A DNA stretch of 64,000 bases from a virus (Duplodnaviria > Caudoviricetes), in the IMG/VR virus record IMGVR_UViG_3300044624_003554, positions 1 through 64,000 of that record. One strand, given 5' to 3'. The notes below the pieces were generated by a model, which saw nothing but the letters and a program-made list of their open reading frames with translations, ran no database searches and was not told the origin of the DNA. The position numbers and the translations under genes are program-made. Shown here in pieces: positions 1 to 64,000 of the stretch. Each line of letters begins with the position of its first letter. Within the stretch, counting starts at the first letter, position 1.

Positions 1-1
1 T

Positions 2-3000
2 GTTAACGGAAAAGAAATAAGAGATACTTTGAATTTTGAATCTGTTAAAAATTATTTTAAAAATAAAAATTGGACTATTGAACATAAAAGGTCTGATATA
101 TTTTTTGAAATATTGGGGGCATTTACAAATTTATTTAATTTTAACGCAGGTAATCAAGGCGCAGTTAAGCATTTAACTGCCAGCGAAATGTTCACCGTAT
201 CAAGCTTGAATATTCAAGAAAGAGCTTCTGCTTTACCAGTTAAAAGAGAGCCTTTTTTCTTTAACGGCTCTTTCATTGTTATTTTAAATAAAAATAATAA
301 CAAAATTAGTTTAATTTTGAATGACTCTAATAAATCTGATCAATATATAAATTTTGACAATAATTTGGAAGATATAAATTTTATTGATTATATAAATGAA
401 AGTAAAATTTTATCTGTTGGAGGGGGGTTGCCTTATGGACAGCTCGGCCAAGGTCAATGGGTTCAAACATCTTATTACTCTATTAATAATTTTATTTATT
501 TTCAAATTGACAATTCCGCATGTTCATATATTCCAGCAAGAGGCGTCAACGGCTTTAATGGGGTTAGAGAAGGTGCTGTCTGGAACCACACTTTTTTTGG
601 TGGAGTTCCTGAATTCGCTCCAGAAACATCTGAATATACAAATCTACGTTTTCATTCAAAACAAGGGCTAGTTGGAACACTTTGCTATCAAGATCGATTT
701 TGCCATCTATCTAGAAATTATTCTTATTTAAATGATGGAACCACAATTTTCTATTATACTGCTGCGGAATGGTCATCATTTAAAATAAATCGACTAATTG
801 CAAAAAGAAGCCCTCAGCCAGATAGCAGTTATTGTTATGGTTTTATATCAAATTTGTATTTATATCGAGATTTTGCACCAGGGCAAACATTTTTTAATCC
901 AACTTTTAAATCTGACGCTTTCGTAAATAAAACTAGAATAATTACCGCAGATTATGCACAAGAATCAATATTAAACAATCGTAATATTTTATATATTATT
1001 GAAAGTTTACTGCAGGGAAAGGGGATTATTTCAAGAGATATTAAAATAAAAAATTATATTGCTGCACCAACGGCATCCCAAAAAGCAAAAACAAATAATA
1101 ACGATATAGAAATAGTCTATTTTAGAAATATACCTTTTTCAAATATAGATAGTGATTCCAATAATACTTTTGCAAATGATGCAGGTTTAGCAATTAAACT
1201 TCCAGCTCCTAAATATTATAGTGATGGCACTCCATTTAGAAGATACGTTAAAGTAACAAAACTTTCTTATGAAACATTGTCGCCTTTAATTTCTAAAAGA
1301 GTAGCTTTGGCAAAAATTACTGAAATTATTCCTCAAAAATTCTCATATCCATTTTCATCAATGGTTGGAATGAAAATTGATTCAAGAGCATTTTCTCAAA
1401 TACCAACTAGAACTTTTGATTGCAAACTTAAGAAAATTTTAGTTCCATCTAACTATTTTCCAAATGATGAAGATGGAGAAGACGTTAGATATGTAGATGG
1501 AACTGGCAAGTATAAAATATACGATGGCGATTGGGATGGTACATTTAAACTAATGTGGACAAATAATCCAGCTTGGATTTTGATGGATATGTTAGTAAAT
1601 AAAAGATATGGATTGGGCAACTACATATCTTCTGATCAAATTGACATATGGGAGCTTTATAAAATAGCTAGATGGTGCGATGGTGTTGATGATAATGGAT
1701 ACTATTATGGCGTTCCAGATAGTTATGGTGGAACTGAGCCAAGGCATGCATTTAATGGAATCATAACTGAGAAATTTAATGTATTTGATATGATTAATCA
1801 AATCGCTTCAATTTTTAGAGGTCATGTTTACTACATGAATTCAATGATTACTTTTGACGACGATAGATTAAAACCGATTATTGGAGAATTCAATAATTCA
1901 GATGTAAAAGACGGTATCTTCAACTATACAAATCATAAAAAAGATGACGAATTTACTGCGGTAGAAGTCGCCTATATAGACGAAAAAGATAATTACAAAC
2001 CTAAAATTGAATATGTTGAAGATTCAGATGGTATAAGAAAAAGAGGAATTCTTAAAAAACAAATTAACGCTTTTGGAGTGACATCTAAAGGACAAGCAAG
2101 AAGATTGGGGTTGCATTTCTTATTCCAGACTTCAAAAGAAAATATGAACGTATCCTTTATAACGGATATGAAAGCATTGCTTTACAAGCCTGGCGATTTA
2201 ATTGGTATTAATGATGAACTTTTAAGCTCTTATAAAAATTTTGGTAAAGTTGAAAAAATTGAAAATATAAACGATGATAAATTTAAAATTGTTGTTTCTC
2301 CTGCAATTTGCGAATCCTTTTTAGATGCTTCGGAAATAACACTATATACACCAAGATCAAAACCTAAATATGATGATATTTTATCTTCTGTTGAATCTTA
2401 CCCATATCAATTAAAAATTACAACACAAAATTTAATAACTAAAAAATCAGATGGCTCTTATGTGGTAAGAGAATATGATTTCGCCGTAACCCAAGATAAA
2501 AATTTAATTAATGGAGCTTATAGTTATACAGGAAATATAGTTTTTGATTGTTCTGTTGACCCCAAATGCACTATAATCTTAAAAACCTGCTTAAGTTACA
2601 TTAAAAATTACGATATTAATAATAATTTTTCTACAAAATATGGTCATTGGAAATTAACAACTGGATCGTCAGACAATACTCGTCAAGATTTTTATTTATT
2701 TGATTCTGTAGCGGATCTAGTATTAAAAAATACTAATCCAAAAAAAGAATATTATTTTTCTTTTTTTGACAGTGGAAAATATATGAGATTTACTGGTGAG
2801 AGTTTAGATGGCGAACCGCTTTATGAAAATTCTGGCTTCTCAATGACTGGAAATACGAGTGAACCATTTAAAATTTGCGTAGATTCATTTTTTGGTTACA
2901 AAAATGGACTAATTAGTTATCCACAAATAATTGAAAATGATCGACCTTCGGTTGAAAATTTTAAAATAATTACTGGATGTCATTGCGCAAATGGAGGTTA

Positions 3001-3715
3001 TTCAGAATTAGAAATATCTAAAAGTGGATGGAATGTTCAAAATGGAATTTTTGAAAAAATTAAAGAATCTGTAAAAAATGGAATAGATAGTCTTGTTACT
3101 GGTTCATCTTTTTCTTTAAAAATTAAAAATTTAAATCAGCCAATTTTTAAAATAATGTCAATTACTGAAAATTATATAAATGAATATAATTTATTGGCAA
3201 CAGAATATAATCCGCAAAAATTTAAATTAATAGAGGAAAACTCTTCAGTGGACGATTTAAATAATACTTTTAATTTTATTTCAGCTTATAATTCAAAAAA
3301 TAATAACTATTCTGAACAAGCGCTATTGAAGGCTCCCATATTTAAATCATTGCAATATTTTATCGATCCAAAATATGGAAAAAAATATTTAAATATAAAG
3401 TGGGCTCCATCAAATCCAGATCCAAATTTATTGTATCAAATATTTATTCAAACTCCATCAAAACAAACAAACAATTTATCAATTTTAAATATTGATTCAA
3501 GGAATTATAACGTAATAAATAATGAATACGAAATTAACTTTGATTTGGAAAAAGCAAATTTTGAAATTGGAACGTATCAAGTATCAATTTCCTCTTCTAC
3601 ACAAATAGTAACTGAGGGCGGAGGAATTTTAAGTGCAAAATCTGTTTTGGGAAATAATTTCCTAAATAGAATATCAAATATGACTTCTAGAACTGTTCTA
3701 ATTTTGGAATATTAA
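2..3715 (+). CDS. Tail tip / host-specificity protein (lambda gpJ-like), 5'-truncated
   Basis: Frame open from position 2; gpJ-like motifs FSYPFSSMVGMKIDSRAF, WDGTFKLMWTNNPAWILMD, LYKIARWCD, GVTSKGQARRLG. Confidence 0.85.
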   Translation, partial: VNGKEIRDTLNFESVKNYFKNKNWTIEHKRSDIFFEILGAFTNLFNFNAGNQGAVKHLTASEMFTVSSLNIQERASALPVKREPFFFNGSFIVILNKNNNKISLILNDSNKSDQYINFDNNLEDINFIDYINESKILSVGGGLPYGQLGQGQWVQTSYYSINNFIYFQIDNSACSYIPARGVNGFNGVREGAVWNHTFFGGVPEFAPETSEYTNLRFHSKQGLVGTLCYQDRFCHLSRNYSYLNDGTTIFYYTAAEWSSFKINRLIAKRSPQPDSSYCYGFISNLYLYRDFAPGQTFFNPTFKSDAFVNKTRIITADYAQESILNNRNILYIIESLLQGKGIISRDIKIKNYIAAPTASQKAKTNNNDIEIVYFRNIPFSNIDSDSNNTFANDAGLAIKLPAPKYYSDGTPFRRYVKVTKLSYETLSPLISKRVALAKITEIIPQKFSYPFSSMVGMKIDSRAFSQIPTRTFDCKLKKILVPSNYFPNDEDGEDVRYVDGTGKYKIYDGDWDGTFKLMWTNNPAWILMDMLVNKRYGLGNYISSDQIDIWELYKIARWCDGVDDNGYYYGVPDSYGGTEPRHAFNGIITEKFNVFDMINQIASIFRGHVYYMNSMITFDDDRLKPIIGEFNNSDVKDGIFNYTNHKKDDEFTAVEVAYIDEKDNYKPKIEYVEDSDGIRKRGILKKQINAFGVTSKGQARRLGLHFLFQTSKENMNVSFITDMKALLYKPGDLIGINDELLSSYKNFGKVEKIENINDDKFKIVVSPAICESFLDASEITLYTPRSKPKYDDILSSVESYPYQLKITTQNLITKKSDGSYVVREYDFAVTQDKNLINGAYSYTGNIVFDCSVDPKCTIILKTCLSYIKNYDINNNFSTKYGHWKLTTGSSDNTRQDFYLFDSVADLVLKNTNPKKEYYFSFFDSGKYMRFTGESLDGEPLYENSGFSMTGNTSEPFKICVDSFFGYKNGLISYPQIIENDRPSVENFKIITGCHCANGGYSELEISKSGWNVQNGIFEKIKESVKNGIDSLVTGSSFSLKIKNLNQPIFKIMSITENYINEYNLLATEYNPQKFKLIEENSSVDDLNNTFNFISAYNSKNNNYSEQALLKAPIFKSLQYFIDPKYGKKYLNIKWAPSNPDPNLLYQIFIQTPSKQTNNLSILNIDSRNYNVINNEYEINFDLEKANFEIGTYQVSISSSTQIVTEGGGILSAKSVLGNNFLNRISNMTSRTVLILEY

Positions 3716-4182
3716 AGCTTTTTAATATAAGATTCCGAATCTTTTTCATAGCCCAGTAATCTGTACATTTTTTTTATCTTGTCAGATAGGGGATGATTTT
3801 CTACAACATTCATTGAAATGTATTCGCATTTTTGATCTTTGGCAAATTTGTGGGCAATTTTATATAATTTCATTCCAACTTTTGGATTTTTTGAAAGCCA
3901 CAAATATTCATCCATTATTTTTTTATTAAATTTTTCAGATTTTCTGATTATTCCAATAAAAATGCTGTCATACATTTCTCCATTAAAATGTGTCCAGACA
4001 TGAATATTCCAAATCAATAACGATTCATGTGAGAGTGATTTATAAATAAGTTCGTAATCATGTTTTAAATCAAGAACATGTCCATATTTTTCGTTATCTG
4101 TTTCGTGCAATGCATAGATATCTTTTGCAACTTTTTCCATTTCCTCTGGAGAAATAACTTTTTTGATAAAAGATTCTGACAT
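3712..4182 (-). CDS. GNAT-family acetyltransferase-like protein
   Basis: 156 aa; C-terminal GMKLY...KFAKDQKCEYISM...KMYRLLGYEK pattern typical of GNAT motif B. Confidence 0.55.
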   Translation of the reverse strand: MSESFIKKVISPEEMEKVAKDIYALHETDNEKYGHVLDLKHDYELIYKSLSHESLLIWNIHVWTHFNGEMYDSIFIGIIRKSEKFNKKIMDEYLWLSKNPKVGMKLYKIAHKFAKDQKCEYISMNVVENHPLSDKIKKMYRLLGYEKDSESYIKKL

Positions 4183-4183
4183 A

Positions 4184-4972
4184 TTAACTAATAATAGAAA
4201 TTAATTTGCGACATTCTCTAGCTGGAATATCTTTAAAAGAGTTCCAGCTTTTTGCTTCTGGATTTTGATAAGATTCAGATAGCCACATATCTCTGAGTTT
4301 TTGTTTAAAATCTTCAAAATTATTAATACTTAATTTTTTTACCGCATGATTTCTTAATAAGTTTTGTGGAGAAATGTCTCCATCAATTTGGACTTGTTCG
4401 GAATTTTCATAAGTTTTATTTTTGCTTTTTGATTTATCGATTTCATCGTCGCCAACAATATGAATATTCAAAAAGTTGCGAACGCAGCGAACAAAAGCTC
4501 GATTTGCAGCAATTGTTTCAAGAAATTTCGCACAAAAATCATTGGTATTTTCTAATGAAGCGTTAGCCATGTCTTCGAATTCAATACACATCCCGTTTGT
4601 TTCAAAATTCCCTATCCAATTTATTTTGCATTTAACTACGACATAGTCTCGTTCTGATTTAACAACCTCGTAAGATACCGAATTGAATCCTCGAATTTTT
4701 GCAAGATCTTTTAGGCCACCAAGTTTAATCAAAAGCTGATTATCCGTCAATCCCTCTACGGTTGGAGGCATTTCCAACTTACGAAGTTCAAACCAATCTT
4801 TATTTGGGTAAAGATGTTCCGCTTTAACCATAGCTCTCCAATTGATTGAGCCATCTTCGTTAAAGACGTATTCTACGTTAGATAGGAGTCCGTTCGCTTT
4901 CCTCAAGTTCTCTTGAGCATTCTTGGGATTCTGAGTTTGCGTTTTCGATTGTTTCTCTGATGATGAAGTCAT
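4184..4972 (-). CDS. Putative single-strand annealing protein (Rad52/Sak-like)
   Basis: IKLGGLKDLAKIRG, VVVKCKI and ETIAANRAFVRCVR resemble the Rad52/Sak core; ATG at 4972 chosen. Confidence 0.45.
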   Translation of the reverse strand: MTSSSEKQSKTQTQNPKNAQENLRKANGLLSNVEYVFNEDGSINWRAMVKAEHLYPNKDWFELRKLEMPPTVEGLTDNQLLIKLGGLKDLAKIRGFNSVSYEVVKSERDYVVVKCKINWIGNFETNGMCIEFEDMANASLENTNDFCAKFLETIAANRAFVRCVRNFLNIHIVGDDEIDKSKSKNKTYENSEQVQIDGDISPQNLLRNHAVKKLSINNFEDFKQKLRDMWLSESYQNPEAKSWNSFKDIPARECRKLISIIS

Positions 4973-6113
4973 AAATATAGAAGTGTTCTGCATCTTTCCA
5001 GAATGCGTCATCATCATGCATTACTTCGTTAACCATGTCAAGTTTTTTGTTTGCATTTAAATGAGCTTCGCTAGGATATAGTACGCCATGAGAAATTATA
5101 ATTTTATTACTAAAAAAATAACCATTTTGTTTTTCAATTTTTGCAATCCTTTCTTTTGTATTATCAAACTCAACTTTAAAATCAAAATAAAAATTCCTCA
5201 TTTCTGCAATATTTTGTTCGTCGTCTACGCAAATGCTAAAATTAACTTTGCATTTTCTAACAGATTCAAAATAATCAGAACTAATTGATTTACTGTTAAC
5301 TTTAAAATAAATATGCTCAATGTTTGAAGCAAATTGTTTAATTAATGGAATTGGAATTTCTGTAGATGCAATAATTTTTGTCTTATAATTAGCGCACCAG
5401 AAAGCAATAGTTTGATCATCGTTATGCAAGTCAGCTCTTATGTAAAGTGTTTTATCTTTTTGATCTTCCAAATTTGCTCTAAAATTGGGAACAATTTCTA
5501 CGAATGGAATATGATAATGGCTTCCTATTCGCAATGTATTAAAATTAATTCTTTCTTCTATTTCAAGAAGACTGAGAACTGATTCGGCAATTTTTTCTGG
5601 TTTTATTGAACGAATTGTTTTTGGATTTTCTTGATACGAAAAAGAAGGTTTATTTCCATTCTTGTCAGATTCAATTAAGATAATTTTTTCTTTTGAAGAC
5701 CAATATGGGTAAGCATTTGCAGCATAAGTGTGGGAATATAATGCAACTATTGGCACATCATACATACTGGCTATATGTATTGGCAAACTATCGATGCCAA
5801 GATGCAATTTAGATCTTTTAATTAAGTATGCGGATTGTTTAAAATTTAAATTCAAAAAACAACCATCAACATTTTCCAGCTTTGGATCTTCGTGACCTCC
5901 AATTTGATATATTTTATACCCATTCTTATTTAAAAGGGGTTTTATTAGATTCAAAACTTGAGGAAAGTATTCGTAATTTTTAGAATCAATTTTTTTATCC
6001 GTATGAATTGTGATGTACTTGTCATTAAGAATGGGATAAAAATGTTCTGACAAATATGGTTTTCCAATTTTTACGCCGAGTGTTTTTGCGTATTCTTCTA
6101 TAAGATGTGACAT
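4878..6113 (-). CDS. Glycosyltransferase, GT9 (heptosyltransferase)-like
   Basis: IYQIGG...LNFKQSAYLIKRSKLHLGIDSLPIHIASMYDVPIVALYS, the GT9 GxDS..HxA motif. Confidence 0.7.
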   Translation of the reverse strand: MSHLIEEYAKTLGVKIGKPYLSEHFYPILNDKYITIHTDKKIDSKNYEYFPQVLNLIKPLLNKNGYKIYQIGGHEDPKLENVDGCFLNLNFKQSAYLIKRSKLHLGIDSLPIHIASMYDVPIVALYSHTYAANAYPYWSSKEKIILIESDKNGNKPSFSYQENPKTIRSIKPEKIAESVLSLLEIEERINFNTLRIGSHYHIPFVEIVPNFRANLEDQKDKTLYIRADLHNDDQTIAFWCANYKTKIIASTEIPIPLIKQFASNIEHIYFKVNSKSISSDYFESVRKCKVNFSICVDDEQNIAEMRNFYFDFKVEFDNTKERIAKIEKQNGYFFSNKIIISHGVLYPSEAHLNANKKLDMVNEVMHDDDAFWKDAEHFYIYDFIIRETIENANSESQECSRELEESERTPI

Positions 6114-6114
6114 A

Positions 6115-8013
6115 TTATACTAATGAAAATTGAATTTTGTCTTTTCCGTTGTGTTGGTAAGCAAAAAATTTCTGAGTAGTGGCGTGTGGCAAAAAGGCTA
6201 ATTCAAAAAATCCCTTATGCGATCCTTGCCCCTCTAAAAATAGCAAGTTGTCACAAATTGGATTGTATGGCAAAACTTTGTGAACTACTGGATTATCCCT
6301 AATCAAATCAAAAAATTTAGGATCAGTAAAAATGTAAATATTATATTCTGGATATAGAGATTTTAAATTCTCAAGAAGAGAGTTTACCATTAAAACATCT
6401 CCACCAGATTGCGGAATGACGACTGCTAAACGCCTGCCGTCATCATCCTTATCCAAAAGATCTTCAAAATTAATTTGTTTTGGTTTATTCAGCTTTTGTT
6501 TGGCTTGATTGATTAAATGATCGTAAATTTGTTTTCTTGATACACCAAATTTCAATTGATTCATCCATTCAAGACAAGCTGCATGATTTTTGTCTATTTT
6601 TTCTTTTAAAATATTTGCGTAGAGATCTATAACAAAATCTTCATTATCTTCTATTTCTGGCATCTTGTATTCTACATTTGGATCTTCTTGCGTGAATAAA
6701 AAATCATAATCGATTTCTGGGAAGGAGTCAAAAATTTCTTCAAGCTTTTTGCCAATGACTTCAATTGAGAAATTGTCTATAACCCACTGTCTAGCTTCTT
6801 GGCCAACCCTAGTTTTTTTGTCTGGATGCATGAAAAATACTTCAGTCAATCTTTGATTGATGCTTTGTGGACAAGTTGAGGCTTTAATAAACTGAGTTCC
6901 AGGCTCCCTATACTCTGTCCAATCCAGTGACATTCCTCCACTTTCTGTAGTGCAACTATCTTCGCCACAAGAATAATTAGTAACTAAGGTGATTAATTCG
7001 GCAAGTTTTGCCTCTTGAATGGGAATTTCTTGCCCACCGCTAGTAAATGGATGACAATATACATCCATTAAGTTATAAATCTCATTCAATTGTTTGTCTG
7101 AAACGCCAGCTGTAACATTTGTAGTTACTTGGCTATTTGGATTACCGCAAAATTTGCATCCTATATTTTGTCTTGTGAATGGCTTGACTTCATAATTATT
7201 GCAAGCATGACAAAAATAAGTTGTGTAAACTAAATCTGCAGGAATATTTTTTTCTCTTAACAATCTTGGAATGTCCCAACCTTCTGACCAATGAGTATGA
7301 AGCAATAGTTTTGCATTAGCTTGTGGATTATTAAATCTAAAAATAGAAAAACCCTCTAGCAAATTTGGCACTGATTTTCTTAATTGATTTCTAAACACAA
7401 ATCCAATTAAAAAAGAATCATCTAATCCAAAATCTTTTCTTAACTTTGCTCTTTGCTGATCTTCAATTTTAAAGAATTTTGAAGTATCCAAACATCCGCG
7501 CAATGTTTTAACATGGTTGTAGCCTAAACCTCTTAACGCTCTTTCTGCAAAGGAAGCCCAAACATAATAATTTTTAATTTTAGGAGCCGCATTAACTGCA
7601 TCTGGTAAAATAGGCAAGCTATCAAGCGTTGTCCAAATAACGGAATTAATTTTATCCCACCAAGGTTTATCCCAGTACCCATTAAAGCCCCAAATATCTT
7701 CAGTGCCAATATAAATATCTGGCTTTACTAATTTAATTAAATCATCAATCATTCCAGCTCCGTAACCCAAACTTCTTTCAATGTTTGGGTCTTGAGCCTT
7801 TAATTGTTCTAGTTTTTGTTGCGGAGGGAAAGTTCCGTAACTTTTCCAAGGTTGTCTTGCTGTCTCCTCGGATTCAAACGGCATTCCATTTGCAGCTTCG
7901 ATTATTTCATACTTTCCAGTATTAAATAGATAGCGAAGAATATTTTTAGCGTTCTTACCAAAGCCAGTAAATGCCCTAGAGTAATTAGAATGAAAGAGGA
8001 TTTTTTTCTTCAT
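6115..8013 (-). CDS. Glycosyltransferase, GT4/GT-B with C-terminal GT9-like N-domain
   Basis: FRNQLRKSV, IYNLMDVYCHPFTSGGQEIPIQEA; C-terminal VVIPQSGGDVLMVNSLL. Confidence 0.75.
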   Translation of the reverse strand: MKKKILFHSNYSRAFTGFGKNAKNILRYLFNTGKYEIIEAANGMPFESEETARQPWKSYGTFPPQQKLEQLKAQDPNIERSLGYGAGMIDDLIKLVKPDIYIGTEDIWGFNGYWDKPWWDKINSVIWTTLDSLPILPDAVNAAPKIKNYYVWASFAERALRGLGYNHVKTLRGCLDTSKFFKIEDQQRAKLRKDFGLDDSFLIGFVFRNQLRKSVPNLLEGFSIFRFNNPQANAKLLLHTHWSEGWDIPRLLREKNIPADLVYTTYFCHACNNYEVKPFTRQNIGCKFCGNPNSQVTTNVTAGVSDKQLNEIYNLMDVYCHPFTSGGQEIPIQEAKLAELITLVTNYSCGEDSCTTESGGMSLDWTEYREPGTQFIKASTCPQSINQRLTEVFFMHPDKKTRVGQEARQWVIDNFSIEVIGKKLEEIFDSFPEIDYDFLFTQEDPNVEYKMPEIEDNEDFVIDLYANILKEKIDKNHAACLEWMNQLKFGVSRKQIYDHLINQAKQKLNKPKQINFEDLLDKDDDGRRLAVVIPQSGGDVLMVNSLLENLKSLYPEYNIYIFTDPKFFDLIRDNPVVHKVLPYNPICDNLLFLEGQGSHKGFFELAFLPHATTQKFFAYQHNGKDKIQFSLV

Positions 8014-8486
8014 TATTCTTCTTGTTTAGAGGAATTTGTTCTACTATTAAAGATTTCTGATAGCGAAAATTTTAAAAATTCTGCCAAGGCTTCTGCCTCA
8101 CCCAGCTCAATGCCAATCCCAAATTTCTGATTACCGTTCCTAGAAATAGAAAAAGAAAAAGCGTCTGTTCCATCTTTTTTTTGATATGGTTTAAATGAGA
8201 TTTGCGTTTTGTTTTCTTCGTATGTATGGAAGGCAGAAAAGTCTTTATACTGTCTAATTGAATATAGAAATCCACCTATTTCATTAACATTTAATTTGAT
8301 GTTGAGATTTTTTTCTGGATTTTTTGCATTTTCAGAAAAGGATCCAGTTTTTGTATTTTCATTCCAAGAAGCTTGTTGAATAGCGCTAACATACAAAGTC
8401 TTTTCAGAATTCTTTCCGCTTCCTACTTTAAATTGAAAAGCACAACCTGTAACTTTTGAATTAGGTTTATATAGACTAAAATTCAT
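8013..8486 (-). CDS. Hypothetical protein (possible PC4/Whirly-like nucleic-acid-binding fold)
   Basis: 157-aa ORF with its own -10 element; aromatic/basic beta-strand-helix pattern; fold is a guess. Confidence 0.6.
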   Translation of the reverse strand: MNFSLYKPNSKVTGCAFQFKVGSGKNSEKTLYVSAIQQASWNENTKTGSFSENAKNPEKNLNIKLNVNEIGGFLYSIRQYKDFSAFHTYEENKTQISFKPYQKKDGTDAFSFSISRNGNQKFGIGIELGEAEALAEFLKFSLSEIFNSRTNSSKQEE

Positions 8487-8491
8487 ACAAG

Positions 8492-8520
8492 ATTATAATT
8501 AGTTAAGATTAACTTTCTAA
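8492..8520 (-). promoter_or_regulatory. sigma70-type promoter TTAGAA-N17-TATAAT, 5 nt before ATG 8486 (leaderless)
   Basis: Read directly on the minus strand. Confidence 0.5.
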
Positions 8521-8523
8521 AAA

Positions 8524-8529
8524 GTGTAA
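8524..8529 (+). promoter_or_regulatory. GTGTAA upstream motif (putative phage-specific promoter)
   Basis: 10 nt before ATG 8540; the same hexamer precedes six other starts. Confidence 0.55.
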
Positions 8530-8539
8530 AAATTTAGAT

Positions 8540-8788
8540 ATGGCCAATAATTATCAAAAAGTAGCACAATTATATACGTTAACTGGAAACGGTATTACTA
8601 CGATTACTGGGGCAAGTGTAATTCATGCATTATACAATGGATCAAATTCTCAAATGACTATGAGAATTGATAACGCTCACACAATTCATATCCCAACTGA
8701 TCAGCATGTGACGTTCCCAAATCCTGTAGCATTTTCAACTATTAGGAATCTCTCTGCAACTAATACAGGAGTTATTTTATATAGTTAA
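8540..8788 (+). CDS. Hypothetical small (virion?) protein
   Basis: 82-aa beta-rich ORF at the head of the plus-strand structural operon. Confidence 0.65.
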   Translation: MANNYQKVAQLYTLTGNGITTITGASVIHALYNGSNSQMTMRIDNAHTIHIPTDQHVTFPNPVAFSTIRNLSATNTGVILYS

Positions 8789-8790
8789 AA

Positions 8791-9273
8791 ATGCCAAATC
8801 CAGTTTACAAATCAGATTCAGTATATCACGGTAAAGCTGCTCCTCAGTTTTCCTACATCTATGATGGGGATACTCAGGAATGGCGACCGATGACTCCTGC
8901 TGATTTAGCTGGATTAGGAGAAAGTGATTTACTTAAACCGCCAGCTCTTTCAGTCTATAGAAACATTAATTTATCTGGAGAAATTTCAGAAGTAAATAAC
9001 GGAGCCACAAAATTAGCTGGATTTTTTGTTGATAACAATTTAAACGACGAGCCTCTTTTTGTTCAATTTTATAGTAATCCATATACTTCAGAATCAACTC
9101 CATTTATTACTTATCCAATTTATGCGCAATCTACGTTGGATCAAAGTTTTTCTTATTTAGTTCATGGCTTTCAAGGAATCTTAGTAAAGATTTCTGAAGA
9201 TAGAGAGGGTCTTTATCCTTGGCCTGGAAATAATGGGACTGGTCTTATTGCAAATATTTATTATAGGGCTTAA
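8791..9273 (+). CDS. Hypothetical (virion?) protein
   Basis: 160-aa ORF, 2-nt gaps to both neighbours. Confidence 0.7.
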   Translation: MPNPVYKSDSVYHGKAAPQFSYIYDGDTQEWRPMTPADLAGLGESDLLKPPALSVYRNINLSGEISEVNNGATKLAGFFVDNNLNDEPLFVQFYSNPYTSESTPFITYPIYAQSTLDQSFSYLVHGFQGILVKISEDREGLYPWPGNNGTGLIANIYYRA

Positions 9274-9275
9274 TT

Positions 9276-10226
9276 ATGCCTCTATACAAAAGAAGAATTC
9301 AAATACCAACTGGTCAGTTTGTGACAACTGGTCAGACTGGGCAATTTTTTCCTACTAGCGAAACTGGAAAATTTGTTCCGACTGGTTTTACAAATTTGGG
9401 AGTGAATGGGGAAAAATACTCTGATACTGAATTTGTTTTTTCAAATAGTAATTATCCTAAAGGTAATGCTCAGTACTCTATTTTAATGAGGTCTACTGGA
9501 ACGGAAGGCATTGATTTCAGTGACGATTCAATAAATAGTGTCGCTTGTTTCAAGATAATATTGCCTAAAAATTATTCAAATCAATCTTGGTTAATTAAAA
9601 ATGAAGTATTGGGTATTGGCCAACATTGGAATGGTGCAAAAAATCAAAGCTTTACTGCTGATTACTCTGCAATTATTACTGCTTCGGACAATTCGTACAA
9701 TTTAACTGGTCCTTTTTATACAATTTATACTAAAACTCAACCAACTTACTCTGGTGCGTTCGATATTTGGGAAAGTGGCATTGTAATAAAATTATTCGAT
9801 TCCAATGATACAAAAACTCAATGGACCGCAAAAATAGGAATCATTCAATCTATTCAAGATGAAGATTTAAACTTATTGAATTCGATTGAAAGCATAAATG
9901 CCTACATAGCAAATAATTCTAGTTCTAATTCTGTTATTAGTTCAGCTTCTGATTTGCAAATTTATAACTTAGATGAACAAATTCCAATTGTGGATGCGGG
10001 GGAAGATTCTGGAATATTAAGTGACAACGCAATGGATGGAGGTGATGATGATCAAATTTTATTGAATTTAATTGAAAGCATTAAAGTTTATATTCAAAAC
10101 AATTCAAATATAGATTCGCCATCAGATTCGCAAATATCTAATCCCAATCTTGAAACTTTTAATTTAGATGGTGGAGATGACTCTAACGTATTGATAGAGA
10201 ATAACTTAGATGGCGGAATAGATTAA
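9276..10226 (+). CDS. Putative virion/tail-associated protein with TGxF repeats and acidic DGG-repeat tail
   Basis: TGQFVTTGQTGQFFPTSETGKF at N-terminus; duplicated acidic C-terminal segment. Confidence 0.6.
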   Translation: MPLYKRRIQIPTGQFVTTGQTGQFFPTSETGKFVPTGFTNLGVNGEKYSDTEFVFSNSNYPKGNAQYSILMRSTGTEGIDFSDDSINSVACFKIILPKNYSNQSWLIKNEVLGIGQHWNGAKNQSFTADYSAIITASDNSYNLTGPFYTIYTKTQPTYSGAFDIWESGIVIKLFDSNDTKTQWTAKIGIIQSIQDEDLNLLNSIESINAYIANNSSSNSVISSASDLQIYNLDEQIPIVDAGEDSGILSDNAMDGGDDDQILLNLIESIKVYIQNNSNIDSPSDSQISNPNLETFNLDGGDDSNVLIENNLDGGID

Positions 10227-10254
10227 AAAAATATTTACTTTTTTTGCTAATTTT

Positions 10255-10260
10255 GTGTAA
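10255..10260 (+). promoter_or_regulatory. GTGTAA upstream motif
   Basis: 20 nt before ATG 10281. Confidence 0.5.
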
Positions 10261-10280
10261 TAGCCTATATATTTTAATTT

Positions 10281-12182
10281 ATGGCTATTAATATCGATCA
10301 CACAAATTCGGCTATCATTACTCTTCGCGGACCTAGCAACGCAAGCGTAAATGATACAATTAACTTCGTATTCCCAAATACACAATCCTCAAGCGCAAGT
10401 CTTCTTCTATCTGGAGAAGCTGATATTTCTGCAATTTCTGGATTGGTTTCAGCTTTGGGACAAAAAGTAGAAAAAAGCGTAACTGGCTCTGCAGCAACCA
10501 AAAATTATGGAACAGCTGCTGGAGAAGTACCAATTCTCGATGCAGATGGAAAATTGGAAGGAGCTTTAATTCCTTCTATCGCTATCAGAGACACTTATCA
10601 AGTCGGCACATTGGCTGATGCAACCTCATTATCCAGTGCTTGCATTGGAGATTTGGCTATCGCAACAGGAGATCAAAAAAATTACATCCTTTGCTCTGCA
10701 GCTGCTGATGCATATCAAACTCAATCAAATTGGAAAGAAATTAAATTCCAAGAACAAACTGTATGCTGCGTCAACGGTTTAGATGGAGCAGTAACATTAG
10801 ACGGTTCAAATGTATGTTTGAGCGCAAATTCAGTAAATTATGTTGGACAAACGATCGACACTGCAATCGAAGATCTTTATATTGATAAAGCTGATAAATC
10901 ATGCTTAAATAGTTATGTCACTACAAGTGATTTAAGCACTTGTTTGGGAGATTATCCAACTTGCACTGTTGTAGATCAATGCTTGGCAAATTACACACAA
11001 TGCTGCGATTTCAATAGCTGCATTAGCAATTACATCACATCTTCTGATGTATCAACCTGCTTAACAAATTATGTATTAAAAACGGAAACTGGCAATGCTG
11101 CATGTTTAGATGTTGGAACAAGCGTTGGAAATGTTGTCGTAGTTCAAGGTGATGGAAAAATCTGCTATTCAATTCTTCCAACATTGGCAATCACTGATAC
11201 ATTCTTGATTGACGCTGCTGGAGATTTAACAGGTTTAACTGCTGCTGAACAAGGCGATATCGCGATTGTTACTGGAGCTGTTAAAGCAAACTATATTCTC
11301 AAAGGAAATGATTATTCAACTGCTGGCGATTGGGTTCAACTCGCTACAACTTTCGGAGCAATTACTGGAGTTAATGGTTTAACTGGCGTAGATGGAAACG
11401 TAAATGTTGGAGTTGCTGACATTAACGTCGCATCCACTTCGACAATTTATGATGGCGGCACTCTCTTGGCAGCACTAACTGGAATTGATGGCAGAGTTGG
11501 CGTAATAGAAGGAGACTATCTCACGGAAGGTGAAGCTACAACCTTATTCGCTGATTATGTTTTGACTGGAACTGCTACTGGCATTTTCAATACAAAATCA
11601 GACAATGGTCATGGCCATGCTATTTCCGATGTAACTGGTTTGGGAGCATGCTTGAATTCAATCACCACTTTCTACACTGGTGCTGGTTCATATGCAGCAA
11701 CTCAAAATGCTTCAAATGCAGCAATGAATGAAGCTCTTGGAGACTACTCCGTAGCTTTAGGTTATGGAGCAAAAGCCGTTCAAGACTATGAAGTCGCTCA
11801 GGCTGCTGGATGGTTTAATGATGTCGGTGATGCTCAAGTAAGTAAAATTCCTGCAAAAGCTTCCACAACTTCTAGCTCATTAGAAACAGTCGCCTCAGTT
11901 CAAATGGAAGCGTCTTCAAACATCATGTTCTCTGCTACAATTATCGGTAGAGGAGCTTCTTCAAATTATGCAGCCTTCAAAGTTGAAGGTGCGGCTCAAA
12001 AATCTGCTGGTGGAACAGTCAGCATCTTAAATGCAACAAGCGTTAACACTTTTGAAGATAACGCTGGTGCATACACTGCAGATGCCTATGTAGACGGTTC
12101 TAATGGTATTGCATTTAAAGTTGAAGGTGACGCTGGAATGAAATGGGTATCTGATGTCAATGTTGTAAAAGTAAAAATCTAA
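10281..12182 (+). CDS. Tail fibre protein (paralog 1)
   Basis: Fibre-type repeats GTAAGEVPILDADGKL (x2) and HGHAISDVTGL; Ala/Gly/Thr-rich. Confidence 0.7.
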   Translation: MAINIDHTNSAIITLRGPSNASVNDTINFVFPNTQSSSASLLLSGEADISAISGLVSALGQKVEKSVTGSAATKNYGTAAGEVPILDADGKLEGALIPSIAIRDTYQVGTLADATSLSSACIGDLAIATGDQKNYILCSAAADAYQTQSNWKEIKFQEQTVCCVNGLDGAVTLDGSNVCLSANSVNYVGQTIDTAIEDLYIDKADKSCLNSYVTTSDLSTCLGDYPTCTVVDQCLANYTQCCDFNSCISNYITSSDVSTCLTNYVLKTETGNAACLDVGTSVGNVVVVQGDGKICYSILPTLAITDTFLIDAAGDLTGLTAAEQGDIAIVTGAVKANYILKGNDYSTAGDWVQLATTFGAITGVNGLTGVDGNVNVGVADINVASTSTIYDGGTLLAALTGIDGRVGVIEGDYLTEGEATTLFADYVLTGTATGIFNTKSDNGHGHAISDVTGLGACLNSITTFYTGAGSYAATQNASNAAMNEALGDYSVALGYGAKAVQDYEVAQAAGWFNDVGDAQVSKIPAKASTTSSSLETVASVQMEASSNIMFSATIIGRGASSNYAAFKVEGAAQKSAGGTVSILNATSVNTFEDNAGAYTADAYVDGSNGIAFKVEGDAGMKWVSDVNVVKVKI

Positions 12183-12220
12183 TTAAGTGGCATTATTAAT
12201 AAATTTAACTAAATAATAAT

Positions 12221-14458
12221 ATGGCATTTAATTTCGATCATACAGCTAGTGGTGACATGACTTTTGTCGGTGGTCACTCGGCTTTCGTAGGTGAATTCGC
12301 ATTCCCCAAGCCAGCAAATACAGCTCAAGAAGCAGTAGTGATGGTTGGTGGAGGTTTATTCGGCATTGAAGCAATTAGTGGCTTACAAGCATGTTTAGAT
12401 TCAAAAGTTCCTACTGGCGAATTTAAAAGTGTTGGATGCAAAAATGCAGAAAATTCTGCATGCAGCATTCCACTTCTTGTTAGCGATGGAATGGGTGGAG
12501 GTTTACTTGCAGTAAGCACTATACCAGCATCTATTCAAAACACTATATTCGTTTCGCCAACAGTAAACGGTTTAATAAACTTAACATCAGCAAATAAAGG
12601 AGACTTCGCAACAGTTACTGCAACTAGTTCTACTTATGTATTAACTGGTTCAGCATTTGGTGTCGCAGAAAACTGGCTTGAATTGCAAAATGCAGACTTA
12701 AGCATTCTTTCTGTAAATAATTATACTGGATGCGTTCAAATCAGCGGTAACGATCTTGTATTGACATCTGGTCAATACAATGGATGCACTGTTGATCAAG
12801 CATTAGATTGTCATTATGCATGCTTAGTAGATGATGTCAATGACTTGCAAGCATGCTATGTAACATATACTAGTTTCGACGCTCCTCTTGGAACACTTGG
12901 TTGCTACATGAAAACATGTGATTTCACAACCAATTGTTTGGATGTGGAGTTTTTAACCACTGGTTACGTTGATGCATGCTTAGGATATTACGAAACAACT
13001 GCATCATTTACTGGCACTGTTGCTACTTATGTTCCTTATAGTGAAGTTGATGAAGCGGCATATCGTAATACAGGTTTAGCTAGTGGCAATGTTGTAGTAG
13101 TAATTGATGTCGGAGGTAGTGGAGTTATTGATAAATCTTTAATTCCTAGCTATAACTACAATGATACGTTTGAGATTTCTTCTTCTGGAGAATTAGCTCA
13201 GTTATTGATTGATGAAATAATTCATCCTGGAGATTTTGCAATCAATACAGTCGAACCAGCAACGTACATTTATAAATCTGGTGAAGGTTGGGTTAAATTT
13301 GCAGATGATCAAGGCGCAATTTATTTCGTAAATGGTCATTCCGCAGATGGTTCCTCTACCGTAACTATTGACGCTTCTGACATTCATTATTGTCAATCAG
13401 AAAATACTCATTTAAATCAATGCATTACCGCAATTGTTACAGGTATTGATGCAATTGAATTAGATTATGAATCCTGTGTTCATTTCACTGGTGAAAGAGC
13501 GCATTATTCATTAACTTCAGTATTTGATAACATTGCTGCGACCAAATCAGTAACTGGTCATGGTCATGCAATGAGTGACATTTCTGGACTTGCTGGATGC
13601 ATTGATCCAATGAAAGCATTTGTTCAAGGCGATTTGATTAACCTTCAGTGCAGTTATTCATTGATGCTCGATCCTAATAGTGCAACTACAGTAAGTGGCG
13701 CATTAGTATTGGGTAAAAATGGAAAAGCTGAAAATCAACATTTCTCAGTAGTTAATTCTGCTGGATGCTTCGCTGAAAATGGAGATGCTCAAACCGTTAA
13801 GTTTGTTGGCAAAGGAAGCTTCACTAGCAATTCCTTTAACGATATAGCCCTTATTCCCGTAAATGAATTCACTGCAGCATTTGTTTCGGCTGAAGTTGTC
13901 GGCAGATCTTCTGACGATAGCGAAAGCGCAGCTTATTCTATTCAAGGTTTTTTTGCCAGAGAATCTGGTAATTTAAACAAAATAGGTTGTGAATCAGTCA
14001 CTACATTCGCTACAACTGATACTGGTTATGGAGTTGAATTCATTACAACCAATGATTACGATGTCCATCTTCGTGTCAAAGGTGACGCTTCTACTGAAAT
14101 GCATTGGGTCGCAAATGTTAATTATTTAAAATTAACAGATAGCTCAAACGCTGGTGGCGGTGGAGTTGGAGCGTACTTCTCTGGCGCTAATAATGCATGG
14201 TATACAGTTTCAAATAACTGGTTTACAAACTCTTCATTAACAAATCAAGCCTCTTCATTGCCAGACGCTAATACTAGCGTAGTAATGAATGGCGTAACTG
14301 GCGCATTGGTTGATCTAAGTAATCCTGCTTGGGTGCAACCTGCATCAATCGATACGACTGCGGTTACAGATAGCAACGGCATATGCTTTGTTTCTGGAAC
14401 ATTCAGTGGAACAATCTACGGAAATGCAACATTCTTGAATGGTTCATCTTTCGTATAA
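12221..14458 (+). CDS. Tail fibre protein (paralog 2)
   Basis: Same architecture as 10281..12182 (DHT N-terminus, GD(F/L)A repeats, HGHAMSDISGL) plus an extra C-terminal domain. Confidence 0.7.
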   Translation: MAFNFDHTASGDMTFVGGHSAFVGEFAFPKPANTAQEAVVMVGGGLFGIEAISGLQACLDSKVPTGEFKSVGCKNAENSACSIPLLVSDGMGGGLLAVSTIPASIQNTIFVSPTVNGLINLTSANKGDFATVTATSSTYVLTGSAFGVAENWLELQNADLSILSVNNYTGCVQISGNDLVLTSGQYNGCTVDQALDCHYACLVDDVNDLQACYVTYTSFDAPLGTLGCYMKTCDFTTNCLDVEFLTTGYVDACLGYYETTASFTGTVATYVPYSEVDEAAYRNTGLASGNVVVVIDVGGSGVIDKSLIPSYNYNDTFEISSSGELAQLLIDEIIHPGDFAINTVEPATYIYKSGEGWVKFADDQGAIYFVNGHSADGSSTVTIDASDIHYCQSENTHLNQCITAIVTGIDAIELDYESCVHFTGERAHYSLTSVFDNIAATKSVTGHGHAMSDISGLAGCIDPMKAFVQGDLINLQCSYSLMLDPNSATTVSGALVLGKNGKAENQHFSVVNSAGCFAENGDAQTVKFVGKGSFTSNSFNDIALIPVNEFTAAFVSAEVVGRSSDDSESAAYSIQGFFARESGNLNKIGCESVTTFATTDTGYGVEFITTNDYDVHLRVKGDASTEMHWVANVNYLKLTDSSNAGGGGVGAYFSGANNAWYTVSNNWFTNSSLTNQASSLPDANTSVVMNGVTGALVDLSNPAWVQPASIDTTAVTDSNGICFVSGTFSGTIYGNATFLNGSSFV

Positions 14459-14473
14459 CGTGTAACAATCAAC

Positions 14474-14520
14474 ATAGAGTCCCGTCTTTGGGCGGGACTC
14501 TATTTATTTTTTAACTTTTT
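14474..14520 (+). terminator. Intrinsic terminator
   Basis: ATAGAGTCCCGTC-TTTG-GGCGGGACTCTAT hairpin followed by a T-rich tract, 15 nt after stop 14458. Confidence 0.8.
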
Positions 14521-14538
14521 TAATTTATTATATAACAT

Positions 14539-16671
14539 ATGAGTCTTATAAGTGGTAACGCAATATTCGGTGGTGATGCAGTCAACTGCTCATCTAATTC
14601 AATTTCAGGTTTAGCCGCATTCTTTGGAACTGCGACTAATTCTGGTGACGTAACATCTGCAGTCTTTAATGATGGGGCTGTAAATTTTGGGTCAATAACT
14701 TCTGGTGTTTTTTTGGGTAGCGCAATTAATTCTGGTTCGGTAAGTGTTGCTGAATTTTTTGGAACTGCATCTAATGCGGGGTTTGTTGTTGAATCTGCAA
14801 GGTTTGCAGATACATCTTCTAATGTTGGAACTGTTTCTGGTTCAGCCATCTTCACAGATACTTCAATAAGTGATGGTGTTGTTGAAGGAGCTGTTCAGCT
14901 TGGAGTTAACGTGACAGAAGGTGAAAATCAAGCATTGACTGAAACTCCTACAGAATACACTCAAACAGATGGATTCTTTCCAAACGCGCATTATAGCAGT
15001 GGATCTAAAACTGCACCTACAGATTATGAAACAGTAGTTTACCAAGTTGGTGGTTTTTGGTACAAATATGACGGTAATGGAAACGGTTCATTAGCGTCTG
15101 GCAATTATAGCGATGGAACTTCAATGTTTACATTTGTTAATGGTATCAAGGGTGGTGCATATACTCCAAGCTATAATGTGTTAGGTTCGTATTACTACGT
15201 TGGAACGCTTACTAACGGCACAACCGTATTGTACAGTGATAACAACTTAACAATAGTTGCTTCCAACATCACTCCTTTTGTTGTTGCTGGTGTCGCTAGA
15301 TACAACACAGACGGCAGTGGAGTAGTAACGATAGAAAACATTGGAGTACTTAATGCGAATTACTACTACGCTGGAACGCTTACTAGCGGCACAAGCGTAT
15401 TGTACAGCGATAACGCATTAACAATATCCGCTCTTGACGTACCTCCTTTTATTGTTGCTGGTATCACTAGATACAGCACAAACGGCAGTGGAGTAGTAAC
15501 GATAGAAAATATTGAAACAATTAATTCGTATTACTACATTGGAACGCTTACTAGCGGCACAACCGTATTGTACAGTGATGACTCATTAACAGCAACTGCT
15601 AATGATATAAATCCTTTTGTTATTGCTGGTGTCGCTAGATACAGCACAAACGGCAGTGGAGTAGTAACGATAGAGAATATAGTTTCTGTTGCCTTTGGCG
15701 GTACTACTTATTATCACATTGGAACATTTGGTGATGGAACCGAATTACACACCACCGACGCCTTAAATGCTCTTGCTGTTTCTATAGGTCCAATTAATAT
15801 GGGAGATATTAGCGATCCAGTTGATGGATTAGATGATTCTTTCTCAACTAATGAATTGGGTATTGTGACTATTACTTACGGATCACAATCTTCTTCTGAA
15901 GTCAAATTACCTTATGCAGACGGGGCAGGAGGTGCTTCAGTTTCTTACTATTATGATTCACAAGATACTTTTGGAGCAGGCATTGCCCTATATACAGACA
16001 ACGAAAGAACAACACTTGCAAGTGACTTGTTTTTAGTCAATGAAGATGATGATACATTATACACTACAGATGGTTCTGGAGTATTATCTATACAGAGTAT
16101 ATCAAACACTTCATTAAATAATATTACGTATTATCACACTGGAACGTTTACTAGTGGTACAATATTATACGGCGAAAATGCTTTAACTTCAACTGTTAAT
16201 AATCTCTTTTATTATTATAACGATGCTGATGAAAATACTGATGCATTATACACGACAGATGGTACTGGAATATTATCTATACAAGAGGCATTTCAGGTTA
16301 CAATAAATGGCATTACATATCGCTATACTGGCACTCTTACAAGCGGTTCAACTGTATTGAGGGATAATATTACCTTTGATCCTGTTGGCGCTTTTAGTTA
16401 TGTAGATGTAAGCGCTAACAAATTATACGGAGCAAACAGTAGCGGGGAATATTATGAAGAAACTATATCAAGTATCACAATAGATACTAGTACATATTAT
16501 TATGTTGGAGCACTTGCTAATGGGACCATTTTATATAGTGAAAACAGCTTAAGTAACATTGCTAGTAGTTTTCCTAATGCAAATGCTGGAGATTTAAATA
16601 ATGATGGATTTAATGATTTAATATCCCACGATAGTATTAGTGGTATAACTATTACCTATGGTACAGAATAA
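14539..16671 (+). CDS. Repetitive fibre/adhesin-like virion protein
   Basis: N-terminal AxFxGxAxNxG beta-helix-like repeats, then ~56-aa YYYxGTLTSGTTVLYSD repeats. Confidence 0.65.
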   Translation: MSLISGNAIFGGDAVNCSSNSISGLAAFFGTATNSGDVTSAVFNDGAVNFGSITSGVFLGSAINSGSVSVAEFFGTASNAGFVVESARFADTSSNVGTVSGSAIFTDTSISDGVVEGAVQLGVNVTEGENQALTETPTEYTQTDGFFPNAHYSSGSKTAPTDYETVVYQVGGFWYKYDGNGNGSLASGNYSDGTSMFTFVNGIKGGAYTPSYNVLGSYYYVGTLTNGTTVLYSDNNLTIVASNITPFVVAGVARYNTDGSGVVTIENIGVLNANYYYAGTLTSGTSVLYSDNALTISALDVPPFIVAGITRYSTNGSGVVTIENIETINSYYYIGTLTSGTTVLYSDDSLTATANDINPFVIAGVARYSTNGSGVVTIENIVSVAFGGTTYYHIGTFGDGTELHTTDALNALAVSIGPINMGDISDPVDGLDDSFSTNELGIVTITYGSQSSSEVKLPYADGAGGASVSYYYDSQDTFGAGIALYTDNERTTLASDLFLVNEDDDTLYTTDGSGVLSIQSISNTSLNNITYYHTGTFTSGTILYGENALTSTVNNLFYYYNDADENTDALYTTDGTGILSIQEAFQVTINGITYRYTGTLTSGSTVLRDNITFDPVGAFSYVDVSANKLYGANSSGEYYEETISSITIDTSTYYYVGALANGTILYSENSLSNIASSFPNANAGDLNNDGFNDLISHDSISGITITYGTE
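15190..15700 (+). repeat. Three tandem ~170-nt coding repeats
   Basis: Units start at 15190, 15361, 15529; shared ggaacgcttact and ggcagtggagtagtaacgataga. Confidence 0.9.
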
Positions 16672-16693
16672 TAAAAAAATTAATTAATAAAAA

Positions 16694-16734
16694 CAAAAAA
16701 AACCGATGGTCCAATCCCATCGGTTTTTTGCTTT
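16694..16734. terminator. Bidirectional intrinsic terminator
   Basis: AAAAAACCGATGG-TCCAATC-CCATCGGTTTTTT between convergent genes. Confidence 0.85.
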
Positions 16735-16750
16735 AAAAAATTAAGCTTAA

Positions 16751-17626
16751 TTAAAAAGCCTTAATGATTTCATTAAGATCAAAAACATCTGGCGTGGCAT
16801 AAGGATAATCATGCATCCTATGCCCAGAGAAATCATACTCTTCAAGATAACCTTCAACTGGTGGAGTTGAAGTTGTTGTTTTTAGTTTGGAATCTGGGAA
16901 AATATTTTTGTTGTTCTTGTAGCCAAAGACTACTGGCTTATTGGTGATCCAGCATACTGAAGACTGTTTGCCAAAGGCAGCAGCAGCGTGCTGCATAAAG
17001 CTATCGATACCCAATCTAGCTTGACTGTTCAAAATAAGACCGAACAAGTCCCTAAATGGAGCATGAATATGCTGAACATTCTGCAACTTAATCTGATCGT
17101 CTCTACAGATTTGCAGGATGTGGTACTTTTGGCTTAAAACGTTCGCTATGGCTTGCGCTTGGTGTGGTGGGATATCCCTATTCCAACTGTACTGAACGTC
17201 CTTAGAACCACCGCCAAAGGGCTGGAAGATCATTACTGGTTTGTTGTTTGGGGCTTGAAACTTTGTTTTGTTAATCTCTAATGGATTTAAGAACAAATCT
17301 GGCTTAATCCCGTCAAATTTTACGCCAAGATTTTCGCACCACGCTTCTGTTAAATGAACATTTTTCTTGAAGTAGCCTTTGGAAAGATAGGGTTCATCAA
17401 TCATGAAGATTGTATCGTCACCCTTTACAAAATCCTCATAGAAGTAGGGGGCCATTCCAACCCTATAAAACCTATGCACATTTGGATTGCCAATAAAGAC
17501 TTCTGGATATCCAGATAAAACGATCAAATTATAATCTGGATGAGCTTTTTTAATGGCTCTGCATACTGCTGTTGCCATGATTGACTTTCCAATGCCGCCG
17601 TTTACTTGAAAAATAATGTTCTTCAT
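16751..17626 (-). CDS. Glycosyltransferase, GT9-like
   Basis: GGIGKSIMATAVCRAIKK and RLGIDSFMQHAAAAFG motifs. Confidence 0.75.
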   Translation of the reverse strand: MKNIIFQVNGGIGKSIMATAVCRAIKKAHPDYNLIVLSGYPEVFIGNPNVHRFYRVGMAPYFYEDFVKGDDTIFMIDEPYLSKGYFKKNVHLTEAWCENLGVKFDGIKPDLFLNPLEINKTKFQAPNNKPVMIFQPFGGGSKDVQYSWNRDIPPHQAQAIANVLSQKYHILQICRDDQIKLQNVQHIHAPFRDLFGLILNSQARLGIDSFMQHAAAAFGKQSSVCWITNKPVVFGYKNNKNIFPDSKLKTTTSTPPVEGYLEEYDFSGHRMHDYPYATPDVFDLNEIIKAF

Positions 17627-17649
17627 TTATGAATATAATAAAATATAAT

Positions 17650-17655
17650 GTGTAA
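17650..17655 (+). promoter_or_regulatory. GTGTAA upstream motif (preceded by TATAAT)
   Basis: 8 nt before ATG 17664. Confidence 0.5.
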
Positions 17656-17663
17656 AAATAAAC

Positions 17664-17837
17664 ATGGATCAAATACCAGATAGTGTAAAAGTTATAGGCG
17701 CTAATGCAGTAGCTTTAGGAGCGTCTTTTACCTCTTTGGAAAATGGATTAAGGTTAGCTGGCTTAACTGCGGCTTTTTTATACACTATGCTTAAGATAGT
17801 GCATTTAATAAAAAACTGGAAAAATAAGGAAGAATAA
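17664..17837 (+). CDS. Small membrane protein, holin-like (57 aa; not in ORF track)
   Basis: MDQIPDSVKVIGANAVALGASFTSLENGLRLAGLTAAFLYTMLKIVHLIKNWKNKEE; hydrophobic segments, charged C-terminus; TAATG overlap with the next gene. Confidence 0.6.
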   Translation: MDQIPDSVKVIGANAVALGASFTSLENGLRLAGLTAAFLYTMLKIVHLIKNWKNKEE

Positions 17838-19942
17838 TGGCTAATTTTATTTTAGGTAATACCACGGGCGAAATATGCTGCGAAATACAGCAATCTTACA
17901 TGAGGCTGACTGGCAATTATGTTGGTCCTTTATGTACTTCTAATTTTAGCACATCTGGATTTTTAATCAAAGATGCAAATGATAATTCTGGCATATATGT
18001 AGCTAATTGCGCAATTCAAACTTGTAAAAATAAAATTGAATACACTGATGCAAATTCCACAAATCCAGCTCATTTAATTTTACCAGCAAATAAATGTTTT
18101 TATATTTCTGGAAATAATTCTCTCTATTCATTTTCTGATAGTGATATTTTTTCTATTGGTAGTGGATTTTATTCAGCTTTTGAGGGACTCCAATCATTTT
18201 CTTCGTCACCATCAGTTACTTTAATTCCCAAAACTGCAGCAATTAATAATGCATTTAGATCTTTAAATTCTTTTTGCGAAGTTCAATTTTATATATGTCA
18301 ATCAGATAATTCTGGAATTTGTTTGAGTGGATCTAACGCATTTAGATTTGACAACTTGGATAAGCAAGGCGTTTATTACATAAGTGGCAATTCAACTTCA
18401 GTTAGTGGCCTTCCATTAAGTAGTTATTCTTTTGCAAATTATGGGAATTCGTATTTTAATGCAGCTTCATTATTTAGTGGCAATATAAATTTAGCTGGAA
18501 CTGGTTGTTTTAATGCCCCCGATATTGGATTAGATGTTGATACAAAATCGATCTTTAAAAAAGATTCTATATTTTCTGGAAATATTATCTTAACTGGAGG
18601 TTATAATTTATTTTCAGATGGTGCATTTTATTTTACAACTGGAATATTTCCAAGTATAAGTGGAACTGGAGATATTATTTTTAATAATTCTTTTTTTAAT
18701 AATGTTGAAGCTAACTCAGTAAGTGGAACTGGCACATCTTATTTTAATTGCGCTGAAATTTTGGAATTATATGTAGGTAATGGATATTTTAATTGTATTC
18801 GTCCAGCTGTAGAAAATGATTATTTAATAATATCTGGATATTCTAATTTGCATTTATGTGGAAGTTTTTTTTGTAATTTTGGATCATTTTTTAATAATGG
18901 AAATTTTACAAATACTGGTAATGGAAATTTTTACAATATATGTACAACTGGTTTAAGTACATCTAGAAATGTATTTTCTGGATGCATGTTTGTAAGTAAT
19001 GATATTTGTAATTCTGGATTTATTTGTTCTTGGGGAAGTGTTTCTGGTCTTAATTTTTTAACAACTGGTTTAATAAGTGGAGCAAACATAAGTGGAACTA
19101 ATATAAGTGGACAGACTTTCACTCAATTAAATGGTTCTACAATTACTTGTTTTGCATCTTCTGGATTACACATTGGAACTCTTTGTACTGGTTATGTTAA
19201 AGCCGTAAATACAGCAAAAGCTTGGGGGGTATTTTCTTTAAAAGATGGAGTTCCCACATTGTTGACTGGTTACAATGCATGTAGCATCACAATTCCAATA
19301 ACTGGAATTGCCGCATCTGGAAATCCAGGCAGTCTAAAATATTTTCCAACAGGAAATTTGGTATCTGGTCAATGGAATTATCCATACGTAATGTATGGAA
19401 TTGCTTTAAATGAATTAGTCAAAGCTCCCTTTACTTTTAACTTGCAATTTCATCCTGTTAGTTGTTTTGATACTTTTTCAAATGTAACAACTGGCTATGG
19501 CACTCATGCTACAAATTTTTCTGGATATCAAAGAACTGGTTGGTTTGCAACAAGTCCTACGGTAAGTGGATTTGGTTATTATTCTGGAAGTAGTGGAAAT
19601 GTGGCTGGCGCGGCTAGTACGCCTTTTGCAAGTGGTGTAATTTCAACTGGAGTTGGCGGTAGCGGATTGGCGACTGCTTGGGGTCCACTTGGACCATATT
19701 ATTGCTCGATGCAAGCTCCATTATTTTCTACATTAGTTAATTGTGCTGGAAAAAATACTTTTTCACCAACTACTGGTAATTATAGCACTGGAGATTTTTC
19801 TAAAATAGCTTTGGGATCTAGTTACGGAGAAATTATTTTTAGTTTACTTCCTGCATCTGTAGCATTGCAAAATAGAGAGTATTATAAAATTGAGAATAAT
19901 GCATTAAATGGCACTGGAACTTTTGTAATATTTGGATATTAA
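17837..19942 (+). CDS. Ser/Gly/Asn-rich tail fibre-like protein
   Basis: 701 aa, recurrent SG/TG motifs, followed by a chaperone-like gene. Confidence 0.6.
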   Translation: MANFILGNTTGEICCEIQQSYMRLTGNYVGPLCTSNFSTSGFLIKDANDNSGIYVANCAIQTCKNKIEYTDANSTNPAHLILPANKCFYISGNNSLYSFSDSDIFSIGSGFYSAFEGLQSFSSSPSVTLIPKTAAINNAFRSLNSFCEVQFYICQSDNSGICLSGSNAFRFDNLDKQGVYYISGNSTSVSGLPLSSYSFANYGNSYFNAASLFSGNINLAGTGCFNAPDIGLDVDTKSIFKKDSIFSGNIILTGGYNLFSDGAFYFTTGIFPSISGTGDIIFNNSFFNNVEANSVSGTGTSYFNCAEILELYVGNGYFNCIRPAVENDYLIISGYSNLHLCGSFFCNFGSFFNNGNFTNTGNGNFYNICTTGLSTSRNVFSGCMFVSNDICNSGFICSWGSVSGLNFLTTGLISGANISGTNISGQTFTQLNGSTITCFASSGLHIGTLCTGYVKAVNTAKAWGVFSLKDGVPTLLTGYNACSITIPITGIAASGNPGSLKYFPTGNLVSGQWNYPYVMYGIALNELVKAPFTFNLQFHPVSCFDTFSNVTTGYGTHATNFSGYQRTGWFATSPTVSGFGYYSGSSGNVAGAASTPFASGVISTGVGGSGLATAWGPLGPYYCSMQAPLFSTLVNCAGKNTFSPTTGNYSTGDFSKIALGSSYGEIIFSLLPASVALQNREYYKIENNALNGTGTFVIFGY

Positions 19943-19943
19943 T

Positions 19944-20387
19944 ATGTTCACTTTGTATTGTAATACGATTTACGGCTTAACAATTAATTTTTTTGAAACA
20001 TCGGAGCAGTGCAATGATTTTGCAAAAAAAATAAATCCATTAGCGTACAAAATAATAGAAACAGAAAATCAATTGCCAATGCATTTCTTTCCAGCGTTTT
20101 ATTGGAACGAAGAAAAACAAGGTCCAGATATTGATATTCTTTCAGCAATAGAATTAAAAAAAGAAGAATTAAGATCAATTAGAAAGCCACTTCTTGAGAA
20201 ATTGGATGTTTTATTTGTTAAAAGTCTGGAATTTGACGATAAAGAAAAAAAATCTAAAATAGTTAAATATAAAAATGATTTGAGAAATATAACGCTTGGT
20301 TTTTTTCCATCAGATCCTTATTTATTAATTTATTTTTATCCAAATATTCTTAATGAAATTGCGCTATTTATTCAAGATCAATTCTGA
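19944..20387 (+). CDS. Tail fibre assembly chaperone-like protein
   Basis: LRSIRKPLLEKLDV...KYKNDLRNIT resembles the Tfa C-terminus; directly after a fibre gene. Confidence 0.6.
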   Translation: MFTLYCNTIYGLTINFFETSEQCNDFAKKINPLAYKIIETENQLPMHFFPAFYWNEEKQGPDIDILSAIELKKEELRSIRKPLLEKLDVLFVKSLEFDDKEKKSKIVKYKNDLRNITLGFFPSDPYLLIYFYPNILNEIALFIQDQF

Positions 20388-21449
20388 AAATTTTTGAACG
20401 AAAAATTGTTTATTTTTTTGAAACGCTTCTATTTCTGAGAAGCGATAAAAATGATTTGAGAAGTCGCTAGAAAGTCGTGCAATTTTATCTACTCTTGAAC
20501 TATTCATGACAATAATTTCTTTTACGTAATCTTTCATTAAATCTAAAAGCTTTTTTCTATTCCAAATTTGCTTGCATATTTTATATTCATTTAAAAATTC
20601 TCCAGCTTTTAATCTGTTTTCTGCCAAACCAATGTCTTTAATTCTTTTTGTGATAAAGTCATACTCTTTTAATCCAGTCATTTGAAGCTCAAATACAAGA
20701 TTTGTTAAATCAAAAAATGGACTTCCTACAAACGCATTTTCAAAATTAATAAATTTAAAAGAATTGTCATTGTTTATAATTGTGCTCAAATCTAGATTTC
20801 CATGTACTAATTTTTTTAGCTTTAAAGAGTTTTCATTTTTTTCAAAAATAGACATCATTTCAAAAAATATTTCTCCATACATATTTTTTGCAAATTCAAA
20901 TTCATCTTCTTCTCCAGAGTCAACATAAGATAAAATATTTTCAAAATTAATATTTTGATATTCTAAATAAGATCTGGTATCGTCTAAATGTGGCCAAACT
21001 TCTTTAGGAGGCTCATAAAAATGCATTCTGGAAATTACTTTATTAAAATAATTATATTGATCGTCTAGAATTGCAGAACCTCCAAGATTTAATAAATTTT
21101 CTGAATATTCAAATGTCTGAATTGTATAATAAATAGTTTTGCCATATTCGATTTCGTTTCTATCTACTGCTTGAGGTGCTATTTCTAAATGCTCAATCCC
21201 CTTCAAAATCATAAAATCATAAAAAATTGGAACTTGATCAAAAGAAATTTTCAAACAGAAACCTTTATCGAAAATTTCGACTAAAAAAGAATCATAGTCG
21301 TCATTTTCATCTATTAATTTTATTTTTGTAACTAGCTTTTCGCCATGCCTCGCAAATATAAGTTTTATTAAACTTTCCTGAGAACCAGAAACAAAGTCAG
21401 CTCTTGGGATTAAAAAAGATCTTTGGTTTAAAGCTGTAGTTATGTTCAT
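20364..21449 (-). CDS. APH/choline-kinase-fold protein with degenerate catalytic motifs
   Basis: LVHGNL and FINFENAFVGSPFFDL align to the HGDL and IDWE..GxPxxDL motifs. Confidence 0.6.
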   Translation of the reverse strand: MNITTALNQRSFLIPRADFVSGSQESLIKLIFARHGEKLVTKIKLIDENDDYDSFLVEIFDKGFCLKISFDQVPIFYDFMILKGIEHLEIAPQAVDRNEIEYGKTIYYTIQTFEYSENLLNLGGSAILDDQYNYFNKVISRMHFYEPPKEVWPHLDDTRSYLEYQNINFENILSYVDSGEEDEFEFAKNMYGEIFFEMMSIFEKNENSLKLKKLVHGNLDLSTIINNDNSFKFINFENAFVGSPFFDLTNLVFELQMTGLKEYDFITKRIKDIGLAENRLKAGEFLNEYKICKQIWNRKKLLDLMKDYVKEIIVMNSSRVDKIARLSSDFSNHFYRFSEIEAFQKNKQFFVQKFSELILNK

Positions 21450-21471
21450 AGTATCTATTACATTATAAAAT

Positions 21472-21510
21472 AAAAACCCCGCCAAGTAAACTTAGCGGGG
21501 TTTATTTTTA
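21472..21510. terminator. Intrinsic terminator (bidirectional form)
   Basis: AAAAACCCCGCCAAG-TAAA-CTTAGCGGGGTTTATTTTT downstream of the 21526..21744 gene. Confidence 0.8.
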
Positions 21511-21525
21511 ACTAAATGTCTGAAA

Positions 21526-21744
21526 TTAGACAGTTGCCGCAGTCACATTAGTCTTAAGAAGACGACGATTGCGAGCTTGATTGCGATCATAAACTACCAA
21601 ATATCGATCAGACTGACTGCGATATTGAGCGTTAATGCGCTCGCCGTTCTGCAGGGTTACTCCAAAAAAACGACCTGCGGTATTTGCAATGCGATCAAAT
21701 AGAGCTGTCGTTCTTTTGCTAGTTGTAGTATTTCTGGTTCTCAT
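21526..21744 (-). CDS. Small basic hypothetical protein (monocistronic)
   Basis: 72 aa, Arg-rich; has its own promoter and terminator. Confidence 0.7.
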   Translation of the reverse strand: MRTRNTTTSKRTTALFDRIANTAGRFFGVTLQNGERINAQYRSQSDRYLVVYDRNQARNRRLLKTNVTAATV

Positions 21745-21753
21745 ATACAAAAG

Positions 21754-21782
21754 ATACTACAAGAAGCATATGTCATTGTCAA
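21754..21782 (-). promoter_or_regulatory. sigma70 promoter TTGACA-N17-TAGTAT
   Basis: 9 nt before ATG 21744; lies in the 3' end of the Clp ATPase gene. Confidence 0.75.
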
Positions 21783-24162
21783 CTAATTTTAGAGAAATTT
21801 TGCTTAAATTTTGATTGGATACCAAAAATTTACAAAGGGGCAATTCAAAATTATTTTTTAATATTTTCTGAACAGATCTTGCATTATTGCCATCCTTTTC
21901 TATTAAAGAATATAAGTGATTTTTAATTTCAGTTGATGTTTCAAGTTTTATATCCTTGTTGTTTAAAGAATTCTGTATTTCAGATATAGTTTCCGAAATC
22001 ATCTTTAATAAACCCTCTTTGGAAAATTTATTATTAAAAATTAAAATCTCATCAAGTCTTGATATTAATTCTGGTTTAAATTGTCTTTTTACAGCCTTGT
22101 CGTAATCATTGTTTCTGTTTTCGGCTGATTGTGAGTTCACAAAGCCCATAGAACGCGCTGTTTCGGTTTCAGCACCAATATTGCCAGTCAATACGATTAT
22201 GGTATTAGAAAAATCAATTTTGCGATTAAAATTATCAACAATAGATCCTTCATCCATAATCTTAAGCAGAATATTGACTACATCTGGATGAGCCTTTTCC
22301 ACTTCATCAAAAAGAATCAGTGAAAATGGATTATTTCTGACGAATTCAGACAAAAGACCGCCCTCTTCATAGCCTACATAGCCTGCAGTTGCACCTATTA
22401 ATTTGGATATTGAATTTTTATCCACATACTCGGCCATGTCTATTTGTAAGAACGAATTAGATTTATTATAGAATTTTTCTGCTATAACTTTTGCAGTATA
22501 TGTTTTCCCAACGCCCGTAGATCCAATGAATAAAAAATTAGCTATTGTTTTCCGATTTTTCTTGATGCCAGCTTTTGCACAGAGAAGAACTTCGTAAATT
22601 TTATTTATAACTTCTGTTTGATCAAAGATTTTTGATTCAATTTCATCTTTGAGGGAAAGAAAATTGTCATTGCATTCGGATTTAATTTTATCTACATCTA
22701 ATCCACTGATCTTGGAAAAGATTTCTAAAATATGATTTTCGTTAATATTAAAAATTGAATTGGCTGTTTTTTTAAGCCAAGCATTTCTTTTGGTTAGGAA
22801 ATTTTTTAACATTTTTTCGCATTTATCTTTGTTTTCATTTAAAGATAAATCGAACTTTTCCATTGAATTTAAAATCTCGTCTTCTTTATTTTTAAGATTT
22901 TTAGGAACTTCAAACTTTTGAATTTTACCTTTAGCACCAATTCTATCCAATATATCAAACGCCTTATCTGGAAATTTTCTATATGGCATATATTTTTCAG
23001 ACAATGTAATTATCTTGTCAATGACTGAATCATCATAAGTGACACCATGAAATGTTTCATAAGAGTCTTTTGCCTTTCTGAGAATTTCAAATGTCTGTTT
23101 TTTATTTGGCTCTTCAATATTAATAACTTGAAACCTTCTATTTAAAGCAGAATCTTTTTCAAAATATTTTTTATATTCTGCTTGGGTTGTCGCTCCTATG
23201 CATTTGATTTCGCCTCTTGCGAGTGCAGGCTTAATCATGTTAGCTAAATCTAGAGAACCCTCAGTGGAGCCAGCCCCTACTATTGAATGAATTTCATCTA
23301 TGAACAAAATAGACTGTCTATCTTCTTTAAGTTCTTCAATAAGACCTTTAAATCTTTCTTCAAATTGCCCTCTATATTTTGTGCCAGCAACCATCAATCC
23401 AAGATCCAATGAGTAAATTTTGTATCCAGAAAAGAAAATTGGACAATCATTCGCATTGATTATCTGAGCTAACGCTTCTACAATTGCTGTTTTGCCTACT
23501 CCAGCTTCCCCAACTAATATTGCATTATTTTTAATTTTGCAAGATAGGATTTCTATCAATTTTGAAATTTCTTCATCCCTGCCTTCAATTTTAGATTCGT
23601 ACTTTGAAACTGATTCATTTAAGTTGTGGCAATATTTAGTACAAAACATTTTTTCAGCTTTTTCTTCTGAAGAATTTTCATTGCCTTCTGTTTTACTGTC
23701 TGTTGAAGATTTTTCATTTGGGTCTAAAAGCCCAATTATAGCTTCTGCAACTTGATCTAATGGAAATTCCTTAAAAATTAAAAATTTATTAATTATAGGG
23801 TCATTTTTAAGTATTGAATAAGTTAAATGCTCAATGCCTATAAATTCATGACCTAAACTTTTAGATAGTTTAAAAGACGCCCTCAATGCATCTTCAATGT
23901 CTGAACTCCACCAATCTTCATTATTTTCTTTTAGAAAAAGATTTGGTTCAGCTATTGGAAGTTCCAACAATAATGATTTTTTTAACCCATCATTGTTTAT
24001 TTTAAAATTTGAAAAAACTGCTTTTATTGGTAGAGATGCATGATCTATTATAGCACATAATATATGAGCATTATTTATTTTCTTATGTTTGTATTTATTG
24101 CCTATCTCTATAGCTGACTCAATAACCTTCTTGACTCTAGGAACAAGATTATATTTTTCCAT
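21757..24162 (-). CDS. clpC: ClpC/ClpA-type AAA+ chaperone
   Basis: Clp_N repeats; two AAA modules (GEAGVGKT/FIDEIH, GSTGVGKT/FDEVEKAH); RSMGF ClpP-docking-type loop. Confidence 0.85.
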   Translation of the reverse strand: MEKYNLVPRVKKVIESAIEIGNKYKHKKINNAHILCAIIDHASLPIKAVFSNFKINNDGLKKSLLLELPIAEPNLFLKENNEDWWSSDIEDALRASFKLSKSLGHEFIGIEHLTYSILKNDPIINKFLIFKEFPLDQVAEAIIGLLDPNEKSSTDSKTEGNENSSEEKAEKMFCTKYCHNLNESVSKYESKIEGRDEEISKLIEILSCKIKNNAILVGEAGVGKTAIVEALAQIINANDCPIFFSGYKIYSLDLGLMVAGTKYRGQFEERFKGLIEELKEDRQSILFIDEIHSIVGAGSTEGSLDLANMIKPALARGEIKCIGATTQAEYKKYFEKDSALNRRFQVINIEEPNKKQTFEILRKAKDSYETFHGVTYDDSVIDKIITLSEKYMPYRKFPDKAFDILDRIGAKGKIQKFEVPKNLKNKEDEILNSMEKFDLSLNENKDKCEKMLKNFLTKRNAWLKKTANSIFNINENHILEIFSKISGLDVDKIKSECNDNFLSLKDEIESKIFDQTEVINKIYEVLLCAKAGIKKNRKTIANFLFIGSTGVGKTYTAKVIAEKFYNKSNSFLQIDMAEYVDKNSISKLIGATAGYVGYEEGGLLSEFVRNNPFSLILFDEVEKAHPDVVNILLKIMDEGSIVDNFNRKIDFSNTIIVLTGNIGAETETARSMGFVNSQSAENRNNDYDKAVKRQFKPELISRLDEILIFNNKFSKEGLLKMISETISEIQNSLNNKDIKLETSTEIKNHLYSLIEKDGNNARSVQKILKNNFELPLCKFLVSNQNLSKISLKLVDNDICFL

Positions 24163-24171
24163 CTCCATATT

Positions 24172-24177
24172 TTACAC
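24172..24177 (-). promoter_or_regulatory. GTGTAA upstream motif
   Basis: 9 nt before ATG 24162. Confidence 0.5.
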
Positions 24178-26729
24178 TATTTCAATTCAGACAATTTCAT
24201 ATAAATCTTTTCATCCAAGATAAAAAGATTGTCCAAGAACATTGTATCATTTGATTTCCGTCCTGTCAATACAACTACGCTATCCTCTTTTGGAATCTTT
24301 CCCCCATTCTCAAAATACTGGGTCATTTTATTGTCTCTGCCATCCATTAACATACCAGTAATTGACCCCAATTCATCCTGAAGATTTATTTTTAAATATT
24401 TATTTTGATTTCGACTAGTTCTCTTTTCAGCTTCTGAAACCCAACCCACAACCCTAATGTTTGAATTGTTTTCAGTAGCTCTGAATTCTAAACTGCTAGT
24501 AAATCTTTTATCGTCAGAATCCTTAAATATGTCTCTAATGTTATAGGAATAACTGTAACCAAGAAGCTTTTTCTCAAAAAACCAATTTGCAAATTTATGA
24601 TGTTTGATGTTTTTCTCATAGATCTCTTTGTATGGTTCATATTTTTTCTTAAACGTCTCAAATCTTTTGGGAGTCATAATTTTTTTATTATCATCTCCAA
24701 TCATGTCTTTTGAAACAACATCTTTTATGGAATTAAGGATGTCATAATTATACTTTGAGCCAACGTTGACAAACTGTATTTTTTCTCTATCCGTTAAAAT
24801 ATTGAATGTCTGAGCCTCTAAAACAAGCCTACATCTATCTGTGGAAAGGCTATCTAAGGCTCCAGCTTGAATTAGTGCAGACAATGCTCCTATGTTTAAG
24901 CCAGACTCTTTTGCGGCAATAAATAAATCATATTTATTTGAAAAACTGTTCTGTCTAAAATCAATCAGTGACTCTAGTACTTTTGTAGATATTCCCTTGA
25001 TTGAGTTTAAGCCATATCTTATATCACGATTTTCAATTTTAAAATCAGAATCAGACTTAATTAAATCTGGTGCAAGCAGCCTCATATCGAAATAAATAAG
25101 TTCTTTTGAGATCTTAGATATTTCTTCGTGCGGATCTGGTTCGTACTGAGTTGACTTAAGAAGGCTTAAAAAGAACTCTTTTGGATAATTGAATTTAAGA
25201 TAAACAGTCCAAGCAGCAAGAATTGCATATGAAATACTATGCGATTTATTAAAACTATAATTGGCGCTGTCTTCTGCAACCTTCCAAAGAACATTGCCAA
25301 TTTCTTCTGTCAAATTGTTTTCTTTTATTTTATCTTCAATTTTTTGTTTCCAAGCTTCGATTTGATCGACTTTCTTTTTACCCACAATTCTTCTCAATTG
25401 TTCAGACTCATCCAATGTAAAACCAACCTTGACGGCCATTTTCATCAACTGTTCTTGATACAGTGGAATCCCTCCAGTGTAGGAAAGTTCTTCGTCAAAG
25501 AATGGATTAACGCTTTGAAAGTTTCCGCTTTCAATATAAGTCGCATAATTTTGCAAAAATTCCAAAGCTCCTGGTCGCGCAATCGCAACCACTGCAGATA
25601 GTTCTTCAAGACTTCTTGGTTTGACTTTTTGACAAACTCTAAAGTTTGTATCCGCTTCAATCTGAAATAATCCTTGTGGATTTTGAAGATCTTTTAAATG
25701 ATCATAAATTAAATTTGAAGATAGATCAATATCCATCAAATTTACTCCAGTTTGTTTGCAGACATCTTGCAATACGGATAAGGTTCTTAATCCAAGAATA
25801 TCAAATTTAACCGTCAATTCTGATACGTTGTTCATATCGTATCCAGAAACCAAATCGCCATCTCCAGTTTTTTGAACTGGCATTAAATCTGTAAGTTCGT
25901 CATGTGAGATTGCGATACCTGAGGGATGCACCCCAGTATTTTTATTTAAGTTCTCAAGCTTTCTTGCTACAGCATAAACCGTTGGGTATGCATTACAGAA
26001 TTCTCTAAACTTATCGCTATCTTGAAACGCTTGAGTAAGTGGAGCGACTTTCCCGAATTTCTTGGGAATAGATTCACTGACTTCATTAACTTTTGATTCT
26101 TCTAATTCTCCAACGATTTTGCCACATTCTTTAATACAGAGCTTTCCGCTCAATGTATTCATCGTAAGAATTTTGCACGTTTTACCTTTAAATTTGTTTT
26201 CGATATAAGCAATGACTTCCTTTCTTCTTTCATAACTAATATCGTTATCCACATCTGCAAGCAGAGACCCATCAAGAAAAGTAACACCATTATCAACAAT
26301 TTTTCTTGCTCGGCTTTTGGAAACAAATCTTTCAAAAAATAATCCATATTTAATTGGGTCTACTTTTGTTACACCAATAAGATATAAAATTAAACTTCCT
26401 GCTGCACTGCCTCGTCCAGCACCAGTAGGAATTTCATTCTCATGACAATAATTTAAAATATCCCAGTTTAGTAGGATATAATCAATAAATCCAAGTTCTT
26501 CAAGAATAGTTAATTCTGTTTTTGCTCTATCGTAATATTCTTGCTTATTTTCAAATGAATCAATTTTTTTATCTTTAACTCCTTTAAATGCTAGTCGTCT
26601 CAAAAAGTCATAATTTGATATTGAGTTTGGCGCACTCAACATCTTGTAATATTTATCTTCAATTTTAATTTTTGGAAGAAGAACCCCAGCGGCAGTTGGG
26701 CTTTGATATTTTTGAAAGTCTGAAAACAT
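24177..26729 (-). CDS. dnaE: DNA polymerase III alpha (family C), catalytic part lacking PHP domain
   Basis: GRGSAAGSL, ADVDND, HPSGI, KFDILGL, YQEQLM, FNKSH; C-terminal OB fold. Confidence 0.92.
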   Translation of the reverse strand: MFSDFQKYQSPTAAGVLLPKIKIEDKYYKMLSAPNSISNYDFLRRLAFKGVKDKKIDSFENKQEYYDRAKTELTILEELGFIDYILLNWDILNYCHENEIPTGAGRGSAAGSLILYLIGVTKVDPIKYGLFFERFVSKSRARKIVDNGVTFLDGSLLADVDNDISYERRKEVIAYIENKFKGKTCKILTMNTLSGKLCIKECGKIVGELEESKVNEVSESIPKKFGKVAPLTQAFQDSDKFREFCNAYPTVYAVARKLENLNKNTGVHPSGIAISHDELTDLMPVQKTGDGDLVSGYDMNNVSELTVKFDILGLRTLSVLQDVCKQTGVNLMDIDLSSNLIYDHLKDLQNPQGLFQIEADTNFRVCQKVKPRSLEELSAVVAIARPGALEFLQNYATYIESGNFQSVNPFFDEELSYTGGIPLYQEQLMKMAVKVGFTLDESEQLRRIVGKKKVDQIEAWKQKIEDKIKENNLTEEIGNVLWKVAEDSANYSFNKSHSISYAILAAWTVYLKFNYPKEFFLSLLKSTQYEPDPHEEISKISKELIYFDMRLLAPDLIKSDSDFKIENRDIRYGLNSIKGISTKVLESLIDFRQNSFSNKYDLFIAAKESGLNIGALSALIQAGALDSLSTDRCRLVLEAQTFNILTDREKIQFVNVGSKYNYDILNSIKDVVSKDMIGDDNKKIMTPKRFETFKKKYEPYKEIYEKNIKHHKFANWFFEKKLLGYSYSYNIRDIFKDSDDKRFTSSLEFRATENNSNIRVVGWVSEAEKRTSRNQNKYLKINLQDELGSITGMLMDGRDNKMTQYFENGGKIPKEDSVVVLTGRKSNDTMFLDNLFILDEKIYMKLSELK

Positions 26730-27359
26730 TTAAATGTTAATTTCTTGTATTTGTTTTAAGAAGATCTTGAATGTCATTTCAATATCGTAAAGAGCATTAT
26801 GTAATTTTAATGGATCATGCTCAATCTCATACTGCTTTAATAGAGCAGCTTGACTTGTTTTAATCTTTTTATCCCGATGGGAAATGTATTTATACTGAGT
26901 TAGAATGTCACTTTTGTCAATATCTTTATTTCCCATAGCAATAGACATTGCCAATGCCCTAGTATCTAAAATCCTATGAACGTAAGAGTAATCTGGATCT
27001 AAGTCGCAGCATTTTCTTAATACGTTTAAGATATAAACGTCAAAATTAAGTAAGTTTTGTCCGACAATAATATAACTTGGATCGGTTATAACTGACCATA
27101 AATCTTTTAAAACTTTTAATGGATCTTCTGCTTTGGATTCATAATCGAATTGATTGAATCCAGTTATTCTTGCGGCATCTGGACTGACGTTCAGATCGGA
27201 CCATTTAACAAATCTATCGTTTTTAGATTTGATAGTTTTTCCTTGAGCCGTAATCCAAGAAATCTGCCAAGGTCTTGAGGAAACTAAATTAAGACCTTCG
27301 GTTTCAGTATCGAGGATTAAATACTTTTGATTAAATTTAAACCGTAGCAGGTCTTCCAT
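26730..27359 (-). CDS. dnaQ: DEDDh 3'-5' exonuclease (epsilon-like)
   Basis: ILDTETEG, GQNLLNFD, LHNALYD. Confidence 0.85.
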   Translation of the reverse strand: MEDLLRFKFNQKYLILDTETEGLNLVSSRPWQISWITAQGKTIKSKNDRFVKWSDLNVSPDAARITGFNQFDYESKAEDPLKVLKDLWSVITDPSYIIVGQNLLNFDVYILNVLRKCCDLDPDYSYVHRILDTRALAMSIAMGNKDIDKSDILTQYKYISHRDKKIKTSQAALLKQYEIEHDPLKLHNALYDIEMTFKIFLKQIQEINI

Positions 27360-28107
27360 ATTTTTCACTTTCTTTTAAAAAGCTTTCCCAGCAAAATTCA
27401 TCAGATCCAAAATGATTTAAATTTGGACTCGATAAAGACGACTCTTTTCCAAACGATCTATTGGTCAGACACTTGTAAGTTTGAAATGCAAAAACATCCT
27501 TTTTGCTCTTATAAAGAATTGTTTTTACTAAAACTGGATCTTTTGTTATTGAGTTTACTTGTCTTTCCAGCAGCGAATCAAAAGGTAGATGATTACGCTC
27601 GATGAAATAATGTGGCCTAGTGAAAACAAAATTAGGCAAACAAGTTCCAAATCCAAAGCTGTTGTTATGGATGTAAGAATCATAAAATGGAATTGCTAAT
27701 TTTAAAGAACTATCATCCCATAGCTCCTGTAGTATTTTACAGTCAATATATCCAGAATGGTCGCAAAATGCTTTTGAATAAATTTTATTTAATAATTTGC
27801 ATCCATTGTCGTTTTTTGCAAAAATAATAATCTTGTGTTTTGATTGCTCTTTCTTTTCATCAAGAACATCATTGCAACAATTCATTCTTAATCCATAGAT
27901 TAAATGTATGCCCATATTCTTGGTGGCTTTATGAGCTTCCAAGAAGCCAATCATCGAGTCTTCAACTAAAACAAGTTGAGTTAAATTATTCTCTTTGGCA
28001 ATCTGCAAGATTGAATCTGCCGCATCTTCATCTGGACAAGATTCTGGAGTATCTAACGTCAATATGCTCTTGCCTATAGAGAAGTTTGACTTAAAGATTG
28101 GTATCAT
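27337..28107 (-). CDS. Stand-alone PHP domain of DNA polymerase III alpha
   Basis: HKIIIFAKNDNGCKLLNKIYSKA and LVEDSM match the DnaE N-terminal PHP; metal-binding His residues largely absent. Confidence 0.75.
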   Translation of the reverse strand: MIPIFKSNFSIGKSILTLDTPESCPDEDAADSILQIAKENNLTQLVLVEDSMIGFLEAHKATKNMGIHLIYGLRMNCCNDVLDEKKEQSKHKIIIFAKNDNGCKLLNKIYSKAFCDHSGYIDCKILQELWDDSSLKLAIPFYDSYIHNNSFGFGTCLPNFVFTRPHYFIERNHLPFDSLLERQVNSITKDPVLVKTILYKSKKDVFAFQTYKCLTNRSFGKESSLSSPNLNHFGSDEFCWESFLKESEKYGRPATV

Positions 28108-28113
28108 AGAGGC

Positions 28114-28141
28114 ATTATGAATGACGAATCTTAAATGTCAA
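28114..28141 (-). promoter_or_regulatory. sigma70 promoter TTGACA-N16-CATAAT
   Basis: 6 nt before ATG 28107; the -35 overlaps the stop of the upstream nuclease gene. Confidence 0.65.
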
Positions 28142-29142
28142 CGTTTTTTGTGAGCTGGACATCCTTCGTATTTAAAAAGAAAAAATTCATGATCTGGATA
28201 TTTTTTTTCGTATTCTTTTTTTTCTTTAGTGAAACAAGAGTCTATAATTTTCCCGTCTTTTTTAATTTGATAAAAATCAAAAGCAAATTTAGCTGGACAG
28301 AACCATTTGGGAGATCCATCCACTTTCTTTTCATCGGCAGATTTTGCATAACCGCATAGCAAGGGTCCGCCAAAAGAATTATCCTTTGGAAAGTCAGCTT
28401 TAGCTGCAAAATTTTTCATTGCAACTTTTTCATTAAAATTATCAAGATATTTTTGTATTGAAGTTAATTGATGTTCAAATCCCCTAAGCTCTTCATCTGA
28501 AACTGGAGGCATTTTTATTACCCCTTTTTCTGGAGAGAATTTCAAAAAAACAAATTCACTATAGATCTTTTTAAGCTTTGGAAAAAGCTTTTTGACTGCA
28601 AGGGTATACATTAAATCTTGCAAATTATCGTCCAGATCTTTTCCTTTAAATACGTCCTTGCTTGATTTAAAGTCTCTAATAATAGCTTTTTCATTTTTAA
28701 TAAAAAGTTTGTCTATAAACCCTTTTGTTTTATAGGAGACTTGTCCGTCATTGACATCGAAATCAAAATCTCTTTCGGAAAAAGATTCATCTATATCTCC
28801 CATTGATTGTCCAAAAAAATCGTAATTTAATCCATTTAGTGTCATTTTCTTGATTAAATCAAGATTTTCTGGATCGTCAACATTAGAGCTTTTTGCTTCT
28901 GTTAGGATGAGTTTTTTAACTTTAGCACTCGCAAAGACATCTTGTTTTTCTATGATTTTTTCATAGTTCTTTTTTTCTTTAGCGTCTCCAAGTAATTCAA
29001 AAACTAAATGGCATATAGTTCCTCTTTTTGCTCCATCATTACTTTTATCTGGAGCTTTAAGAACATACTTAAACCAGTAAAGCCAGCTGCACGATTGAGC
29101 GGTTTTTATTCTACTTGCAGATAGCGTTACTCGTTCAGACAT
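28138..29142 (-). CDS. PD-(D/E)XK exonuclease (RecB/Cas4-like)
   Basis: LSASRIKT, GTICHLVFE, KGFIDKLF..IIRDFKSS, QDLMY. Confidence 0.8.
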   Translation of the reverse strand: MSERVTLSASRIKTAQSCSWLYWFKYVLKAPDKSNDGAKRGTICHLVFELLGDAKEKKNYEKIIEKQDVFASAKVKKLILTEAKSSNVDDPENLDLIKKMTLNGLNYDFFGQSMGDIDESFSERDFDFDVNDGQVSYKTKGFIDKLFIKNEKAIIRDFKSSKDVFKGKDLDDNLQDLMYTLAVKKLFPKLKKIYSEFVFLKFSPEKGVIKMPPVSDEELRGFEHQLTSIQKYLDNFNEKVAMKNFAAKADFPKDNSFGGPLLCGYAKSADEKKVDGSPKWFCPAKFAFDFYQIKKDGKIIDSCFTKEKKEYEKKYPDHEFFLFKYEGCPAHKKR

Positions 29143-30137
29143 TTTTTATAAAATTTAACTAATTTTGTTTTATTGAATTCGCTTTCGTTCTTTTTGATAA
29201 AGCTTAGAATGTCTTCAATAGTTAGTGATTCATTATTATTCCACTGATTGAATAAAAATTTATCTTTTGAATTTTGCATTTCTCCAAAGTCATTCAACAA
29301 AGGAGGTTTAATTTTTAGAATATGAAGATCGAAATAAGATGACAATTTAATAAAAGCTTTGATGGAAGAAATCAAGCCCCTATTTTTTTCACTAGAAGAG
29401 TCGTTATTATTTGATATATAAATACATTTGAGATTCTTAGAAATCAAGAAATTGATTAAAGCGTTACTGCAATCCAAGCCAAACATTACAAGATTATTAT
29501 GATAGCCATTTTGAGATAACGCCATGCTGTCTCCAATACTTTCCACAAGAATGACTTCGTCATTTATCTCTGGAAAGTCTGGAATACATGCAGGATAAAC
29601 CCAATTATTTTTGGAACCAATATGCTTCCATTTTGGAACATCTTTATCTTCATCGACTTTTCTTCCGCTAAATCCACAAATTTGTTTGTCAAAATTATAA
29701 ATTGGAAAAACAATCCTCCTATACATTCTGCCAGCAGAAGCTAAACCGCACTTATACATTGACTGAACTGACTGAGAAATACCTCTTTTTTCGTAAAAGG
29801 CATAGTTGGGAAAAAGTTTTTTTAAACATTCTTCTGGATATATTTTTTCCATTTCTAATTTTTCTTTTGGTTCCTCCGCCTTATAGTCAGCATAATCTTC
29901 TACGTATTTTTTGATTATTGAATAATCAGTAGTGTTTAAGGTTAATTCAACAAGTTTCTTGAAAGGCGTTGGGCCTTTGTTTGCTACAAAATCTTTCCAT
30001 ACGCCAGTGTCCTTATATATCATTACGGAGGTTGGATTATCTCCACCTCTATACATAGCCTTAGTTCTCCAATGATTGCCGAAATCTGAGAGTTCGTAAC
30101 CCAGTTCGACCAAGGATGAATAAATTCTAGAGTTCAT
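29127..30137 (-). CDS. dnaG: DNA primase (Toprim)
   Basis: RIVFPIYN..ICGFSGR, KWKH, VILVESIGD, NDFGEM. Confidence 0.8.
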   Translation of the reverse strand: MNSRIYSSLVELGYELSDFGNHWRTKAMYRGGDNPTSVMIYKDTGVWKDFVANKGPTPFKKLVELTLNTTDYSIIKKYVEDYADYKAEEPKEKLEMEKIYPEECLKKLFPNYAFYEKRGISQSVQSMYKCGLASAGRMYRRIVFPIYNFDKQICGFSGRKVDEDKDVPKWKHIGSKNNWVYPACIPDFPEINDEVILVESIGDSMALSQNGYHNNLVMFGLDCSNALINFLISKNLKCIYISNNNDSSSEKNRGLISSIKAFIKLSSYFDLHILKIKPPLLNDFGEMQNSKDKFLFNQWNNNESLTIEDILSFIKKNESEFNKTKLVKFYKKCLNE

Positions 30138-31677
30138 TGAAATCTGGTACTAGTCTGCCGCTAAATTCTGAATCATCTAAATCTTCTCTACCATTCAAAA
30201 ATTGAACAACGTCTCTCAAATCTCCCTTTTCAGTTATTGCAAAATTTTTAAATTCTAGATTAATAAAATTATTTCTTAAGGTGTCACCAACTAAAACTGG
30301 TTCTAACGCACCAACTAAATCGGAACCCAAATGCCTTGCTTTGATATTAATTAGTTTGTGGGTTCCAAATTGGCTTGCTTCTTGCTGAATCTCATCTGTT
30401 GTTTTCTTTCTCAAGATGAACATGTGAGAACAAAACTGAATAATCCTGTCTGATAGCGAGACAATGCTTTCATCGTCTACAATGTTTTGAGAGTTTCTAT
30501 TATTTGTGATTCCACTACGATTGCTTTGAACTGATGTAATCATTGGAATAATTGGCTTTCCATCAATCAGCATTTCTTTTTGAATGCATTTCTTGAACTT
30601 ATCAACCATTTCTCCGACTACTTGCCACTCGTTCTTGTCGCTTTTTTCTGAAGTTGTTTTAATGTAATCAAAACTAAAAATCATCTTATTCCCCCTTCCG
30701 ACTTGAGAGTAATAAAATCTTTTCAAAGTGTTAATCATTGAATCAACATCCATGCCACCAACATTGTAATAAAAGAACTTCATCTTCTTTACCTTTGGCC
30801 AAACTGATCTAACCTTTTCGACAACAGCTTCTCCGCACTGTCTCCATTGACCGCTCTCTAATAAATGCATTGGAACTCCAGATAATGCAGTACATTGCCG
30901 CATCATCAATTCTTCTCTACTCATTTCTCCATTGTCAAAGTGAAGAACTGGTATATCGTATTGCGCGGCTACCTTGGTAGAATAATCCATACAGAACTGA
31001 GTTTTACCAACTCCAGATCTTGCGACAATAACGGTTATATTACCTGGACGAAGTAGAGATCCATAGATATCGTTTACCTTCTTATGTGGTCCCATTAAAC
31101 CAAACTCTTTGATTGGATTATTACCCCTGTCCTCAATGACTGATTCCATATCTTCGTAGATATTCTCTGGAACGTCAGCCCCTATCTCATAGTGGTTTAT
31201 TTTAGAATTGTAAATTTTATCTGCAGTATTAACAATATCCAGATAAGAACTTTCTGGAGCCATCGTTTTCATCTTCCTGCCAACATCTACAGAAGATTCA
31301 TATATCTCTCTGCGAATTGTATACTTCTTGAGTTCTTTTGCGGCTTTAACTGTACTTGATTCAGAAACCTTCCTCATTCCCAAGGATCGAATATAATCAG
31401 CTACATTAATATTATCCTCAAAAGATAAACCCAAAGATTGAATTCTTTGGGCAATAATCACATCATCAACGTCTTCGGCATTTTCAATTGCCTGTTTAAT
31501 GACGGTAAAAATGGTCTTATTTAAAACCGAATCCTCAGAATAAAAATCCCTTTCACTGACGAAAGAACAAATGTCAATGAAAGAGTTGGGATTTTTAATC
31601 AAGCCAGCTAAAAGCTGTTTTTCTAGTTCGTAAGAATAGATCATGCTGGATGATAGCACGGTCTGACTACTTGTCAA
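30127..31677 (-). CDS. dnaB: Replicative DNA helicase
   Basis: VARSGVGKT, EMSREEL, FDYIK, VQSNR. Confidence 0.9.
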   Translation of the reverse strand: MTSSQTVLSSSMIYSYELEKQLLAGLIKNPNSFIDICSFVSERDFYSEDSVLNKTIFTVIKQAIENAEDVDDVIIAQRIQSLGLSFEDNINVADYIRSLGMRKVSESSTVKAAKELKKYTIRREIYESSVDVGRKMKTMAPESSYLDIVNTADKIYNSKINHYEIGADVPENIYEDMESVIEDRGNNPIKEFGLMGPHKKVNDIYGSLLRPGNITVIVARSGVGKTQFCMDYSTKVAAQYDIPVLHFDNGEMSREELMMRQCTALSGVPMHLLESGQWRQCGEAVVEKVRSVWPKVKKMKFFYYNVGGMDVDSMINTLKRFYYSQVGRGNKMIFSFDYIKTTSEKSDKNEWQVVGEMVDKFKKCIQKEMLIDGKPIIPMITSVQSNRSGITNNRNSQNIVDDESIVSLSDRIIQFCSHMFILRKKTTDEIQQEASQFGTHKLINIKARHLGSDLVGALEPVLVGDTLRNNFINLEFKNFAITEKGDLRDVVQFLNGREDLDDSEFSGRLVPDFNEL

Positions 31678-31964
31678 TCATCTTCTTCCTCTTCTTCGCC
31701 ATCATTACCTTCAAATGCATCTCCTTGGAATTCAATTCTATGAAGATCTGAATTATCATTCATAAAAATTTCCATAAATTTGGTCAAAGCAAATTCTGTA
31801 GCTTGACAATCAAACTTTTGTTTGATTTGGCCACTTCCCTCTTCATCTATATAACAAATAATGTATCCTTTATTTTTGTTTTCTGATCCAGTTAACTCGT
31901 ACAAAGTATCCAAAAAATTTTCTGGAATTTCAAACTTGTTGAATTTTACCTTTTTTTTGGCCAT
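31674..31964 (-). CDS. Hypothetical protein with acidic tail
   Basis: ATG 31964, GTGTAA 8 nt upstream; 4-nt overlap with dnaB. Confidence 0.65.
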   Translation of the reverse strand: MAKKKVKFNKFEIPENFLDTLYELTGSENKNKGYIICYIDEEGSGQIKQKFDCQATEFALTKFMEIFMNDNSDLHRIEFQGDAFEGNDGEEEEEDD

Positions 31965-31972
31965 ATTTTTGT

Positions 31973-31978
31973 TTACAC
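31973..31978 (-). promoter_or_regulatory. GTGTAA upstream motif
   Basis: 8 nt before ATG 31964. Confidence 0.5.
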
Positions 31979-32385
31979 TATAAATAGACCCCAAGATTTT
32001 CAAAAAATTCTTTGTTCAATTCGTCATTTGGAAAAATCTCTACAAGCTGAATTTCATTCAATTCACAAAATTCTATCTTTTTTACATCTCTTTTTATTTG
32101 TTTTAAATAACTTCCTCTAGTATTGTGAAAAAATGGAACAAATTTAAAGTGCTGTTCTCCTTGAACTTCTATTGCTATTTTTTTATTTGCATTATAAAAG
32201 TCCAAAGATAGTCTTGTTCCAGCCACTCTCATTTCCTCAAAAACCACATCTCCTTGCCAGTAACTTTTTAAGAAAATTTTGACTTTTTGTTGCAATTTGC
32301 TTTTACTTTTGGCATCCCATTTTATTAAAGAATTCTTTAAATTTTTTACAACTCTGTCTTTTCCATCAAGCGTTTTGAATTTCAT
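31978..32385 (-). CDS. Vsr/DUF559-like endonuclease
   Basis: LSLDFYNANKKIAIEVQGEQH and RDVKKIEFCELNEIQLVEI. Confidence 0.7.
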   Translation of the reverse strand: MKFKTLDGKDRVVKNLKNSLIKWDAKSKSKLQQKVKIFLKSYWQGDVVFEEMRVAGTRLSLDFYNANKKIAIEVQGEQHFKFVPFFHNTRGSYLKQIKRDVKKIEFCELNEIQLVEIFPNDELNKEFFENLGVYL

Positions 32386-33502
32386 TGATGGAATTTTTAA
32401 AGTAATTAATCAAAAATTTACAAAGATTAGAGTTATCTTCAATAAATTTAAATAAACCTTTTTCACCAGAGAAGTTTTCTGGTATTTCTATACCAGTATC
32501 TTTGACTAATTCTATAAAATCCTCTGAAGGTTTAACCCACGCTCCACTTCTTACCATAAATTCCCAAGCATATAGAAGATCTACGATTTCTTTTTCAATC
32601 CAAATTGAATTACCATTTTTTCTTCCATATCTAATTGGATACGGAATTGTTAAGTTTGTTTTTTCATTTGGAGATTTTTTAACAGTAACTTTTGCCCAAT
32701 GTCCAATTGGGGGATTTTTTTCAAGGTCTATTTTTTTATTACTAGGATCTTGAAGGATCATGTCGCCATTAAATCTTGGTTCAAACTCTAAAATCCAATT
32801 TGCAAAATGCAATAAAGCATTGCCTCCAGTTGCAGTGGTTTGCCTAATTGGAGCTTTAGAATATGGATCTAACTTAATATCTGCTCGTACTTGCGATATA
32901 AAGACCGCCATATGCCCTCTCTTCGCTAAAGCGATAGACATGCGCTTCATAAAGTTGGCGGCGATTACAGCGCCTCCAGCGACTTTATTTGAATCTTCAA
33001 AAGTTTTGTCTAAATCACATTTAGAAATAAGTCCATCCACAGCATCAAGAAGAAAGTAATATTTAATACCTTCTTGATTGTTTGCAACCAAAGATCTCAT
33101 TGCGTCTACAACAGTTTCGTAAATATTGCTTTCGAATACGAAACAAGTTCCAGCATTCCAATTTTCAGCATCAGAAACAAATGGAACTCCAGACCTTTCT
33201 TTCATTTCTGGAGAAAGCCTACCTTCAGCTTTAATGTAAAATCCTTTGGCATTTGGAATCGTTTTTAAAAAGTTCTTCATTACCTCAAGAGCTTGAGATG
33301 TTTTGCCACCCTCATTAATGCCGCAGAATCTATGAAGACCTGGACCAAAACCGCCATTCATATGAAGATCTAATTGAAGAGATCCGCTAGAGACCTTGTA
33401 ATTAAAATCTTCTTCAAAATTGAAGTGACTGTCTTTGTTTGTCTTTAAGAAATTCGAAAGAATTTCGTTTGAAGTGATGATTTTTTCGTCTTTTTTAGCC
33501 AT
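32366..33502 (-). CDS. recA: RecA/UvsX-like recombinase
   Basis: SGSLQLD, GINEGGKT, LLDAV, FISQVR, TGGNALLHFA. Confidence 0.85.
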   Translation of the reverse strand: MAKKDEKIITSNEILSNFLKTNKDSHFNFEEDFNYKVSSGSLQLDLHMNGGFGPGLHRFCGINEGGKTSQALEVMKNFLKTIPNAKGFYIKAEGRLSPEMKERSGVPFVSDAENWNAGTCFVFESNIYETVVDAMRSLVANNQEGIKYYFLLDAVDGLISKCDLDKTFEDSNKVAGGAVIAANFMKRMSIALAKRGHMAVFISQVRADIKLDPYSKAPIRQTTATGGNALLHFANWILEFEPRFNGDMILQDPSNKKIDLEKNPPIGHWAKVTVKKSPNEKTNLTIPYPIRYGRKNGNSIWIEKEIVDLLYAWEFMVRSGAWVKPSEDFIELVKDTGIEIPENFSGEKGLFKFIEDNSNLCKFLINYFKNSINEIQNA

Positions 33503-33839
33503 TTAGAAAGTCCCTAATTGTTTTAATTTTCTTTTTTACCGTTGAATCTTTGCCATGCTTGATGGCATCCACTTTATAAACCTCGTACTTAGAATAATCA
33601 ATCTCGTAATTAAAATTTCTGAATTTTCTATCAAGTTCAATCTTGAACGCTTCGCATATGACAACAGCCATGCTATCAAATTTTTTAGCAAAATTAAGTT
33701 TAGAAACAAACTCTTCTGAATATCTTTCTATCAAAGAATTCAGCATCTTCATTTCGCGAGAATAAAAATCCCTAGATGCAGATCTAGGGATTTCTAAGAA
33801 CTTCTTAAGCAAATTTCTTTTATTCAATTTTTTTGCCAT
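33495..33839 (-). CDS. Hypothetical protein
   Basis: 114-aa ORF with its own promoter; overlaps the recA start. Confidence 0.7.
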   Translation of the reverse strand: MAKKLNKRNLLKKFLEIPRSASRDFYSREMKMLNSLIERYSEEFVSKLNFAKKFDSMAVVICEAFKIELDRKFRNFNYEIDYSKYEVYKVDAIKHGKDSTVKKKIKTIRDFLNG

Positions 33840-33844
33840 AAGGC

Positions 33845-33873
33845 ACTATATCACGATCTTAAATCGTTGTCTA
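33845..33873 (-). promoter_or_regulatory. sigma70 promoter TAGACA-N17-TATAGT
   Basis: 5 nt before ATG 33839; lies in the 3' end of gmd. Confidence 0.65.
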
Positions 33874-34903
33874 CCATTTTCTCAACTAATTTTTGAAACG
33901 ATGTTTCTGGTTGCCATTTAAGTTCTTCTCTTGCTGGGGTTGAATCTCCAAGGAGTAAGTCAACTTCTGCGGGCCTATAAAATTGAGGATCTATTTCCAT
34001 TAAAATGTTACTTTTAATATCTGAGACATCATGCGCATAATTTGGCACAATATATTTTTTATTTTGCCCATCTCCAATCCATTCGCCATCAATTTTTGCA
34101 TGTTTAAATGCCAGTTCAACAAATTCTTTAATTGTATGAGTCTCATTTGAAGAGAGGACGTAGTCTTTGGGCTTTTCTTGATTTAGCATTAGCCATACTC
34201 CACGCACAAAATCTTCAGAATCGCTCCAATCTCTCTGAGAGAGAATATTTCCAAGCCTTAATGGTTCAAAAGTTTTTCCTTCTTTTATGGCTTTGTATAT
34301 TCTTGCTACATTTTTTGTAATTTTTCTAGTCACGAATTCTTCTCCCCTACGAACGCCTTCATGATTGAATAAGATTCCTTGAACTGCAAAAATGTTATAA
34401 GATTCTCTATACACCTTTACCAAATGATGTGCAGTACATTTGGAAACCCCATATGGAGATCTTGGTTTAAACGGGTGCTTAATATCTTGTGGCGCGTAAT
34501 CTACATCTCCAAATTGCTCTGAACTGCCAGCGTTATAAAATCTAGTTTCTGGTTTAATATTTTTGATTGCCTCAAGACAGTAAAGCACACCCATCGCATT
34601 CGTTTGCATGTGGTTAATTGGCATCTTCCAACTATTACCGACAAAAGAATTAGCTGCAAAATTAATAAAATAATCTGGATATATTTCGGCAAAAGTATTA
34701 TTTATGCTTTCTGGATCTGTGATATCCATTTCAACAACTTTAAATCTTGGGCTTGATTTTAAATGTTGGATATTGCAATGATTGGGTACACTAAGTCTTC
34801 TGTGCGCACCGTAAACTTCAATATCTTCATATTTACATAAAAGATATTCTGCCATTAAACTGCCATCTTGGCCAGTTACGCCAGTAATTAAAACTTTTTT
34901 CAT
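33851..34903 (-). CDS. gmd: GDP-mannose 4,6-dehydratase
   Basis: LITGVTGQDGS, SPYGVSK, GILFNHE, RDW, FYRPAEVDLLLGD. Confidence 0.95.
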   Translation of the reverse strand: MKKVLITGVTGQDGSLMAEYLLCKYEDIEVYGAHRRLSVPNHCNIQHLKSSPRFKVVEMDITDPESINNTFAEIYPDYFINFAANSFVGNSWKMPINHMQTNAMGVLYCLEAIKNIKPETRFYNAGSSEQFGDVDYAPQDIKHPFKPRSPYGVSKCTAHHLVKVYRESYNIFAVQGILFNHEGVRRGEEFVTRKITKNVARIYKAIKEGKTFEPLRLGNILSQRDWSDSEDFVRGVWLMLNQEKPKDYVLSSNETHTIKEFVELAFKHAKIDGEWIGDGQNKKYIVPNYAHDVSDIKSNILMEIDPQFYRPAEVDLLLGDSTPAREELKWQPETSFQKLVEKMVDNDLRS

Positions 34904-34908
34904 TTTAT

Positions 34909-35484
34909 TTATTTTCTTATTACAAAAAGAATATCATCAAATCTATTTATCCTGCTCCTTAAATCTACATGTTGGATATTTTTTTTATAAATCTCTGGAA
35001 CAAATTGATCAAGTGTTGATAAGTAATCATAATGTTGAATGTCCTCAATTATTAATACTCCTCCATCATTTAATTTAGGCAAATATATTTCCAAACATTT
35101 AACTTGAGTTTCTATAGTGTGAGGTCCATCGTCAATTATGATATCAAAATTTGGAAGCGAATTTGCTACCTTGTGATCGTAAGCGTTTTCAAAAACTTGC
35201 TTTACATTATTTAAATTTTTATATTGTTCAAGAATATTTAAATTTGTAATATCAAATCCATATATTTCAGCATTATTGAAGTATCTACTCCATAAATCTA
35301 AAGATCCACCATGATATATTCCAATTTCCAATAAATTTATTTTTTTATTTTGATATTTAGAAAATTCATTTTCGTAAAAATTTTCAATATAACTATGGAC
35401 TGTATTTTTGTCAGTTCCAGTATCTTGATTGTTGAGTTCTGGATTTGCATTTAATATGCTTGTTAATGTTTTAGGCGTGCTCAT
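34909..35484 (-). CDS. Class I SAM-dependent methyltransferase (sugar O-methyltransferase-like)
   Basis: LLEIGIYHGGS, DIIIDDGPH, GGVLIIED. Confidence 0.8.
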   Translation of the reverse strand: MSTPKTLTSILNANPELNNQDTGTDKNTVHSYIENFYENEFSKYQNKKINLLEIGIYHGGSLDLWSRYFNNAEIYGFDITNLNILEQYKNLNNVKQVFENAYDHKVANSLPNFDIIIDDGPHTIETQVKCLEIYLPKLNDGGVLIIEDIQHYDYLSTLDQFVPEIYKKNIQHVDLRSRINRFDDILFVIRK

Positions 35485-36145
35485 TTTGTGATATTTTTTT
35501 TAAAAATTCTGCTTTCTTCTGAATTGCTGTATTAAAATCCATATCTAATGTAGAAAAATTACAAGCATGGTGAATAAATAAACCTTCATGGTTAAAGGCA
35601 TGACTTGGAAATATTGCAGTTTTATCACTCAATTGCTTATAATTGTTTAGAAGCATGTTTTGAAAAATTGGCTGTTCTACAAAAAAATCATTATCTATTG
35701 CATATGATAAAATATCATTTATTATTTCCTTCATATATGAAGAATTTTTGCAAAAAAATACACCAGTATTAACATTCCAAAATTTGGTTTTATATTCTTG
35801 ATTAGTTTCACAGACTAAAAATTCTTTATTTTGTTCTACTAAATTTGGAAAAAAATTAAGATCTAATTTGTCATTTAAAACAACTACATCAGAATCTAGT
35901 AAAAAAAACCAATCTGTACTAACATCTGTTTCAAGTAAGTTTTTCAAAATAAAAATTTTAGTCCAGTATTTTTTATTTTTAAAAGACATTTTCTCGGAAG
36001 AAAAAATATTTAGATTTTCGCAAAAACTTAAATACTTTATTTCGTATTTTTCAAAGTATTTTTTATTTATCGGTTCTACAATTTCTTGTATTGTTTTAAA
36101 ATTTTCATCAAAACTAGAAAATGCAGTTATATTATATTTTTTCAT
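35471..36145 (-). CDS. Glycosyltransferase, GT-A (GT34-like)
   Basis: WTKI..LK, WFFLLDSDVVV, NTGVFFCKNS, EQ, FIHH. Confidence 0.7.
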   Translation of the reverse strand: MKKYNITAFSSFDENFKTIQEIVEPINKKYFEKYEIKYLSFCENLNIFSSEKMSFKNKKYWTKIFILKNLLETDVSTDWFFLLDSDVVVLNDKLDLNFFPNLVEQNKEFLVCETNQEYKTKFWNVNTGVFFCKNSSYMKEIINDILSYAIDNDFFVEQPIFQNMLLNNYKQLSDKTAIFPSHAFNHEGLFIHHACNFSTLDMDFNTAIQKKAEFLKKISQNEHA

Positions 36146-36146
36146 A

Positions 36147-36851
36147 TTAATCTTCGCACCACCACGTTAAAAATATATCTTGTTTTTCAATACAACACGG
36201 CCTGTCTATGCCATTCAATGGTCTTGGAAATTTATCCAAAAATGGAACAATATCGGTCATATCTTTTCTTAAAAAAGAAATCTCAAGACAAGTTGGAAGT
36301 TTTCCAGATTCATCAAAAACATCTGTATGATTATTTGCATGTAAGTGATAAATATAATAGTATTTATTCAGCAATTTGAAAGTTTCAAAATGCTCTTCTT
36401 TTAATTTTTCTAAATCATGGAACTCAACACAGAGTTGAGAAAAGTGAGAGAACCAATCTTCCCCGCAATTCAAAAATAATTCATATTCCGATCCTTCTAT
36501 ATCTATTTGAGCTAAAAGATTTTTTTTATTTTTGTGTTTGTTTTCTATTAAATGTTTTTTTGCGGCTGCGGAATCTACAAATTGTTTTTGAAAATAAAAA
36601 TTTTCGTGATCTAAAACTGGTTTTTCTATGCTGCCATCGTACATAAATACTTTTTTCCCATTTTGAGCCATTTGTAAATCAAAAAAACATTGCTCTGGAA
36701 TATATCCAATTCCGTAAGAATATACGTCATCACATTCAATTGTGAATTTTTCATAAAGTCCATATCCGCCATCTCTATATGGATTCCCAAATCTTCGCAT
36801 TTGAAACGGAAAATAATATGGTTTCAATTCGTTTAAAATTTTATTTATCAT
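36147..36851 (-). CDS. FkbM-like methyltransferase
   Basis: DGGY, VYSYGIG, QIDIEGSEYE, QLCVEFH, CLEISF. Confidence 0.7.
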   Translation of the reverse strand: MINKILNELKPYYFPFQMRRFGNPYRDGGYGLYEKFTIECDDVYSYGIGYIPEQCFFDLQMAQNGKKVFMYDGSIEKPVLDHENFYFQKQFVDSAAAKKHLIENKHKNKKNLLAQIDIEGSEYELFLNCGEDWFSHFSQLCVEFHDLEKLKEEHFETFKLLNKYYYIYHLHANNHTDVFDESGKLPTCLEISFLRKDMTDIVPFLDKFPRPLNGIDRPCCIEKQDIFLTWWCED

Positions 36852-37575
36852 TATATTTAATTAATAAAGAATCCCAATCTACATAATTTGAATAAGTGCC
36901 AGTGTGTAGATGCGTTACAACGCCTGGAAGAGGAGAGAAACACAACGCTTGATCTCCAAAAATTTTAGAAAAAATCCCATCATCTCCAACGCCCACACAA
37001 GCTTCATTAAAGTGGTTATAAAATTTTTTAAATGTTTTAGCTAAAAACATCATTGTAAAGGTTGTTGAACTGACTTCTCTCCAATATCCACTTTTGGTTT
37101 GAAAAATATAAGATTTTTTTGGCTTTCTATATTGATCTGGATAGTCCGAGGGATGAATGAACCAAGGAAAATTAAACTGTTTAGAAAATTCTAAAAAATC
37201 AAAAACTCTATGAAAATTTTCTGAGTCATGCAAATAGTCGTCTTCAACCATGTATACAAAATCGTCATCATTAAACGAAATTGCAATTTCGGCGCATTTA
37301 ATTAGACTACCTAGTCCACCAAGTTTTTCAGTTGAATTTTTTGAATATTTTGGGTTTAATTCATTTAATAAAAATGACCAAAGCTCTTCAGAAACCATGT
37401 CCCCAATTAAATAAAATTCATGTTTAGTTTTTTTTAAACTGTCTTTTAAGGATTTTGCACAAGCTTTAATTACTTGTGATTTGGACATTCCGTTTGGTCT
37501 TGGATTTTCACTTCCATCCAACCCCTTATGCAAGCTATTTATAGCGTCACATACTCTATATATTATCTTGATCAC
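36841..37575 (-). CDS. Putative glycosyltransferase (GT-A fold)
   Basis: FVYMVEDDYLH DxD-type motif; located in the glycan gene cluster. Confidence 0.55.
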   Translation of the reverse strand: MIKIIYRVCDAINSLHKGLDGSENPRPNGMSKSQVIKACAKSLKDSLKKTKHEFYLIGDMVSEELWSFLLNELNPKYSKNSTEKLGGLGSLIKCAEIAISFNDDDFVYMVEDDYLHDSENFHRVFDFLEFSKQFNFPWFIHPSDYPDQYRKPKKSYIFQTKSGYWREVSSTTFTMMFLAKTFKKFYNHFNEACVGVGDDGIFSKIFGDQALCFSPLPGVVTHLHTGTYSNYVDWDSLLIKYNDK

Positions 37576-37587
37576 TCAGATAATAAT

Positions 37588-38736
37588 CTATTCTTCAATA
37601 ATTTCTACGGAAGCTAAAGAAGGGTCGAGTTTTAATAATTCTTCTTGAGAAAATTCTTCTTCTCCATCCCATTCATATTCATCAGCTTGAGCTTTTTTCC
37701 AAGCTTCTGGATCTGGGCGATCTTTATCGCCTAGTTTTGCGGGTTTGTATTTTTTACCCATTCTTTTTTTCTTTTCTCTGATATTGTCCCAAAGTCCTTT
37801 TTTGGCACCCTCGATATCAATTAAATCTTCAATATCTGTTTCTCTGCAACCACATTCACATTCTTCCGAAGAAGTCATTTTGCTTACTGGAGTTTTACTC
37901 CACATTTTACATGACCAATAATTAGCTTTCCATTTAGGTCCAGGGTTATCGCAGCCATGTCTTGATCTATACGCTTTTCTGCGATCTGGATCGTCACGTT
38001 TAATACTCATGTTTGGATCACCAAACTTAACCATTACAACGTTACCTTTATCGTTTTTAACGTAAACTCCAAATTTCTTTTTTGATCCTGAAGGAAGTCT
38101 AAACGGCTTGTTTAGTGTCTTACTTTTTTTTTTATCTTCAGCTGAAGATAATTCAAATTCTGAATCTGAAAATCCAGCTTCTATGCAGCATAATTTAGCT
38201 AATTGAAATTCAATATCCTGAAAATCTGAAAATTCATAGTTTTCAGATAAATCTTGATTATTTAAAATGTCGCTGTCTGCCTTTGCATATGAAGCTTTTA
38301 CGTTTTGACCAGATGCCATTTTTAAAAATAAATTTACTCTAGCAAATGCCCATTCATCTTCCGACTTTCCAGGTCTAAAAATTTTAGCTGATTCTTCTAA
38401 ACCTCTTGCGTAAACCTTGAGCAGTTGATCCAACGAAACCAAAAATGGATTATTTCTGCCATTATGAGCGGAAACTTTCTTCATCAAAAATGCAACTATT
38501 TTATTCTTTTTGCGAGATTTTGCTTCATCTTCTTCCATCTCTCCCTCTTCCTCGGAGTCCTCGGCTTCTTCTTCGTCGCTATCTTCCTCTTCCTCGCACT
38601 CGCATTCAGACATTGATTTATTGCATTCGGAACATGTTTTTTCAATTTTGTCCTCGGCAGTAATAGTAGAATTAACTGCAGCCAAGTCTTTTGACTTTAA
38701 AAGTTCTTTAATTTTTTCAGAAAAATCGAGTTCCAT
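37588..38736 (-). CDS. Modular acidic/basic protein (possible internal head protein)
   Basis: Basic modules (RPGKSEDEWAFARVNLF; KKFGVYVK..FGDPNM..YWSCKMW; GLWDNIREKKKR) separated by Glu-rich linkers. Confidence 0.6.
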   Translation of the reverse strand: MELDFSEKIKELLKSKDLAAVNSTITAEDKIEKTCSECNKSMSECECEEEEDSDEEEAEDSEEEGEMEEDEAKSRKKNKIVAFLMKKVSAHNGRNNPFLVSLDQLLKVYARGLEESAKIFRPGKSEDEWAFARVNLFLKMASGQNVKASYAKADSDILNNQDLSENYEFSDFQDIEFQLAKLCCIEAGFSDSEFELSSAEDKKKSKTLNKPFRLPSGSKKKFGVYVKNDKGNVVMVKFGDPNMSIKRDDPDRRKAYRSRHGCDNPGPKWKANYWSCKMWSKTPVSKMTSSEECECGCRETDIEDLIDIEGAKKGLWDNIREKKKRMGKKYKPAKLGDKDRPDPEAWKKAQADEYEWDGEEEFSQEELLKLDPSLASVEIIEE

Positions 38737-38747
38737 TTGTTCATTAA

Positions 38748-38753
38748 TTACAC
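38748..38753 (-). promoter_or_regulatory. GTGTAA upstream motif
   Basis: 11 nt before ATG 38736. Confidence 0.5.
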
Positions 38754-38779
38754 AAAGAAATTAATTTTTTGAAAAAAAA

Positions 38780-40426
38780 TTATCCTTCGCAAGATTTACA
38801 TCCAAGTATGGATCTGGCTAATTCCTGTGCTGGATTAGCGCTTCTTTGATAATAAAGAGACTTTATCCCTTGCTCCCAAGCAAAGATCATTAAATCACTT
38901 ACGTCTTTTGGCTTCGTGTCTGGAGGAATATGAATATTTAAACTTTGTCCTTGGTCAATATGTTTTTGTCTTTGAGCCGCTTGAATGATTATTTCCTTCT
39001 GGGAAATTTCACCAAACGTTTTAAATACATCTTTTTGATCTTGGGTCAAGAAATCAAGGTGCTGAACACTTCCAGCTTTTTGAAGAATAGAATCCCAAAC
39101 TTCTGGCGTATCTTTTTCTATCGATGCAAGAAATTTTTTAAGGCTTGGATTTTTGTAAGTTGATCTTGTTTTTGCTAAATCTTTAATAAAATAATTATCT
39201 TTCAATGGTTCTATGCTTGGAGAAACTTGTCCCAAAATAAATGAACTTGAAACAGTTGGGGCTACAGCAAGCAGCGTGGTATTCCTCCTTCCATAGCCCT
39301 TTAATAAATCTGGCTCACCAATAATGTCAGCTAAAAGTTTGCTTGCCTGCAAAGCTTTTTCTTTTATAATTTTCCATATCTGAGAGTTAAGCATTTTTGC
39401 TTCAAACGATTCAAATGCAATCATATGATCTTGAAGATATGTACTCCAACCTAATCCACCAAGTCCCAAGGCTCTATGTCGGATAGAAAAATTTCTAGCT
39501 GCCTCCATATATTTCATGCCTTTCGTTTTATTAATAAATTCAGTCATTACTGTATCAAGGAAGTAAATCATTACTTCGACAGCATCGGTATCTTTCCATT
39601 CATCCCATTTAGCTAAATTCATGGAAGACAAACAGCATACAAAAGATTCCTCTTCATTATTTGGAAGCATTATTTCTGAACAAAGATTGCTATGCTTTAT
39701 TTTTAAATTTTTATCTTTATAAACGTCTGGAGCTTGATTATTTGCATTGTCAGAAAAAAAGATATAAGGATAACCGCTGGCATATTTTTTCTTAATAACT
39801 TTTCCCCATAAGGATCTTTTCTCCTTGTCTCCAGCTGTCATTGCTTTCATCCATTCATCAGAAATGCAAACTCCTATTGAAATATCTTGAACTATAGAAC
39901 CTTCATCTTTAATTCTTAAAAATTCTTCAATATCTGGATGTTCAATTGGAAGATAAGCAGCAAAACTTCCTCTTCTTGTGTTGCCTTGCGATATGACATT
40001 TGTGTTCGTTTCGAACATTTTCATGAAGTGAACTGATCCAGACGTTTCACCTCCGCTTGAAATTTTTGCACCCCTTGGCCTTAAGTTGCCAAAATAACCG
40101 CTTGTTCCGCCTCCCATTTGAGACATCTTCCCAACCTCCGCCGCCTTTCCCAAAATGCTATCCATTGTGTCTTCGACAAAAGAACCAAAACAAGAAATCG
40201 GAAGTCCTCTTTTTCTGCCATAGTTAGACCATACTGGAGAACTTAAAGAATAAAAGCCGTTTTTTAAATGGGTCAAAAATTTTTCCTTAAACTCTATTTC
40301 TGGTAAATAATTTTGAGCTGTTTCGGCAATTTCTTCAATTCTCTCCTCTGCACTCTCCCCTTCTAACAAATAACCTTTACTTAAAAAATTGCGTGATTCT
40401 TTATTTAACCAGTATATATTTGACAT
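38780..40426 (-). CDS. nrdA: Ribonucleotide reductase class Ia alpha (no ATP-cone)
   Basis: ISCF, GGGT, SNLCSEI, CCLSS, APTVSSS, QGQS, KSLYYQR. Confidence 0.93.
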   Translation of the reverse strand: MSNIYWLNKESRNFLSKGYLLEGESAEERIEEIAETAQNYLPEIEFKEKFLTHLKNGFYSLSSPVWSNYGRKRGLPISCFGSFVEDTMDSILGKAAEVGKMSQMGGGTSGYFGNLRPRGAKISSGGETSGSVHFMKMFETNTNVISQGNTRRGSFAAYLPIEHPDIEEFLRIKDEGSIVQDISIGVCISDEWMKAMTAGDKEKRSLWGKVIKKKYASGYPYIFFSDNANNQAPDVYKDKNLKIKHSNLCSEIMLPNNEEESFVCCLSSMNLAKWDEWKDTDAVEVMIYFLDTVMTEFINKTKGMKYMEAARNFSIRHRALGLGGLGWSTYLQDHMIAFESFEAKMLNSQIWKIIKEKALQASKLLADIIGEPDLLKGYGRRNTTLLAVAPTVSSSFILGQVSPSIEPLKDNYFIKDLAKTRSTYKNPSLKKFLASIEKDTPEVWDSILQKAGSVQHLDFLTQDQKDVFKTFGEISQKEIIIQAAQRQKHIDQGQSLNIHIPPDTKPKDVSDLMIFAWEQGIKSLYYQRSANPAQELARSILGCKSCEG

Positions 40427-40427
40427 A

Positions 40428-41399
40428 TTAAAATAGATCTTCTTCGGAAAATGATTGACTATTCTTGGAGTATTCTGTTGGCCTTTTTTTAAAAAAATCT
40501 GTCAATGTGTTCGCTAAAAGCTCTTCTTTAAACCAAGATGTCTTTTCTAGAAGACTACTATCTAGACGAAAAATTTGCTTAAATCCTATTTCTTTTAAAG
40601 AATCATTTATTCTTGATTTTACAAATTCCTTTAAAATGTCCGCGCTTAAATTTTCTTCTTTGATTCCATTTACCATCCAATCGATAATTTTTGATTCTGC
40701 AATGAAAGCTTGTTCTGCTTCTTCTAAGATTTTCATCTCCAAGTCATGATCAAAAAGTTCTGGATACTCTTCTCTTATCGTGTTTACTAGCTTCATGCCG
40801 ACCATAGCATGAATCGTTTCTTCGTTTCTTGTATATTTAACTTGCGTGTCAGTGTCTGGCAAAACGTTCCTAAATCTATTAAACCAATTTATTACGTAAA
40901 ATTGAGAAAATAAAGAAACGTTTTCTACAAACAAGGTGAATAAAATTAAAGCATAAAGATATTGTTTTTTGGAGTCTTTATAGAACTTATGAGTGTACTT
41001 TTTTAAGTATTTTACTCTGCCTTGAATCCATTCAAGCTTTAAATTTTGCTCAAACACTTCTTCCAATCCAAGAACAGAGAGTAGTCTTTCATAAGCATCG
41101 TTGTGAATAACTTCTACATTTGCCATCACGTATCCTAAATCGGCGAGGGATGGATGCGGTAAGTTCTCTCCAAGCTTTGCCCAGAAAGTTTTTACGGCTA
41201 CTTCTATTTGACCAATGGCAGATAAAGTGCGAACAACAATTTCTTTTTCCTTGTCGTTTAAATTTGTTTTAAAGTCTTGAATATCAGCAACAAAAGTAAA
41301 AACTTTATCTGTCCAAAAACCGTTATGCATAGCTTGTTTGGCCTCTTCTGCCCAAGGATAAAAATTTGGTTTTCTAGAAATTTGTTCATTGAATATCAT
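40428..41399 (-). CDS. nrdB: Ribonucleotide reductase class I beta
   Basis: FW, EVIHNDAY, VENVSLFSQF, EETIH, DFFKKRPTEYSK. Confidence 0.93.
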   Translation of the reverse strand: MIFNEQISRKPNFYPWAEEAKQAMHNGFWTDKVFTFVADIQDFKTNLNDKEKEIVVRTLSAIGQIEVAVKTFWAKLGENLPHPSLADLGYVMANVEVIHNDAYERLLSVLGLEEVFEQNLKLEWIQGRVKYLKKYTHKFYKDSKKQYLYALILFTLFVENVSLFSQFYVINWFNRFRNVLPDTDTQVKYTRNEETIHAMVGMKLVNTIREEYPELFDHDLEMKILEEAEQAFIAESKIIDWMVNGIKEENLSADILKEFVKSRINDSLKEIGFKQIFRLDSSLLEKTSWFKEELLANTLTDFFKKRPTEYSKNSQSFSEEDLF

Positions 41400-41413
41400 A
41401 GGTATAGGAAATC

Positions 41414-41419
41414 TTACAC
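41414..41419 (-). promoter_or_regulatory. GTGTAA upstream motif
   Basis: 14 nt before ATG 41399. Confidence 0.5.
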
Positions 41420-41477
41420 AAAAGTGGCGACAGGTCAATAGCGTTTTAACGAAAAGTGAATTTTTAAAAAATAATGC

Positions 41478-41507
41478 TTGACAAAATCAAAAAAGCGTCT
41501 TTATAAT
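41478..41507 (+). promoter_or_regulatory. sigma70 promoter TTGACA-N18-TATAAT
   Basis: Both hexamers perfect, in the divergent intergenic region. Confidence 0.8.
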
Positions 41508-41514
41508 TTAAAGA

Positions 41515-41575
41515 CTTCGAAGGAAAGTTTCTTTCGTCGCTTCGCTCCGAACGATTTCCACTTCGTGAAAATCGT
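41515..41575. other. Cluster of C-TTC-G / C-GAA-G mini-hairpins (candidate origin or structured leader/sRNA)
   Basis: CTTCGAAG palindrome, GCTTCGC, and ACGATTTCCAC-TTC-GTGAAAATCGT. Confidence 0.45.
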
Positions 41576-41641
41576 AAATTTAATTTGACTTTCTTTACAA
41601 GAGTGTTATTCTTAAGTGTGATTAGAAAAATTACAGAGGGA

Positions 41642-41920
41642 ATGTATTTCTTTTTGTGCCAAACCGCAGATTGGCAAACGGTAGTTCTTGCAGAGGATGA
41701 ATCATCAGCTGCCACAAAAAGCATGGAAGAAGCAATGCGTAATGATGAGAAAAGAGGATTGGCAGCTTTAATTTTAGTTAAAAAAATTACAGAAGATTTA
41801 ACAAACAAAGTTTTTGAAAGCCAAACGTTTTTTACTCCTATGATTTTAGCCGACGCTGGATTTCATAATGAGGCATTAAAATTAATTGATTTTTTAGAAA
41901 AAAAAGAAAATGAACAATAA
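41642..41920 (+). CDS. Hypothetical protein
   Basis: ATG 41642, first gene of the plus-strand block; overlaps dut start. Confidence 0.65.
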   Translation: MYFFLCQTADWQTVVLAEDESSAATKSMEEAMRNDEKRGLAALILVKKITEDLTNKVFESQTFFTPMILADAGFHNEALKLIDFLEKKENEQ

Positions 41921-42428
41921 CAAAAACAAAATTTTTCTCAAAAAAGATTTCAAACTACAACCGAAAACTTGGCCAAGAGATATTGGTTTTGATGTTAAGG
42001 CCATAAAGGAACCTGAAATCTGTGGATCAAAATATATTGATGGTTTATATTCCAGCGTTGATTATATTGAATATGACACTGGAGTTTGTTTAGACACAAT
42101 TCAAAGAAATACTGAAGAAGATATTTTTACTCTTGTATTTCCAAGATCCAGCATAAGTAAAAAGAATTTAACTTTAGCTAATTCTATTGGTCTTATAGAT
42201 CCAGAATGGAGGGATTCTGTAAAATGCCGATTTAAATATGTAGCTCAACCAGAAGATTTTGTTTTCCTTGAAGGCAAATGCTATATACGTTTAAACATGG
42301 AAAAAATTTACAAAATTGGAGATAAAATTTGTCAGTTTGTTTTCTTGAAAAATGAAACTATAGAAATTCAATACGTAGATCAGTTAGCTGAATCTGGTAG
42401 AGGTGGATTTGGTAGTACTGGAGATTAA
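41910..42428 (+). CDS. dut: dUTPase (trimeric)
   Basis: GFDV, FPRSSI, NSIGLIDPEWR, GDKICQ, RGGFGSTG. Confidence 0.9.
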   Translation: MNNNKNKIFLKKDFKLQPKTWPRDIGFDVKAIKEPEICGSKYIDGLYSSVDYIEYDTGVCLDTIQRNTEEDIFTLVFPRSSISKKNLTLANSIGLIDPEWRDSVKCRFKYVAQPEDFVFLEGKCYIRLNMEKIYKIGDKICQFVFLKNETIEIQYVDQLAESGRGGFGSTGD

Positions 42429-42429
42429 T

Positions 42430-43017
42430 ATGATAATAGGAATTTCTGGTTACGCAAGAAGTGGAAAAGATACTTTTGGACTTTCCCTTCAAAGAATTTT
42501 AAAAACTTACAAAATAGAATGTACTCTAGATGCATTTGCAAATGTCTTAAAAGAAGATTTAGAACCATTTCTTTTAGATAAATTTAAAATTTCAGCATTT
42601 ACAAAAAATGATGCGGAAAAATTCTTGATAAGACCAATGCTTGTTGCTTACGGTGAATCCAAAAGAAATCAAGACCAAGATTATTGGATAAATCAAATTA
42701 AAGAAAAATCAAAAAATAAACTAACAATCATAACAGATGTTCGTTATGAAAACGAAGCAAAATGGATTATTAATAGTGGTGGATTTTTAATACATTTAAA
42801 TCGTCAAAAGAGTGATGGTTCATATATAGAAGCTCCAAATCCTCAAGAAGCTAAAAACAACCCTAAAGTTGCAGAATTAGCTTCTTTAAAAATAGTTTGG
42901 CAAACTGTAGAAAATAATGGAGTTGTAGACGAAGAAACGATAGATAAAATTGTTGAGTCTTTTATTTGCAGTTGTGACGACCTAACGGAAAAACTGCAAT
43001 CATGGAAAACGACATAG
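42430..43017 (+). CDS. Deoxynucleoside monophosphate kinase
   Basis: MIIGISGYARSGKD, RPMLVAYG, DYWI, IITDVRYENE. Confidence 0.85.
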   Translation: MIIGISGYARSGKDTFGLSLQRILKTYKIECTLDAFANVLKEDLEPFLLDKFKISAFTKNDAEKFLIRPMLVAYGESKRNQDQDYWINQIKEKSKNKLTIITDVRYENEAKWIINSGGFLIHLNRQKSDGSYIEAPNPQEAKNNPKVAELASLKIVWQTVENNGVVDEETIDKIVESFICSCDDLTEKLQSWKTT

Positions 43018-43577
43018 ATTTAATAGAAAAAGTAAAAAAAGAAAACGATCAAAATAGTTTGACAAAACTAATCGAAAGGCATTCTGGCATTTATTTAGAA
43101 ATGGTAAATTCTGTAATACCAAATAATTGCACTTTTTTAGATAAAAATGATTTGATTGAAGATAAAGACTATTCAATTTACAAAGCAATTCTTGCTTTTG
43201 ATCCAAATAAAAAAGCTAAATTTTCAACTTATCTTGGCAATGAAACAAGATGGAAATGTTTAAATCTTTTTAATAGAGGAGTTAAATATCAATACGTAGA
43301 TATTGAAGAGTATAAAGAAGATGGAAAATTTTCAGAATCAGATAAAGTTGAAAAAATTTCTTGCAATGAGATTTTGGATAAGATATTTTCTATAGCGTCT
43401 TCTCATCCAGATAAAAGAGTTTTCAAAATTATTAATTTAAGATACAATGTCGGAAGCGGAAATAAATTAATGTCTTGGAAAAATGTCGCTAAAGAAGTAA
43501 ACGTCAGTATACAAGGATGTATAAATATTCACAATAGATTCTTGGAAGAAATAAAAAAAGAAATAAATTATGTATAA
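43002..43577 (+). CDS. Phage sigma70-family sigma factor
   Basis: Region 2 (IYKAILAFDPNKKAKFSTY) and region-4 HTH (LRY..SWKNVAKEVNVS). Confidence 0.8.
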   Translation: MENDIDLIEKVKKENDQNSLTKLIERHSGIYLEMVNSVIPNNCTFLDKNDLIEDKDYSIYKAILAFDPNKKAKFSTYLGNETRWKCLNLFNRGVKYQYVDIEEYKEDGKFSESDKVEKISCNEILDKIFSIASSHPDKRVFKIINLRYNVGSGNKLMSWKNVAKEVNVSIQGCINIHNRFLEEIKKEINYV

Positions 43578-43962
43578 TAAAGTAGTATTAATAGGAAATG
43601 TAGTTAAAGATGTCGAAACAAAAGAAGTTGGCTCTTCTTCCGTTTCAAGAATTAGATTAGCAGTGGACGACCCATTTAGGGAGAAAAATACCGTTTATAT
43701 TGATTGTGAAGCTTGGGGCGATCAAGCTTCATTCGCCCAAAAGTGGTTAAAAAAAGGATCTGGAATTATTGTTGATGGCAGATTGTGTATGGACTCTTGG
43801 GAGAAAGACGGTAAAAAGGAAAGTAAAATTTTCGTAAAAGCTCAAGAAATTAGATTTTCAAACGTTGGACCTAAATCTGAAAAATCAGACCAAGAGCCAG
43901 CAAAGCAAAACAAGGCCACCAAAAGTAAAAGTGTAGAAGAAGATTCAGAAGTACCATTTTAA
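43570..43962 (+). CDS. ssb: Single-stranded DNA-binding protein
   Basis: YNKVVLIGNV, IDCEAWG, KKGSGIIVDGRL, acidic C-terminus EVPF. Confidence 0.92.
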   Translation: MYNKVVLIGNVVKDVETKEVGSSSVSRIRLAVDDPFREKNTVYIDCEAWGDQASFAQKWLKKGSGIIVDGRLCMDSWEKDGKKESKIFVKAQEIRFSNVGPKSEKSDQEPAKQNKATKSKSVEEDSEVPF

Positions 43963-43964
43963 TT

Positions 43965-45029
43965 ATGGATTTAATAGTAGAAGCACCACTTAATTCACTA
44001 AGTTTTGGAAATGTCTCTTACAACATATTAAGAGAATTGTTTAAAGCTGGCAAACAAATTGCCTATTTTCCAATAGGTGATCCAGATTTATCCGCAATGC
44101 AGCCAAGCCAAGAGTTTATGCAATGGCTTAATGAAGCTGCAAATCGAAGATATGAAGCTTTAAATAAAAATTTAAAAACTTTAAAGCTATGGCATCTAAA
44201 CGGATCTGATTCATTGAGGTCCAGAGAACAATATCTTTTGACTTTCTACGAAAGTAATAAGCCTACCGAAATTGAAAAAAATATTGCTAACTTGCAAGAC
44301 AAAACAATTTTCTCATCAAAACATGCTTCAGATTTATTTGGAACTCAAGATACTTTTAAGTTGGGATTTGACGAAGACTTTCACATAACTGGAAAAAAAT
44401 ATTTAGAGAACGTAATTCATTTTGGAATTTTTGGTAAATTTGAAAAAAGAAAACATACTGAAAAACTAATCAAGACATGGTTGAAAAAATATGGAAACAA
44501 TAATAAGTATTTACTTTCTTGTTGTGTAACAAATCCATTTATCAAGCCAGAGCAAATGCAGCAAATTATTGGTGCATGCTTAGAAGGAAAACATTACTCA
44601 AATATAAATTTTATTCCTTGGTTAAAAACTAACAGAGAAATGAATGAAGTTCTTAATGCTATTGATATTGATCTAACTGGCATGAGTGGAGGAGAAGGTT
44701 GGAATTTGCCAGCATTTAACGCTACATGCCTCGGCAAGTGGAGTATTGTTTTAAACGGCACAGCTCATAAAGAATGGGCCAATGAAGATAATTGTATTCT
44801 TGTTCAACCAAATGGTGAGCAAGATTCAGAAGATGGTATCTTCTTTAAAAACGGAACTCCATTCAACCAAGGAACATTTTTAACATTTGATGAAAATGAC
44901 TTGATCTCTGCTATGGAAAATGCCGAAACAAAAGTGGGTCAAATTAACTCACTTGGCACACTGCTGGGACAAACTTTCACATATAAACGTGCCACTGAAG
45001 AGATTTTAACCTTAATTGGTTTGGCATAG
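43965..45029 (+). CDS. Glycosyltransferase, GT4-like
   Basis: FGKFEKRKH, SGGEGWNLPAFNATCLGK. Confidence 0.7.
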   Translation: MDLIVEAPLNSLSFGNVSYNILRELFKAGKQIAYFPIGDPDLSAMQPSQEFMQWLNEAANRRYEALNKNLKTLKLWHLNGSDSLRSREQYLLTFYESNKPTEIEKNIANLQDKTIFSSKHASDLFGTQDTFKLGFDEDFHITGKKYLENVIHFGIFGKFEKRKHTEKLIKTWLKKYGNNNKYLLSCCVTNPFIKPEQMQQIIGACLEGKHYSNINFIPWLKTNREMNEVLNAIDIDLTGMSGGEGWNLPAFNATCLGKWSIVLNGTAHKEWANEDNCILVQPNGEQDSEDGIFFKNGTPFNQGTFLTFDENDLISAMENAETKVGQINSLGTLLGQTFTYKRATEEILTLIGLA

Positions 45030-45037
45030 TAAGTGCT
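45021..45037 (+). promoter_or_regulatory. Possible sigma54 -24/-12 element
   Basis: TTGGCATAGTAAGTGCT = GG-N10-GC spacing, upstream of hsp20. Confidence 0.35.
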
Positions 45038-45045
45038 AAATAGAT

Positions 45046-45408
45046 ATGCATATGTATTTAACAGACGAAATTATCAATCAAGCCTTTGGTCTAAAAACTA
45101 ATTTAAATTCAAATTCATTATCGACCTTGGCAAATCAAGGATACGCTGATGAAAATGGTATTTCTAAAATTAAATTTAGAGTACCTGGATATGAAAAATC
45201 AGAAATTAAATTAAGTGTAGATAAAGGATCTTACGGTAAAAAGATTTTAAATATTAAAGCCGAAAATCAAGAGTTTGGCGTTCTGAAAATTTCAGAAACA
45301 TTAAGCTCTACTGTTGACGAATCTTCAATTAAAGCTTCATTAAAAAATGGCATATTGACAATCACTTGTGAAACCAGCAACAAGACCATTCAAATTGATG
45401 TGGCTTAA
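45046..45408 (+). CDS. hsp20: Small heat shock protein (alpha-crystallin domain)
   Basis: VPGYEKSEIKL, VDESSIKASLKNGILTIT. Confidence 0.8.
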   Translation: MHMYLTDEIINQAFGLKTNLNSNSLSTLANQGYADENGISKIKFRVPGYEKSEIKLSVDKGSYGKKILNIKAENQEFGVLKISETLSSTVDESSIKASLKNGILTITCETSNKTIQIDVA

Positions 45409-45431
45409 TTTTACCATTTAAAATAAAAATT

Positions 45432-45465
45432 AGAAAACCCGTCGAAATCGACGGGTTTTCTTTTT
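45432..45465. terminator. Intrinsic terminator
   Basis: AGAAAACCCGTCG-AAAT-CGACGGGTTTTCT followed by TTTT. Confidence 0.85.
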
Positions 45466-45474
45466 ATAATAGTT

Positions 45475-45864
45475 ATGCCATTATATCTTTATCAAAATGA
45501 AAAAACTGGAGAAATTAAAGAAATTCTCCAATCAATGAATGACATTCATGAATACAATGGAGAGAATGGTAGGGAAAAAAATTGGAAAAGAATTTTTACA
45601 ATACCTCAAGCCTCAATTGATACAAAGCAAGATCCATTTAGCACAAATGATTTTTTAGATAGAACAAAAAGCAAAAAAGGCACATATGGAAACATGCTTG
45701 ATTACAGCAAAGAGTTAAGTCAAAAAAGGGAAGCTATTGCTGGCGGAAAAGATCCAATTAAAGAAAATTATTATAAAGAATATAGTAAAAACAGAAGGGG
45801 TGCAAAACATCCAGACACCTTTAAGAAATCATTTGAAAACAAACATGTAAAAATTGAACTTTAA
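45475..45864 (+). CDS. FmdB-like (zinc-ribbon-type) protein lacking cysteines
   Basis: MPLYLY...GEIKE...WKRIF pattern; TATAAT 4 nt upstream of ATG. Confidence 0.55.
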   Translation: MPLYLYQNEKTGEIKEILQSMNDIHEYNGENGREKNWKRIFTIPQASIDTKQDPFSTNDFLDRTKSKKGTYGNMLDYSKELSQKREAIAGGKDPIKENYYKEYSKNRRGAKHPDTFKKSFENKHVKIEL

Positions 45865-47060
45865 ATTAAAGTTCTCAAATAACTTATATCTCCATCAGAA
45901 GCGCCCTTTGGAAGTAGCTTATCTCCATTACTAGCTCTGATAACATCATATATCAAATCGTTTACTTTTGTTTTAATAACTTTTATTATAAAACCTGTTT
46001 TTTCGTCAGATTCAAAAGATGCATCCATTGAGTACGTCATATTATTGCCAATATCTGCACTATAAGAAAAATTTTCAATATATATATTTTCAATAAGTAT
46101 TTCCGAATAATCGGAATTATTATTTTCATTATCTCCAATTGCAATAGTTAAAGAAAATTTAGAATCGCTTTGTAAAAATTGAGATAATGCATTTTTGTTA
46201 AAATTACTAGTAACTCCAGACATTTGCAATCTTCCATTAACTGGATAGAGAAATTCCCTATCAGTCGGTTTATTGATTTCTTTAAAGAAATAATCTTTAT
46301 TTCTTGATAGATCAATTGAAATGCTTAAATTTTGTATAAGCCCGTTTAAAAAATTAGAAATATTTGTAAATGGCAAATCTAAAGACTCAACAGAAGAAGC
46401 ATCTAGAGAAAAATTTACAACTTGATATGTAATATTTTTTCCCAAATTCTGAGAAGTTCTATCGTTTAAAGATTCGATATTTTTTTGAGATAATTTTATA
46501 TTTTCAACATCATTCTTTTTTATGTAAAAATTATGTGGATTTGGTATATATATTAAATTAGCCACATTTAATATATCTTCAAAAGAACATGAAATTTGCA
46601 CATTTGGAAGCGAGCCAATTGAATATTGAAACGAGTAATTTTCAATAAATAAATTTGAAAAAAGAATACTTATCATATTCTGGTTAAAATCATTTGCTAT
46701 TATTTTTGTCAATAATTCGCCTTCTTTAGATTCATCAATTAATAAAAAAGCGTATTTATTAAAAAAATTATTTTTAAAGTTTGAAAAAATTGTTTTCTCT
46801 CCAGTTTCAGAAATATTAAATCCAAACATTCTTTCTTGCAAGAAATCACTTCTTTGCAAATAAGATATTTGCAATTTTAAATCTTTATCTGCATAAATGA
46901 CTTTATCACTAAAACCTTTTCCTATTGATTTTTGACTTATTCTACCAACATCATAACTCAGTGAAACACTTTGCAAGAAATCTAAATAGTAAAAATCATC
47001 TAAATTATTTAAAATTTTCTTATCCAAAGCGAAAAGCGTATTATGACTTTTAAATATCAT
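45861..47060 (-). CDS. Tail structural protein (tube/distal-tail-like fold)
   Basis: In the tail operon; resembles 52177..52992. Confidence 0.5.
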   Translation of the reverse strand: MIFKSHNTLFALDKKILNNLDDFYYLDFLQSVSLSYDVGRISQKSIGKGFSDKVIYADKDLKLQISYLQRSDFLQERMFGFNISETGEKTIFSNFKNNFFNKYAFLLIDESKEGELLTKIIANDFNQNMISILFSNLFIENYSFQYSIGSLPNVQISCSFEDILNVANLIYIPNPHNFYIKKNDVENIKLSQKNIESLNDRTSQNLGKNITYQVVNFSLDASSVESLDLPFTNISNFLNGLIQNLSISIDLSRNKDYFFKEINKPTDREFLYPVNGRLQMSGVTSNFNKNALSQFLQSDSKFSLTIAIGDNENNNSDYSEILIENIYIENFSYSADIGNNMTYSMDASFESDEKTGFIIKVIKTKVNDLIYDVIRASNGDKLLPKGASDGDISYLRTLI

Positions 47061-50000
47061 TACAAAATTCCTCCTCTAATTTCTATGCAGACGTTATTAT
47101 TTTCGGAAAAACATAAATAATAAGGATTTGAAGAAATCAAATTACCAACACAATATTTTATATACCCAGCACTATTTTGTATTTTACCCTCTGAATTAAA
47201 ATTGTCACTAAATGAAACATTTTTTGATCCGACTCCATCGTTCCAACAAATGCAAGAAATAAAAGTTAAATCTGGAGATAAAAATTTAATAGATTTTTCT
47301 TGGAAATTCGCAATATCATAAACAAAATAATAAAAATTATTTAATCCAGATTCATTAATTTCATCACAGTATTTCATTAAACTCTGCGTATATATAGGTT
47401 CCTTTATATCTAGAAGTGGATAGTTTGTTGAAAATTTAATTGGCTGTACTCCACTAAAAATATAGTTTTTGCTAAAGCTCAAACATTTACCACTTAATGT
47501 TTGATTAATACTTTCGGAATCAATGTTTATAGAAAACTGACTTGGGAAAATTGAAACATTTGAATTTATTAAAAAACCAGTTTCTATATTTAGAAAAGTT
47601 CCATCTTCATTATATAGATAAACTTCGCCAGTTGCGCCGCCAATATAAGAAAATCCCGTTGTTGAAAAATTTAAATTTTTACTTAAATTTTTCTCTGAAC
47701 ATAGTGCGCCAGATTCACAATGAATAAAACAATCATTAAAATTTAAAAAATTTACTATAGGCAATACATAAGAGTATCCATCTCCAGATTTTAATTTGTA
47801 TGGAAATGGATCTATAGAATTGGAATCTCTACAAGAGATTTTTTGATCTATAATAAAATTGCCACTCCCATTCGGAATTTGCATACAGCAATCATAAAAA
47901 TCATTTTCTAGATCTATCATTAAAAAATTATATTCCGAAGAATTGTAACAAAAGCTCGAATAATTACATTGATGAATGTTTCCACAGTTCAATTCATTTG
48001 CAATAAAAAACAATAAATTATTTAATCCGTAATATCTATCTGAATTAAAATTACTATAAGGGTCTAAATACAATGTTACCGAGTCTTCTATTTTTATACC
48101 ATAGCAAGAAGATAAATATGTATTTGGAGATTCAAAACCATTACTAGAAACATTGTAAATTTTAGGAATATGAAAACAAATTAAATTACAACAACCACAA
48201 GAAAAGTTAAATTCAATCCCACTATAACTTAAAACTAAATTTGAGTTGCATATTTTTTCGTAAACTTCAGAATTAGATATTACTTTTAATTTATCCAAAC
48301 TTAAAGCTTGGATCGGAAAATCTAAAGTTGTTGAATTTCCAGAAGTGACAAGAGTTATATTTATTGAAGATTCTGGTATTTCGTATACTAAATCTTTATA
48401 AATGATACAGCATACTGGAAAATATCTATATTCAAGACCGCTATAAAAAAAACTTTTTTCAAAATTACCAATTTGAGGTATAAAAAATTCACTAATATCA
48501 GAACCGCTTTTGCATAAAATTGAATTTGTACAAAATCTATTTTCGCAATAATTTAAACATAAATAATAATCTAGCGGTTTATTATCTATAAAAAGTTGAT
48601 CTGAACACGAAACTATTTGAGAGTAATTAAAAAATTCTCCAGTAGAAAAACAATATCCAGAATCAACAAATTTTCCAGAAATTCCAGTATTAAAACAAAA
48701 TGATGAATTTGCAAGTTCATAACAATACGAATATGGAAAAACTTCACAACTCGGCAAAAACATACAATTTCTATTTATACTTTTATTTTTTAATGACGCA
48801 ATAGAAAAACCAGAATTTAAATTAATATTTATATAAAATTTATCACAAGAATTTCCAGTAAAGCAATATTCTGTTGTTGGCTGAATTACACAGCATCCAG
48901 AAAACTGAATAATGGAACAAGGATTTGAAGCGGTTAATAGTAACAGATTTTGATTTGAATCTCCAGAAATTCCAGAATACTGATATTTATATTTAAATAT
49001 TTTTTCTGAAGATAAATTTAAATCATATAAAAAACATATTTTTGTATCTTTATCAATTGTTGTAGAGAAAAAATTACAATAAAAATTAGAGCCAGTTGGA
49101 TAAGCAAAATATAAAAACTTATCATTGCAGTAAACATGCAAGCAATTAATTGCTATGCAGTAATTATATCTATTTTCTCCAAATTCAGAAAACGAACTGA
49201 TTCCACTGTCAATAATTTTATCAGAACCAGAAAGCATCAAAGTTAAATTAATTTCATTATCAACTAGTGAAGATGTGGAAAATTCTTTATATGGAAAAAC
49301 TGGATTGCATATCCAATCAAAATTCAACGATAAATCAGAATATCCAGTATTATTAAATCCAGAAGCGCATGGAGAAAAATTTGATCCAAATGGATGGCAT
49401 GAATTTGTGTTCATGTATTGAACATATCCAAGTAGTCCATTAAAATTGTCAAAAGTATTTGATTTATTTCCTAATATTAATTTATTCGTTCCAGATTGAG
49501 GCATTGGAATTCCATTGCAGTCAAAACCAGAAAATATACACTTTAGATCTCCGTTTATCCAAATGCAGCCAGTACAACTATAAACATCCAATGCAAAATG
49601 ATTCCATTTATTTAATTGCAGTCCTAATTTTACAAAAAAACCACATTCATAATTTTCACATATTAACGTAGCTGGCACAAATGAATTTACGCAATCCACG
49701 CACTGGTGATACCACCCAGAATCTAAATCCCCAGATAAAAGACCTAAAAATACAATTTCTCCAGTTATATTTTGATTACAATTAATATAACCACTACATG
49801 AAAGCGGTGGTAATATTCTTGAAATACAATCTGAATTATAAATAGATTGGTTTTTAATATATCTAAAACTATGCATGCATCCAAATAAACCGCATCCAAT
49901 GTAATTTGGTGAATTATTTGAAACAGTAAAACAGCATGTATTACAAACTCCAAATACACAACAGTAATCGACATAAATTCTTATGCATCCATTATTTTTC

Positions 50001-51169
50001 GATATAGCAAAATGCTGCCATTCTCCTGTTTTTACATAACATCCAGTATTCCAATCATGGTGACAATTACCTAAAATTAACGGAGCATATCCACCACCTA
50101 AATTTAATTCTATTCCATCAAATTTTAAAAATGAACTTCCATCTAAACAGTCATTTTTTGAAAAAAATTCAATTGTAAAATTATTTGATGGCAAATATAG
50201 CCCACTATTATTATCCGTATATATTCCAGCATATCCATTCACAAGCGCATCAAAAAAAATTGCATCAGTATTATAACATAAGTCATAGAAACAAGAATCG
50301 CCACTACCAACAAGAATTCTGTCGCATTTAAAACCAAGCAAAGAAAATGGAATATTTGAATCTAAATATGCCGCATTAAAAATACCACTTCCAGTTGGTG
50401 CGCAATTTAATTTAAACCAAGATTGAAAATTAAAATTTCCGCCAGTTATATCAAAGCAAGTTGATTCCCCTGTTCCAGATGGAATAACTAAATATTCTTC
50501 ATCTTCAATTAGTAAACTAAAAAAATTTCCAGAGCTTGGGCTTTCGTAGGCTCTTGTCGTGCCTGCATTTTCTATTAAAAAATTATTATTTCCACAATCA
50601 ACATAATCAACTTGAATTCCAGATATATTTTGATATGTAAAAATTGGATGATTATCAACGCAACATATCGGATACAAACCACAAGAATTTTTTTCTGTTA
50701 AATTATTTATTTTGTAAAAATATCCAAAATCAAAATTACCGCTTGAAAAATAAGACGAACCATCTTGATCAACATACAAATTTAAAATAATATTTTCTTT
50801 TGGTTTTAATAAAAAATTAGAAAAAGAACAAGAATATTTTTTATTTATTTTTTGACCTTCGTATTCAAAATATGAACCGCTAGAGCCATCATGTGCTGAA
50901 CATATATTTAGATCAAAACTTCCAACATTCCTAATGTATAAAAATGGTTTTGTTACTGCATCTAAAAATATAGCTTTTCGCTTTACAGATTCGTCTATAA
51001 ATATTACAGAATTGCTTTCTGAGCATATTTCATAAAATGGCAATAAATTGTCACAAAATGAAATGCAATAAGTCGGACCATTAACACAAATAAGTTCATT
51101 AAAATATTTGCTTTTTGTATCGGCTGAAAAATCCCAATCAATATTTAAATTCTGTAGTGGGTATGCCAT
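47060..51169 (-). CDS. Cys-rich tail protein with LamG/ConA-like domains
   Basis: FTIEF, GEWQHFAISK..IYVD, KWNHFALD..WING, FNGLLGYVQY. Confidence 0.7.
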   Translation of the reverse strand: MAYPLQNLNIDWDFSADTKSKYFNELICVNGPTYCISFCDNLLPFYEICSESNSVIFIDESVKRKAIFLDAVTKPFLYIRNVGSFDLNICSAHDGSSGSYFEYEGQKINKKYSCSFSNFLLKPKENIILNLYVDQDGSSYFSSGNFDFGYFYKINNLTEKNSCGLYPICCVDNHPIFTYQNISGIQVDYVDCGNNNFLIENAGTTRAYESPSSGNFFSLLIEDEEYLVIPSGTGESTCFDITGGNFNFQSWFKLNCAPTGSGIFNAAYLDSNIPFSLLGFKCDRILVGSGDSCFYDLCYNTDAIFFDALVNGYAGIYTDNNSGLYLPSNNFTIEFFSKNDCLDGSSFLKFDGIELNLGGGYAPLILGNCHHDWNTGCYVKTGEWQHFAISKNNGCIRIYVDYCCVFGVCNTCCFTVSNNSPNYIGCGLFGCMHSFRYIKNQSIYNSDCISRILPPLSCSGYINCNQNITGEIVFLGLLSGDLDSGWYHQCVDCVNSFVPATLICENYECGFFVKLGLQLNKWNHFALDVYSCTGCIWINGDLKCIFSGFDCNGIPMPQSGTNKLILGNKSNTFDNFNGLLGYVQYMNTNSCHPFGSNFSPCASGFNNTGYSDLSLNFDWICNPVFPYKEFSTSSLVDNEINLTLMLSGSDKIIDSGISSFSEFGENRYNYCIAINCLHVYCNDKFLYFAYPTGSNFYCNFFSTTIDKDTKICFLYDLNLSSEKIFKYKYQYSGISGDSNQNLLLLTASNPCSIIQFSGCCVIQPTTEYCFTGNSCDKFYININLNSGFSIASLKNKSINRNCMFLPSCEVFPYSYCYELANSSFCFNTGISGKFVDSGYCFSTGEFFNYSQIVSCSDQLFIDNKPLDYYLCLNYCENRFCTNSILCKSGSDISEFFIPQIGNFEKSFFYSGLEYRYFPVCCIIYKDLVYEIPESSINITLVTSGNSTTLDFPIQALSLDKLKVISNSEVYEKICNSNLVLSYSGIEFNFSCGCCNLICFHIPKIYNVSSNGFESPNTYLSSCYGIKIEDSVTLYLDPYSNFNSDRYYGLNNLLFFIANELNCGNIHQCNYSSFCYNSSEYNFLMIDLENDFYDCCMQIPNGSGNFIIDQKISCRDSNSIDPFPYKLKSGDGYSYVLPIVNFLNFNDCFIHCESGALCSEKNLSKNLNFSTTGFSYIGGATGEVYLYNEDGTFLNIETGFLINSNVSIFPSQFSINIDSESINQTLSGKCLSFSKNYIFSGVQPIKFSTNYPLLDIKEPIYTQSLMKYCDEINESGLNNFYYFVYDIANFQEKSIKFLSPDLTFISCICWNDGVGSKNVSFSDNFNSEGKIQNSAGYIKYCVGNLISSNPYYLCFSENNNVCIEIRGGIL

Positions 51170-51170
51170 A

Positions 51171-52187
51171 TTATACTATATAATAATAATCCAAATTATC
51201 TATGTTATCAATAAATATATTTGGACTTGGTTCTTCAATTAATTCCATTTCAATAGAATGGCAATTTTCATATTTAAAAACATGAGTCCATCTTGTGCAT
51301 ATAAAAACTTTACTTGCTTTTAAAAAAAATGGATACTCATATATGAATCTCCTATAGCCGCATTTTTTTTCTAAAAAGAAAATAATTGACCTACACTCAA
51401 TATCATCTATATTTTCAAATTTTAAAGATATTTTTTTTAATGCGTTTGAATTATTTTTATGTTTTATCGTTTGTATAAATGAATTTTTAAAATCCATTTT
51501 ATAAAAATCTAATTGATTTGAAAGCTCAAAGGGAAGCTTATGGTCATGATTAAAGTTTTTAGTCCAATTCTGCAGTGAAAATGCCGTATTTTGAGCTATG
51601 TCATTTTTTGCAAACCAAAAATTATCTATTTTATTTCCAGTGTAATTTTTGGCATTTGCGATAGAATTTGGATCTATATATACGAATTGATGTCTTTTAT
51701 AAGATTTTTCTTGATCAAATAACGTATCAGACGAAGTTACATTTGATAAGATTGAACTAGTTCTCCAATTTAAAAGCGGAGCTTTTATGTAAGAAAGTAA
51801 AGATACATTTAATTCATTTAAATTATTTCCTCCAGAATTTTTATTTATAGAATAAGCTTCAATTACCCCAATTATATCTTTATAAAAATCAGAAGGATCT
51901 TTAAATTTTAAATTTTTATAACCTCCAGCAACTTCTATTGTTTTGAGTAAATTTCCAGCATCATTATCGTTTAGTAGAAATTTAAATGAATAATTTATTG
52001 TTATATTATTTTCCGAAGCAGGTAGTATTTTTAAAGAATTGTCAACAGTTTCTAGGAAATTTAATCTTGAAGAAAATGATACAGAAGATCCATAAATAGG
52101 TTTGTATACACTTAAATCATTTATATAAGTGTACGAATCGCTTACAGAAGAATCTCTGTTATAAAGAAATGGATTATTATAAGCCAT
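51171..52187 (-). CDS. Minor tail protein (lambda gpM-like, duplicated domain)
   Basis: ISLKFENIDDIECRSIIFFLEKKCGYRRFIY..FIC..W..F. Confidence 0.65.
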   Translation of the reverse strand: MAYNNPFLYNRDSSVSDSYTYINDLSVYKPIYGSSVSFSSRLNFLETVDNSLKILPASENNITINYSFKFLLNDNDAGNLLKTIEVAGGYKNLKFKDPSDFYKDIIGVIEAYSINKNSGGNNLNELNVSLLSYIKAPLLNWRTSSILSNVTSSDTLFDQEKSYKRHQFVYIDPNSIANAKNYTGNKIDNFWFAKNDIAQNTAFSLQNWTKNFNHDHKLPFELSNQLDFYKMDFKNSFIQTIKHKNNSNALKKISLKFENIDDIECRSIIFFLEKKCGYRRFIYEYPFFLKASKVFICTRWTHVFKYENCHSIEMELIEEPSPNIFIDNIDNLDYYYIV

Positions 52188-52992
52188 AAAATCCTAAAAA
52201 GTCGTGTTTAACATCAAGGGTATTTTGGCTTGCAATTGAAACTGTAGAATTTATTAATTTAGATTTTCTTATTGGCAATTTAAAAAAAGAAGACGATCCA
52301 GAGACAATGATATCAAAATCTCTAAACCCATCGTCATTTTTTGAAAAATCAATTTCTTTTGAATTGTTTGGAATTTTTGAACTTAAAGAAATTTGTATTT
52401 GTAATGGCAAAATCGGACAAACTTCAGTCGGCTCTTTTTGTCCAACAGAATAATATGGTTGCCTATTAATTGTTAAGCTGTAATTAAAACCATATATATT
52501 GTATTTTTCCTTTAGATTTTGATCATAAAGTCCAGATATGCTTATTGAATTTAATTTTGGAATATCTAGTGGTTTAGAATTAATTGATCCTCCATCAAAA
52601 AATTCAATTTGTTTTAAATCAGATCCATATGATATGAATTCGGTGGAAATTTTAGGCAAATCTCCAACAGAAAAAGATGCGGAATAAGTTTTTAAAAAAA
52701 GATTTGTAATTGAATAGTAATTGTTTCCATCATATATTCTAAATTCTCTTACTGGATTTAATCCAGTATAATCAAACATGTTGTCATAATTAACAAAACT
52801 TCTATTAATTAAAACCTGTATTTCCTCTGGAGCATTTACGCTATAGGCGGCGTCAATTCCACCCAATGAAAAATGTTGATCATAAGATAAATTTTTTTGT
52901 AAATTTAAATCATTAATTCCATCTAATTCGTAGAATGAATCTCCAGCAATTCCAGACAAGTAATATAGTTTATAAATTGATGAGTCTATCAT
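52177..52992 (-). CDS. Tail structural protein following TMP
   Basis: ATGA overlap with the TMP stop; resembles 45861..47060. Confidence 0.55.
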   Translation of the reverse strand: MIDSSIYKLYYLSGIAGDSFYELDGINDLNLQKNLSYDQHFSLGGIDAAYSVNAPEEIQVLINRSFVNYDNMFDYTGLNPVREFRIYDGNNYYSITNLFLKTYSASFSVGDLPKISTEFISYGSDLKQIEFFDGGSINSKPLDIPKLNSISISGLYDQNLKEKYNIYGFNYSLTINRQPYYSVGQKEPTEVCPILPLQIQISLSSKIPNNSKEIDFSKNDDGFRDFDIIVSGSSSFFKLPIRKSKLINSTVSIASQNTLDVKHDFLGFYGL

Positions 52993-55900
52993 TATCTTAA
53001 CATGCCCCCTAATCTTCTCTCATCTTTTAAAACAGTTAAAACTACTTCTTTTATTCTCCTTGCCAATTCTTTATTTTGTTGATCTTGTCTTGAGTCGCTA
53101 TTTTGATTTTCTGTTTTTTCTCCTTTTCCATCAGAATTTACAGATATATTAATTGTTCCAACACCAGCTATTTTCTCTACAAGTTCTTCCAATTTAGCTT
53201 CTATTCTTGATGCCATTTCTCCAGTATTGCCAGATATTTCGCCAGTTGAATTTAATTTTTGTAAATTTCCATAGCCAGTTTTTTGTGCAGCTTGTTTAGA
53301 AACAACAAATTCTCCACCATTTAACATTGCTGGAACATTATCACCCATTCCATTGCCAGCTACATATCCGCCAGCAGCTCTTCTGACTACTGGAATTGCC
53401 ATCGGCGCAGTTCTGCCATTATATACAGACCTGTTTCTTCCATAAAATGAATCAAAATAAGTTCCAGAATTTAATGCAGTAGGAGTTCCTAGTTTATCAT
53501 AGGATGCGCCTAATGGAAATTGAGCATTGTAGGTATCCATACTCATTCTTGAATATGAATTTGTTTTATTGTTCCAGCTATACAATCCGCCACCTTGTTG
53601 ACCTAAAGCGCCAGCTCCAATTGTTGAGAAATCCTTGGTTGCAGAACTGTTGAAAATATTTGCCAATCCACCTCTACTTTCGCCGCCAAAAGATCCTCCT
53701 GTAAATGCTCCCGTAAATTTTTCTCCAAATGTCGCCGTCCTACCTTGTAAAGCTGCTGCTTGTTTGGTTGCACTTACACCTTTAGACATTGCGCTTCCAG
53801 CATAACTAACTCCAGCCATTATAGCTGTTGTTGCTAATTGGGTGACTAATGCTCTCTGAGCTTGTTTTTTAGCTTCTTTTTTAGCTTTTTCCCATTCTTC
53901 CATTTGTCTCTTGTATTCTTTTTCATTTTCAAAATCCATTCTTATCTTATCTTTGGAAGTTTGATAATCTTGAAAGTATAAATCTAAAGCTTTATTTTTG
54001 GATTCTAAGTATTGAGTATTTCTAACGTTGCCTTGATCGCGAAGAGCAAATAATGAAAGATTTCCACTTCCTCCAGCAATGTCAATTGAAGCAGAGTTGC
54101 CAGATGATGAAATTTTATCGTATTGAGTACCAACTGTTTCTTGAGTCGCAAATGAAAGTAAATTTTTCTGTCCAATTATTGCTCCTTGACCATAGCTTCC
54201 AGGCATGAAGAAGCCATTCTGTCCAGTCTGTTGATTTTGGTTATAAAAATTTGTTTGAGCCTTTAACAATGCATCTTGCTTATCTTCTTCTTTTCCTTGA
54301 TAATTTTCAATACCAGTCACCTTTCCGCTTTGATCGAATGAAAGACCAGCCATTCTATTCTCGCCATAAGTAGTATATTTGTTTGGATTTCTGATTAAAT
54401 CATTCAAATCAGTCTCTTGCATTCCATATGGCATGACTGGTCCACCAGCGGCAAAACCTTTCAATTTTCCAGAATTAAGTTTTTCAAAAAAATCTTTTCC
54501 ATATTTATTTACAACATCTTTTCTAATAACGTATTCGCCACCCATTAACATTGCTGGTACATCATCTTTAACTCCAGAACCGCCTTCAATTTCGCCTCCA
54601 GAAGCAAAACCAAGCGCTCCAGCAAGACCAGTTCCAGCTTGACCATTTCCAAAAATACCACTAGTAATTCTATTCGCTGCGTTAGTCATTAATGCTTCAT
54701 TGATTTTATTTACGAACGCTGAAGCGACACCCATTAATCTTTCTCCTAAAGACGCAGTAGAACTTGGATCTGACAAAACCCTCATTGCATCAACTAGTCC
54801 ATTTCTGAAATCTGTTGGAATTTGTTTTCCAAGTTTTCCTTGGAATTTAGTAATTTCGTCATCTATATCTCTTAATCCAGAGCGAAATCCCTTTCCGAAT
54901 TGTTCCTCTTGCGCAAATCTTTCATTAACTGTTCTTGTTTTATTCAAAGCAAGTTGATTTATATTTTGAGCTCTATCTACAAACGGAAGCGGTTGATCTT
55001 GATTAAATACTAAGGATGCATTTTTTTGAGAAAATTTATCTTTTTCTTGTTGAGCTTTTTCTTTTAAAGCTAAAGTTAACTCTTCTATTTTTATTGGTAA
55101 TTCTTCCGTATATTTTAGGATCGCTTCTTGATCTGCGCTTATGGGTCCAGTTTGATTTTTTATTATTTCAGCTTGTGGAGATAATGCATTAAAATCTTCC
55201 CTATATTTTTCTAGTTCAGCTTTCTTTAAAGAAAATTTTAACTCTTCATTTCTTGAATTACTTTGAACTTTATCTATTGGAGATGGAAAGGCTTTTCCTT
55301 CTTCTGTTGTTTTACTGCCAAAGCCTAAAGTTTTTAAATCTAAACCTTCAGGTTTAGATTCATTTTGCGCTATTTTCTTTCCTGTGACGAAAGATGCTCC
55401 AGCACCTAATATAATCTGTCTAAATTCTTTTGCCGCTTCTACTACTTGTTCTGCAAATGGATCTTTTTCCAATCCATACATTTTGTCTATGTTTCTATCT
55501 TCAATTGATTTGAGTATTTCTGGTCCTGTTTTTTCTCCTGTTAAAAAGCTATTTATTTCTGAAAGAGACGCGCCTCTAGACTGCAAAGTTTTGATTCCAG
55601 CTTGTCTGGACTGCAATGATCTTTCTTGCATTCTATCGGTATTTTCCTGCAATCCTCTTGTTCTTTCTTCTCCGATATTTCTATATGCAGCAGATTTTTC
55701 TGCTTGATATGGACTTAGTTGCGTTTGATAAAATTCAAATGCAGAATCTCTTAATTTTTGCTGCCAATCTCTTTCTTCTTTTCTGAGGTCGATTGCTTTT
55801 TGTGCATTTGTAATTTCCGCAGCTGTTAATTCTAATTTCCTATCTAATGCTCTTTTTTCTTGTGCAAAAATTAATTGCTTAATTGTTTGTTCTGTTTGAG

Positions 55901-58900
55901 CATTGATTAAAGCTTTAGGATCTTGAACAAAAGTTTGGCCAATCATTAGATTTGGAGCAGCAGCAGCACGAGCGGGAAGTCCAGATTCAGTTCTAGCGCT
56001 AGTAGGCAATTCTTCTTTAAAAACTCTACCTGCGGCAATTCGCGCTGCTGGTGTAACAGCGCCAGAACGCTCTATTTGATTAAAATAATCATTTGATGAT
56101 TCAAATCCTTTTGCAATATTAATTTGAGCTTGAATATCTGATTCAGAAACCGAATTTAGTATTTTAAATATTTCTTCTCCAACCGCCTTTCCTGCTTCTT
56201 GCGCTTTAATAAAGAATGCATCTCCAGCTTTAATAACCCTATCATTTATACTTTGGGCTTCTTTATCCAGAACTGTTTGAAGCGCTTGTTCTAAAGATTG
56301 ATAATCTTGGGCTTCTGTTATTTTTTGAACATCGCTTGCATTTGCTCCTCTTTGAAAGGCAATGTTTAATGCATTTAATCTGTCAGCTAATAATGCTGAT
56401 TGTCTTTGGATTTGATAATCCTCCATTTGTCTTGGCCCACTTGTAGCCAATGATCTTTCTAGATCTAATCTTTCTTTTACAGAAGGATCTTGATTTGGCG
56501 TTGCCAAGGTTCTGGTTTCGTATTGAATGTCGCTTATTTTTCTAACTATATCTAATCTCTGCCTGTCTTGATCTAATAATTTTTGATTTATACTTAATCT
56601 TGCGGTTAAAGATTCTCTTATAGTTGTTTCTATAAAGTTGTCTTTTGTTGCAATTGCTAATCTTTGATTTTCTATTAGAATTGCATCTCTTCTTGCAGCT
56701 TGTTGGCTACGAGTAAGTTTTTGTGAAAATTCTAACTGCCTAACTTCTTGCTCTAAATAACTTAAATATTGTTTTTTTTCAGCACTTAACTCTTTACTTC
56801 CGTTAACTGAAGATTTTATCGCTTTGACTTCATCTTGTGCAAATTTAATTCTTTGTTCATCAGTAGTTTGAGGATTGTATACATTTTGTGCAAATTTTTC
56901 CATTGCAGCAGTTCTTGTTGTGGCATAGTTTTCTGGCAAAGAAGTGCCTAGTCTTGTTATTGCAGTATTCTGTATATTTTTTACAAAATCAAAAGCAGCA
57001 CTTCCAAGCTGTTCGTTTGTTTGTCTTTCTTCCTGCTTTAATCTTAACTCAGCTTCAAGATTTGCTTTTTCTTGCGCGTTTACTGTTAATAATTCTTTTT
57101 TAAGCGCTAGATTGTTTTCTTCTGCAGAAGCATATGAAAGTATAACTTTTTGAAGTTCTCCAAATACATTTATTTGAGCTTTTAAAGTTTCTGCTGGAAT
57201 TAAAAATGATTCAGCAATAAAAGTTTTTACTAAATTTTCTACTCCAACTTTTTTGGCATTATCTTGGAAACTTTTTTGCAAATTTCCAAAAAATTTATCA
57301 AAATCTATTCTTCCAGAACTCACTTGTTTTGCAACAAATTCTTTTATTTCTTTGTTTGCTTCGTCTATTGTAAGTTCATTTGCTTTGACTTTTGAATTTA
57401 TTTTTTCTTTAAAATCTTTAAAAGTTTTAGATTTATCAACTTCTTCAAGCTGCAAATTTAATCTTGAATTTGTTGGTACATCACTTCTTTTTTGAAACGC
57501 TTGCATTTCTGCAAAACTTCCGAATTTTATCATTGATTTGTCTGCAATTTCATTTATTTTTTCTGCAACCATTTTATCTATTATTTCGGTTTGTGTAATT
57601 TTTTTATTGCCTTTTTTTCTTTCTGTTGTAAACTCTCTTTCTGCATCTGGTTGCACCATTTGAGTCAAACCTGAAAGTATACCTGTATTAACAGAACCCT
57701 CTAAACCCAAAGATTCAAGCGCATTTTTTGTTTTTTTAGTTTTATCTAAAGGATTTATATTTTGAAAATTAAACGTTCTATCAAAAGCTGTCGCAGCTTC
57801 AAAAGTTCCAACTTTTTTAACAAATGATTCAGATTTAGCTTTTTGTTCTTCAGTTAAATTTAAAGTATAGGTTTTTTGGATATCATTCAATCTTCCAAGC
57901 GCATCAGCAGTTCGATCTACAGTTTCTCCATATTTTTTATATACGCTATTTCCTATATCAAGAATTTTATATGTTGCGTAAATTGCAGCTGCTGGACCAG
58001 CTAAACCCGCTGCAATACCACCAATAGCCCCAGAAACACCAACTCCAGCAGTTCCAGCTACTCTTGAAAAATTTCCAGCTATTGATAAAGAAGATCCTAA
58101 TGAAGGCGCTCCTTCTCTACCAGCACCACCAAGTCTTAAAGCTTTTCCTACCCCAGAGCTTCTATCTTTTGTAAATCCCTCTAATACTTCTTTTCCCTGA
58201 GTGAATAACAAAACAACAGAAGAAAGTTCACTTAAAACTTCCGCTGCTACTTTTCCACTTTCTCCCAAAGAACTTATAGCTCCACTCACTAGTGAAATTG
58301 CGCTCTGCCATTTAATTAAAGTATATAAAGAATCTTGTACTGTTTTTGTTTGTTTTTCGTTTGTTGTTTTTCTATTTTGAGCATCTTTACCTTCTTGAAC
58401 AGTGTTTTGAGTTGAAGCTTTTGATTCTTTTTGATTTGTATTTGTGACCTCATTTCCACTTGAAGTAATTTTATCAAAAACTTGATATACAGCTTCTCCA
58501 CTCACTCCCAAATTTTCAGCAATTTTCTTAAATGCAGTATCAAGATCTGTCGATGAATATTTTAAATTCTCAAGAGCTTCTTTTATTGCATTGAATAAAT
58601 CGCCATTCATTCCAGACGGAGCTGAAAAATTTGGAACTCTACCATCTGGTTCGTCACGATTGTTTATGACCGCATATCCGTCTGGATTTTGCGGTCCGCG
58701 CACGCGAGCGTCTTGAACGACTTTAATCGCTGACAATGGCAAGCCAGATTCTTTTTGTTCACGATCTATTGCATTTAAAATTGCTTGTTTTGAAAAATTT
58801 GGAATGTATCCTTTTGCAGCAGTTCTTTCTGGAGCATCTTCTGGCGGCGGACCTTTATACCCATACTTCAAAAAGTCTTCCCTTCTTTTCATTTTTTTAG

Positions 58901-61900
58901 GGAATTTTCTCTTAAGTTCAGCTTCTGTTTTAATCCTATTTAATTCTGCTTCAGGTTCTTGAGCTTTTTGCGCAAATTTCAATTGCTCTATTATTTCAAA
59001 TAGATCTATTCCCTCTGGCATGTTCAATAAATTGCCAATAATATTATTTGTTAATTCTTTTGCAATTGGTGAAAACTTTTTCGCACTATCCATTAATTTT
59101 TTTATAAATGGATCGTTTCTAGTTACTTCTCCATCACCATCAACATCTTCAGCCGCAAAATTTGGTACGTATCCTACCGCTGCAGTTTTGCCCACATTTG
59201 TACTTCCCATTGTGTCGTACATAGTATGCAAGCCACCTTTGCTGCCAGCAATTCTATTAAATTCTTCGACATTTAATTTTAAAACTTCTGCATATGGATC
59301 TCCACCTTTAAATAATTCTTTAGTTTTCTGTATCAAAAATTTTTGCATTACTTCGTTAACTTTGAAGTTGCCAGCATAAATATCGTAAAGTCTTATTGAG
59401 TCTGGTCCATATTTTTGCTTATAAGCTTTTAAGATATTATCCGCAGCTTTTTGGGCCATAGCTTCGGATAAACCAAATGCAAACATTTGTTCCTGTGGTT
59501 TTTTGCTAAGAGCTTGTGTGACAAACTCATCTACACCAGAACCGCCAACCACCTCACGCTCAAAGCCAGCAAGTTTAGTTTCGTCACCCGTTTGAGGATA
59601 TGTTAACAATTTACCAATGTCAGTAAATGAAATTGCATTTTGCTTAAATAAGCTTGAATTTTGTTTTTCAAATTGTTTCAAAGCTTGATTTACGTTGTAT
59701 TCTTGTGCAATTTTTTCAGCACCTGGTTTATAGAATATTTTTTGACCCAGTTCGTCTTTAGACTTTGGAATTAAGAATTTTCCACTTTGACCGCTACCAA
59801 CTTCTGTAAAATTAGGATCTTCATAAAGCATTCCAACTCCCTTGCCCATCAGCTGCTTTGTGTCAGAAAAATTTGGAATAAAACCTTCTACCGCAGTTTT
59901 TGCAACATCATAAGTTTGAAGCGACTTTTCAAAATTAATATTCTCCCAATCAGAAACTCCAAAATCTCTTAAAGTCTCTAAAATAGTTCTGAGATTTTGA
60001 AACTCAGCTTGGTTTGCAACAACCATTTTCTTTTTAATTTTATCGTAAGTAAAATTAGATTTTATTTTTTTTGCAAGAAATGGATTTTTTTCAGATAATT
60101 TATTTAATTTGTTTTCAATTCCATATTCGCCTTTCCAGCCTGTAATGAATGCGGTGCTTGTTCTACCATATTTATCTTCTTTGGTTTTTTCATAAGAACC
60201 ATATGGATATTCACTTTTTTCAATTATTGAAAGAACGTCAGAAGCATTAAATTTAGTTTTATAGAACGTAGAATCTTCTCCTTCAGATGGACGTTTTTTA
60301 GGATCTTTTAATACAATTCTATCCAATTTAGATTTACCAACTCTTTTGAGTTTATCTGGAGTTTCAAGAGGCATGACAAATCTCCTTTCCTCTTGAAGCT
60401 TGTCAACTTTTAATTTATCTGGAGCAAGTAAATTTCCGTATTGATCTATGTCAACACTTTTTCCTAAAGCTAAAAATTCTGCATCGTCTCGACCTATTGT
60501 AGTCATTATAGCAGATATTTTAGTTTTTAATCTTTTTGTTAGTTCGTCTATGACTACTGGTCTAAATTGAGTAACTAGTTTTGATATTTTACTTTCTTCA
60601 CTTGGAGCATTGATTGAACGAACTCCAGCGCTGGCTTTTGTTTGATATATTTGAGCCCAAACATCTTGCATGTTTCTATTTTTAGCAATAATGTCAAATA
60701 TTTGACCTAATTTTTCATACTTTAATTCCCTTGCAAAACCACTAACCTCTCCAGTTACGACTTTATTTTCATCTGTTTTAATTTCTGGCATTTCGCCAAA
60801 AGCAGTTTTGTTAGTTTTGCCAGTTTTATAATTTGCAAATGCTGACATTAACCTTCCATAATAAGCTTTATCAAGATTTCCATCGCTACCAACTAAATGA
60901 TAATTTGGCCCTAAAATAGAAGCCGCCATATCATTTTTAATTTTATTAATGTCTAAATTTTCATTGTTTTTTGTTCCAGCTAAATCAGTTGTATATGTTT
61001 CGTCACCGCCAAGTCTATACTTTAACTGTTCAAGAGTAGCTGTTTTCACCCTATCACCAAAAGTCATTAATGGTGCATTTTTTAGTTCTTTTATTGCAAA
61101 ATTGGGAACGTAACCTTCGGATGCAATGAAGGCCGAATCACTAGGTAAAACTAAATTAATTGTCTTTAAATCAATTTCATCTTTTTTTGGTTTTTTCCCA
61201 ACTCCATTATTTGCAATATTATTTTTAGGTTGGTTGCTTAACCAATTATTCACTCCCTTTCTTAAAACATCGAAAGCTGATTGTTTCGCTCTCGTTCTTA
61301 CTTCTGTTTGATTTGGCAAATCAAAATAAGAATTTCCAGATGTTAAATTTTTCTTTAACGCTTTGGAGGCAGCTATTTCTCCGATAACTCCCTGAATTCT
61401 AAATTTTAAAGCTTTAAATTTATCACTATAATCTTTTTTGTTTTTAGGATCTACAGTTTGATACAGAGACTCAATTGCGGATAGCGAAGATCGATCAACG
61501 CCAGCTTTACTCCATTCAGTAAAATACTCATCTTTTATTTGGGAATTTTTATATCCATTCTTTTTATTTCCAATTAATCTTTTTGCAATTCTGTCAGATT
61601 CAGATCTGAAAAAACCAATAGTCTGATCTTGTTTTTCTTCATTTTTTCCTAATCTTTTAACTTTGATTCTTGCTTTAAATTCATCAAATGGGTCTGCATA
61701 TTTTGCATTTTTTAAATTTTTAAAATCTCCAACTTGTTGTTTTTTAATTGTGGATTCTATTGCAAAATTTGGAATATAACCCTGAGAGGCAGTTTTTATT
61801 TTTTCCTGCGGATTTACTTTAACTTGAGCTAGAAGTTTAGCCTTTAAAGATTCTCCACCATTCTCAGAAAGCTGTTGTATGAATTTTGTACCAAGTTCGT

Positions 61901-63998
61901 CATTAAGAGCTTTTTCTGAGGATTTAATTTCGACATACTCCCAAAACTTTTTCGGCAATCCATATTGTTCTGCAATGTCTGGCTTTAATCCATATATGTC
62001 AAATCTACTATTTGAATCATTAAAGAATTGACCAAAATTATCATCTTCTGCAGACATGTTTGCCATTTTAAGCATTGTCTCGAAAAATGTTCCCGCCATG
62101 CTGTCGTTAACGAAATCGAATTTTCTTCCACTTTTCATCAAATACTGCATTGTTGCAGTCGGCTTTATGCCCAAAGAACTCAATTCATCTTTTATGAAAG
62201 TTCCAATTTGAGGACTTAATGCGTCATTTGCTTTTTTGATAAAGTGATTTTTAATGTCTTGTTCACTTGCCTCAAGTGAGTCTAAATTTTCATCGCGCCT
62301 TCTATAAATATTTCCAACATCTACGTTTGAGAAATTAAGTTTGCTATAATTTGATAATGCGTTTGATAAAGCTGGATCTTTTATTTGAGAAAGAATTTGC
62401 GGCGTTATTTCTTTCGACCTGACAGCCTTCCTTCCAGTTCCACCTATCGTTAACCCAGCAAACGAATAAGAACCTCCATCAATAGTTAAACTCTTTAATA
62501 GATTTTCTTTTTGCTTTTCTTTTTCTTTTTCCTCTGCAAAATTTGGAACATATCCAAGGGCCGAAAATAAAGTTGGTTTTCCAGTTCTTGTTTTTGAATA
62601 AGAAGGCACAACGAAATCACCCATCGGAGTTTTGTATACAGACTCCATTGAGTTAACTATCATTGTTCCCCTGCCTTCTGTTGGGCCAAAATTAAAATTT
62701 GAAATTTCTTTTATTGAAGCTCCCGCTGGGGCTTCTTGCATTTCCATTTTTCTAGCAACATCTTTAGGCATATATCCACCAGCAGCAGTTTTTGCTTTGA
62801 CATTTTTCGTTCCTTCTTCAGTTAATCTAATTCCACCTTCATAAACTGATGGTCCAATGTCTTTACTTAATTTAGACATTTTTTCCAAGGTCGCGGCTTG
62901 TTTTGAATACAAACTTAAAAGATATTCAGCCTGTGCGGTTTTATTGCCTTCTAAAGAAACAATTTTACTTTGAACCGCTGTATTTTGAAGCAATAAACCC
63001 AGTATAGATTTTTCTATATCTTGTTGTTCTTTTTTAACATTAGTTACGCCGAGTTGATTCTTTAAACTGTCAACTCCAAATTTAGCAAGATCGCCAAAAA
63101 GCTTAATACCAAGACCAGCAATTAAAAGAGCACCTGGACCTGTGATAACTGCACCTATTCCCTTAACAATTGCCTTTCCAATTGTTGCGCCACCTTCTTC
63201 TCCACCAGAAATACTTTCATTTAAAGATTCGAGAAAAGAAGAGGTCTTATTTAAAATAGATCTAAAATCATCTGAAAAAGCAACCTTGCCAATCGTTGCG
63301 GCAAATTGAGTTCCAGAGGTCGTTAATCTATCAAACGAAGCCTGAACTGTTTTATTTAATTCATCTAGCTTTTTAAAACCTTGATTGCCTGCGTTTGTCG
63401 ATTGTTCTAAACTTCTATTAAATGTGCCATTAGCGTTTGATATATCATTAAGAAGTGCAGCTAATTTATCAATTTGAAAACCGCCACCGATTTTTATTAA
63501 AAGACCTTTTCTTGTTGCAGAATCTAAGTTTTGAAATTCGTCTGCAAGTTTTTTAATGATTGTTGTAGCTGGAAGAATGTCGCCACTAGCATCATTTACT
63601 GCAATACCTAAATTTCTAATATAATCAAGATTTTCAGTAGTCTGAACTCTTTGGAAAATTGTTTTTAAAGCGTTACCGATAACAGCTCCACCACGTGCAG
63701 TTTTTTCTTGCAATGTGGTAATTAAAGCTGTTAATTCATCAAATGAAACTCCAGCTTCTTGAGCTACGGAAGCTGAACGGGAAATACCCTCAATTAAATC
63801 TCTTGAACTAACTGCAAATTTAGTATCAACTGCAGCTAATTTATTTACGACAGTTTCGTAATCTAAGCCAACTTGATTAAATGACAAAACAGCAGCAGTA
63901 AGACCCTTTACCGCCTCTGCCGCATCTAAACCAGTTGTTCTAGTTAATACTAATGCTGCCTTTGCTTTCATCAAGGAATCTTCTAGAGTTCCGCCTTG
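52992..63998 (-). CDS. Tape measure protein (TP901-type), >3660 aa, start outside window, carrying inserted cassettes
   Basis: N-terminal LTAAVLSF..VVNKLAAVD..SASVAQEAGVSFDE..RGGAVIGNALKTIF; TM-like segments; C-terminal AxGG..DxVPAML.GGE(Y/F)V motif x2; frame open to the window edge. Confidence 0.88.
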   Translation of the reverse strand, partial: QGGTLEDSLMKAKAALVLTRTTGLDAAEAVKGLTAAVLSFNQVGLDYETVVNKLAAVDTKFAVSSRDLIEGISRSASVAQEAGVSFDELTALITTLQEKTARGGAVIGNALKTIFQRVQTTENLDYIRNLGIAVNDASGDILPATTIIKKLADEFQNLDSATRKGLLIKIGGGFQIDKLAALLNDISNANGTFNRSLEQSTNAGNQGFKKLDELNKTVQASFDRLTTSGTQFAATIGKVAFSDDFRSILNKTSSFLESLNESISGGEEGGATIGKAIVKGIGAVITGPGALLIAGLGIKLFGDLAKFGVDSLKNQLGVTNVKKEQQDIEKSILGLLLQNTAVQSKIVSLEGNKTAQAEYLLSLYSKQAATLEKMSKLSKDIGPSVYEGGIRLTEEGTKNVKAKTAAGGYMPKDVARKMEMQEAPAGASIKEISNFNFGPTEGRGTMIVNSMESVYKTPMGDFVVPSYSKTRTGKPTLFSALGYVPNFAEEKEKEKQKENLLKSLTIDGGSYSFAGLTIGGTGRKAVRSKEITPQILSQIKDPALSNALSNYSKLNFSNVDVGNIYRRRDENLDSLEASEQDIKNHFIKKANDALSPQIGTFIKDELSSLGIKPTATMQYLMKSGRKFDFVNDSMAGTFFETMLKMANMSAEDDNFGQFFNDSNSRFDIYGLKPDIAEQYGLPKKFWEYVEIKSSEKALNDELGTKFIQQLSENGGESLKAKLLAQVKVNPQEKIKTASQGYIPNFAIESTIKKQQVGDFKNLKNAKYADPFDEFKARIKVKRLGKNEEKQDQTIGFFRSESDRIAKRLIGNKKNGYKNSQIKDEYFTEWSKAGVDRSSLSAIESLYQTVDPKNKKDYSDKFKALKFRIQGVIGEIAASKALKKNLTSGNSYFDLPNQTEVRTRAKQSAFDVLRKGVNNWLSNQPKNNIANNGVGKKPKKDEIDLKTINLVLPSDSAFIASEGYVPNFAIKELKNAPLMTFGDRVKTATLEQLKYRLGGDETYTTDLAGTKNNENLDINKIKNDMAASILGPNYHLVGSDGNLDKAYYGRLMSAFANYKTGKTNKTAFGEMPEIKTDENKVVTGEVSGFARELKYEKLGQIFDIIAKNRNMQDVWAQIYQTKASAGVRSINAPSEESKISKLVTQFRPVVIDELTKRLKTKISAIMTTIGRDDAEFLALGKSVDIDQYGNLLAPDKLKVDKLQEERRFVMPLETPDKLKRVGKSKLDRIVLKDPKKRPSEGEDSTFYKTKFNASDVLSIIEKSEYPYGSYEKTKEDKYGRTSTAFITGWKGEYGIENKLNKLSEKNPFLAKKIKSNFTYDKIKKKMVVANQAEFQNLRTILETLRDFGVSDWENINFEKSLQTYDVAKTAVEGFIPNFSDTKQLMGKGVGMLYEDPNFTEVGSGQSGKFLIPKSKDELGQKIFYKPGAEKIAQEYNVNQALKQFEKQNSSLFKQNAISFTDIGKLLTYPQTGDETKLAGFEREVVGGSGVDEFVTQALSKKPQEQMFAFGLSEAMAQKAADNILKAYKQKYGPDSIRLYDIYAGNFKVNEVMQKFLIQKTKELFKGGDPYAEVLKLNVEEFNRIAGSKGGLHTMYDTMGSTNVGKTAAVGYVPNFAAEDVDGDGEVTRNDPFIKKLMDSAKKFSPIAKELTNNIIGNLLNMPEGIDLFEIIEQLKFAQKAQEPEAELNRIKTEAELKRKFPKKMKRREDFLKYGYKGPPPEDAPERTAAKGYIPNFSKQAILNAIDREQKESGLPLSAIKVVQDARVRGPQNPDGYAVINNRDEPDGRVPNFSAPSGMNGDLFNAIKEALENLKYSSTDLDTAFKKIAENLGVSGEAVYQVFDKITSSGNEVTNTNQKESKASTQNTVQEGKDAQNRKTTNEKQTKTVQDSLYTLIKWQSAISLVSGAISSLGESGKVAAEVLSELSSVVLLFTQGKEVLEGFTKDRSSGVGKALRLGGAGREGAPSLGSSLSIAGNFSRVAGTAGVGVSGAIGGIAAGLAGPAAAIYATYKILDIGNSVYKKYGETVDRTADALGRLNDIQKTYTLNLTEEQKAKSESFVKKVGTFEAATAFDRTFNFQNINPLDKTKKTKNALESLGLEGSVNTGILSGLTQMVQPDAEREFTTERKKGNKKITQTEIIDKMVAEKINEIADKSMIKFGSFAEMQAFQKRSDVPTNSRLNLQLEEVDKSKTFKDFKEKINSKVKANELTIDEANKEIKEFVAKQVSSGRIDFDKFFGNLQKSFQDNAKKVGVENLVKTFIAESFLIPAETLKAQINVFGELQKVILSYASAEENNLALKKELLTVNAQEKANLEAELRLKQEERQTNEQLGSAAFDFVKNIQNTAITRLGTSLPENYATTRTAAMEKFAQNVYNPQTTDEQRIKFAQDEVKAIKSSVNGSKELSAEKKQYLSYLEQEVRQLEFSQKLTRSQQAARRDAILIENQRLAIATKDNFIETTIRESLTARLSINQKLLDQDRQRLDIVRKISDIQYETRTLATPNQDPSVKERLDLERSLATSGPRQMEDYQIQRQSALLADRLNALNIAFQRGANASDVQKITEAQDYQSLEQALQTVLDKEAQSINDRVIKAGDAFFIKAQEAGKAVGEEIFKILNSVSESDIQAQINIAKGFESSNDYFNQIERSGAVTPAARIAAGRVFKEELPTSARTESGLPARAAAAPNLMIGQTFVQDPKALINAQTEQTIKQLIFAQEKRALDRKLELTAAEITNAQKAIDLRKEERDWQQKLRDSAFEFYQTQLSPYQAEKSAAYRNIGEERTRGLQENTDRMQERSLQSRQAGIKTLQSRGASLSEINSFLTGEKTGPEILKSIEDRNIDKMYGLEKDPFAEQVVEAAKEFRQIILGAGASFVTGKKIAQNESKPEGLDLKTLGFGSKTTEEGKAFPSPIDKVQSNSRNEELKFSLKKAELEKYREDFNALSPQAEIIKNQTGPISADQEAILKYTEELPIKIEELTLALKEKAQQEKDKFSQKNASLVFNQDQPLPFVDRAQNINQLALNKTRTVNERFAQEEQFGKGFRSGLRDIDDEITKFQGKLGKQIPTDFRNGLVDAMRVLSDPSSTASLGERLMGVASAFVNKINEALMTNAANRITSGIFGNGQAGTGLAGALGFASGGEIEGGSGVKDDVPAMLMGGEYVIRKDVVNKYGKDFFEKLNSGKLKGFAAGGPVMPYGMQETDLNDLIRNPNKYTTYGENRMAGLSFDQSGKVTGIENYQGKEEDKQDALLKAQTNFYNQNQQTGQNGFFMPGSYGQGAIIGQKNLLSFATQETVGTQYDKISSSGNSASIDIAGGSGNLSLFALRDQGNVRNTQYLESKNKALDLYFQDYQTSKDKIRMDFENEKEYKRQMEEWEKAKKEAKKQAQRALVTQLATTAIMAGVSYAGSAMSKGVSATKQAAALQGRTATFGEKFTGAFTGGSFGGESRGGLANIFNSSATKDFSTIGAGALGQQGGGLYSWNNKTNSYSRMSMDTYNAQFPLGASYDKLGTPTALNSGTYFDSFYGRNRSVYNGRTAPMAIPVVRRAAGGYVAGNGMGDNVPAMLNGGEFVVSKQAAQKTGYGNLQKLNSTGEISGNTGEMASRIEAKLEELVEKIAGVGTINISVNSDGKGEKTENQNSDSRQDQQNKELARRIKEVVLTVLKDERRLGGMLR
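58626..62786 (-). repeat. Eight copies of the AxxG(Y/F)xPNF-type linker within the TMP
   Basis: Cores at 62763-62780, 62538-62555, 61764-61781, 61098-61115, 59868-59885, 59157-59174, 58794-58811, 58626-58643. Confidence 0.9.
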
Positions 63999-64000
63999 AC

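Follow-up and report, generated by a model that had tools for sequence, protein, structure and literature searches.

An optional cassette with a predicted truncated kinase fold in the giant tape measure protein of an uncultured lake phage

The stretch of DNA analyzed here (64,000 nucleotides; the window) carries part of the gene for a giant tail tape measure protein (TMP) of more than 3668 residues from an uncultured lake phage. About 143 additional codons are expected upstream of the window, since a close relative, P0029, aligns from its own residue 144. The protein was assigned as a TMP based on its N-terminal TMP domain, its giant size, and its place ahead of distal-tail and fibre genes. 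The N terminus matches PHROG TMP families in addition to the Pfam family listed in Table 1 and is 28 to 32% identical to TMPs of Bacillus phages. Analysis of the genes located downstream of the TMP gene revealed a match to Phage_min_tail below the cut-off and a Laminin_G_3 domain in a 1369-residue protein. When a profile of the whole TMP was used to search the PDB, the only matches were another TMP (8zdo) and coiled-coil proteins. The GC content of the window is approximately 31%. The nearest DnaE-like matches among cultured phages display 26 to 33% identity.

Between two hydrophobic segments, the TMP contains an array of cassettes separated by seven linkers of the G[YFR][IV]PNF type and one degenerate copy (GYMPKD). 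Comparison of the TMP modules with each other revealed no paralogy beyond the linker. One module of 231 residues, fenced by two G[YF][IV]PNF copies, had been proposed from its motif layout to be a minimal protein kinase domain ending at the next linker. The module translates without any stop codon, all of the proposed motifs are present at the positions assigned to them, and the GYVPNF linker directly adjoins position 59175. Separate translation of the cassette was considered and dropped, since no Shine-Dalgarno-like sequence precedes the internal Met codons at the cassette start.

Table 1. Coordinates of the TMP gene, its cassette array, and the elements of the kinase-fold cassette in the window
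Feature	Position	Strand	Remarks
TMP open reading frame	52992..63998	(-)	3668 codons in the window, stop-free; 5′ end runs beyond the window
PhageMin_Tail (PF10145) domain, aa 2-172	63483..63995	(-)	Pfam match, E 5e-23
First hydrophobic, membrane-like segment, aa 275-309	63072..63176	(-)	Upstream of the cassette array; Kyte-Doolittle scan
Cassette array	58626..62777	(-)	Eight linker motifs fencing unrelated modules
Opening linker GFIPNF	59868..59885	(-)	Module begins directly after; similarity to kinase-less P0029 breaks here
Kinase-fold cassette (predicted), TMP aa 1378-1608	59175..59867	(-)	Module residues 1-231
Predicted N-lobe, residues 20-104	59556..59810	(-)	β1-β3, αC, β4-β5; DSSP of the model; same order in the homologue model
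Gly-rich loop G24-x-G26-x-x-G29 (GSGQSG)	59781..59798	(-)	Between β1 and β2
K43 (GQKIF)	59739..59741	(-)	Middle of predicted β3; candidate ATP-anchoring Lys
E56 (QEYNV)	59700..59702	(-)	First turns of predicted αC; candidate partner of K43
Catalytic-loop-like D162-x4-N167	59367..59384	(-)	After long helix 124-153, directly before strand 168-170; D162 codon 59382-59384, N167 codon 59367-59369
Three-helix insertion, residues 172-209	59241..59354	(-)	Between β7-like and β8-like strands; both models
D218-T-M-G221	59205..59216	(-)	DFG-like, candidate metal-binding Asp, directly after strand 214-216; D218 codon 59214-59216
Closing linker GYVPNF	59157..59174	(-)	6 codons; end of module
Second hydrophobic segment, aa 1980-2009	57972..58061	(-)	Downstream of the cassette array; Kyte-Doolittle scan

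The eight residues forming the putative kinase motifs (G24, G26, G29, K43, E56, D162, N167, and D218) proved to be invariant in an alignment of 19 homologous cassettes displaying 48 to 99% pairwise identity. Invariant columns account for 61 of the 231 positions of this alignment (26%), and the naive probability that all eight motif residues would be invariant is 2e-5. A search for the ordered pattern GxGxxG..K..E..DxxxxN..Dx(1-2)G found a single instance in the TMP; among shuffled sequences, 10 of 5000 derived from the module and 65 of 500 derived from the whole TMP contained it. At these frequencies, the motifs taken alone are unusual only to a weak degree for someone reading through 3.7 kaa. 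The observation is raised above chance by the invariance of the eight residues, by the location of each of them on the matching kinase element of the predicted fold, and by the reality of the insertion that precedes the DFG-like motif. The population variants listed within the module (positions 59490, 59493, and 59835) all fall at third-codon positions, and most of the variants listed for the adjacent cassette do so as well.

AlphaFold2 predicted the structure of the window module with good confidence (model 1, pLDDT 83.2, pTM 0.82; four of the five models had pLDDT values of 78 to 83), as it did for a homologue that is 47% identical in the alignment and 45% identical over the best tblastn segment (model 2, pLDDT 84.0, pTM 0.82). 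The two models are not independent, since both are built largely on a single shallow family whose members are at least 48% identical. They share the same order of elements, namely β1-β2-β3-αC-β4-β5, a long helix, a catalytic-loop region, and β7-like and β8-like strands. In model 1, the Gly-rich loop connects predicted strands 20-25 and 29-34, and the invariant K43 and E56 are located in predicted strand 41-45 and predicted helix 51-69, respectively. A bilobal fold, a Gly-rich loop, an Asp-x4-Asn loop, and an Asp following β8 are thus all present in the prediction, in agreement with the bilobal PKL structure that had been anticipated from the sequence. The two outcomes that the original prediction had named as refuting it, a structure other than bilobal PKL and a lack of conservation of the motif residues in homologous cassettes, were thus both contradicted by the results. 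The proposal that an insertion precedes the DxG motif was also borne out: D218 lies 51 residues after N167, a spacing that we take to be about 13 residues in kinases, and both models fill this interval with three helices. The module ends 13 residues past D218 in a disordered tail running into the next linker. The models therefore depict a truncated core that would lack the activation segment and helices αF to αI after the DFG-like Asp, and whose small C-lobe is probably completed instead by the three helices that interrupt the β7-β8 hairpin.

Foldseek searches of the PDB retrieved, among the matches listed, only protein kinases for model 1 (best E value, 1.8e-3; probability up to 0.99) and only APH(2'') enzymes and protein kinases for model 2. 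The best 50 matches of each of four PDB searches performed with the two models were all PKL or kinase-like proteins, and the named BFVD matches listed were almost all viral Ser/Thr kinases. Minimal effector kinases were covered over approximately 80% of their length (HopBF1, 136 of 176 residues; NleH1, 135 of 160; OspG, 132 of 169). The scores were middling, with E values never below 1e-3, TM-scores of 0.24 to 0.45, and only approximately 60 to 65% of the module aligned at approximately 4 Å. The structural alignments stop just past the DFG motif of the kinases. In model 2, residue 226 is paired with BRAF 596, PknB 158, PKR 434, Bub1 948, APH(3')-IIa 210, TBK1 159, and RIOK1 343. In model 1, residue 219 is paired with RIPK2 165 and BRAF 595, and residue 225 with APH(2'')-Ia 400. 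The invariant Asp (D218 in the window, D224 in model 2) presumably falls on the Mg-binding Asp of these enzymes, whereas K43, E56, D162, and N167 were equated with kinase residues by their place in the predicted secondary structure rather than by residue-level superposition. Together, the models suggest that the module adopts a PKL fold and resembles kinases at the level of the fold only.

None of the sequence-based methods provided a link to kinases, and the predicted structures point in the opposite direction. The module matched no Pfam family at E≤1, including RIO and APH, and had a single match (0.037) in PHROGs, to a family of unknown function. NCBIfam returned noise far below the cut-off, PADLOC returned no match, and searches of PDB sequences with phmmer or with a four-sequence profile retrieved noise only (an esterase, a ferritin, and mt-SAF13). 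Among ESM Atlas features, the best score was 0.78, with no usable named cluster. Kinase-PolyVal (PF18762; 27-bit cut-off) had no match at E≤10 on a contig carrying a homologous cassette. For Pkinase (PF00069), no HMM match, no APE activation segment, and no αF-αI region were found, and the catalytic loop, D-I-Y-A-G-N, is devoid of the His/Arg and Lys residues of eukaryotic-type kinases. The likeness to T7 gp0.7 put forward in the original prediction was not supported by hhalign (probability of 0.1%). The likeness to RIO- and APH-type enzymes put forward at the same time was not supported at the level of sequence families; structures of both types are among the fold matches, but they score no better than eukaryotic-type kinases.

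These features leave room for a PKL protein that is not a protein kinase, such as an APH-type small-molecule phosphotransferase, an enzyme with AMPylation-like chemistry, or a nucleotide-binding pseudokinase. The presence of NIS synthetases among the fold matches, the lack in the D-I-Y-A-G-N loop of the Lys/Arg typical of Ser/Thr or Tyr kinases, and the absence of an activation segment or of a substrate-binding lobe in the models would fit such a protein, whose substrate, for an APH-type enzyme, could be a metabolite, a signalling nucleotide, or an antibiotic-like compound. We consider this rather unlikely, however, as the module lacks the large C-terminal helical subdomain that binds the substrate in APH-type enzymes, every residue needed for phosphotransfer is invariant, which argues against a dead pseudokinase, and OspG, NleH, and HopBF1 are true protein kinases of similar size.

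The distribution of the module was investigated in several sequence collections. Among 1.84 billion representative proteins, it was detected in eight giant TMP-sized proteins (2236 to 4009 residues) and in one linker-bearing piece of 303 residues, and a further search identified it in 18 TMP-sized proteins (2236 to 4015 residues). Overall, about 20 independent TMPs bear the cassette between the same linkers. Among the proteins found, the cassette is confined to giant TMPs. A profile search of proteins of 416 to 2000 residues did not detect the module, which is weak evidence by the search's own rating. Searches of GenBank phages (tblastn) and of GTDB species genomes revealed no relatives of the module. 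In IMG/VR, two loci were retrieved with an alignment as the query and none with a single sequence, and two loci matched in JGI metagenomes, one of which was a duplicate. Ten TMPs that are 76 to 94% identical in the neighbouring cassette are devoid of the module, which is missing cleanly at the linkers. In P0029, which is one of the kinase-less proteins, identity reaches 94% over residues 1 to 1378, and similarity breaks exactly at module residue 1. Contigs from four freshwater runs contained no joint skipping the cassette, a result that does not argue against the presence of the short form. The order of the cassettes varies between relatives, and in two of them, P0003 and P0013, the kinase cassette is followed by a GNAT cassette.

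The optional character of the cassette bears on a second alternative, according to which the module serves the TMP as a structural element or spacer and has no enzymatic role, its kinase likeness being coincidental or vestigial. A part that sets the length of the TMP would not so easily tolerate the loss observed in near-identical proteins, and the kinase cassette adjoins that of another enzyme, the GNAT of P0003. A spacer would account for the failure to find a kinase signal at the sequence level, for the middling fold scores, and for the recovery of the ordered motif set in 13% of the whole-TMP shuffles; the shallowness of the family also limits the power of the invariance argument. Against this, all eight catalytic positions are invariant in an alignment in which 26% of the columns are, all of the matches listed in the four PDB searches with the two models are kinases or kinase-like enzymes, and the structural alignments end exactly on the DFG motif. 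We therefore regard a purely structural role as improbable. Finally, an assembly chimera or a mis-called frame, which the uncultured metagenomic source and the variable cassette order might have suggested, was ruled out, as far as such sequence comparisons permit, by the 20 or so independent TMPs with the cassette between the same linkers and by freshwater contigs of two other studies that bridge both cassette junctions (59085-61300 with 2 differences and 59040-61300 with 11 differences), in addition to the open frame of 3668 codons and the population variants at third-codon positions.

The best explanation overall, which we hold to be probable by a modest measure, is that the module is an optional cassette of giant TMPs with a truncated PKL fold acting as an active phosphotransferase delivered by the tail. 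Since all of the residues for ATP binding and phosphotransfer are invariant, the module is a candidate active phosphotransferase, most likely a protein kinase. Being a portion of the TMP, it is incorporated into the tail. At infection, the cassette would leave the tail along with the TMP, and the location of the array between two hydrophobic segments suggests that it may reach the cytoplasmic side of the inner membrane. Two points weigh against this reading: close relatives do without the cassette, and, according to a rough estimate, three folded copies of 25 kDa would not fit side by side in the lumen of the tail tube, so that the module would have to travel unfolded and then refold. Once refolded on the cytoplasmic side, it would modify host targets at the expense of host ATP, ahead of phage gene expression, and cleavage at the linkers may release it. 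During genome injection, the lambda TMP has been reported to be labelled by TurboID fused to ManZ, a protein of the inner membrane (PMC13190303). Delivery from the virion is made more plausible by Thermus phage P23-45, in which a virion RNA polymerase forming the N-terminal part of the TMP transcribes the pre-early genes (PMC10770324).

A bolder version of the tail-delivered phosphotransferase, which we put forward tentatively and consider possible rather than probable, is that the module represents a new kinase family that is an orphan at the sequence level. The C-lobe would be replaced by the helices of the β7-β8 hairpin, and the module would be an exchangeable unit of a TMP effector array, threaded into the host, released or made accessible at the G[YF][IV]PNF joints, and phosphorylating host proteins at the entry site before gene expression. 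Possible targets of such a kinase include transcription or translation factors and membrane-bound defences that sense the TMP. If correct, a ready-made kinase borne by the TMP would offer phages a further route to act on the host before gene expression, for which T4 Alt and the N4 virion RNA polymerase are comparable cases. The idea of polyvalent proteins, described for other phage and plasmid proteins, would extend to TMPs. A very small kinase core unseen by sequence methods would be helpful in asking how small a catalytic unit of this fold can be, and also in annotating orphan cassettes, of which giant TMPs contain many. Naturally occurring pairs of near-identical TMPs, of which one has the cassette and the other lacks it, allow a clean comparison through which its target could be sought.

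Several known systems share part of these properties. The type III effectors HopBF1, NleH1/2, and OspG are stripped-down kinase cores of 160 to 180 residues that are injected ready-made into the target cell. The C-lobe helices that they retain come after the DFG motif, whereas the helices of the module are predicted to be inserted before the DFG-like Asp, and no sequence similarity was found. In addition, these effectors act in eukaryotic cells as free proteins, whereas the module is part of a tail protein. The Ser/Thr kinase gp0.7 of T7 modifies proteins of the host as soon as infection begins, as proposed for the module, but it is made from an early gene and is not carried by the virion. Peptidoglycan-degrading domains are likewise enzyme domains located in TMPs, and records for SPbeta-like phages annotate the TMP as a lytic transglycosylase. 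In contrast to the proposed kinase, these domains have the cell wall as their substrate, work outside the cytoplasm, and require no ATP.

The predicted architecture of the module also resembles that of Kinase-PolyVal (PF18762), which comprises a PKL core lacking the C-terminal subdomain, with the residues for ATP binding and phosphotransfer retained and an insert in the catalytic region. That domain is also found within huge multidomain phage proteins predicted to enter the host with the DNA, and in the company of GNATs; polyvalent phage proteins are predicted to deliver both truncated kinases and GNATs (PMC5512222). The module differs by the lack of a match to the HMM and by its carrier, a TMP, a class of proteins never mentioned in the polyvalent-protein paper of Iyer et al. 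2017 (PMC5512222). The signature residues of Kinase-PolyVal, namely, a Gln in the last N-lobe strand and a catalytic His (PMC5512222), are not evident in the module. P23-45 gp96 (Chaban et al. 2024, PMC10770324) resembles the proposed kinase in being an ATP/NTP-using enzyme within a giant TMP, and it was shown to work in the host before phage gene expression. It is a different enzyme from an unrelated phage, and it occupies the N terminus of the TMP instead of an internal position fenced by linkers. Among the systems considered, gp96 is the one experimental precedent that we found for the proposed route of delivery.

The stop-free, 231-residue translation of the module lies within a single open reading frame (ORF) that extends past the end of the window and whose similarities indicate that it is the gene of a tail tape measure protein (TMP). 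Its N-terminus matched Pfam PhageMin_Tail and the PHROG TMP families and displayed 28-32% identity to the TMPs of large Bacillus phages. Genes located downstream include one or more with a weak, below-cut-off Phage_min_tail match, and a 1369-aa Laminin_G_3 protein is among their products. Since close relatives begin 143 residues earlier, the complete TMP is expected to comprise about 3.8 thousand residues. Eight copies of the linker motif G[YF][IV]PNF divide the protein into modules between two hydrophobic segments that bracket the array, and the kinase-like cassette is exactly one of these linker-fenced modules. Comparison of the modules with each other revealed no relatedness apart from the linker motif.

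The original prediction of a kinase fold was based on motifs in canonical order, and all of the coordinates claimed for them proved to be exact. As a bare pattern, this ordered set is only weakly unusual. It occurs once in the TMP and is contained in 0.2% of shuffled module sequences but in 13% of shuffled whole-TMP sequences, so that the pattern is a lead and by itself no evidence. HMMER, run in full against 1.84 billion representative proteins, retrieved nine relatives of the module, eight of them giant proteins (2236-4009 aa) and the ninth a 303-aa piece bearing the linker motif. A second search located the module in 18 TMP-sized proteins (2236-4015 aa; 46-98% identity). No free-standing version was present among the relatives retrieved, and the module was absent from the cellular genomes and GenBank phages searched. 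Across 19 homologous cassettes (48-99% pairwise identity), 61 of the 231 columns are invariant, including those of G24, G26, G29, K43, E56, D162, N167, and D218 (8/8; naive probability, 2e-5, in a shallow family that limits the power of invariance). This count is a fair test because the residues had been picked from one sequence with the alignment unseen, and the motif residues proved to be conserved as the prediction demanded.

No sequence method (Pfam, NCBIfam, PADLOC, PDB sequences, hhalign against T7 gp0.7, and PF18762) revealed a kinase signal, the module has no detectable membership in any sequence family, and the suggested kinship with T7 gp0.7 is unsupported. The AlphaFold2 model of the module obtained with a 20-sequence alignment (model 1; pLDDT, 83.2; pTM, 0.82) shows, as modeled, the protein-kinase order of elements through to the DFG motif itself. 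The same elements were predicted (model 2; pLDDT, 84.0; pTM, 0.82) for a homologue on another lake contig, which is 47% identical in the homologue alignment and 45% identical in the best tblastn segment. Because most of the alignment is common to both, the two models are not independent and show robustness to the target sequence.

[quoted passage not shown]
Feature	Window position (strand)	Residues	Remark
TMP ORF	52992-63998
PhageMin_Tail match		ORF 2-172	E 5e-23
Hydrophobic segments		ORF 275-309 and 1980-2009
Linker array	58626-62777 (-)
Shared cassette	61116-62555 (-)	ORF 482-739
Kinase-like module	59175-59867 (-)	ORF 1378-1608; module 1-231
Strand		20-25	before Gly loop
Gly loop	59781-59798	G24-G29
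Strand		29-34	after Gly loop
Strand		41-45	bears K43
Helix		51-69	bears E56
Strands		84-91 and 97-104	poorly ordered connection to next helix
Long helix		124-153
Catalytic-loop Asp	59382-59384	D162
Catalytic-loop Asn	59367-59369	N167	strand 168-170 directly after
Three helices		172-209
Strand		214-216	D218 directly after
DFG-like Asp	59214-59216	D218	then disordered tail into next linker
Structural pairs		model 2, 226	BRAF 596, PknB 158, PKR 434, Bub1 948, APH(3')-IIa 210, TBK1 159, RIOK1 343, ADCK3 509
Structural pairs		model 1, 219	RIPK2 165, BRAF 595
Structural pair		model 1, 226	MK2 215
Structural pair		model 1, 225	APH(2'')-Ia 400
C-terminal motifs	about 53200-54610 (-)	ORF ~3130-3180 and ~3560-3600
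GNAT domain of P0003		P0003 1783-1852	PF00583, E 6e-8; linkers GHIPNF (aa 1752) and GYVPNF (aa 1959)
Low-complexity stretch	58341-58379
Opposite-strand genes	42403-45408 (+)

In Foldseek searches of the PDB, every match listed for model 1 was a protein kinase (best E, 1.8e-3; probability up to 0.99; TM, 0.24-0.44), and every match listed for model 2 was either an APH(2'') phosphotransferase or a protein kinase. Among predicted viral structures, Ser/Thr kinases from large DNA viruses and from some phages made up nearly all of the named matches. VIA-align, a method independent of Foldseek, was used to compare each model with 48,161 PDB representatives. The best 50 matches listed in both runs were all protein-kinase-like (PKL) enzymes, plus three NIS synthetases for model 1; the ATP domain of NIS synthetases resembles the kinase fold. 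These matches comprised Rv3197 and ADCK3 (ABC1 family), BRAF, PknB, PknE, YabT, PKR, and other eukaryotic-type kinases, APH(2'') and APH(3'), RIO1, RIO2, and Bud32, and the minimal effector kinases HopBF1, NleH1, and OspG, with coverage of ~80% of the length of small kinases. The score at rank 50 was >6, versus a stated background of 4-5. A single fold class occupied every list, and APH-type enzymes and protein kinases scored equally well. The structure is confidently predicted to be kinase-like, as the original prediction had anticipated.

Since the structural alignments end at the same place, the aligned ranges are informative on residue equivalence. They place the invariant Asp (D224 in model 2, corresponding to D218 in the window) on what would be, by published numbering, the Mg-binding DFG Asp of all paired enzymes. 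K43, E56, D162, and N167 appear in the models as kinase equivalents by position only, in the middle of β3, near the start of αC, and in the loop that precedes β7. The module has no activation segment and no helices αF to αI after the DFG-like Asp, and its catalytic loop (D-I-Y-A-G-N) is devoid of the His/Arg ahead of the Asp and of the Lys behind it. Owing to these absences, the module falls outside the definition of a eukaryotic-type kinase domain. N167 and D218 are separated by 51 residues, versus about 13 in a normal kinase, and the extra residues form three modeled helices within the normally tight β7-β8 hairpin, which we infer to replace the lost C-lobe.

The cassette is accessory. No trace of it was detected (phmmer, E<=10) in ten TMPs whose identity to the window TMP in a neighboring cassette is 76-94%. 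The related TMP P0029 is 94% identical to the window TMP over aa 1-1378, and similarity breaks off right at module residue 1; P0030 lacks both the kinase cassette and the next one, since similarity resumes at aa 1722. In comparisons of P0029, P0030, and P0023 with the window TMP (aa 1-1378 and 1601-3668), near-identical TMPs were seen to differ by entire cassettes, the breakpoints lying at linkers. The order of cassettes also varies, the kinase cassette preceding a ~440-480-aa cassette in some TMPs and following one in others, and a GNAT acetyltransferase cassette directly follows it in the TMPs P0003 and P0013. The shared cassette was present in every examined TMP of the group (74-94% identity among close relatives) and had no match in Pfam. 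The linker is a strongly conserved motif of some ten residues, approximately A-[AS]-x-G-[YF]-[IV]-P-N-F-[AS], and occurs 140 times in 20 TMPs (P0003-P0022), with 5-9 copies each. At the DNA level, most window copies have in common the core TTCCAAATTTT, which could provide microhomology for cassette exchange. The linker motif was not found in a literature search. The C-terminus of the window TMP contains two motifs of the A-[AS]-G-G-...-D-[DN]-V-P-A-M-L-x-G-G-E-[YF]-V type, the first matching phrog_13338; the linker may derive from this motif, since the opening A-A-G-G-Y-V resembles A-A-x-G-Y-[IV].

Lake and freshwater metagenomes from several studies also contain the stretch, and contigs of two other studies span the junctions on either side of the cassette, with 2 and 11 differences. 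Three population variants are listed for the module (59490, 59493, and 59835); these, like most of those listed for the neighboring cassette, are at third codon positions, consistent with purifying selection on the TMP frame. The low-complexity stretch gathers many unrelated short contigs (depth of up to 302 in one run, with T-rich loose ends), probably as a mapping artifact at a simple repeat in a Lys/Thr/Gln-rich part of the TMP. The window has a GC content of only 30-37%, related contigs span 145-152 kb, and no cultured relative is close, the best DnaE-like matches among cultured phages being 26-33% identical. The opposite strand carries, in the region upstream of the tail genes, genes for a dNMP-kinase-like protein (PF04275 and PF21448), an SSB (PF00436), and a small heat-shock protein (HSP20, PF00011; E, 3e-6), the last of which is to our knowledge uncommon in phages.

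The module is a conserved, accessory, linker-fenced TMP cassette with an intact set of catalytic residues, and an active, virion-delivered putative kinase is a plausible functional reading. The TMP would exit the tail first at infection, three copies of the module presumably passing the narrow tail lumen unfolded, and the cassette array, between the two hydrophobic segments, would arrive at the cytoplasmic side of the inner membrane. Once refolded, and perhaps after excision at the linkers, the module would take up host ATP and phosphorylate host targets. The substrate may be a protein or a small molecule, both being considered because APH-type enzymes score like protein kinases.

This delivery route is rendered credible by two published results. 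In phage P23-45, a virion RNA polymerase that transcribes the pre-early genes forms the N-terminal part of the TMP (PMC10770324). The lambda TMP is labeled during injection when TurboID is fused to the inner-membrane protein ManZ, and a membrane nuclease defense associates with TMPs (PMC13190303). The published description that comes closest to the module is that of a truncated kinase found in "polyvalent proteins" of phages and conjugative elements, in which the whole C-terminal subdomain is gone, active-site residues are retained, and the catalytic region contains an insert (PMC5512222). That kinase adjoins GNAT and other host-modifying domains, and a prediction has it entering the host together with the DNA; tape measure proteins are unmentioned in that paper (PMC5512222). 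The corresponding Pfam model, PF18762, matched neither the module nor a homologous contig, and the relation between the two domains may be one of distant homology or of independent truncation. On its predicted structure, the module would be a sequence-orphan truncated PKL domain, with the tape measure protein as a new carrier.
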